Shown: one piece after another, positions 1-23,390 of the stretch | Layout: every line of letters starts with the position of its first letter | How positions within the stretch are numbered: the stretch's first letter is position 1 | DNA from: an uncultured Nitrososphaerales archaeon | GTDB lineage: Archaea > Thermoproteota > Nitrososphaeria > Nitrososphaerales > Nitrososphaeraceae | Direction: 5' to 3' | NCBI GenBank assembly: GCA_963709405.1 | Contig: CAVPXM010000095.1 | Coordinates: 1 to 23,390 of the forward strand | Length of the DNA stretch: 23,390 bases | Program-made: the position numbers and the translations under genes | The notes under the pieces: model-generated | Database searches by the model: none | Told to the model about the DNA's origin: nothing | Seen by the model: only the letters and a program-made list of their open reading frames with translations

Positions 1-1873
1 CTTGATGTAGTCTGCCCTTTTACTTAAGGATGTGACATCTGTAGTTTCTTAGCTCTTGATCAGATACAATGATGGCATTGTCATCTTTTGTCGTTAACTT
101 ATCATCGATTATTCCGATCTCTCTTGCGACAGGCTATAACTTGTAAGTTTATGGTCTCCGGTTATCATAACGACATCTATCCCTGCGCATTTGCATTGCG
201 CAATTGAATCTATGACTTCCTTCCTTGGTGGGTCCGTCATCCCCACAAGGCCTAGGAACAAAAGATTCTTTTCTACATCTTCTTGTGATAAATGATTCTC
301 TTTCAGCTCTTTGTACGCTAGTGCTAACACTCGTAATCCTCTTGTAGCCATATCATCATTTAGCGACAATTTCTTCTAATATCGTCAGACAAGGACAAAG
401 ATTTGTTATCGACAACAATCCCGGAGCAACGACTTAGGACGAACTTCACAAGCGCCTTTGATATAAGCTCCATGCTTTCTACTATTACTGCTACTATTAC
501 TATTATTATTGTATGAACTTCTATGGATTGTTGTCATCATCTTTCTTTCGGGACTGAATGGTATTTCTTGTACCCTCGGATATTCGGAATTTGTTTTGTC
601 CTTTGTTATGCCACCAATCTTGTAGGCAAAAATTAACAATGCAATCTCAGTCGGGTCTCCTGTTAGGTCAGCCTTATCTTCTTTGAACACTATGTTAGCA
701 TCATTACATAAAACCGCTGTCTTGGCAAGTAGCATTAAATCGTTGTTATCAATATTTGAATCAACAACCCCACCTTCTAAACCATATCCTGCACCAGTTA
801 CCTGAGCAGATTTGTCATACACATAGAGATTCCTTACTGTCATCTCCCCCTTCGTTAAGGTTCCCGTTTTGTCACTACAAATTATAGTCGTCGAACCAAG
901 AACTTCCACAGCCTGAAGCCGCCTCACTACTGCGTTTCGTTTAGCCATTTTATATGTTCCAACTGTCAGAGATGCTGTTATAACTGCAGGTAACGCTTCT
1001 GGAACAGCTTCTACTGCTAAGCTTATTCCCCAAACAAGCATGTCTAATAGTTGGAGACCACGAATAAATGCAAAGATACTAACAATTCCAACTACGAGTA
1101 ACATTATTACACTCAGCAGTTTCGTGGTATGTCTAATCTTTAGTTCAAAAGGAGTCTTTCGTACATCAATTGTTTGTATTTCAGTTGCAACCTTTCCTAG
1201 TTCTGTATCCATGGCAGTTGCAAAAACTACTGCTTTTCCTCGACCATAGGTTATAGTGGTAGTAGTGTAAATGATGTTTTTTCTGCCAACAATCGGCGTA
1301 TCTTTAGATATCACTGCTGCAGTTTTTCCTACTGGAAGTGATTCTCCAGTTAAAGGTGCCTCGTTTACCTCCAAGTTGTGACTCTCAATTAAGTATGCGT
1401 CCCCAGGAACTTTGTCCCCTACAGAAAGCAGAATTATGTCACCGGGGACAAGTCTTGTCACATCAATTATGCTTTCCTCATTATTTCGAATAACCCGGCA
1501 TGTTGTGGCTGTCATCTTCTTTAACGCTTCAACCGTCTTTTCTGACCTGTATTCCTGGATAAAGGCTACAGTGGCCGCAAGTATTACTATTGCGATGATA
1601 ATAGCTGAATCAATCAGTTCACCCACAATCGCAGAGATCGCAGTCGCAAATAGGAGTATTATTATAAGAGGATCGGTGAACTGTTTTGCGAATGTGGTCT
1701 GCTCTCGAGATCCCTCTTTCTGCTTCGATTTCATTAAATCCGTAGACTGTAAGTCTCTCGTTAGCTTCTCTCCGAGTCAGTCCTCTGATACTAGTCCTTA
1801 AATCTTGCATAACTTGATCACGATTTATAGAATGCCAGTCGGGTTTTGTTGATTTTGTCGATTCCTTTACCAT
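1..1873 (-). pseudogene. Type IIA-like (Ca2+-transporting) P-type ATPase, frameshifted; runs off the window start
   Basis: Pieces 1619-1873 (cation_ATPase_N: GLTRREANERLTVYGFNEI), 406-1734 (TGES, PEALP, DKTGTLT phosphorylation site, KGA) and 109-369 (GLRVLALAYK, DPPR, MITGD) are collinear. Frameshifts lie near ~1700, ~430-375 and ~135. Confidence 0.93.
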
Positions 1874-2025
1874 CTATTGAAATACTTCCAAACTAATGTG
1901 TATCGGTGCAATAAGTTTATGCTTTCTAATATCAGGATTCATCAATTAATTCTTTCTTATAGAATTTCAATCGTCCTGATATTGTCATTTTGAGGTATTT
2001 GCGGTAACTACCGTTCAAGATAATT

Positions 2026-2365
2026 TTACAACCCTCCGGTTATTGTTCCATAAACTAACCCTGCAATGACACTTCCAATCCATGCTATAGCCGCGTATGT
2101 TAGAACAACTTTCCATCGGACAATTCTTGATACCGCTACGGCGTAAACAACATCATATGGTTGTCCCATAAGCCATGATAAGAGTGGACCTTTGGTCATT
2201 CCCAGAGCGACTAATCCTTTACTGAGAACAATTTCTACCACTGTAGGTGTATATAGAGGTCCGTAAATCACAGATGCCATTAAGACCCCTATGCCCCCAG
2301 CGACATAATCGGACACTATGTCCTGTGGAAAGTAAGCTTGGACGTAACTAACTGTAACAATCCCT
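2026..2365 (-). pseudogene. Permease (DUF318/ArsP-like) C-terminal fragment
   Basis: The frame reads SYVQAYFPQDIVSDYVAGGIGVLMASVIYGPLYTPTVVEIVLSKGLVALGMTKGPLLSWLM, resembling the C-terminal half of two-domain permeases. The N-terminal half is absent. Confidence 0.7.
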
Positions 2366-2910
2366 CATCACGCCAAGAAGTTTGGGGACTTCCATGGCGT
2401 TCTAATGTAACTCAGGGATTCAAGGTCTCGCGCACTACATAGAGGAACGTCCATTATATTTTGGTGGATGATCTCCGCAGTTGCTAGATGATATTCTGCA
2501 TGTTAGCGATGCAAAATATTTCTTGTCCTTGAAAAAGATATGTATCTTTCAAATTCATTTATCTTGTCGATACGAATGTGTGTTTTTAATGTCTGCCCTA
2601 CTTTAAACTCTTAATTTCAAATCGGATTTACAAAATTATTGAATCATATCTAATATATTTTAACGGTCACATTGCGATCGCTATTATTTGCTATTATACC
2701 ACACGAATTTTTTACTGACCAATTTAGCCGATGTGCTTTCGTATTGTTATCATACGTACTCAATTGACAATAGAATGTTTCTACAGGTTTTTGATGTTCA
2801 CATCACACGATTGTACTTACAAATGTATGATACATCCAATATTTTGGATATTAAATATTTAGGATACAGATTATTAGAAATACAGTACTTTACAATTGTT
2901 AAATATTATA

Positions 2911-2932
2911 TCCAACAGCCTTATATCTTTCA
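2911..2932 (+). promoter_or_regulatory. Promoter (BRE/TATA) of microprotein copy 1
   Basis: TCCAACAGCCTTATATCTTTCA is nearly identical to 4921-4942. Both begin 39 nt upstream of the start codon. Confidence 0.7.
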
Positions 2933-2949
2933 ATGATCTTAGACCATAG

Positions 2950-3103
2950 GTGTTAGAAAATATAGCATATTTTGGCCTCGGCTTTGCAACTGTCTTCCTT
3001 GCACTTGAAGTCAGCCTGGCACTTTACGGCCTGCAAAATACATGACAAATCAATAAAGCCCTGTATGTACAAGCAGGTAAAGTTAGTTTTAGTGAGAGCA
3101 TAG
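2950..3103 (+). pseudogene. Membrane His/Cys microprotein, copy 1 (one extra base near 3010)
   Basis: GTG start; reads MLENIAYFGLGFATVFLALE/SAWHFTACKIHDKSIKPCMYKQVKLVLVRA*. It is a clear paralog of 4960-5103. Confidence 0.85.
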
Positions 3104-3125
3104 CAGATAAGGAAATCCGAAATGG

Positions 3126-4370
3126 ATGTGGGATAGGCCACTGCCTGCTAAGCCTAGAAACAAAGAGATCCATAGAGATACAGATTCCGAATTCCTTGAA
3201 GTTATTTATGATGCTCAAAAAGCAACGGATATTTATATCGACCTTGCACGATCAATAGATAACGAAGCTCTATTACTTTTTGCAAATAGTAAGGCTATGG
3301 TGAGGGCAGATAGACTAGGAGTTGTAGATTATTTAGTTAAAACATCCAAGAAAGGAGCATCAATAAAGATTATCTGCCCAATAACTGAGGAGAATTGCGA
3401 GATCATAAAACAAATTTCTGAGAAGGCACCCAGTATCAGAATTCTTAATGGGGGGAAATCTCAGTCTGGTCTGTTCATAGTTAATAATGCCAAGTTTATT
3501 AGATTCGAGATAAAAGAAATGCTAGCTGAAGATTTTACTGATGCAGTTGGATTTGTAGTATATTCAAACACAAAAGTCAGCGTATACTCATCTAGGTCAT
3601 TTTTTGAACTACTTTGGAACGAGCGTCTGCAATATGAAAAACTAAAAGAAGCAGATGAAATGAAAAGTGAATTTATCAATATAGTTGCTCATGAATTACG
3701 AACACCGATACAGCCCATCCTGGGACTGACTGAAATTATACATTCTGAGACAACAGATCCTAAACAACTTGATTATTTGGAAGTTGTTATAAGGAATGCA
3801 AGAAGATTACAGCGACTAACGGACAACATACTGGATGTTAGCAAGATTGAAAGCGGGTCATTAGATCCTAAGCAAGAACATTTCAATTTAAAGGATGTAA
3901 TAACAAATGCTTTAAATGATACGATAATACTAAGAAATAATTCATCCATTAACACTAATGAGAAAACAAGTGTAAGATTATACTATCAGCCGCAAGATGG
4001 TTTTGTAGAAGGAGACAAAGGAAGGATAAGTCAAGTCGTTTACAATCTAGTAAATAATGCCTTTAAATTCAGTAAGGAGGGAAGTATTATTACCGTTAAT
4101 TCAAAATTAGAAGACAACAAGATTATTGTCAGTGTAAAAGATACTGGTCAAGGCATAGACCCTAAACTACTCCCCAAACTATTTTCAAAGTTTGAAGCAA
4201 AATCCTTTTCAGGAACTGGATTAGAATTGTATATCTCCAAGAATATCATAGAAGCACATGGTGGCAGGATATGGGCTGAAAATAATAATAATATTAACGG
4301 AGAAAGAGGAGCTACCTTTCACTTTAGTTTACCACTACTCAACGTCCAACAAAACCAACTTGTTTGTTAA
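3126..4370 (+). CDS. Sensor histidine kinase (HisKA + HATPase_c), probably 5'-truncated
   Basis: Contains the H-box AHELRTPIQPI, N-box NLVNNAFKF, G1 DTGQGI and an altered G2 GTGLEL. The N-terminus looks like it starts mid-domain. Confidence 0.93.
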   Translation: MWDRPLPAKPRNKEIHRDTDSEFLEVIYDAQKATDIYIDLARSIDNEALLLFANSKAMVRADRLGVVDYLVKTSKKGASIKIICPITEENCEIIKQISEKAPSIRILNGGKSQSGLFIVNNAKFIRFEIKEMLAEDFTDAVGFVVYSNTKVSVYSSRSFFELLWNERLQYEKLKEADEMKSEFINIVAHELRTPIQPILGLTEIIHSETTDPKQLDYLEVVIRNARRLQRLTDNILDVSKIESGSLDPKQEHFNLKDVITNALNDTIILRNNSSINTNEKTSVRLYYQPQDGFVEGDKGRISQVVYNLVNNAFKFSKEGSIITVNSKLEDNKIIVSVKDTGQGIDPKLLPKLFSKFEAKSFSGTGLELYISKNIIEAHGGRIWAENNNNINGERGATFHFSLPLLNVQQNQLVC

Positions 4371-4920
4371 CGGATGACAGAAACAAAGAAAGACGATGAA
4401 AAGGAAACAATTTGTTTTATTATTAATATGTAAATAAACTATAATGCCTTTTACATTAGCATATGTCAGTTTCTATATACTGAAGACAAGCGGATGCGGT
4501 GGGCTTCAAATAGTAGAGGAATGGTAAATCAAGTAAGCATATGCAGTTTGACTGAAGCGATCCTTAACTATGACTACTCCACTTCTCTATTGTAGTCATC
4601 CATTCCCGTTACTTCAACTCTGTGCAGATCAGCTTACGCTTCCAAGACACCCGATATCCTCAAAAGGAAAACGCTTCCGTACGACTTTACCATCTTTACG
4701 TAATACTCTATATCATATATCAACCAATTGTGGCGCCTCTGGCTATCCCCAAATACGTACTTGACGAATTTGTCATATCGTTTTCATAGTCTAGAAGCCA
4801 TTCTTGATTAAGACAATCTTGACCCATTTTACAAATAGATGGTAATCCTAGCATTTTGTAAATTATATTTATCAAATATTAATTATAAAGAAATGTAATT
4901 GTTATTTGTTCAGTATTTTC

Positions 4921-4942
4921 CCCAACAGCTTTATACCTTTCA
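4921..4942 (+). promoter_or_regulatory. Promoter (BRE/TATA) of microprotein copy 2
   Basis: CCCAACAGCTTTATACCTTTCA; TTTATA at 4930-4935 is 25-30 nt before ATG 4960, consistent with a leaderless transcript. Confidence 0.7.
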
Positions 4943-4959
4943 GATATATTAGAGTAAAT

Positions 4960-5103
4960 ATGTTGGAAAATATAGCATACATAGGTCTTGGATTTGCAGC
5001 AGCATTCTTTGCGTTGGAATCAGCATGGCACTTTACGGCCTGCAAGATACATGACAAATCAATGAAGCCTTGTTTCTACAAGCAAGTTGGCTTATTGAAG
5101 TAG
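4960..5103 (+). CDS. 47-aa single-TM microprotein with H-x3-C-x2-H-x6-C tail
   Basis: MLENIAYIGLGFAAAFFALESAWHFTACKIHDKSMKPCFYKQVGLLK. Supported by the TATA position and by a paralog with many synonymous differences at 2950. Confidence 0.85.
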   Translation: MLENIAYIGLGFAAAFFALESAWHFTACKIHDKSMKPCFYKQVGLLK

Positions 5104-5121
5104 AAGGAGGTTCCGACAATA

Positions 5122-5268
5122 ATGGCAAGTATTGAAAGTAGTAGGAAAATTACAAGAAGGACAAGATTACTGAAAATGAAAACAAGCCGATCATCATCTA
5201 AAGCTATTGAAGTGGAAAGAATCATCATGCATGATGGGTTTAGTTATTTTTCGAGAGATAATAACTAA
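5122..5268 (+). CDS. 48-aa basic hypothetical microprotein
   Basis: AGGAGG SD directly after the upstream stop. Reads MASIESSRKITRRTRLLKMKTSRSSSKAIEVERIIMHDGFSYFSRDNN*. Confidence 0.55.
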   Translation: MASIESSRKITRRTRLLKMKTSRSSSKAIEVERIIMHDGFSYFSRDNN

Positions 5269-5502
5269 TAATTACTGGGTAGAACATTTGAACGCATGAA
5301 TATTGTTCAGATGCCAATGAATTAGGCCTCTCGTAGTCATAAAGACAAGGTTTTGCCAGTTTGGGATAAGGTGTTCTTGTCGTATTTGCTATCGATAATT
5401 ACAACCTAGCTGACAACTAAATTGAATATAATGATGAGGGGAAACTCCTCGGATGGATAACCGTTAACTGTTAGCGACTAACCCACTTTATAGTTTGAGC
5501 AG

Positions 5503-5880
5503 CAAGACCTCGTCATTTCAAACTACTTAGGCAAGGCATTGATAAGTAAGTAGCTAAACTCCTCATGTCTCAGCAGCGATTAAATCAAGCAATGATACAG
5601 CTAAGGTATCCTTTAAAAGGTGACAGTATACGTTACATCTATACAAACTCGCAACACAATAATCCTCCTTGTAGAGTTGTTCCCATAGAGAATACACACA
5701 TAAAGGGTTTCTACTGCTACCGTATGATAATGAAAAATATAAAGAACTGATACTCGATGGCATAGAAACAGGTACTAGGATTGTTTGGCTTTGAACTGTT
5801 TACACTAATTCTAAGAACGGCAGAAAATAGTACAAGGAATTAAGAGAAGAACGAACAAGAGACATACAAACTGATTCATA
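5503..5880 (+). pseudogene. Family B DNA polymerase C-terminal (thumb) remnant
   Basis: Across frameshifts and stops: QDLVISKLLRQGIDK..PHVSAA..YPLKGDSIRYIYTNSQHNNPPCRVVP..YDNEKYKELILDGIET.VLGLFGF..KELREERTRDIQT. DLVISK...PHV is the PolB thumb signature. Confidence 0.75.
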
Positions 5881-6014
5881 ACATGATCAAATACATACTT
5901 GATATTCTCTGATAGAGCAATAAACTGTATTGCTACTACGTATAATTGATTTATTTGCAAGAGTATCAAGAAAATATAATAATCTAGATTGCTAATTTTT
6001 CATAACACAGTGAT

Positions 6015-6244
6015 CCGCAAAGTCTATAACCCGAAACCGAAGATGGAAAGTTCCCTGAAGACTGGCAACACATATTTGATCCATTGGAAACATTTACTTT
6101 TGTAGCCGCTATCACTCATAAAATTGCATTAAGAACTTCTATAATCGACATGCTCTTTCGTAATCCAGTCATACTGGCAAGGGATTTGCAACATTCGATG
6201 TCTTATCTAAAGGAAGAGATAAAGCTGGATTTGGAATAGATTAG
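6015..6244 (+). pseudogene. LLM-class (F420-dependent) oxidoreductase internal fragment
   Basis: FDPLETFTFVAAITHKIALRTSIIDMLFRNPVILAR/FATFDVLSKGRDKAGFGID* matches the luciferase-like monooxygenase N-terminal motifs. Confidence 0.8.
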
Positions 6245-6471
6245 TTTGTCAAACCTCGCATCTGTTGGTTATTGTTCTCTACAATTCTGGAAGTGAATAA
6301 TTAGAAAGTTATGAGGTGATTTCGTTTACTGTTTTATATCGTATATATATACCATATCCTTCATATTATAAAATGAACTTTTGTCTTATATATATGGAAG
6401 AAAATGCCAAATTTGGATCTGTAAAGTCAATGAAAAATCTATAGACATATGTCTCGGATATAGTTTATGAT

Positions 6472-7061
6472 ATGTCAAATAAGAAAGAGAACAGAACCAG
6501 AGGATATAGCATATTCTCTGTATCCTTCTTTATTTCCTTGGTCTTTCACTAAGAAATACATCCAAAGCTGTGTCCAGATTTGTTAAAAGGAGCCATAGTG
6601 CAATAAGAGACTGGATTCAAAAATAGAAACCCGAGATATTAGGTTCTAAAAAGTTACGTATTACCGAATTTGTAATTGATGAAAATTGACTCAGTATATC
6701 TGGTTATGGATAGCCATTGAAAACGATAACCGAGAAATCCTTCAAATAAGCGTATCCAAAGAAAGGGAGAAACATGTTTGTTGCGGAACGTTTTATATCA
6801 AATCTTGTGAAAAGATATGGAGAACATCCTGTTTCAACAGATGGACGTACATGGTATCCACCACAGGACTGTAAATTCTTAAGAATAAGACACCATCTTC
6901 ATTCTGCATTTGAGAAAAGCATAATCGAGAGAGAACGATACAATATATCAAAGATAGAACGGAAAGGGTCCATGATTAATTTCCTTGTAGAAAAAATAAA
7001 TGTAATGGTTGAATCTGTTTGTTTGTCGTCAAAACAAGGAGTCGATATCTCAACTTTATAG
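6472..7061 (+). mobile_element. IS6-family DDE transposase, degraded
   Basis: RTEPEDIAYSLY..LGLSLRNTSKAVSRFVKRSHSAIRDWIQK*, FVIDE, YIWLWIAIE, VSTDG.TWYP and EKSIIER, with several frameshifts and a stop. Confidence 0.88.
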
Positions 7062-7185
7062 AGTCCACTTAGAATATCATTGCTTTAGAGGAGCAATAAT
7101 AGCGACACCTAAAGGTATTCTTCATGTTAGTGTCTACACCTATTAAGTAGGATTCGTTATATAGCTTATCGGTCATAAAGATATA

Positions 7186-7409
7186 ATGAGTGAAGGTCTT
7201 CAACCGAACTAACAAATACCGCATATGACATACTAAAGGTTTTAGGAAAAGATGCAGATTTTCTATACGATACTATTGATAAGTATATCAAAGATGCACA
7301 GAACGCGAACAGACAGGACTTGGTAGAAATGTGGCAAATTATAAAAAAGGATAGGCTAAAACACATACATATGTTAAAGGAAGCGTTAGAAAAAGAGATC
7401 CATGGCTAA
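7186..7409 (+). pseudogene. Small helical ferritin-like/four-helix-bundle half protein, 1-nt frameshift near start
   Basis: TATA TTATATAG at 7157. Reads MSE/SSTELTNTAYDILKVLGKDADFLYDTIDKYIKDAQNANRQDLVEMWQIIKKDRLKHIHMLKEALEKEIHG*; the span is 224 nt, one short of in-frame. Confidence 0.65.
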
Positions 7410-7419
7410 CTATATCAAT

Positions 7420-7715
7420 TAGCAGATATTCTCTAATTAGAATAATGTATTTTTTCTCTTTGAGTTTAGCTGTATCCAGGTAAGTATAGCCTAATTTTCT
7501 GAAGTAAGCAGGTATAGGAGTGGTCCTGTCAGCTCTAAAGTCCAGGATGGCTAATTTTTGGTAATTCTTGCAATCGCTTCGCCTCACGTTCTATTTTAGA
7601 TAGGCTTATCATAAAGATATTTTTTCACCTTGTATAGATTTCCATATTTATCCTGCCGCAATTTTTTTGTGCGATAGTCACCACGAAAGCAATAACTTGT
7701 CGGTTGTAACTTTAA
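7420..7715 (-). pseudogene. Possible GNAT acetyltransferase remnant
   Basis: Across frames: RQVIAFVV..LSKIEREAKR..ILDFRADRTTPIPAYFRKLGY, resembling the GNAT C-terminal motif. Confidence 0.3.
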
Positions 7716-7798
7716 GTTATTTTCAATTTTGGCTTAATTACCTAAAGTAACGCTTCTCATTACACGGTCTTCTTGAGTTCAAATATGCTACTTGATGA

Positions 7799-7844
7799 AT
7801 TTGACGGCGTATTGACTCATTTGACGTGCTATTTGACGATGACC
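7799..7844 (+). repeat. ATTTGACG short direct repeats
   Basis: ATTTGACG at 7799, 7819 and 7831, plus ATTGAC at 7811 and ATGAC at 7839. Confidence 0.7.
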
Positions 7845-7885
7845 ACATAAACCGTCGTTGATACTTAAGTAGGTAGAATACGAAT

Positions 7886-8220
7886 ATGCCTGCAGCAATT
7901 CCAGAAGCTTATAAAATCACATGTTATCATACAATGGCTCCAGGGCCTTAGCCGAGATGCCATAGCACGCGGCTAGGTCGTGAGTAACATAATCAACGGG
8001 TGGACAAATGCTCTTGGTGTATGAAGCAGATGCGCTGAGGGATTTAGCAAAATTACTCAGAATCGCCGGTCTTTCTCCGGCTCAATGTGCGATGGGTTTT
8101 AGAACTACGAAAATATTAAGTGAGCAGAATATAGATGTACCTTATATCTGACATATACAAAAAATGCAAGAACCTTGGAGTCACGTCAAGTAAAATTGTC
8201 ACTTATATTGAAGACATCCT
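7886..8220 (+). pseudogene. N-terminal remnant of a Nitrososphaeraceae HTH/coiled-coil hypothetical family
   Basis: MPAAIPEAYK/SHVIIQWLQGLSRDAIAR..VSNIINGWTNALG..EADALRDLAKLLRIAGLSPAQCAMGFR. TATA-like ACTTAAGT at 7863. Confidence 0.65.
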
Positions 8221-9315
8221 GATAAGGAGATATTACTAAACACCACCATGCTCACGTATAGTCAAGCTAGACCCCGTATGTTAGCGGCATTAGGAGCACG
8301 GACTCCAGTTGATCTAATATCCTTGGATCAAATATGGCTTGGAGAGTTCGCTCAGAAGGACTCTTGACTGATTGGCCTTACCAATTATACGAAGAATTGG
8401 GGAAGAGAAAAAGACTGGTATCAAGCAAATTGGGATGGTGGTATATATGGTGGAAAGGTTTATGGAATATGGGCATGGACTGATATTCGAGGAATATGGT
8501 ACTGGAAAGATCTTACCGTAGAGTGAAGCTGGTGTTGATCCTAATTCCTTAAAGACTTGGGACGGATATATTGGAGGCGGCAAAAAAACTAGACACAGTT
8601 CTTCCAGACCTCAAGGAATAGAAGGAATTCATCTTACAGGTGCTAGTCATTCTCCTGATTTATGGTATCCATATCTGTGGATGGTTGGAGGTGAAATACT
8701 GAGATGAAGTTCTTGGACATCCAACAAAAGGTAGCTACTGGTTTCCTGCGTATAATCGTACTGAAGGTCTAAGAGCTATGAATTTTACTCAAGGAGCAGG
8801 TCGATGCTGGAATAAAACCACAGAAAAATCATTTTTGGGGATTAGAATTTCTTGATAGGAAGTTCGCCTGAAAAGCGAGCAGAATTTGAACAGAAGGTAG
8901 GATTCATACCTATGTTCCCGGTACCAACTACGTCCCATGTGACCTCCAGTTTAATGGGAGGCTGGGAATTAGCTGTTCCTCTCACGTCGATACACAAAGC
9001 GCTTGCGTGGGAGCTGCTTACAATAATGCTAAAACCCAAAATACTTGCTTCGTATTTGGTTCACACTCGAACCTTCCAACACAGATACCTATAGGAGAGG
9101 GTCAATATTCCGGACTCATAAACAATACAACACCTTATTACGATAAATTAATCGCTCTACTCAAAGCAGGACATAGTAGACCGAGTATACCAGAATATCC
9201 TCAAATAGCTGATAATATCCACCACGCACTTGACGAAGTTTACTATGGCATAAAAGAGCCGAAGCAAGCTCTGGATGAAACGGCTAATAAATCTGCAAAA
9301 GTATTGGGTTGGTGA
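8221..9315 (+). pseudogene. ABC-type sugar/solute-binding protein (family 1), multiply frameshifted, 5' end missing
   Basis: DLISLDQIWLGEF, LWYPYLWMVGGEI, VGFIPMFPVP..SSLMGGWELAVP and RPSIPEYPQIADNI..PKQALDETANKSAKVLGW*. Confidence 0.85.
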
Positions 9316-9328
9316 GATATATGTGAGA

Positions 9329-9586
9329 ATGTCAACTAGAAAATTTGTTTCGTTGTATTATGATCGAATGAATGGATTACGGAACGGATATATTCTACAA
9401 ATTATGGGCCTCTCCTTTGTCTTTAGAATTTGCAGTACTCTTACACTTTACCTAATCTTTTTGTTAGTAGCAAGTACTGTAATCATTCCCACAATCGTTG
9501 CTCAACCAAGTTTTGCGCAGTTAGGCAGCTCCAAAGGAAAAGATTATCCTAACAGCTATGTTCGTAGAATTACATACAAATCGTGA
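9329..9586 (+). pseudogene. N-terminal fragment of an exported/membrane protein
   Basis: A hydrophobic stretch ends in PSFAQ (signal-peptidase-like). The ORF stops at the junction with the truncated MFS 3' end. Confidence 0.4.
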
Positions 9587-10996
9587 AATGGGAAAATTTC
9601 TACTCGACGGTGCACTCGCCAACCGCTATATTGCTCTGGAGCTGATGCTGCGACAATATTATATCCCCCAACCCTTGAAAATGATAAGCCAATAGCTATT
9701 ATGCCTAGGTTAATAGATATTAAAATTTGAGTTGAGTGAAACATAAATAGCAAAAAGAATCCAATCGTACTGATCACATTTCCTACTACAGTGATATTGA
9801 GATTTCCAAATTTAGATATAATAACACCAGCGATAGAAGATACTAAAAAAGATATAATCATAAAAGGAAGTTGAACACTTGCTGCTCCTATTGCATCACC
9901 ACCAAATCCTAATGGTTTTGGACTTCTTACCAATATTGGTATACTCTGATATACCATAAACATTGTAATGCTTATAATCATCAAGTTGATATTAGTTGGA
10001 AGTAAAATTTTATGGGTCATTAGATTAAGATTGACTAATGGAGAGGGCGATGTTGTTGTTGTGCTTGTGCTTGTGGTTTTTGCAGATGTTGTCACAACTG
10101 ACATTTTTCTTTCTATTCTTATAAAAAACAAAAGTGAAACTACAGATACAACTGAAAAGCTGATGAGTGGAATCAGATTAGAGGGATTGCTAATATTCTC
10201 CAAATCTGATAGTGCAAGCAAAAAGAAGGTTATCGTAACGGCTAATGTTACTGCACCTTTGATATCATCTAAATTAAGAAGTCTACTACTATCCGCTTCT
10301 GCTTCTGGCAATCTGCACCTGCTCATCACTTTCGTTCTCTTCGAGATTGTAATTGTTCTTGATTTAGCTTCGTGAATACACAGCAATAGTCAAAATCAGG
10401 TTTTGACTTTGGTGATTCCTGTTCTTCCTTACTAACATAAATTAATCTATGTACCATCACAATTAATGCAATAGCGATAGGTATTATCGAGAAAAAAGGT
10501 TGCGTGCCATCCAAAGTAACTGGACTATTGGTCCTCCTACTGCTAAACCCACTGCAGATCCACCTGCAAAAGTGCTTATAAAAATTCCTTGGGCCACCGC
10601 TAGTTTTTGTGGAGGAAATTGAGATCGTATGATACCAAAAGCTATTGGAAACATAGAGAGACCAACGCCCTGAATTATTCTAGCAATAAATAGAAAAGAG
10701 ATAGAAAATGCCAAACCACCTAAAGTAACACCTATGGTATAGATTATCATTATTATAAGTAGAATCTTCTTTTTTCCATAGATATCAGATAACTTACCAG
10801 CAATCGGCGTCATAACAGCACCTGAAATCAAGTATGCTGTAAGTATCCAAGATGATGTACTGTAATTAATATGAAAGTCCCTAATAATATCTGGAATAGC
10901 TGGTAGCAGCATAGTCTCTGCATGCATGGTTATAAGACCGATAGAACTTAGGATTGCAAGTGTTATCCAAGGGGACTGCTTGATCTTTGTCAGCAT
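9556..10996 (-). pseudogene. MFS (DHA2/EmrB-like) transporter, frameshifted and 3'-truncated near 9625
   Basis: Motif A GKLSDIYGKKK and ARIIQGVG, split across three frames (10484-10996, 10326-10514, 9556-10386). Homology ends at SAPEQYSG. Confidence 0.9.
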
Positions 10997-11030
10997 ATGG
11001 TTTCACATTGACATATTGATATTAGGAGAT

Positions 11031-11892
11031 CTACATTGAAAAATTTTGCATTATCATTTTTCGAAACTCCCTGTCAGGCATATTCATTCTTGCTTGTATT
11101 ATTGTAGTACCTACAGTATATCTTAGTTCTGGATTTTCGGATCTTACGGCTTGTAGTATAACCTTTGCCACTTCTTCTGGTGGAGAAGATGATGATACAT
11201 TTTCCATCATTAGTTTAAAGTGGTTCTCTACCTTTTCCATAAGTGAAAAATAAGGAGATTTTGGGTCTAAAGCTTTTTTTGGTGAAGCGCCTGAATTTAT
11301 AAGGTTAGTTCTGATAAAACCTGGTTCAATTATAACTACTCTTATTCCAAATTGCTCTACTTCATAGGCTATAGATTCTGATAATCCTTCTAGCGCAAAC
11401 TTTGAGCCCACATAGGAAGAATTGAGTGGGAGTCCAATTCTTCCAGCTGAAGAACTAATATTTACTATTGTGCCTCCTCTTTGTCTTCTCATAATAGGCA
11501 ATACTTCTTTTATAATTCTGATAACACCGAAAAAATTGGTTTCAAATTGTTCTTTGAATTCTTTAATAGAAATCTGTTCTACGGGTCCTAGTAATACATA
11601 TCCTGCGTTATTAACTAATACATCTAGCCTTTCTTGTTCACTTTCTATTTTACCAATTGCTTCTTTGACAGATCTGTCATCAGTGACATCTAGTTGAACA
11701 ACTTGCAAGCGGCAGATTTTCCCTATTGGCTATTTCTGTTATATTTTTGGATTTTTCAAGATTACGCATAGAAGCATATGTGTGAAATCCGTTCCTTGCT
11801 AAAAGAAGGGCCGTCTCAAATCCTATGCCGCTTGAGCTACCTGTTACAAGTGCAATATTTTTTTTGCCTTGCATATTCTGTATTAACCACAA
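11031..11892 (-). pseudogene. SDR-family oxidoreductase with a 1-nt insertion near 11709
   Basis: TGSSSGIG, NNAG and YVGSK catalytic motif. Two overlapping ORFs join at ENLP/LQVVQLDVTD. Same-strand neighbour of the MFS gene. Confidence 0.92.
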
Positions 11893-12100
11893 AAGATAAT
11901 TATATAAATTAGTAAGATATTCAATCCTAATCTACTAAAATAATGATGACTTGGGCATCAAAACTATAGTCGATCGATTTCAACGTGATCTCATCACCTT
12001 TTACACATCTGGTGATTTAATACTCCCTATATTTGATATATACATGAAGCAAGGGCACAATATGGTTGATTGATATATTAAGCAAACAATAAAGCTAAGC

Positions 12101-12313
12101 ATGTTCACTAATGTAGAGCATAAAAATGGAACACCTATTCGAAGACAATTATACAAATTGGAACATTTGGGCTCAGCTATGGAAAAGCATAATCAAGTAC
12201 AGTGGAGTAGAGATAAAGTACAAGAGCTTCGCAGCAAAGGATACAGCCAAAGGGAGATATCGCAAATATTGCAGATTGGATTAGCTACAGTAAATGGAGA
12301 TATATCATATTGA
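12101..12313 (+). pseudogene. HTH DNA-binding protein fragment
   Basis: WSRDKVQELRSKGYSQREISQILQIGLATVNGDISY*; the ORF stops right after the HTH. Confidence 0.7.
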
Positions 12314-12395
12314 GAAATGTATATACTGGTCAGTTAAAGAGTATTTTACATACGAACCTTTTGTAGAAGCCATCTTAGTCTTCATTTTCCCCATC

Positions 12396-12745
12396 TTAGT
12401 ACTGATCAATTAATTGTTCAGCTACTGTTACAAAAAGGCCCAAATTTTGCATTAATTCTCGCCATGAGTTTTCACCCATTTGTCGCTTTACTTTGCCCTG
12501 AATTTCATTCCAGAGAGGAAGAGCTTTGGCTACAGCGCTACGTCCTTTTTGAGTAGCTGTCACAATTCTCGTTCGGTGGTCTTTTCCCGATGAGATCTTG
12601 ATAAAACCCTGTCTCTCCAAGACAGACAGATTTCTAGTAAGGGTCGTCCTATCCAGCCCTTGCTGCTTAGCAAGATCAGAAATTTTTATCGAGTCATTGT
12701 TGCAGATGGCGTCTAGTAAGACGAGTTGCGGGATGCAATACACTA
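12396..12745 (-). pseudogene. MarR-family regulator lacking its native N-terminus
   Basis: ISDLAKQQGLDRTTLTRNLSVLERQGFI..DHRTRIVTATQKG..ALPLWNEIQ. The upstream ~95 codons of the 209-aa ORF are not MarR-like. Confidence 0.85.
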
Positions 12746-12972
12746 GTGTATGTAATCCATTATTGACTGAGGTTTTCAAATAAAGTACAGATAGTAGAAT
12801 AATTGGCTCTTGGAACAGTTTATATACGTAAGAGTTAGCCGATGAACCGTTGGAGAGGTATAATATGTCAACGACAAACAACAGTACATTGATTGAATTA
12901 TAAGAGTATGCTATTTTGGGTTCTGCTAACCTCTCCCTGGACATATAACTATCTGTTAACTGAGGTACATGA

Positions 12973-13152
12973 TTATTCATGAGATTTCCATTTGAAACTT
13001 GCTCGTATAAGAAAAGGTTGATCACATTTTGGACATATTTCTCGTCCCATCATTGTTCCCTCTAGCTTGTACTGGCTCGAATCTTTAAATCGAAGAGTTT
13101 TTGAAGGAAATTCGTTCTTACAATGCGAACAAGTTACGGGAAATAAGATAAA
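12973..13152 (-). CDS. C4 zinc-ribbon microprotein (no canonical start found)
   Basis: HFILFPVTCSHCKNEFPSKTLRFKDSSQYKLEGTMMGREICPKCDQPFLIRASFKWKSHE*. Confidence 0.6.
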   Translation of the reverse strand, partial: FILFPVTCSHCKNEFPSKTLRFKDSSQYKLEGTMMGREICPKCDQPFLIRASFKWKSHE

Positions 13153-13269
13153 GTGCTATATATGATTAATTTTTTTCGAATAGCTTCCAAGTGTTCTGAT
13201 AAGCGTGATGCACAAACTTTCAATGATGCATACAAGAGTCCTTAATACAGAAGAATCCAAAGAACCTGA

Positions 13270-13395
13270 CTATAATGGTTCTGTCTCCATATGTTCACCG
13301 CTGTGACATACTGGACAGTCGTTGTTTTGTCTGAATCTTACATCGAAAACTATTCCACACTTTACGCAAACGTGTACGTTTTGTACCACATTCAT
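13270..13395 (-). CDS. 41-aa C4 zinc-finger microprotein
   Basis: MNVVQNVHVCVKCGIVFDVRFRQNNDCPVCHSGEHMETEPL*. TATA TTTTAAAT lies 25-32 nt upstream (13420-13427). Confidence 0.75.
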   Translation of the reverse strand: MNVVQNVHVCVKCGIVFDVRFRQNNDCPVCHSGEHMETEPL

Positions 13396-13577
13396 ATACC
13401 TCAGATATTGTAATTAAGCATTTAAAACAGGGTTTCAAAAAAGACAGTGGAAAATTATTCAGATAGATAAATAATGGTTAGTAAACAACAAGCACATAAT
13501 CATTATCCTTCTCTTCCTAAATCCTATAAACCCAATTCTTGATTACGCGGATCATTTCTGAAGACTACAGCATCTAG

Positions 13578-14827
13578 CTAGTCTTTATCTATTTGACTAT
13601 CATAATATCTTACTTCTACATCCTTTGAGTTTTTATGCTCATCTTTTCTTAGATCAATAAGATAAGCTGCTGGCGCTACATCTTTTATTATTCCAGAGGT
13701 CTCATTATAACCCTTAAATTTAACAAAAGCACCTGGAGGTCTTGAGACAGGAAATGGTAATGCAGCAATAGCTGAAGAATATTTTGTTCCTATAACGTTT
13801 AATGGAAGTTGCATCCCATCTTTTTCCTCCTCTTTAGATATCCATTCAAATTTGTTTTTAATCATATTTTGATAGTCATATGATCTAAGCTTCCTTCCAG
13901 ACTCAACGTGATTAACAATATCTATCTGAATAAATCTAGCAATAGTTGTTAGGGAAGTTAATGGCTTGTATTTGTCACGTAATGTACAAAACAATAAAAG
14001 TAAATTGTATGGAAGTATTAACGCTGGTGATAACCAGTAGATAACTCCTGCCAAGGGATTATCATTTCTCTCTGCAGTCTGCAATATGTAATTGATAATA
14101 AATTCATAGCTTTCATGCATGCTGCTGTCTTCTGTAATATCTCTTAGACCTACTGTTGATTTTGATCTGCCTGGTAATTCAATATCAATATGGGAATATC
14201 CATGAAAATTATCAGATCTAATCCTTAATCCTTTCGAGATGTCACGATATTGCATTTTGAACCTAGTTACTCCAGTTCTAAGAACCATCAATCTCATATT
14301 TACTGTCTCGCTTGGAGTTAACGGCATGTTAGCCACTGCATAAATACGATGACTTTTTGCTTTTTTCCTTATGTCAAGATCTAATGCATTCTTATCGTAA
14401 GTTATCCTTGCATATCCATAGCTAAAATCAGAATTCTGTAAAGGATAGAGTACTTGGATGTCTGTATCAGAAAGATAATTGAAAGACAGATAGTTATTAA
14501 ATGTGAATTCTTTAATTTAAGTTACAGCAAGTATTCTGTATTGAAAAGCTCGTAAGTTTATAATGTCTCTGTAAGGTAAAAAGATGACTTCATTTTTAGC
14601 AATCTTGTTATTGGTGGTCGCAGCAGGTTGTATTTGAGCTAAACTAATTGAGTTAACTACTATCTTAGTGTCCGCTTCTCTGAGTATGACAGTCTCGTAA
14701 CTTTTCCTTCAATCATTTGTCTATCGTCTTCTAGCCAACCTAGAACATTACCACAGATTTTGCATCGTAGCCATGTGATCTTGACACTTTTCTTTTCATA
14801 GTCAAGTTGATGACCAGAACAATGCAT
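13578..14827 (-). pseudogene. Cryptic ~416-aa protein: N-terminal Zn ribbon plus a central TumE/DUF7718-like motif
   Basis: ATG 14827 MHCSGH..RCKICG. A probable 1-nt deletion in the A-run at ~14702-14705 and an in-frame TAA at 14517-14519 lead into the 252-aa ORF, which contains FKMQY..LRIRSDNFHGYSHIDI. Confidence 0.6.
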
Positions 14828-15012
14828 TAAATTATACAATATGTATGCTTATGGCATTATAATACCTTTGTAACAAACTAATTCATTCAGTATGTCATTC
14901 AAGAATTGAATTGAAAACATCAAAACCATGTTTTAGTAGTGCATGTTTTGTTACGGTGATTATGTCAAAGTCATCATCGAGTGCTATTATTGGGATCTAG
15001 ATATAGTTACAT

Positions 15013-15203
15013 CATATGATAAAGAAAAATATCGTGACCTATTGCTTGATGCTGCTGAACCAGTGTTAGGGTATTTTGGATTTGATGGCTCTGTTTACAG
15101 AAGATCTGAGAACAGAGGGATTAGAAGCAGCAAACAGAAGAAATGGTGGAACGAATTGAGAGAGGAAAGAATAAAAGATGTTGAAACTGAAAGAGACAAC
15201 TGA
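15013..15203 (+). pseudogene. Family B DNA polymerase extreme C-terminal remnant (second copy)
   Basis: YDKEKYRDLLLDAAEPVLGYFGFD..KKWWNELREERIKDVETE is homologous to 5723-5875, and is followed by a T-rich tract. Confidence 0.7.
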
Positions 15204-15249
15204 GGGTTTTTTCCTTTCATCATTAAATACTATGCTACTACTAACACTG

Positions 15250-15447
15250 CTATGGCCTTATGTTGTATATCGTCGCAGTGTTTATTCGATACTGTATTAG
15301 ATCTCTAGACCTTTCCATATTTCTATATATTCTATCTCTATTCGCAAGGTCAATTTTTTGTTTATTTGCGTACTGAAACAGATCCGCTATCATATATTGG
15401 AAAGATTCTACCAAATCCTCATAGAACTTTTTATATTTCAGAACCAT
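15250..15447 (-). CDS. Hypothetical 65-aa helical protein (possibly truncated)
   Basis: Coding-like amphipathic sequence, co-oriented downstream of 15485-15886. Confidence 0.5.
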   Translation of the reverse strand: MVLKYKKFYEDLVESFQYMIADLFQYANKQKIDLANRDRIYRNMERSRDLIQYRINTATIYNIRP

Positions 15448-15484
15448 TTTATATTCTTCTATTTATGCGAGTTTGACCGAGTAT

Positions 15485-15886
15485 TCATCGTTCAAAATCA
15501 GCTGCACCTGGTTTATGATCTAGGTATTTACTCAACCAATCTAATGCATTTCTGTCTTCTTGTGAAAGCATGTTTCTAGACTCGTATGTAACTTGTTCTT
15601 TCCTGTCTATGCTTCTTAAGGCTAATACTTGCAAAATCGCATAAACGACCTGAAATTTATCGGCATTTAGCTTACGTGTATTGTTTATTCCTCGTGCTAT
15701 TTTGGTAATATCTTTTATGTCTGGCCGAGCCATATCGAAAGCCTTCAACAGGTCTTCTTGTTTACTTATATCAGATAGCTCTTGTTTATGTAAACCTTCT
15801 AACCAGCTAAATAGACCATTGACTGATTGTGGATTAGTAAGAAGCGTTTGTATCGCTTGTTTTATATGCATAAATTCATCTGACAT
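15485..15886 (-). CDS. Hypothetical 133-aa helical protein
   Basis: Intact ORF with coding-like composition. TTATAAAT lies about 25-32 nt upstream. Confidence 0.7.
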   Translation of the reverse strand: MSDEFMHIKQAIQTLLTNPQSVNGLFSWLEGLHKQELSDISKQEDLLKAFDMARPDIKDITKIARGINNTRKLNADKFQVVYAILQVLALRSIDRKEQVTYESRNMLSQEDRNALDWLSKYLDHKPGAADFER

Positions 15887-15919
15887 TAGAATTGTATGTT
15901 TACTATGGTCATTTATAAT

Positions 15920-16072
15920 TTATTTCTTAATAGGATGAGCCTGTATCCACATATCAATCGCTTCTTCTAATGCCTCACTAATATTCCCCTTTCTCAATCC
16001 CTTGTGATCGGCAATAGTTTTCCTAAATCCCTCTTCCAGCTCATCGTCGATAACGACATTCATTCTCGTCAT
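15920..16072 (-). CDS. 50-aa ribbon-helix-helix (CopG/MetJ-like) DNA-binding protein
   Basis: MTRMNVVIDDELEEGFRKTIADHKGLRKGNISEALEEAIDMWIQAHPIKK*: alternating beta strand, helix, G-x-S-helix. Confidence 0.85.
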   Translation of the reverse strand: MTRMNVVIDDELEEGFRKTIADHKGLRKGNISEALEEAIDMWIQAHPIKK

Positions 16073-16271
16073 ATTATTAATATCAGATAGTTAAGTATAT
16101 TGATGGCGCAAACCCTTCATTTATTAGATCTTTGAAAATACAGATTGGTGAGAACGCCGAATAAAGTAATTAGAAGATAGGGCTTTAAGATACCCTTAAT
16201 GCCGTCACGGTAGCTAGACCAGTATCTAAATCAGATAACTAAACTAAACTAGTCTGAGAAGGTCAACGCGC

Positions 16272-16296
16272 AAAGGAGGCTAATTCTAGCCTTTTT
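16272..16296. terminator. Hairpin with flanking A/T tracts
   Basis: AGGCTA-ATTC-TAGCCT (16277-16292) followed by a T-run. It lies just downstream of the - strand C2H2 gene. Confidence 0.4.
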
Positions 16297-16311
16297 GGAG
16301 TTAGATTTAAT

Positions 16312-16425
16312 CTAAGTCTGATTAGGGTCAGCGTGACGGGTTTCGATATGCTCTCGAAGGTTTTCTATATATTCATTACAATCTAGACAGTAGTTCTTGC
16401 CGTCACGATATTCTATTCTAGCCAT
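16312..16425 (-). CDS. 37-aa C2H2 zinc-finger microprotein
   Basis: MARIEYRDGKNYCLDCNEYIENLREHIETRHADPNQT* (Y-C-x2-C...L-x2-H-x4-H). TTTAAA lies 28-33 nt upstream. Confidence 0.8.
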   Translation of the reverse strand: MARIEYRDGKNYCLDCNEYIENLREHIETRHADPNQT

Positions 16426-16428
16426 ACA

Positions 16429-16590
16429 TTATGAAATAATTTTCATTCGTGGTTTAAATCTTGCGTTTCTTGGCCATTTTAAAAATATGCAACATACTTG
16501 ACATCTTTTAGCCGCAGATTGATAATTAGATTCGTGATACCCCTTAATGGATTTATGACGAATACATATACCATTACATATAGTAGCCAC
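16429..16590 (-). pseudogene. Thaumarchaeal Cys-rich metal-binding small protein with an internal deletion
   Basis: MATICNGICIRHKSIKGYHESNYQSAAKRCQVCCIFLKWPRNARFKPRMKIIS*. Matches the CxGxC..KRCQxC..W family but lacks the CPCCG segment normally between W and PRN. Confidence 0.7.
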
Positions 16591-16665
16591 TACTTCATTC
16601 GAGATTGTTATAGAGAACTTTTATTTAAGATTAAAGAGACCTAGAGACAATAGTGGAAAAAGCAA

Positions 16666-17070
16666 CTCTGTTGCATAAATCATTTTATTCCTTCATACAT
16701 TGTCTATACCTCTCTACATTATCGTAGCAAACATGTTATACAGTGACGCTTTTAGGATCAATTCCTTGGCCATGTTCTGAAAGTTTCTTGCAGTAACATA
16801 TTCGCCAAATGTTCTTTTAATAGACGAGAATACTGTTTCTGCCGTCCACCTTTGTCCATAGCTCACGCTATGTTTCCATCTTTTGAGATTTGTTTGTTGT
16901 CTCATTACAGACATATTCCTTGCTTGACAGTTGCTTGTCTTGACCTTGGAATTACTTCTTGTCTTTATACCAGGTTTAATATGGTTCTTGGATAGGTATC
17001 TAAAATTCTTATTACTGTCATACATACCATCTGCTAACGCACCCTTTACATTGTTATTTGCAGACACAGA
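16666..17070 (-). mobile_element. IS5-family transposase 3' half with its terminal inverted repeat
   Basis: LADGMYDS, YGQRWTAETVFSSIKRTFGE and ELILKASLYN. End sequence CTCTGTTGCATAAATC at 16666-16681. The 5' half is missing. Confidence 0.88.
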
Positions 17071-17430
17071 CATGACGGAGAGAGAAATTCCATTGTATTG
17101 AAACTGTGGGCAGGTGCTATAGCGGCAGCAAAGACAACGCGTTCGGTATATAATGTTCAAGGAGGCCAACAACGATATACCATTGAAGAAAGGATAGTAG
17201 GTTTTGCAAAAGTCGATGTGTGGGCGAATAGTGACCAAATACTTCGTGCTGGAGTTGAGGTTGCACCTATTCTAGAACTAATTGTGCGAAAACATCATGT
17301 CATTTCTTTAGAAGGCACTGATAAGAATTCTCCATGGAATGGAATGGCAAATGTTGATTACAAATCTGTAAAGAAAGCCGATTTAGTAATATCTGACCAA
17401 GATGAATGTGATTGTAACACCAAAAAATGA
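17071..17430 (+). pseudogene. Hypothetical protein, probably 5'-truncated at the IS5 junction
   Basis: The frame is open from the IS junction to TGA 17430, with coding-like composition. Confidence 0.5.
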
Positions 17431-17609
17431 GCGTTGTTTCATATGCTAACTAGTGTCCTCAACATAAACCAATTTTGTTGCTTTCGAAATTATCTCTATC
17501 CTTCTTGAAGAAATAAAAGTATGCAAGTTGAAGTATATATCAAGCACGAAAAATGCAAATCTATCATCAAATGCAACTAAATAATGTGGTAAAAGAGGTA
17601 ACGACCTGA

Positions 17610-17741
17610 ATGAAACGCTGTATGTACTGGTCACTATCACAAGCGCCATTATTCAAACAACTTGACGACGGTAAAAACTATTACTGGACTGACTCATGTA
17701 TCTCAAGACATTATCATGAATTTGTTGAAGCAATAGAGTGA
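17610..17741 (+). CDS. 43-aa TRASH/YHS-like microprotein (degenerate Cys pattern)
   Basis: MKRCMYWSLSQAPLFKQLDDGKNYYWTDSCISRHYHEFVEAIE*. GAGGT SD upstream; the stop overlaps the next GTG. Confidence 0.55.
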   Translation: MKRCMYWSLSQAPLFKQLDDGKNYYWTDSCISRHYHEFVEAIE

Positions 17742-17884
17742 CCGCATCAGACTCTATATTTCCTGAGTGTGACTATTGTCATAGGCATAAAGATATCAAG
17801 ACCTTTATAACATGCGGTTTCTGTGGTAAGAAGATGTGTTCTGCTTGCTGTATAAATGATGCTGGAAAGTGTGTAGGAAAATGA
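17738..17884 (+). CDS. 48-aa 8-Cys B-box/AN1-like zinc-finger microprotein
   Basis: MTASDSIFPECDYCHRHKDIKTFITCGFCGKKMCSACCINDAGKCVGK*, with GTGA and ATGA overlaps at its two ends. Confidence 0.8.
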   Translation: MTASDSIFPECDYCHRHKDIKTFITCGFCGKKMCSACCINDAGKCVGK

Positions 17885-18153
17885 CTGAACCTCAACCAAA
17901 TCCAAATCCACCACCATCAATAGAAGACTTTGTTAATCTATTCTTAGAGACAAGAGTAAAGCCTATCTGGAAATGTCCTGTCTGCTTAAACCCCGTCTGG
18001 AATGATGGGCGAATACTAAAGCAAGGAAGAACCGGTCAACACATGCATACTCATACTATCCTAGAGTTTCAAAGAGAGTTAAAGTATAACCTAAGTCATG
18101 GTGTAGGTATAGGAACAGGCGAGTCACATGGATGGAAAAATGACCGAGCATAA
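17881..18153 (+). CDS. C2H2-like zinc-finger protein (90 aa)
   Basis: ATG 17881 overlaps the upstream stop. Contains WKCPVC..QHMHTH. Confidence 0.7.
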   Translation: MTEPQPNPNPPPSIEDFVNLFLETRVKPIWKCPVCLNPVWNDGRILKQGRTGQHMHTHTILEFQRELKYNLSHGVGIGTGESHGWKNDRA

Positions 18154-18520
18154 CTACAAGGTCTGGATTGTGTATCATGGCTATTACTCAGACAAGAATA
18201 TAGAACGAGTGTTTGACTCAAAGGAAAAGGCAGAGAAACATCTTAACAAGATATTATTTGGTGAGGAAGATCATTACCAAACAAGACTACAGCGAGCACA
18301 AATAGACCTTGCAGACTATGAACGCGATCCAAAACAATACATGGAGAATCACCACTTACAAGGACATGCAAAACTGTTTGATAATCCATTATACGAACGT
18401 CTAAACACTATTCATGCTAATCTACAGAGTAGTGTATTATACTGGAAAAAAGTCATATCAGGTGAACGCAAGCCAGACTCTTCAGACGATTACTATATTG
18501 AAGAATACGATGTCTACTAA
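18140..18520 (+). CDS. Virus-type hypothetical protein (DUF7336-like) with coiled-coil insertion
   Basis: KVWIVYHGYYSDKNIERVFDSKEKAEK...YYIEEYDV is a pattern common in phage and archaeal virus proteins. Confidence 0.7.
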   Translation: MTEHNYKVWIVYHGYYSDKNIERVFDSKEKAEKHLNKILFGEEDHYQTRLQRAQIDLADYERDPKQYMENHHLQGHAKLFDNPLYERLNTIHANLQSSVLYWKKVISGERKPDSSDDYYIEEYDVY

Positions 18521-18719
18521 CCTATGCCGAGTCTAGATAACTCAGGCAGACTATACCCACACTGTAGATCAGATTTACAACAGCGTTAAACCTTCTAGAC
18601 GTAAATACCCAAACTTCGGTGCTCCTACCACAGTCAGAGCAATAACATGTCACTAGGAGAAAGGGACGCACTGGATGCTATTCTGTATATCATGTGATCT
18701 CTGGAAAGTAGATGATTGA
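18510..18719 (+). pseudogene. Decayed zinc-ribbon microprotein with two in-frame TAG codons
   Basis: MSTNLCRV*...RKYPNFGAP..TCH*EKGTHWMLFCISCDLWKVDD*. Overlaps both neighbours. Confidence 0.45.
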
Positions 18720-18787
18720 CCAGTTACATATGTTTTAATTGTGGTAACGCTTGGATCGAACCACGACTATATGTCACAAGCCTGTAA
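18716..18787 (+). pseudogene. CxxCG microprotein remnant
   Basis: TTG start overlaps the upstream TGA. Reads MTSYICFNCGNAWIEPRLYVTSL*. Confidence 0.4.
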
Positions 18788-19051
18788 ACAACGTTGCCTT
18801 CACCCAAATTTTCCACTACATCTTCTCAAAACAGTAGAGACAATAGATAGATATCCAAAACGAGCAAGCAACTTCTTACAAAAGAACTTCTTACAAAAGC
18901 ATAAGATTAGTGACTGCAGAATATGCAAGACTAATACATAACAGATTCACAATTTACTTGGTTATGTCCATGTTGTGGTAGATGGCTATCTAGGAAGTTG
19001 AGCACTAAACAACAACCATCCGTAAAAGTAGAGTTAGAAATTTCACGCTAA
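18771..19051 (+). pseudogene. Cys-rich protein (Cx3C..CxxC..CPCCG), frameshift near 18933
   Basis: MSQACKQRCLH..DCRICKT/YITDSQFTWLCPCCGRWLSRK..ISR*. Confidence 0.55.
18870..18899 (+). repeat. Perfect 15-bp tandem duplication
   Basis: AACTTCTTACAAAAG x2 (NFLQK NFLQK). Confidence 0.95.
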
Positions 19052-19672
19052 GTGATGATAAGGTAGCAATGCTCTACGTTTTCTACTAAAGAACGGTAAT
19101 ACATCAGACGATGTAGGAATAGACGACTACGAGAACAAGTTGAAGAAGTTAGCAGCAAAATTTGCTAGGGCTTCACTACAATAAATGGTCCTTACATTCT
19201 ACGAATTTTAAACAAACGGCAACCAAATATCAACACAAGCACAGACATTTAAGCCAATAACTGAACCGTTTCATACAACTACACTAGATGTACTTACTGC
19301 AATAGCAACACTTTAGAGTCAATGTCCATATCTGATAATGAAAACAGCAGATCATACCTTGTTGATTTATAACACCGACCAACCAATTTCTGTCGCTTCA
19401 GTAAAGTTAGCGACGATAGTATGGAATAATGTGTATATATGAAAAACATAAAGAGCGCTGTGAGATTATAATATATGCTCTGAGCTAGTCGCCAATGGAC
19501 GAAGGTAATATATCACCAGGTGAAAAAGACCTTTGACTTGACTTACATTTTTCTGTTTGTTTCAATTATTATTCCCTTCATCTGTCCTACGGCCACTTAA
19601 GATACTATTATGCTACAAGCAAGCTATCTAGGAGCATCAAACTTAAATAATTACTTCAAGACCTCTATTATT

Positions 19673-20047
19673 ATGCCAAGAGTTATACATTTTGAAATAG
19701 TGGCAAATGACCCCAAAAACGCAAAGGAATTCTACGAAGCAGTTTTCGGATGGGAATTCAATCAGTTGGATGGTCAGGAGTACTGGGTTATAAAAACAGG
19801 AGAAGGCAGCCAGCCAGGCATAAACGGAGGACTTACTGGAAAGGATCCGCACAGTAGTGATCCGAGTAGCAGAATGACAAATACGATTGATGTACCTTCT
19901 ATAGAAGATTTCTCTAAGAAGATTATAGCGAAAGGAGGCAAAGTTATGGCTAAAGTGCCAATTCCAAACATGGGACTTTTAGCGATATGTAAGGATAACG
20001 AAGGAATTTCGTTTGGTATTCTCCAAAAAGACCCAAATGTTAAGTAG
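19673..20047 (+). CDS. VOC/glyoxalase family protein
   Basis: MPRVIHFEI..AKEFYEAVFGW..GINGG..GGKV..DNEGISFGILQ. TATA CTTAAATA at 19642 supports ATG 19673. Confidence 0.93.
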   Translation: MPRVIHFEIVANDPKNAKEFYEAVFGWEFNQLDGQEYWVIKTGEGSQPGINGGLTGKDPHSSDPSSRMTNTIDVPSIEDFSKKIIAKGGKVMAKVPIPNMGLLAICKDNEGISFGILQKDPNVK

Positions 20048-20620
20048 GTAGATGACTCTATTTCAGCTTCGCAAGTGGCAAAACTGAGAATCATTTTGGA
20101 AATACACCAATCTACGGTGGACAACATAGAGTAAGTCATCTTGAGCCTCAAAACTTCTAATGTAACGAAAAAACCTTACTATTATTTTTGAATCAACATC
20201 ATGATACATACATAGTTTTGGCTAGTTGTACCAATGAGTATAGGAATAGCTGCAAACACAGCATATGCTACAGCCCAACAAAGTGCATTAGACTTTAGTT
20301 TGAGCTATGAACCTAATTGAGTCTGAAAAATATTAGGTTCATCTTAATTCAATTTTACTAGGTGCATGTTATAATTCTGCAAATGCTGAGGATAAAAAAA
20401 AGATACACTTGTATCGTTGACAAAGGAATGCTGTTCAATGAATCTAAATTTGCTCACTCGTGTTATAGTAGTTGATGAGCGTATTGAGTTTATAAAAGAG
20501 ATCGAAAGAGTGACCTATGTTGTCTTCATATGACGTAGATGATAAGAAACCAACTAACTCTGATATACAAAATGTAATAACATTCCTGCAAATACATAAA
20601 CCTAACTCTTACGAAGCGAA

Positions 20621-21259
20621 ATGATGCATAATTTGGCTAACAATAATCAGCAGCATCCTCATCACCTGACAAAGTTTTTCTTAATTATCTCATTATTTGT
20701 CATAGCCATATCAATTCTTGCCGTTTATTCTACTATTGTTGCATCTGAATATGGTCTAAAAAAAGATGATTTGCAGACTCAGTCTCTTACACACTTACTC
20801 AAATCTACGGATTGGTTAAATGACTACGAGGAACAGAAATTAGGAGAAATAATGCTTCAGGCTGAGATAGATAATATGAATATTACGTTGCAAGATAATA
20901 ATAACAATCTTTCAACATCAGATGTTACTCACCAGAAAGCTAACTATTATCTGCATAAATACCGGTCATATATTGATACTCTGCATGCTAACAAATCAGT
21001 TGAGGGTTCATTAGCAAATCTACAATCTAAAGTCGAAGTGGAGAACAGTGCATATGAAAAGTCTTTAGGCAATATTTCTGAAACTTCAAAGATTATAACC
21101 ACATACGAGATAGTAACTATACTGTTAATAGTGGGTGCAGGATTAGGTGGCATATCAGAAATTGCAAAGAATAAGATGATTGGATATCCAGGATTCGTTA
21201 TTGGTGGTGTAGGAGTAATAATATTGTTATTATTCTTATTTACTGGTGCAACTGTATAG
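20621..21259 (+). CDS. Membrane protein, DUF4337-like (TM - coiled coil - 2 TM)
   Basis: N-terminal TM, helical loop, and C-terminal YEIVTILLIVGAGLGGISEIAKNKMIGYPGFVIGGVG. Confidence 0.7.
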   Translation: MMHNLANNNQQHPHHLTKFFLIISLFVIAISILAVYSTIVASEYGLKKDDLQTQSLTHLLKSTDWLNDYEEQKLGEIMLQAEIDNMNITLQDNNNNLSTSDVTHQKANYYLHKYRSYIDTLHANKSVEGSLANLQSKVEVENSAYEKSLGNISETSKIITTYEIVTILLIVGAGLGGISEIAKNKMIGYPGFVIGGVGVIILLLFLFTGATV

Positions 21260-21484
21260 CTTGGGAACTATTTCAAACAGCTAATGCAGAAATCACTATT
21301 TCAGATTATGTATAGCTAACTAATGCCTTATTTTCTACAGTTTTAATGTATACATTACCTGTTGGTCCATTTTCTGAATCTTTCCGCTTTCGCTCGAATG
21401 CGGTGATACAATAACAATAGGAAAACAAGTATCTCGTCTGACACATCTGCCATTTATCTATGGAAAGCATAGTTTAACAGAGAG

Positions 21485-21738
21485 AATAAGAGCCATTAAT
21501 AAGTACAACAGATTTGTCTGTAGCAGGATATTTGATGAAGGAATGGATCTTTCCAGGTATAAAGAATATAATTGAACTTGATTTTCTTGGTGGTTCAAGG
21601 AGGCAACAGCTCCAGAGAGTTGGAAGGCTTATGCACTCTATTACAGATGGTGCACAGTATTATCTTATTATGTCACCTATTGAGTGCAAAAATATGAAAG
21701 GAGACTTTATGGATTGTACTCAAGACAATTCAAAGTAA
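21485..21738 (+). pseudogene. SF2 helicase (XPB/Rad25-like) C-terminal fragment
   Basis: DEGMD/LPGIKNIIELDFLGGSRRQQLQRVGRLMH (motifs V and VI). Confidence 0.8.
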
Positions 21739-22389
21739 ATATGGTAAAGCATAGTTGTCAACCTTATTTCATCCGATAATTCATCAGGGATTCTTTTGAC
21801 AGTTGGAAGGCATTTGACTCTACTGTAAGCCACTCCTATGCATAGCAAAATCACAAGCTATATGTCTATCTATTTTTGGGATGGGTTCTTGGATACGTAC
21901 CTTAAGTATGATAGAAAATGTGTCTTCAAACATTAGTATCCTTATAGACATGTCTTTTATCCTTCTAATGAGTGGGAACATCACATGGTCAAATAGAAGA
22001 GTACGTGCTACAGGACATGTTTGAATGGCTCACATCTCCAGCGAGAGAAGTGTATGAATTTGGACGCTAGAGTAATATTCAAGTGGGGATATAGTGTCTA
22101 GTTTTTAAGCCCAATATTTATGTTGATGTAAGTGCTGCTTATCTCTGTTCGAGTGAAGATTAAATTGTCAATTTTTAAGGTAGAGATTAATGAAGGAAAT
22201 GCTTTGTTGCACGAATCCGATATTAGTCAACTAACTTTAAAACATTGGCCTAAAAAGGAGTAATCCGCATTTGACCTATTCCTGGAGGATACATAAAAGC
22301 ATTGCAAGATGACGATCTTTCTGAATTATGCAACAAAGCAGAAGGAAATAAAAAATATGTATTAATATACTATTTAGCAGAGAGGTAGT

Positions 22390-23390
22390 TTTAGTTCGAG
22401 GCCTAACAGAAATGATACCTGCCTTTGTGGTAGCAACAAGAAATTCAAACACTGTTGTATAGAATTGCACAATGAGAGAATGAGGTGGGACGCATAGAGG
22501 ATGATTACGTGAAAAGGTTGATGAATACTGGAAAGAATCCTATCATGAAAGGTATGCAGATCAAGCCTTAGTGATTTATACTAAGGATATATTCTGTGAC
22601 ATGTCAGACGTAGTCGACAGAAGATTATTCTTTGATTGGTTTATCCATGACTATGTCATTCCCAACAAGAAAGACACTATTATTCGCCTATTTATCAAAG
22701 AATGTGAAAACGAACTTCTTGACGAGATGGAAAGAAATACTGCAATGGCTTGGTCTGAATCACAACTTAGATTCTATGAAATTCTAGAAGTAAAGCGAGG
22801 GACTGGATACGAGGTTAAGGATATATTTGGTGACGCAGGGAACAACAATCAATTCTTCGTATTTGACAAATCGTCCTCAGAAAAAGCAAACAAATATGAT
22901 ATACAATACATGAGGGTATATCCGGTCGGAAGCATAAACACGGTTACTGGTGTGGGCATACTGATGCCTCGTCGTTACCTGCCCCATATTAAGGATTATG
23001 TTTTACATAACTTCAAGTTATTCAATAAAAAGGTGGGGAATTGACTGAGAGCAAGATTATGGATGATAGTATCACTGCAAGCGAGTCCCTTGATGTTATT
23101 TATTTTGATTACTTTAAAAATGAGAGCTTGTCGATATTAAAGTATCTTATCATTTAAGCTAAATCCTGCTACTGTGACTACTTCCCAAGGAGACATGATG
23201 GTATGGCCAGAAGCAGATACATTATCAAAAACAAGAGAAGGTTATTCTCCCTTTTAAACTCTTCAAGACAATTCGTGAGGTTGGAGAATGAAGGCAAGCA
23301 CAGTATACGATATGACTGGGTGGAGAAAATGAACAAAAAGGATCTAATTGGAACGATGACTCATTCAACAGGACTAGATGAACACCTATC
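22390..23390 (+). pseudogene. SEC-C motif protein, multiply frameshifted; runs off the window end
   Basis: RPNRNDTCLCGSNKKFKHCC, followed by FFDWFIHDY and FYEILEVKRGTGYEVKDIFG, a typical SEC-C-associated domain. Confidence 0.8.

Follow-up and report, generated by a model that had tools for sequence, protein, structure and literature searches.

Zinc-finger-like microprotein genes in a probable chromosomal island of an ammonia-oxidising archaeon

One-domain C(P)XCG microproteins have been described in haloarchaea. The sections of those reports on which we draw assign regulatory or adaptive roles to Haloferax volcanii HVO_2753 and HVO_0758, and to Halobacterium salinarum Brz (PMC6562870, PMC10716476, PMC11241148, PMC2253796). 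Several of the Haloferax proteins do not bind zinc, according to the same part of one report (PMC11241148). A second point of reference is the dark-matter island, a cluster of small, narrowly distributed, fast-evolving and uncharacterised genes (Makarova et al. 2014, PMC4158269). The excerpted text states that in a Nitrososphaera genome such islands account for up to 22% of the genes, that the thaumarchaeal share is the largest, and that the islands are rich in small proteins (PMC4158269).

Here we describe an island of small Cys/His-rich ORFs at positions 12973–19051 of a 23,390-nt stretch of DNA (the window). As far as the haloarchaeal proteins are described in those sections, the likeness lies in archaeal origin, a length below 70 aa, little beyond one pair of zinc knuckles, and stand-alone genes. 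The CxxCG and CPxCH knuckles of one family, that of gene 13270, add to the resemblance. However, no sequence relationship between the island families and the haloarchaeal proteins was found, and the phylum is another one. Several unrelated families occur together here, and their zinc binding is predicted. Clusters of zinc-finger microproteins are not described in the parts of PMC4158269 available to us, where 'zinc' words amount to one zincin peptidase and one reference title. By comparison with the islands described there, Cys/His microproteins dominate ours, alongside IS and family-B DNA polymerase (PolB) debris.

The host belongs to the Nitrososphaeraceae. Archaeal SSU rRNA and amoA were found in the genome and mcrA was not, which bears out the ammonia-oxidising host proposed in an earlier, sequence-only reading. 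The genome, at 4.8 Mb, is that of a soil lineage with a large genome. We defined a zinc-finger-like ORF as one of at least 25 aa with a CxxC and a second Cys/His knuckle 6–40 residues away. Seven occur between 12901 and 19100, against 0.43 ± 0.67 (maximum 3) in 300 dinucleotide shuffles. CxxC motifs also exceed dinucleotide-shuffled sequence (17 against 2.55 ± 1.75, maximum 9). None of 724 fixed 6.2-kb genome windows held seven such ORFs. When the whole genome was scanned with a sliding window, the island came top with eight; the next two regions had six each. At least three CxxC motifs were present in 29 of 46,228 genomic ORFs of 25–100 aa but in 1 of 54,288 from a first-order Markov genome. 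Around homologues in other genomes we counted 37 zinc-finger-like ORFs in 85.7 kb, with 12.5 expected from the rate in this genome; these loci are related and partly syntenic, and with this background the P value is overstated.

The sequence-only reading had counted about 11 zinc-finger-type microproteins. The enrichment stands but the number does not. We recognise four solid genes (13270, 14827, 16312 and 17610), one probable gene (17738), two decayed copies, one doubtful ORF and three unsupported ORFs. Among 121 genomes of the family, searches found homologues with conserved Cys/His for all four solid genes. Median dN/dS in the four families, 0.09–0.31, indicates purifying selection. Shuffling, homologue searches and dN/dS had all been suggested as checks by that reading, and several of its small ORFs prove to be real conserved genes of unknown function. 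As judged by comparative sequence data, the four families comprise conserved, lineage-specific and unstudied microprotein genes, with patchy spread inside one family of genomes. Searches of the island's zinc-finger ORFs against Pfam and NCBIfam gave no family over the cut-off, and a PDB sequence search no match better than E=0.015. The zinc-finger microprotein families of the island would be new ones of a known type.

Gene 13270 (13270–13395, reverse strand) encodes a 41-aa C4(+His) zinc-ribbon-like protein, as had been predicted. The family consensus is C-x2-C-G ... D-C-P-x-C-H-S-G-x-H. Homologues, with open frames of about 42–46 aa, occur in 33/121 family genomes, a count that takes in the unpublished G092, and in 9 of 18 genera. 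Residues C10, C13, C27, C30, H31 and H35 are invariant in 11/11 sequences. Median dN/dS is 0.235 (42 usable of 55 pairs). In 250 other genomes of the phylum, family A1 gave weak generic zinc-ribbon matches only (18/250, 20–25 bits). Gene 14827 (14660–14827, reverse strand) encodes 55 aa with the anticipated CxxH...CxxCG arrangement. Comparison with homologues places its start at ATG 14827; the mechanical ORF reaches 14839. The family occurs in 16/121 genomes (the unpublished G054 included) and three genera, mostly as 57-aa open frames. C7, H10, C26, C29 and another 26 columns do not vary among 8/8 sequences, and median dN/dS is 0.094 (13 usable of 28 pairs). AlphaFold predicts three strands plus a helix at the C-terminus (mean pLDDT 67.5).

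Gene 16312 (16312–16425, reverse strand) had been read as C2H2 and is confirmed as a 37-aa CCHH protein, C-x2-C-x9-H-x4-H, with a conserved DPNQT tail. The family is present in 7/121 genomes and two genera. C13, C16, H26 and H31 are invariant in 7/7 aligned sequences; the alignment left out two broken copies, one in which Phe replaces the first Cys, and another with an internal stop. Median dN/dS is 0.168 (42/45 pairs). Classical C2H2 (beta-beta-alpha) fingers share the C-x2-C ... H-x4-H pattern and hydrophobic residues between the pairs. However, their spacer from Cys pair to His pair is 12, and that of 16312 is 9. No zf-C2H2 match was found in Pfam; the best, zf-dskA_traR, fell below the cut-off (E=0.0035). 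Crenarchaeal viruses have classical C2H2 zinc fingers among their proteins. Gene 16312 lies in a duplicated 1.3-kb block (15279–16592) with ORF 16429 and, at 15485–16072 on the reverse strand, an RHH gene (15920–16072, 50 aa; RHH_6 in Pfam, E=2.2e-4, below cut-off) with an uncharacterised 133-aa gene after it. The block is 97.6% identical to C23:1087–2395, and a part matches C42:5633–6062 at 95.8% identity. The C23 copy of 16312 encodes an identical protein, with one synonymous difference. The RHH and 133-aa genes differ from their C23 copies at 0.7–1.0 positions per 100 nt.

Four ORFs form a run on the forward strand. The first, 17610 (17610–17741, 43 aa), belongs to a real family, but the TRASH-like label given to it found no match in the Pfam search. 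Homologues, with open frames of 47–49 aa, occur in 2–4/121 genomes of the same genus (three copies in G004 and one in G005). Median dN/dS is 0.305 (8/15 pairs). DNA likeness to these relatives stops exactly at the 17610 stop codon, and a DUF7336-like 59-aa gene comes next at 3/4 of their loci. The relatives read CxxC...C-x3-H-x-H; the window copy reads CMYW and hence has lost one Cys. ORF 17738 (17738–17884) encodes 48 aa with eight Cys and three CxxC in B-box/RING-like spacing. The 8-Cys motif described earlier is present, but no homologue was found in genome and predicted-protein searches, and hhalign gave a probability of 8% against a B-box-like neighbour family. The best Pfam match, Prok-RING_2, is below the cut-off (E=0.0036). 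We consider 17738 a probable gene. It overlaps 17610 by GTGA and 17881 by ATGA. The sequence-only reading had called the island unannotated, which holds at least for 17738, absent from a large predicted-protein collection, but not for 17881 (17881–18153), already called as the 90-aa hypothetical protein P0121. In the window's frame 17881 reads CPVC...HMHTH. Its sole homologue, P0122 (69 aa), has CPVF instead and changes frame past GQ. Both P0122 and 4/4 sequencing runs carry an extra A after 18037. In these the extra base removes the His part. No credible match was found in 120 family genomes. The Cys and His residues behind the C2H2 label are present in the window's frame, but the His half exists nowhere else, and the zinc-finger reading of 17881 is doubtful. 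The last gene, 18128 (18128–18520), encodes a 130-aa DUF7336 protein (Pfam, E=1.6e-9; phrog_3002, E=6.6e-5) and is not a zinc finger.

Two further ORFs, described as having Cx3C, CxxC and CPCCG knuckles, contain parts of this motif set but are not intact genes. Both align with a very widespread CPCCG family of unnamed Nitrososphaerota hypothetical proteins and share its Cx3C and CxxC knuckles. Intact members have about 80–107 aa and, besides the CPCCG knuckle, a basic tail (KPRNLKYK); in the window copies the knuckle is lost or frameshifted. ORF 16429 (16429–16590, reverse strand, 53 aa) is divergent and internally deleted, with a 15-column alignment gap that takes out CPCCG, and is altered at many sites that at least 90% of members conserve. 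It differs from the C23 copy at 3.1 positions per 100 nt; intergenic DNA differs at 3.8 and the neighbouring genes at about 1. At 18771–19051 (forward strand), three-frame translation identified a frameshifted pseudogene. Here Cx3C and CxxC share one frame and CPCCG, at 18965–18979, lies in another. We conclude that 16429 and 18771 are decayed CPCCG copies.

Correctly spaced TATA boxes or start/stop overlaps had been claimed for several ORFs. A TATA-like motif lies at −40 to −24 of 6/13 island ORFs, among them all three of the zinc-finger genes with the best conservation (13270 at −31, 14827 at −36 and 16312 at −33). The other 7/13 lack it; the overlaps are those of 17738. The motif occurs at 5.6% of random positions and before 13.3% of 1132 long ORFs, and its position in the island is that of a two-fold peak in the genome's long ORFs. 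Contigs from the RNA libraries of one study lie over 28/30 and 19/30 bins. They span 16312 (contig 16269–16426) and 14827 (contig 14635–14925), and overlie 13270 and 18128–18520. These are oligo-dT libraries, without strand, end or level information, and some contigs are only 90–95% alike and may stem from relatives. The IS copy has a depth of 124–599 in DNA runs but 0–0.6 in RNA-library runs, which speaks against simple carry-over of DNA.

The contig is a mosaic, in which transporter genes are split or truncated and some segments are 88–99% identical to five other contigs. An IS fragment (16656–17064, reverse strand), the C-terminal part of a DDE transposase (DDE_Tnp_1, E=6.7e-12) with about 30 genome copies, parts the two halves of the island. 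The ORF at 14943–15203 contains a PolB C-terminus remnant (15006–15191, forward strand), 50–55% identical to the final 58–64 residues that two PolB ORFs of contig C13 encode. Its paralogues sit where PolB matches end on the 3' side. A 252-aa protein without a zinc-finger motif (13578–14336, reverse strand) belongs to a small uncharacterised family (41 cluster representatives at E≤0.001), whose full-length relatives have about 50 more N-terminal residues; DUF7718 matches are weak only. The zinc-finger genes lie on both strands as transcription units of their own, among the IS fragment, the PolB remnant and pseudogenes. Synteny of the flanks was not found in five same-genus genomes.

We favour, with reasonable though not strong confidence, a chromosomal dark-matter island, accessory in nature and prone to recombination, in which genes for putative zinc-binding microproteins have gathered. 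Several unrelated, independently transcribed, single-domain genes (37–55 aa) would have been brought together by IS activity and segmental duplication. The proteins of the 13270, 14827 and 16312 families and the relatives of 17610 would most likely each fold around one zinc ion held by four Cys/His; 17738 probably does the same. By analogy with the haloarchaeal microproteins, each probably serves as a small regulator or adaptor with nucleic acid or another protein as its binding partner. The island also holds copies in decay: the two CPCCG remnants, 17610 minus its Cys, and the frame-dependent 17881.

Alternatively, the island could be a regulatory or early region, now decayed, that belonged to an integrated virus, plasmid or other mobile element; its small zinc-finger, RHH and HTH proteins would once have controlled the element or hindered the host. 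We regard this as rather unlikely. Archaeal viruses encode many small zinc-finger and RHH proteins, and the island combines many tiny zinc-finger genes with an RHH gene, the PolB remnant and an HTH gene (12101–12313) with PHROG HTH matches. The families are patchy and multi-copy. The CPCCG-CCHH-RHH-133aa block occurs twice, and the part found a third time, on C42, includes a truncated 133-aa gene with an integrase some 4 kb away. Another zinc-finger family, of 68 aa, adjoins that integrase and turns up again in further zinc-finger clusters. Zinc-finger-like ORFs are 1.5-fold up within 5 kb of 14 over-cut-off integrase matches (29 against 19.5 expected, P ~0.03). Part of the island may therefore stem from a mobile element. 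However, near PolB copies there is no association (12 against 16.2 expected), and in other genomes the homologues' neighbours include cellular MFS, P-type ATPase and HMA proteins. None of 28 tyrosine recombinase matches in the genome is on this 23-kb contig, beyond whose ends an integrase could lie. The contig also has no tRNA and no flanking direct repeat above 17 nt. No zinc-finger ORF matched PHROG, and PADLOC found no system. The IMG/VR search, also proposed earlier, found no relatives of families A1, A2 and A3 in viral contigs bar one marginal 15-residue match (E=6e-4). The sequence-only reading had proposed a regulatory or host-takeover module of an integrated element. With no integrase, tRNA, att repeat or viral hallmark gene, and genes that do not form one module, this is not supported.

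It is quite improbable that the small proteins handle metals, by zinc or copper buffering or chaperoning, rather than act as regulators. The 14827 homologue follows another Cys-rich gene of 83–120 aa at 5/7 loci (L056 being from the unpublished G054), and at three of those loci an HMA-domain protein and the C-terminus of a P-type ATPase are encoded no more than about 1–1.5 kb from it. However, these loci come from one genus and are syntenic, not independent, and the other families have no such neighbours. Genes for MarR, a P-type ATPase and an ArsP fragment also lie in the window, but Pfam places the ATPase among type-II cation pumps, not heavy-metal pumps. With one four-ligand site each, the proteins show the pattern of structural zinc rather than that of metallothioneins.

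AT-rich sequence could also yield ORFs of this kind by chance, without any gene. This holds for 12973, 18510 and 18716, and codon scores are null-like for 12973, 16429, 17738, 18522–18671 and 18741–18941, but for the island as a whole this is most improbable, given that shuffles yield 0.43 such ORFs rather than seven, that three CxxC per short ORF are about 30 times rarer in the Markov genome, and that conservation, invariant ligands and dN/dS well below 1 rule it out for 13270, 14827, 16312 and 17610. ORF 12973 (12973–13053, reverse strand), taken for a C4 ribbon, has a single CxxC in 26 aa on three-frame translation. At 18510 and 18716, described as decayed CxxC forms, no ORF has a credible motif pair. 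Codon-usage scores of the other small Cys-rich ORFs are intermediate (0.07–0.11).

Small ORFs with zinc-finger-like signatures are concentrated in the window between positions 12973 and 19051. We scored an ORF as zinc-finger-like if it had at least 25 aa and a CxxC with a second Cys/His knuckle 6-40 residues away. Seven such ORFs occur in 12901-19100, compared with 0.43 ± 0.67 (maximum 3) in 300 dinucleotide shuffles. The density of CxxC motifs, for which the sequence-only reading proposed the same comparison, is also above background (17 versus 2.55 ± 1.75). The window is the entire contig C95 (23,390 bp) of genome G000, an assembly of 4.83 Mb in 100 contigs. None of 724 fixed 6.2-kb windows of this genome reached 7. 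With a sliding window the island was the densest cluster, with 8 ORFs, and the next two clusters had 6 each. The genome-wide distribution is heavy-tailed and several smaller clusters exist. Hence, the island stands at the far end of a genome-wide tendency and is not one of a kind. About 11 zinc-finger microproteins had been proposed for this region. The enrichment bears this out in part, as do four solid genes and a probable fifth (17738). However, two of the ORFs are decayed (16429 and 18771), one is doubtful (17881) and three are unsupported (12973, 18510 and 18716).

The four solid genes encode proteins of 41, 55, 37 and 43 aa. Searching 121 genomes of the host family gave relatives of the first (13270-13395, minus strand) in 33 of them, the unpublished G092 included, and in 9 of 18 genera; their open frames have ~42-46 aa. 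All 11 of 11 aligned sequences share the same four Cys and two His. Among 250 genomes from elsewhere in the phylum, 18 gave matches, all of them weak and of a generic zinc-ribbon type (20-25 bits). The second gene (14660-14827, minus strand) has relatives in 16 of the 121 genomes, including the unpublished G054, and in 3 genera. Its proposed start at 14827 agrees with the homologues. The family alignment, one row of which is from G054, has 30 invariant columns including C7, H10, C26 and C29. Relatives of the third gene (16312-16425, minus strand) are confined to 7/121 genomes and 2 genera. Here, the 7 aligned sequences all have C13, C16, H26 and H31; two further, broken copies (one with Phe for Cys, one with a stop) are outside this set. 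The fourth gene (17610-17741, plus strand) has 4 copies in two same-genus genomes (E≤2e-4). These read C-x2-C-x24-C-x3-H-x-H but the window copy reads CMYW in place of CxxC. Hence, it has lost one ligand. The stop codon of this gene is the exact end of DNA similarity to the relatives.

Median dN/dS was 0.235 for the 13270 family (maximum 0.50; 42 usable of 55 pairs), 0.094 for 14827 (13 of 28 pairs), 0.168 for 16312 (42 of 45) and 0.305 for 17610 (8 of 15). The four families retain their four Cys/His ligands under purifying selection. As proposed, real zinc-finger microprotein genes are present: all four families have conserved ligands and medians between 0.094 and 0.305. They provide four concrete, conserved microprotein families with metal-ligand signatures that are amenable to work in cultivated relatives.

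We compared these proteins with known zinc-binding types. No Pfam or NCBIfam family matched 13270, 14827, 16312 or 17610 over the cut-off. In length (41, 55, 37 and 43 aa, with 48 aa for 17738) they resemble C(P)XCG microproteins, which have up to 70 aa. The characteristic motif pair fits only loosely: 13270 has CVKCG and CPVCH, 14827 has CSGH and CKICG, and 16312 has CLDC and a His pair. The 16312 protein differs from the classical C2H2 finger (C-x2-4-C-x12-H-x3-5-H) in having x9 between pairs, and no zf-C2H2 match was found in Pfam at E≤1. The TRASH pattern is C-x19-22-C-x3-C. The TRASH-like label given to 17610 does not hold, with 0 Pfam families at E≤1 and a different ligand spacing in relatives. 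Searching the PDB by sequence gave best E-values of 0.015 for the 13270 alignment (PF0610 zinc ribbon), 0.082 for 14827 (eS27) and 0.76 for 16312. The AlphaFold model of the 14827 family has a mean pLDDT of 67.5. Foldseek found nothing in the PDB at E≤0.001 for this model; the best rows (E ~0.7-1.6), including MSS4, are a lead only. A 252-aa protein had no usable ESM Atlas match.

Signals of expression are present at several of these genes. Upstream of long ORFs of G000, a TATA-like motif peaks two-fold at -45 to -26 before the ATG. At -40 to -24 the motif precedes 13.3% of 1132 long ORFs, compared with 5.6% of random positions. The sequence-only reading described correctly spaced TATA boxes and start/stop overlaps. 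The motif is indeed found before 6/13 island ORFs, including 13270, 14827 and 16312, and 17738 overlaps both neighbours by GTGA and ATGA; the remaining 7/13 ORFs lack the motif. RNA evidence consists of contigs from two libraries of one study, which carry no strand or end information and derive partly from relatives 90-95% alike; these cover 28/30 and 19/30 bins. Individual pieces span 14635-14925, 16269-16426 and 17855-18122; across 13107-13520 the depth is 20-21. An IS fragment has a depth of 0-0.6 in the RNA libraries versus 124-599x in two DNA runs, which argues that the signal is RNA. No RNA-library contig lies over 17040-17453, and depth is just 0.3-0.6 over 16626-17039; the IS contrast aside, such gaps are not evidence of silence. 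The four microprotein families are probably expressed.

The remaining ORFs are more varied. At 17738-17884 (plus strand) is an ORF of 48 aa with 8 Cys and three CxxC. Short ORFs with at least three CxxC number 29 of 46,228 in G000 versus 1 of 54,288 in a Markov genome. The homologue search found none for 17738 and its codon score is null-like. We regard it as a probable gene. The description as 8-Cys and B-box-like stands as a motif-level resemblance, but no profile match exceeded the cut-off. A B-box/RING-type binuclear zinc finger was rejected: Prok-RING_2 scored 17.9 bits against a cut-off of 22.4, and hhalign to the family of a B-box-like 128-aa protein gave a probability of 8%.

The ORF at 17881-18153 (plus strand) had been assigned as C2H2. 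Its sole homologue has CPVF, and the frame shifts after GQ. In 4/4 sequencing runs an extra A follows 18037; the window has AA where AAA is implied, also by the homologue. Hence, the His half of the finger is peculiar to the assembly's frame and the assignment is doubtful. The AA/AAA difference could reflect real variation or a mistake in the assembly. The ORF has x18 between pairs and no zf-C2H2 match at E≤1. The suggestion that the island genes are hidden from annotation is right in part; at least one such microprotein gene escapes automated gene calling, but 17881 is already a called protein. The putative C4 ribbon at 12973 reduces to a single CxxC within 26 aa, and nothing credible was found at 18510 or 18716, described as decayed CxxC forms.

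Two further ORFs are related by descent to a widespread family named here for its CPCCG motif. Members have ~80-107 aa with Cx3C, CxxC and CPCCG knuckles and a basic KPRNLKYK tail. In the copy at 16429-16590 (minus strand), a gap of 15 alignment columns takes out the CPCCG knuckle, and many positions otherwise 90% conserved in the family are changed. It differs from its twin on contig C23 by 3.1 per 100 nt, close to the intergenic value of 3.8; the adjoining CCHH (16312), ribbon-helix-helix and 133-aa genes differ by 0.7-1.0. To judge from its sequence, 16429 looks like a decaying copy. The member at 18771-19051 (plus strand) is split over two reading frames. We rejected both as intact members, since the CPCCG segment is absent from 16429 and in another frame in 18771.

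The family occurs in 119/121 Nitrososphaeraceae genomes (the unpublished G054, G092 and G114 among them) with up to 26 matches each. Its predicted members number at least 1787 and share 71-94% identity across the core; none has a name or a Pfam family. The ESM Atlas places a CPCCG protein among unnamed Nitrososphaerota clusters, and the AlphaFold model is poor (mean pLDDT 54.3). Among the literature matches listed for the string 'CPCCG', nothing was related. In G000, intact paralogues are located at C30:79172-79426, C53:160479-160802, C63:234264-234500, C42:9898-10140 and C47:14162-14437; these 5 copies have no neighbours in common. The CPCCG family is perhaps a more important target than the island genes.

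The genome carries archaeal SSU rRNA and amoA, its protein relatives are labelled Nitrososphaeraceae, and a search of G000 for mcrA found none. Hence, the host is an ammonia-oxidising archaeon, as proposed. Such archaea drive soil nitrification, and much of their gene content is "dark matter".

Contig C95 is a mosaic. Positions 1-7548 are 99% identical to C23, 4686-9622 are 94-99% identical to C69, 9623-10846 are 93% identical to C61 and 15279-16592 are 97.6% identical to C23:1087-2395. These stretches reflect either recent segmental duplication or the presence of a second strain in the assembly, for which contamination is estimated at 3.67%. The contig also has a truncated P-type ATPase, an ArsP fragment, an MFS gene in two pieces, a truncated SDR, a MarR-like ORF and a DDE-transposase fragment with ~30 occurrences across G000. 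In 5 same-genus genomes the flanking sequences fall on scattered contigs, with no synteny. Hence, no empty site is definable. An Rfam search gave 0 matches. Scanning for sigma-70 promoters and terminators gave shuffle-level results, from a model that does not apply to archaea.

Several repeats were observed. A ~650-bp repeat (6410-7063; >30 copies, ~80% identity) overlaps a 95-aa ORF without a Pfam match. Two short MITE-like families lie at 21758-21890 (~133 bp, >30 copies) and 22199-22341 (~142 bp, ~11 copies, 80-95% identity). At 15485-16072 (minus strand) a ribbon-helix-helix gene (50 aa) is followed by the 133-aa gene, and the C23 duplicate is nearly identical (0.7-1.0 differences per 100 nt). 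These may be a two-gene regulatory or toxin-antitoxin-like pair. PolB C-terminal remnants were detected at 5520-5878 and at 15006-15191, the latter inside ORF 14943-15203. G000 has 14 family-B DNA polymerase matches in ~11 places (C13, C91, C33, C42, C51, C58, C6, C36, C59, C93 and the window), an unusually high copy number for an archaeon, and several have internal stops. A link to PolB was rejected: excluding C95, 12 zinc-finger-like ORFs lie within 5 kb of PolB matches versus 16.2 expected.

We consider it rather likely that the island is an accessory dark-matter island with independent single-domain zinc-finger microprotein genes. Its genes are small, none of the zinc-finger ORFs matches a Pfam or NCBIfam family over the cut-off, and they are patchy in one genome family. 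Among archaea, dark-matter islands are most abundant in Thaumarchaea and hold an excess of small proteins (PMC4158269); the island itself fits this description. Our literature search on Nitrososphaera small zinc proteins matched this paper alone. Haloarchaeal zinc-finger microproteins and Brz (PMC6562870, PMC10716476, PMC11241148, PMC2253796) are a model for a small-binder role. By this model, each microprotein family would fold around one structural zinc ion and may act by binding nucleic acid or protein. The families are new, but of an already known kind.

The sequence-only reading instead saw a regulatory or host-takeover module of an integrated element. C95 has none of the 28 tyrosine-recombinase (PF00589) matches of G000, just the DDE-transposase fragment. 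No tRNA was found on the contig and no att repeats flank the island; its longest direct repeats (16-17 nt) lie inside it. In PHROG, only DUF7336 and an HTH gave matches and the zinc-finger ORFs gave none. In IMG/VR, the 13270 and 16312 alignments found no relatives and the 14827 alignment found one, a marginal match over 15 residues (E=6e-4). An integrated element is thus unsupported, with no integrase, att repeat, tRNA or viral hallmark, and so is a host-takeover module. The host and the microproteins are retained from that interpretation and the unsupported "provirus" label is dropped; the analysis also parts living genes from look-alike debris. A defence system was also rejected, since PADLOC gave only generic winged-helix matches to the MarR-like ORF and a 15-bit Cas12c match to the 133-aa protein.

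The same absences from C95 weigh against the island being a decayed mobile-element region, as does the want of any flanking repeat >17 nt. Other observations favour it. Within 5 kb of the 14 above-cut-off integrase matches, zinc-finger-like ORFs number 29 versus 19.5 expected, a 1.5-fold enrichment (P ~0.03). A different 68-aa CPRC...CEKC zinc-finger family adjoins an integrase on C42 and recurs in other clusters. This integrase also has a truncated copy of the island's 133-aa gene ~4 kb away. In relatives, the CPCCG and CCHH genes are again paired, in one order or the other, and the zinc-finger families are patchy and multi-copy. On balance, we think a decayed mobile element unlikely, though it is the most serious competitor. 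The 68-aa family is found at C42:159-2373, in a run of small genes directly beside a 400-aa tyrosine recombinase, and at C40:27455-27661, C14:3842-4048 and C33:25824-26027. The C42 run is probably a small integrated element.

Somewhat more doubtful is a broader proposal. Hot spots in soil Nitrososphaeraceae might gather and turn over unrelated single-domain zinc-finger microprotein genes as an exchangeable toolkit of tiny regulators or conflict factors, passing between genomes without a recognisable vehicle. The highly conserved, multi-copy CPCCG protein might be a major uncharacterised nucleic-acid-binding factor of ammonia-oxidising archaea. Metal handling by the small Cys/His proteins is improbable. 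That the ORFs arose by chance is scarcely credible.

Co-location of small Cys-rich genes extends beyond G000. Surveying the surroundings of homologues in other genomes (31 loci, 85.7 kb), we found 37 further zinc-finger-like ORFs versus 12.5 expected with the G000 rate as background; the P value is overstated because these loci are interrelated. The enrichment near homologues from other genera is thus ~3x, with the island as the extreme case. In 5/7 loci overall, the 14827 homologue is immediately preceded by another Cys-rich gene. All five (L055-L059) are from one genus, L056 coming from an unpublished genome, and the upstream gene encodes 83-120 aa. In three of these loci (L056, L058 and L059) an HMA-domain protein and a P-type ATPase fragment are also nearby. 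The B-box-like 128-aa protein adjoins the 13270 homologue in 6/11 loci of other genera (L013:958-1344, L015, L019-L022). It has a B-box-like N-terminus, further CxxC pairs and paralogues in G000 (C20:20588-20887 and C25:28419-28595); its best Pfam match, ANCHR-like_BBOX (E=0.02), is under the cut-off. In loci L064, L065 and L067 a 59-aa DUF7336-like gene begins 12 nt after the 17610-type gene. In the window, ORFs 17738 and 17881 are interposed between 17610 and a longer, 130-aa DUF7336 gene.

What the first reader, a model, noticed from the sequence alone, without database searches (positions are those of the whole stretch)
17610..19051. Translationally coupled, virus-like microprotein operon
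Seen: seven consecutive + strand ORFs each overlap the next (GTGA 17738, ATGA 17881, 18140/18153, 18510/18520, TTGA 18716, 18771/18787). Six are Cys-motif proteins and one is DUF7336-like. Known: such tight packing of tiny genes is typical of virus early regions. Inference: this is a relic of a Nitrososphaeraceae provirus whose left side was cut at the IS5 remnant.
Basis: partly seen in the sequence, partly recalled or inferred. Interest (0 to 1): 0.7.

Follow-up and report, generated by a model that had tools for sequence, protein, structure and literature searches.

The report
Small zinc-finger and DUF7336 gene cassette
A soil ammonia-oxidising archaeon carries a strain-specific run of four tiny genes, three with zinc-finger-like motifs and one phage-type DUF7336, that looks like a leftover of a mobile, possibly viral, element, but no virus hallmark gene is present and only part of the claimed overlap chain is real.

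Summary
Four + strand ORFs really form an overlapping chain: 17610-17741, 17738-17884, 17881-18153 and 18128/18140-18520. The chain then breaks, because the ORF at ATG 18510 is only 8 codons long. The "ORFs" from 18524 to 19051 are 14-56 codon pieces that look like frameshifted zinc-ribbon debris.

In contigs of 4 of 4 soil runs laid, an extra A behind 18037 shortens ORF3 to 69 aa. The ORF3/ORF4 overlap is therefore seen only in this assembly.

ORF1 belongs to a genus-restricted C-x2-C...C-x3-H family under purifying selection. ORF4 is a DUF7336 protein. In sister species an ORF1-like gene plus a DUF7336-like gene form a sharply bounded 386-bp unit. That unit sits at different chromosomal sites with no viral gene in the stretches read.

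The viral links are indirect:
- DUF7336 is common in tailed phages.
- A 53-60 nt promoter-like element upstream of ORF1 recurs upstream of terminase-small-subunit-like genes.
- One diverged ORF1 relative lies 0.5 kb from a terminase fragment.

I found no capsid, terminase, integrase, att site or IMG/VR relative for the window. The IS remnant cuts a different gene, not the cluster.

Verdict: an accessory cassette probably derived from a mobile element, partly decaying. Interest is modest.

The parts
16666..17064 (-). Remnant of a multi-copy insertion sequence: its 3' third, holding the C-terminal part of a DDE transposase. It is truncated at 17064 on the side facing the cluster.
   Evidence: about 30 other copies in the genome match window 16666-17064, and all matches end at 17064. 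DDE_Tnp_1, 46 bits, profile positions 79-200 of 200. The label 'IS5' was not tested.
17041..17430 (+). C-terminal ~107 codons of a gene of an uncharacterised 170-260-aa family (RLW.GC..AAK motif). Its N-terminal part was lost at the IS junction.
   Evidence: best relative 48% identical, E 1.2e-25, inside a 259-aa ORF. Matches in 20 of 237 other family genomes; 88 cluster representatives at E<=0.001.
17486..17557 (+). Promoter-like element with an AAGTAT direct repeat and TATATAT at about 17533. It is homologous to the region upstream of terminase-small-subunit-like genes.
   Evidence: 83% over 53 nt to G000:C46, and 82% over 60 nt to G004:C59 and G004:C2 (E 8e-9); the C46 and C59 copies lie about 95-130 nt upstream of a TerS-like gene. 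Promoter function is inferred.
17610..17741 (+). ORF1: a 43-aa zinc-finger-like microprotein of a genus-restricted family (consensus C-x2-C ... C-x3-H-x-H). Here the second Cys is W.
   Evidence: relatives 60-74% identical in G004 (2 copies plus 1 diverged copy) and G005; dN/dS 0.12-0.30 for diverged pairs.
17738..17884 (+). ORF2: 48 aa with 9 Cys (CxxC-x11-CxxC-x4-CxxCC-x6-C) and a GTG start overlapping the ORF1 stop (GTGA).
   Evidence: Prok-RING_2 only 17.9 bits, below the 22.4 cut-off; no credible relative in 237 family genomes; no indel, and one listed change (17794 T>C, in one run; synonymous by my own codon count).
17881..18153 (+). ORF3: 90 aa in this assembly (CPVC ... HMHTH). It is polymorphic: other sources carry a +1 frameshift that gives 69 aa ending at window 18089, some also with C35F.
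18140..18520 (+). ORF4: a DUF7336 domain (about residues 11-65 of the 130-aa form) plus a helical C-terminal extension. An alternative start lies at 18128.
   Evidence: PF24024, 37.9 bits, cut-off 25; phrog_3002, E 6.6e-5; model with strand-strand-helix-strand then helices; matches small phage DUF7336 proteins. No indel in the 4 runs laid.
18524..19051 (+). Debris: 14-56-codon ORFs in shifting frames carrying half zinc-ribbon motifs (CISC | CFNC; DCRIC | CPCC). Includes an exact 15-nt tandem duplication at 18870-18899.
   Evidence: one run has 2-, 17-, 4- and 1-nt deletions here; a 23-nt exact match (18727-18749) to a multi-copy zinc-ribbon gene family of this genome; the tandem duplication.
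19323..19442 (+). Right breakpoint: the last ~40 codons of a ~300-aa family gene that starts with a hydrophobic, signal-like stretch. The rest of the gene is missing.
   Evidence: matches residues 253-294 of a 294-aa protein (69% identity). Full-length paralogs lie on contigs C6 and C75 of this genome.

Best explanation
The segment from about 17486 to 19320 is a strain-specific accessory cassette. It lies between two truncated genes in an IS-rich, pseudogene-rich part of a soil Nitrososphaeraceae chromosome.

Its core is a two-gene module: a small C-x2-C...C-x3-H zinc-finger-like protein (ORF1) and a DUF7336 protein (ORF4). In sister species the same kind of pair forms a compact 386-bp unit with its own upstream region, found at different chromosomal places. 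In this window two further Cys/His-rich ORFs (ORF2, ORF3) sit between the two core genes. About 500 nt of frameshifted zinc-ribbon debris follows.

The cassette most likely came from a mobile element, probably one of the terminase-bearing virus-like elements whose fragments litter this genus. It is now partly decaying: ORF3 is frameshift-polymorphic and the tail is debris.

Inferred mechanism: one transcript starts about 25 nt downstream of the TATA-like TATATAT near 17533. ORF1, ORF2 and ORF3 are translated by termination-reinitiation at the 4-nt overlaps GTGA and ATGA. The products are small metal-binding proteins and a DUF7336 protein. They would act by binding nucleic acid or host or viral proteins, as a regulatory or host-interaction module.

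Shown here: the ORFs, the overlaps, family membership, selection on ORF1 and on the DUF7336-like partner, the distribution and the polymorphism. Inferred: transcription, coupling, zinc binding, function and viral origin.
For: Reality of the genes:
- ORF4 is DUF7336.
- The ORF1 family shows dN/dS 0.12-0.30, and its DUF7336-like partner 0.16-0.36.
- The partner matches a DUF7336 alignment by hhalign with probability 86% and E 5e-6.
- ORF1, ORF2 and ORF4 have no indels in contigs of the 4 runs laid. Indels fall in ORF3 and in 18702-19044.

Accessory nature:
- ORF3 gives matches in 2 of 237 other family genomes, both at chance level with stops inside.
- ORF2 gives 3 of 237, all at E>=0.003.
- ORF4 as a whole protein gives 2 of 150, both weak.
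- The ORF1 family is found only in 2 of 6 sister genomes, plus one weak hit elsewhere.
- The segment is bounded by a truncated gene on each side.

Mobility of the core:
- A 386-bp unit is 92.7% identical between two contigs of G004, with sharp ends.
- The pair is absent from the syntenic helicase locus of this genome.

Viral flavour:
- ORF4 hits phrog_3002.
- The best BFVD structure matches include at least 8 named DUF7336 phage proteins, with probability about 0.9-1.0 and target TM 0.3-0.8.
- The upstream element is shared with TerS-like genes.
- A diverged ORF1 relative lies 543 bp from the C-terminal half of a terminase large subunit. That fragment has 602 relatives at E<=0.001 among longer proteins, mostly about 500 aa, many with precomputed PF17289.
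- This genome holds 11 terminase matches.
Against: - No viral hallmark, integrase or tRNA is in the window.
- ORF1, ORF2, ORF3 and ORF4 have no IMG/VR relative. These pattern scans find close relatives only.
- The ORF1/DUF7336-like pairs of G004 and G005 show no viral gene in the stretches read.
- DUF7336 is found in 16 of 25 genomes of another genus. In at least 7 fetched loci it lies beside the same 291-299-aa gene.
- Ten flanking proteins of DUF7336 genes gave no hallmark PHROG.
- Weaker copies (39-44 nt) of the upstream element occur at two places with no TerS-like gene within 1.5 kb. It may be a general promoter type.
- The TerS/TerL pairs of this genome have no obvious capsid genes beside them (ORF listing only), so even they are not proven proviruses.
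- No terminal repeats bound the 386-bp unit.
- Codon usage does not separate ORF1-4 from shadow ORFs.
- ORF2 and ORF3 have no relatives that could show selection.
Confidence: 0.5

Rival explanations
1. It is an ordinary cellular operon of zinc-finger microproteins, of the kind abundant in archaea, that happens to be lineage-specific. It has no mobile-element origin.
For: - The pairs in G004 and G005 lie beside cellular-type genes, with no viral gene in the stretches read.
- DUF7336 is found in 16 of 25 genomes of genus g12, repeatedly beside the same gene.
- There is no hallmark gene and no IMG/VR relative.
- Small zinc-finger proteins are common in a cellular archaeon: 43-49 C(P)XCG microproteins in Haloferax volcanii (PMC10716476, PMC11241148; starts of abstracts seen).
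Against: - The distribution is patchy.
- The 386-bp unit is duplicated at unrelated sites.
- The cassette sits between two truncated genes next to an IS remnant.
- DUF7336 is phage-rich.
- There are terminase-linked hints.
Confidence: 0.25
2. The block is what remains in place of an integrated Nitrososphaeraceae provirus, whose left part was removed at the IS remnant.
For: - Tight packing of tiny genes.
- The phage-type domain.
- The promoter-like element shared with TerS-like genes.
- Many terminase fragments in this genome.
- Truncations on both sides.
Against: - The sequence next to the IS is a fragment of another gene family, not the cluster.
- No hallmark, integrase, att repeat or tRNA was found.
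- Sensitive DNA and translated comparison of 17065-19322 with six terminase neighbourhoods of this genome found only the 53-nt element.
- The same arrangement, including the IS junction, is present in contigs of independent soil runs, with no alternative (free or longer) form seen.
Confidence: 0.12
3. The ORF1 plus DUF7336 pair is a selfish or conflict module (toxin-antitoxin-like, defence or counter-defence) that spreads as a minimal two-gene unit.
For: - It is a compact, promoter-containing 386-bp unit at several sites.
- It is under purifying selection.
- Its distribution is patchy.
- DUF7336 is abundant in phages.
Against: - No PADLOC model matched any of 8 proteins.
- The ORF4 model has no solved fold relative (best Z 4.5).
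- No catalytic motif was recognised.
Confidence: 0.08
4. Most of the chain is chance. Only ORF1 and ORF4 are genes. ORF2, ORF3 and everything after 18520 are non-coding.
For: - The chain statistic is weak: 55 against 16.
- ORF2 and ORF3 have no family.
- ORF3 is frameshift-polymorphic.
- Codon scores are uninformative.
Against: - ORF2 packs 9 Cys in regular CxxC spacing, and its one listed change looks synonymous.
- ORF3 keeps its start and first 53 codons in all sources.
- The 4-nt overlaps GTGA and ATGA are exact.
Confidence: 0.05

Closest known systems
DUF7336 (Pfam PF24024), small proteins of tailed phages and some prokaryotes
   Same: ORF4 scores above the curated cut-off. Its modelled N-terminal strand-strand-helix-strand domain matches 50-80-aa phage DUF7336 proteins in BFVD.
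   Different: ORF4 has a ~65-aa helical C-terminal extension. The family has no known function: a full-text search for 'DUF7336' found 0 papers. The ORF4 model has no solved fold relative.
Zinc-finger microproteins of archaea (C(P)XCG proteins of Haloferax volcanii; PMC6562870, PMC10716476, PMC11241148; starts of abstracts seen)
   Same: They are proteins under 70 aa whose main feature is paired Cys motifs. They are encoded in an archaeal chromosome.
   Different: The motifs here are not the paired C(P)XCG type (ORF1: C-x2-C...C-x3-H; ORF2: three CxxC; ORF3: CPVC plus His). Zinc binding is untested. The genes are strain- or genus-specific and chained.
Integrated mobile elements of Thaumarchaeota: proviruses and cryptic integrated elements (PMC6563490; abstract and passages read)
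   Same: Strain-specific DNA of unknown function in a thaumarchaeal chromosome. That paper reports that most such elements have no signature gene apart from the integrase.
   Different: Those elements are defined by an integrase and usually att or target-site repeats (determined for 68 of 74). Neither was found here, and at about 1.9 kb the segment is smaller than the smallest element reported there (2.6 kb).
Overlapping co-directional gene pairs translated by termination-reinitiation (PMC6728339, PMC10666635; starts of abstracts seen)
   Same: 4-nt stop/start overlaps (ATGA, and the GTGA variant) between co-directional genes.
   Different: Coupling is not tested here. Such overlaps are widespread, so they are not a viral signature.

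Membership tests
DUF7336 (PF24024) | Profile score at or above the curated gathering cut-off | tested here: met
   37.9 bits against 25, E 1.6e-9, residues 11-48. One search gives the same match from the genome search (36.4 bits).
DUF7336 (PF24024) | Fold shared with other members | tested here: met
   the model's N-terminal domain has pLDDT 76-92. BFVD matches include at least 8 named DUF7336 phage proteins at probability 0.9-1.0, but with E only 0.009-0.1.
Provirus (integrated virus of Nitrososphaeraceae) | A virus hallmark gene (capsid, portal, terminase) inside the element | tested here: not met
   Pfam on 28 window ORFs found none. None of 11 terminase matches in the genome lies on this contig. 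PHROGs gave only an unknown-function family for ORF4.
Provirus or cryptic integrated element | An integrase gene | tested here: not met
   No integrase or recombinase family matched the 28 ORFs scanned. Short or broken ORFs were not scanned.
Provirus or cryptic integrated element | Flanking direct repeats (att) or a tRNA target | tested here: not met
   No tRNA in the window. No flanking direct repeat of note in 17440-19340. Both borders are truncated genes.
Provirus | Relatives of its genes in virus genomes | tested here: inconclusive
   The IMG/VR scans for ORF1 (alignment), ORF2, ORF3 and ORF4 found none, but this method finds close relatives only. The DUF7336 domain itself is common in phages.
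Translationally coupled overlapping gene pairs | Co-directional genes with a -4 or -1 stop/start overlap | tested here: met
   GTGA at 17738-17741 and ATGA at 17881-17884. No indel at these places in the contigs laid. The ORF3/ORF4 overlap of 14 nt is absent from 4 of 4 runs.
Translationally coupled overlapping gene pairs | Downstream translation depends on upstream translation | not testable with these tools
   Needs reporter fusions or ribosome profiling.
Zinc-finger microproteins | Four Cys/His ligands in two pairs within a protein under 70 aa | tested here: met
   ORF1 family: C4, C7, C30, H34 (the window copy has W7). ORF2: CxxC three times. ORF3 in the 90-aa form: C32, C35 and His 54/56/58.
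Zinc-finger microproteins | Zinc is bound | not testable with these tools
   Needs metal analysis of purified protein.
IS5-family insertion sequence (remnant) | A DDE transposase of that family and its terminal repeats | tested here: inconclusive
   The DDE_Tnp_1 C-terminal part is present and the sequence is multi-copy. The family name IS5 was not checked against an IS database.
Known anti-phage defence systems | Match to a PADLOC model | tested here: not met
   0 families for 8 proteins at E<=0.1.

The most novel reading that the evidence does not exclude
The ORF1-like zinc-finger gene plus the DUF7336 gene, with their ~55-nt upstream region, form a self-contained 386-bp mobile cassette. It moves between chromosomal sites and terminase-bearing virus-like elements without any recombinase of its own. 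It can take up extra Cys-rich genes between its two core genes. This would make it a minimal hitch-hiking module of archaeal viruses, and it would give the widespread phage domain DUF7336 a fixed partner.
Probability: 0.12. Interest if true: 0.6.

Novelty: new member of a known kind. Interest (0 to 1): 0.3.

Why it matters
Soil ammonia-oxidising archaea have large, repeat-rich genomes whose accessory DNA is mostly unexplained, and few of their viruses are known.

If the cassette is of viral origin, it offers three things: a marker for virus-derived DNA that standard hallmark-based tools would miss, a conserved gene partner for DUF7336 (a phage domain with no literature), and a candidate promoter shared with terminase operons.

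If it is cellular, it adds a genus-specific family to the growing set of archaeal zinc-finger microproteins.

Either way, the case shows that runs of overlapping tiny ORFs read from raw sequence need checking. Here three of the seven claimed ORFs are debris and one overlap is assembly-specific.

Tried and rejected
- **Complex prediction.** The G004 ORF1-like protein with its DUF7336-like neighbour gave no answer (score 0.02, mark 0.32). This is not evidence either way.
- **Fold searches of the ORF4 model.** Foldseek against PDB gave nothing at E<=0.001. VIA-align gave a best Z of 4.5, with ClpS, MzrA and Tic22 rows tied at chance level. No functional lead.
- **ESM Atlas.** For ORF3 the best score was 0.88, to unnamed archaeal clusters. 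C2H2-type families appeared only at 0.79-0.81. For the 17098-17427 ORF the best score was 0.76. These are leads only.
- **Rfam and tRNA scans.** Both found nothing in the window.
- **Promoter and terminator scan.** The sigma-70 scan was at shuffle level, with 0 terminators. The model does not suit archaea.
- **Codon-usage score.** It does not separate ORF1-4 from shadow ORFs: 46%, 46%, 21% and 16% of shadow ORFs score as high.
- **A paralog of ORF2 on contig C50** (44% identity, E 5e-5) has an internal stop and no clean ORF. Dropped.
- **TnpB idea.** I considered that 18700-18790 is a TnpB zinc-ribbon remnant. The multi-copy matches turned out to be a ~50-aa stand-alone zinc-ribbon gene in a 470-bp repeat.
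- **RNA evidence.** Run X16 is an RNA library whose contigs cover ORF1, ORF3, ORF4 and the tail at depth 2-5. DNA carry-over cannot be excluded and contigs show no strand, so no claim of expression is made. The same run's contig diverges from the window just upstream of 17870 and barely covers ORF2. That may mean a different gene content, but at this depth it is only a hint.
- **DUF7336 alignment scan of IMG/VR.** It could not be run because the alignment was too diverse.
- **Direct Pfam scan of the G004 terminase fragment.** It found nothing. The assignment rests and a weak PHROG hit.
- **Supplements.** The supplements of PMC6563490 (element tables and gene annotations) could not be seen. They may list small zinc-binding genes of thaumarchaeal elements.
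Full report
**Setting.** The window is a whole 23,390-bp contig (C95) of a 4.83-Mb, 100-contig genome with 37% G+C. A near-identical protein in a public record is named as coming from a Nitrososphaeraceae archaeon.

The contig is poor in intact genes. ORFs of at least 100 aa cover 42% of it, against 57% genome-wide and about 75% on the largest contigs. It carries a split P-type ATPase, a split MFS transporter, a truncated short-chain dehydrogenase and an ArsP fragment. It has no tRNA and no Rfam match.

**The observation.** Four + strand ORFs form a true overlapping chain:
- ORF1: 17610-17741, 43 aa.
- ORF2: 17738-17884, 48 aa, GTG start inside GTGA.
- ORF3: 17881-18153, 90 aa, ATG inside ATGA.
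- ORF4: 18140 or 18128 to 18520, 126 or 130 aa.

It is the only chain of three or more such ORFs in the window.

The fifth claimed ORF (ATG 18510) is 8 codons long, so the chain ends there. The rest, up to 19051, consists of 14- to 56-codon ORFs in shifting frames. Two pairs read like halves of four-Cys zinc ribbons: CISC then CFNC at the TTGA of 18716, and DCRIC then CPCC around 18940.

As a statistic the chain is weak. Chains of four or more ORFs of 40-135 aa number 55 in the real genome and 16 in an order-2 Markov sequence of the same size. That is about 0.08 expected per window.

**Which ORFs are genes.**
- ORF4 is a DUF7336 protein (37.9 bits, cut-off 25).
- ORF1 has relatives only in its own genus: two copies plus one diverged copy in G004 and one in G005. 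That is 2 of 6 sister genomes, plus one weak hit among 231 others. The family consensus is C-x2-C...C-x3-H-x-H. The window copy has W in place of the second Cys.
- Diverged pairs of ORF1 relatives give dN/dS 0.12-0.30. The near-identical pair gives 1.47 from 7 changes.
- ORF2 (9 Cys) and ORF3 (CPVC...HMHTH) have no family. Pfam hits are below cut-off. The search of 5.8 billion proteins found for ORF3 only its own sequence and P0003. Genome searches gave only chance-level hits.
- Codon usage is uninformative.

**Population data.** The stretch 17400-19300 is held, at 38-82% of sampled words, by 17 of the 23 listed runs that are not on record as RNA. One RNA-library run holds 40%. The 20 holding rows come from 10 studies, and most are labelled soil.

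I laid contigs of four runs from four studies:
- All four have an extra A behind 18037. This shifts ORF3 into the frame read and ends it at window 18089 (69 aa). That is the form of P0003.
- Two runs also carry C35F in the CPVC motif.
- One low-depth run has a further 1-nt deletion at 17986.
- The ORF3/ORF4 overlap is therefore seen only in this assembly. Because the difference is a homopolymer length, an assembly error cannot be excluded.
- ORF1, ORF2 and ORF4 show no indel.
- The tail shows 2-, 17-, 4- and 1-nt deletions in one run.
- Three runs replace 19072-19170 by 11 nt.
- Contigs of two runs span the IS junction at 17064/17065, and one contig links the cluster to the right flank. The genomic context is therefore the same in those soils.

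**Borders.** On the left, 16666-17064 is the 3' third of a roughly 30-copy insertion sequence, cut at 17064. Next to it, 17041-17430 encodes the last ~107 residues of an uncharacterised 170-260-aa family. That family is found in 20 of 237 other family genomes, best E 1.2e-25, with 88 cluster representatives in 1.84 billion proteins. The IS event therefore truncated this gene, not the cluster.

On the right, 19323-19442 is the C-terminal ~40 codons of a ~300-aa family gene that has full-length paralogs elsewhere in the genome. The strain-specific segment thus lies between two truncated genes.

**The core module.** In G004 (two sites) and G005 the ORF1-like gene is followed, 12 nt later, by a 59-60-aa gene. 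Its product matches a DUF7336 alignment by profile comparison (probability 86%, E 5e-6) and shows dN/dS 0.16-0.36.

The two G004 copies share exactly 386 bp at 92.7% identity. The shared stretch runs from about 55 nt upstream of the first gene to the last codons of the second, and the flanks are unrelated. No terminal repeats bound it.

Its neighbours are a DEAD-box helicase, a glucose/sorbosone dehydrogenase and a pyridine-nucleotide oxidoreductase fragment. The helicase locus of this genome lacks the pair.

The window has the same two kinds of gene at the ends, ORF1 and ORF4, with ORF2 and ORF3 between them.

**DUF7336.**
- The family search hit 31 of 237 other family genomes. Sixteen of these are among the 25 genomes of one genus. 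There, in at least 7 of the loci fetched, the gene lies beside the same 291-299-aa gene.
- ORF4 also matches phrog_3002 (E 6.6e-5).
- Its model has mean pLDDT 67, with 76-92 in the N-terminal domain.
- The model's best BFVD matches are 50-80-aa phage proteins, at least 8 of them named DUF7336.
- No solved structure matches, and no paper contains the name.
- Ten proteins flanking DUF7336 genes in other genera gave no viral hallmark.

**Links to virus-like elements.** There are three, all indirect.
1. The phage-rich domain, as above.
2. The diverged ORF1 relative in G004:C12 lies 543 bp from a 245-aa ORF. That ORF is the C-terminal half of a ~500-aa terminase large subunit. It has 602 relatives at E<=0.001 among longer proteins, many with precomputed PF17289 and source names such as 'Terminase RNaseH-like domain'. 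A weak PHROG terminase hit agrees. Beyond it lie KdpABC genes.
3. Window 17486-17557 carries an AAGTAT repeat and TATATAT. It matches at 82-83% over 53-60 nt three places: G000:C46, G004:C59 and G004:C2 (E 8e-9). At the two places examined, the match lies about 95-130 nt upstream of a 155-aa helix-turn-helix gene. In full-length copies that gene directly precedes the terminase large subunit.

Weaker 39-44-nt matches occur at two places without such a gene.

This genome holds 11 terminase matches, three of them in long open frames and none on C95. Those loci show no obvious capsid genes in an ORF listing, so they too may be relics.

Comparison of 17065-19322 with six terminase neighbourhoods found only the 53-nt element. 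IMG/VR scans found no relatives of ORF1-4 or of the terminase fragment.

**Reading.** The best account is an accessory cassette built around an ORF1/DUF7336 module. It is probably of mobile, and perhaps viral, origin. It is now partly decaying in a junk-rich region.

The operon model is inferred from the sequence and from published work on overlapping gene pairs (PMC6728339, PMC10666635; starts of abstracts seen). That model is a TATA-like start region near 17533 and coupled translation across GTGA and ATGA.

By the criteria used for thaumarchaeal integrated elements (PMC6563490; abstract and passages read), the segment is not a provirus or a cryptic integrated element, because it has no integrase and no att repeats.

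Small zinc-finger proteins are also ordinary cellular components in archaea (PMC10716476, PMC11241148). The Cys motifs are therefore not a viral signature.

**Unpublished genomes.** The tallies include genomes flagged as unpublished (G092, G236, G114, G054). One G092 sequence is in alignments A3 and A5, and one G114 sequence is in A10. No conclusion depends on them alone.

Noticed in passing
window 17041-17430; L081:94-873: The gene fragment beside the IS belongs to a small lineage-restricted family (88 cluster representatives). A full-length member gives a very confident model (pLDDT 91.8, pTM 0.90), yet no solved structure matches it (Foldseek E>=0.19, best Z 4.1). It may be an undescribed fold.
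   Followed up: partly
window 19323-19442: A stretch conserved at DNA level across genera (90% to G020, 74% to G012) is the C-terminal remnant of a ~300-aa protein family whose members start with a hydrophobic, signal-like stretch. It is not an RNA gene.
   Followed up: yes
G000 contigs C21, C50, C19, C14, C5, C54, C86; window 18727-18749: A ~470-bp repeat unit in at least 5 copies carries two small genes. One is an ~80-100-aa protein starting MGRTIPSFR (10 matches in the genome, no Pfam family). The other is a ~50-aa four-Cys zinc ribbon (7 copies). The window shares an exact 23-nt stretch with the zinc-ribbon gene.
   Followed up: partly
G000 contigs C31, C51, C62, C86, C46, C15 and others: The genome holds 11 terminase-large-subunit matches. 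These include TerS-like plus TerL pairs with no obvious capsid or portal genes beside them, and fragments followed by a 142-aa Cys-rich protein.
   Followed up: partly
window 406-1873, 9556-10996, 11031-11708, 2026-2316: Several broken genes: a P-type ATPase in two frames, an MFS transporter in two pieces, a short-chain dehydrogenase lacking its N-terminus and an ArsP fragment.
   Followed up: no
window 19072-19170 and 19626: Three of four runs replace 99 nt by 11 nt. The same three runs have an extra T behind 19626, upstream of the likely true start of the glyoxalase-family gene. Together with 18037, both single-base differences shared by these runs are homopolymers that are one base shorter in the window.
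   Followed up: no
window 18870-18899: An exact 15-nt tandem duplication (AACTTCTTACAAAAG twice) inside the 56-codon ORF. It gives the repeated peptide NFLQK.
   Followed up: no
G000 contigs C47, C50, C98, C22: A 2.8-kb segment with a glucose/sorbosone dehydrogenase gene is present in four copies, each about 81% identical to the G004 locus.
   Followed up: no
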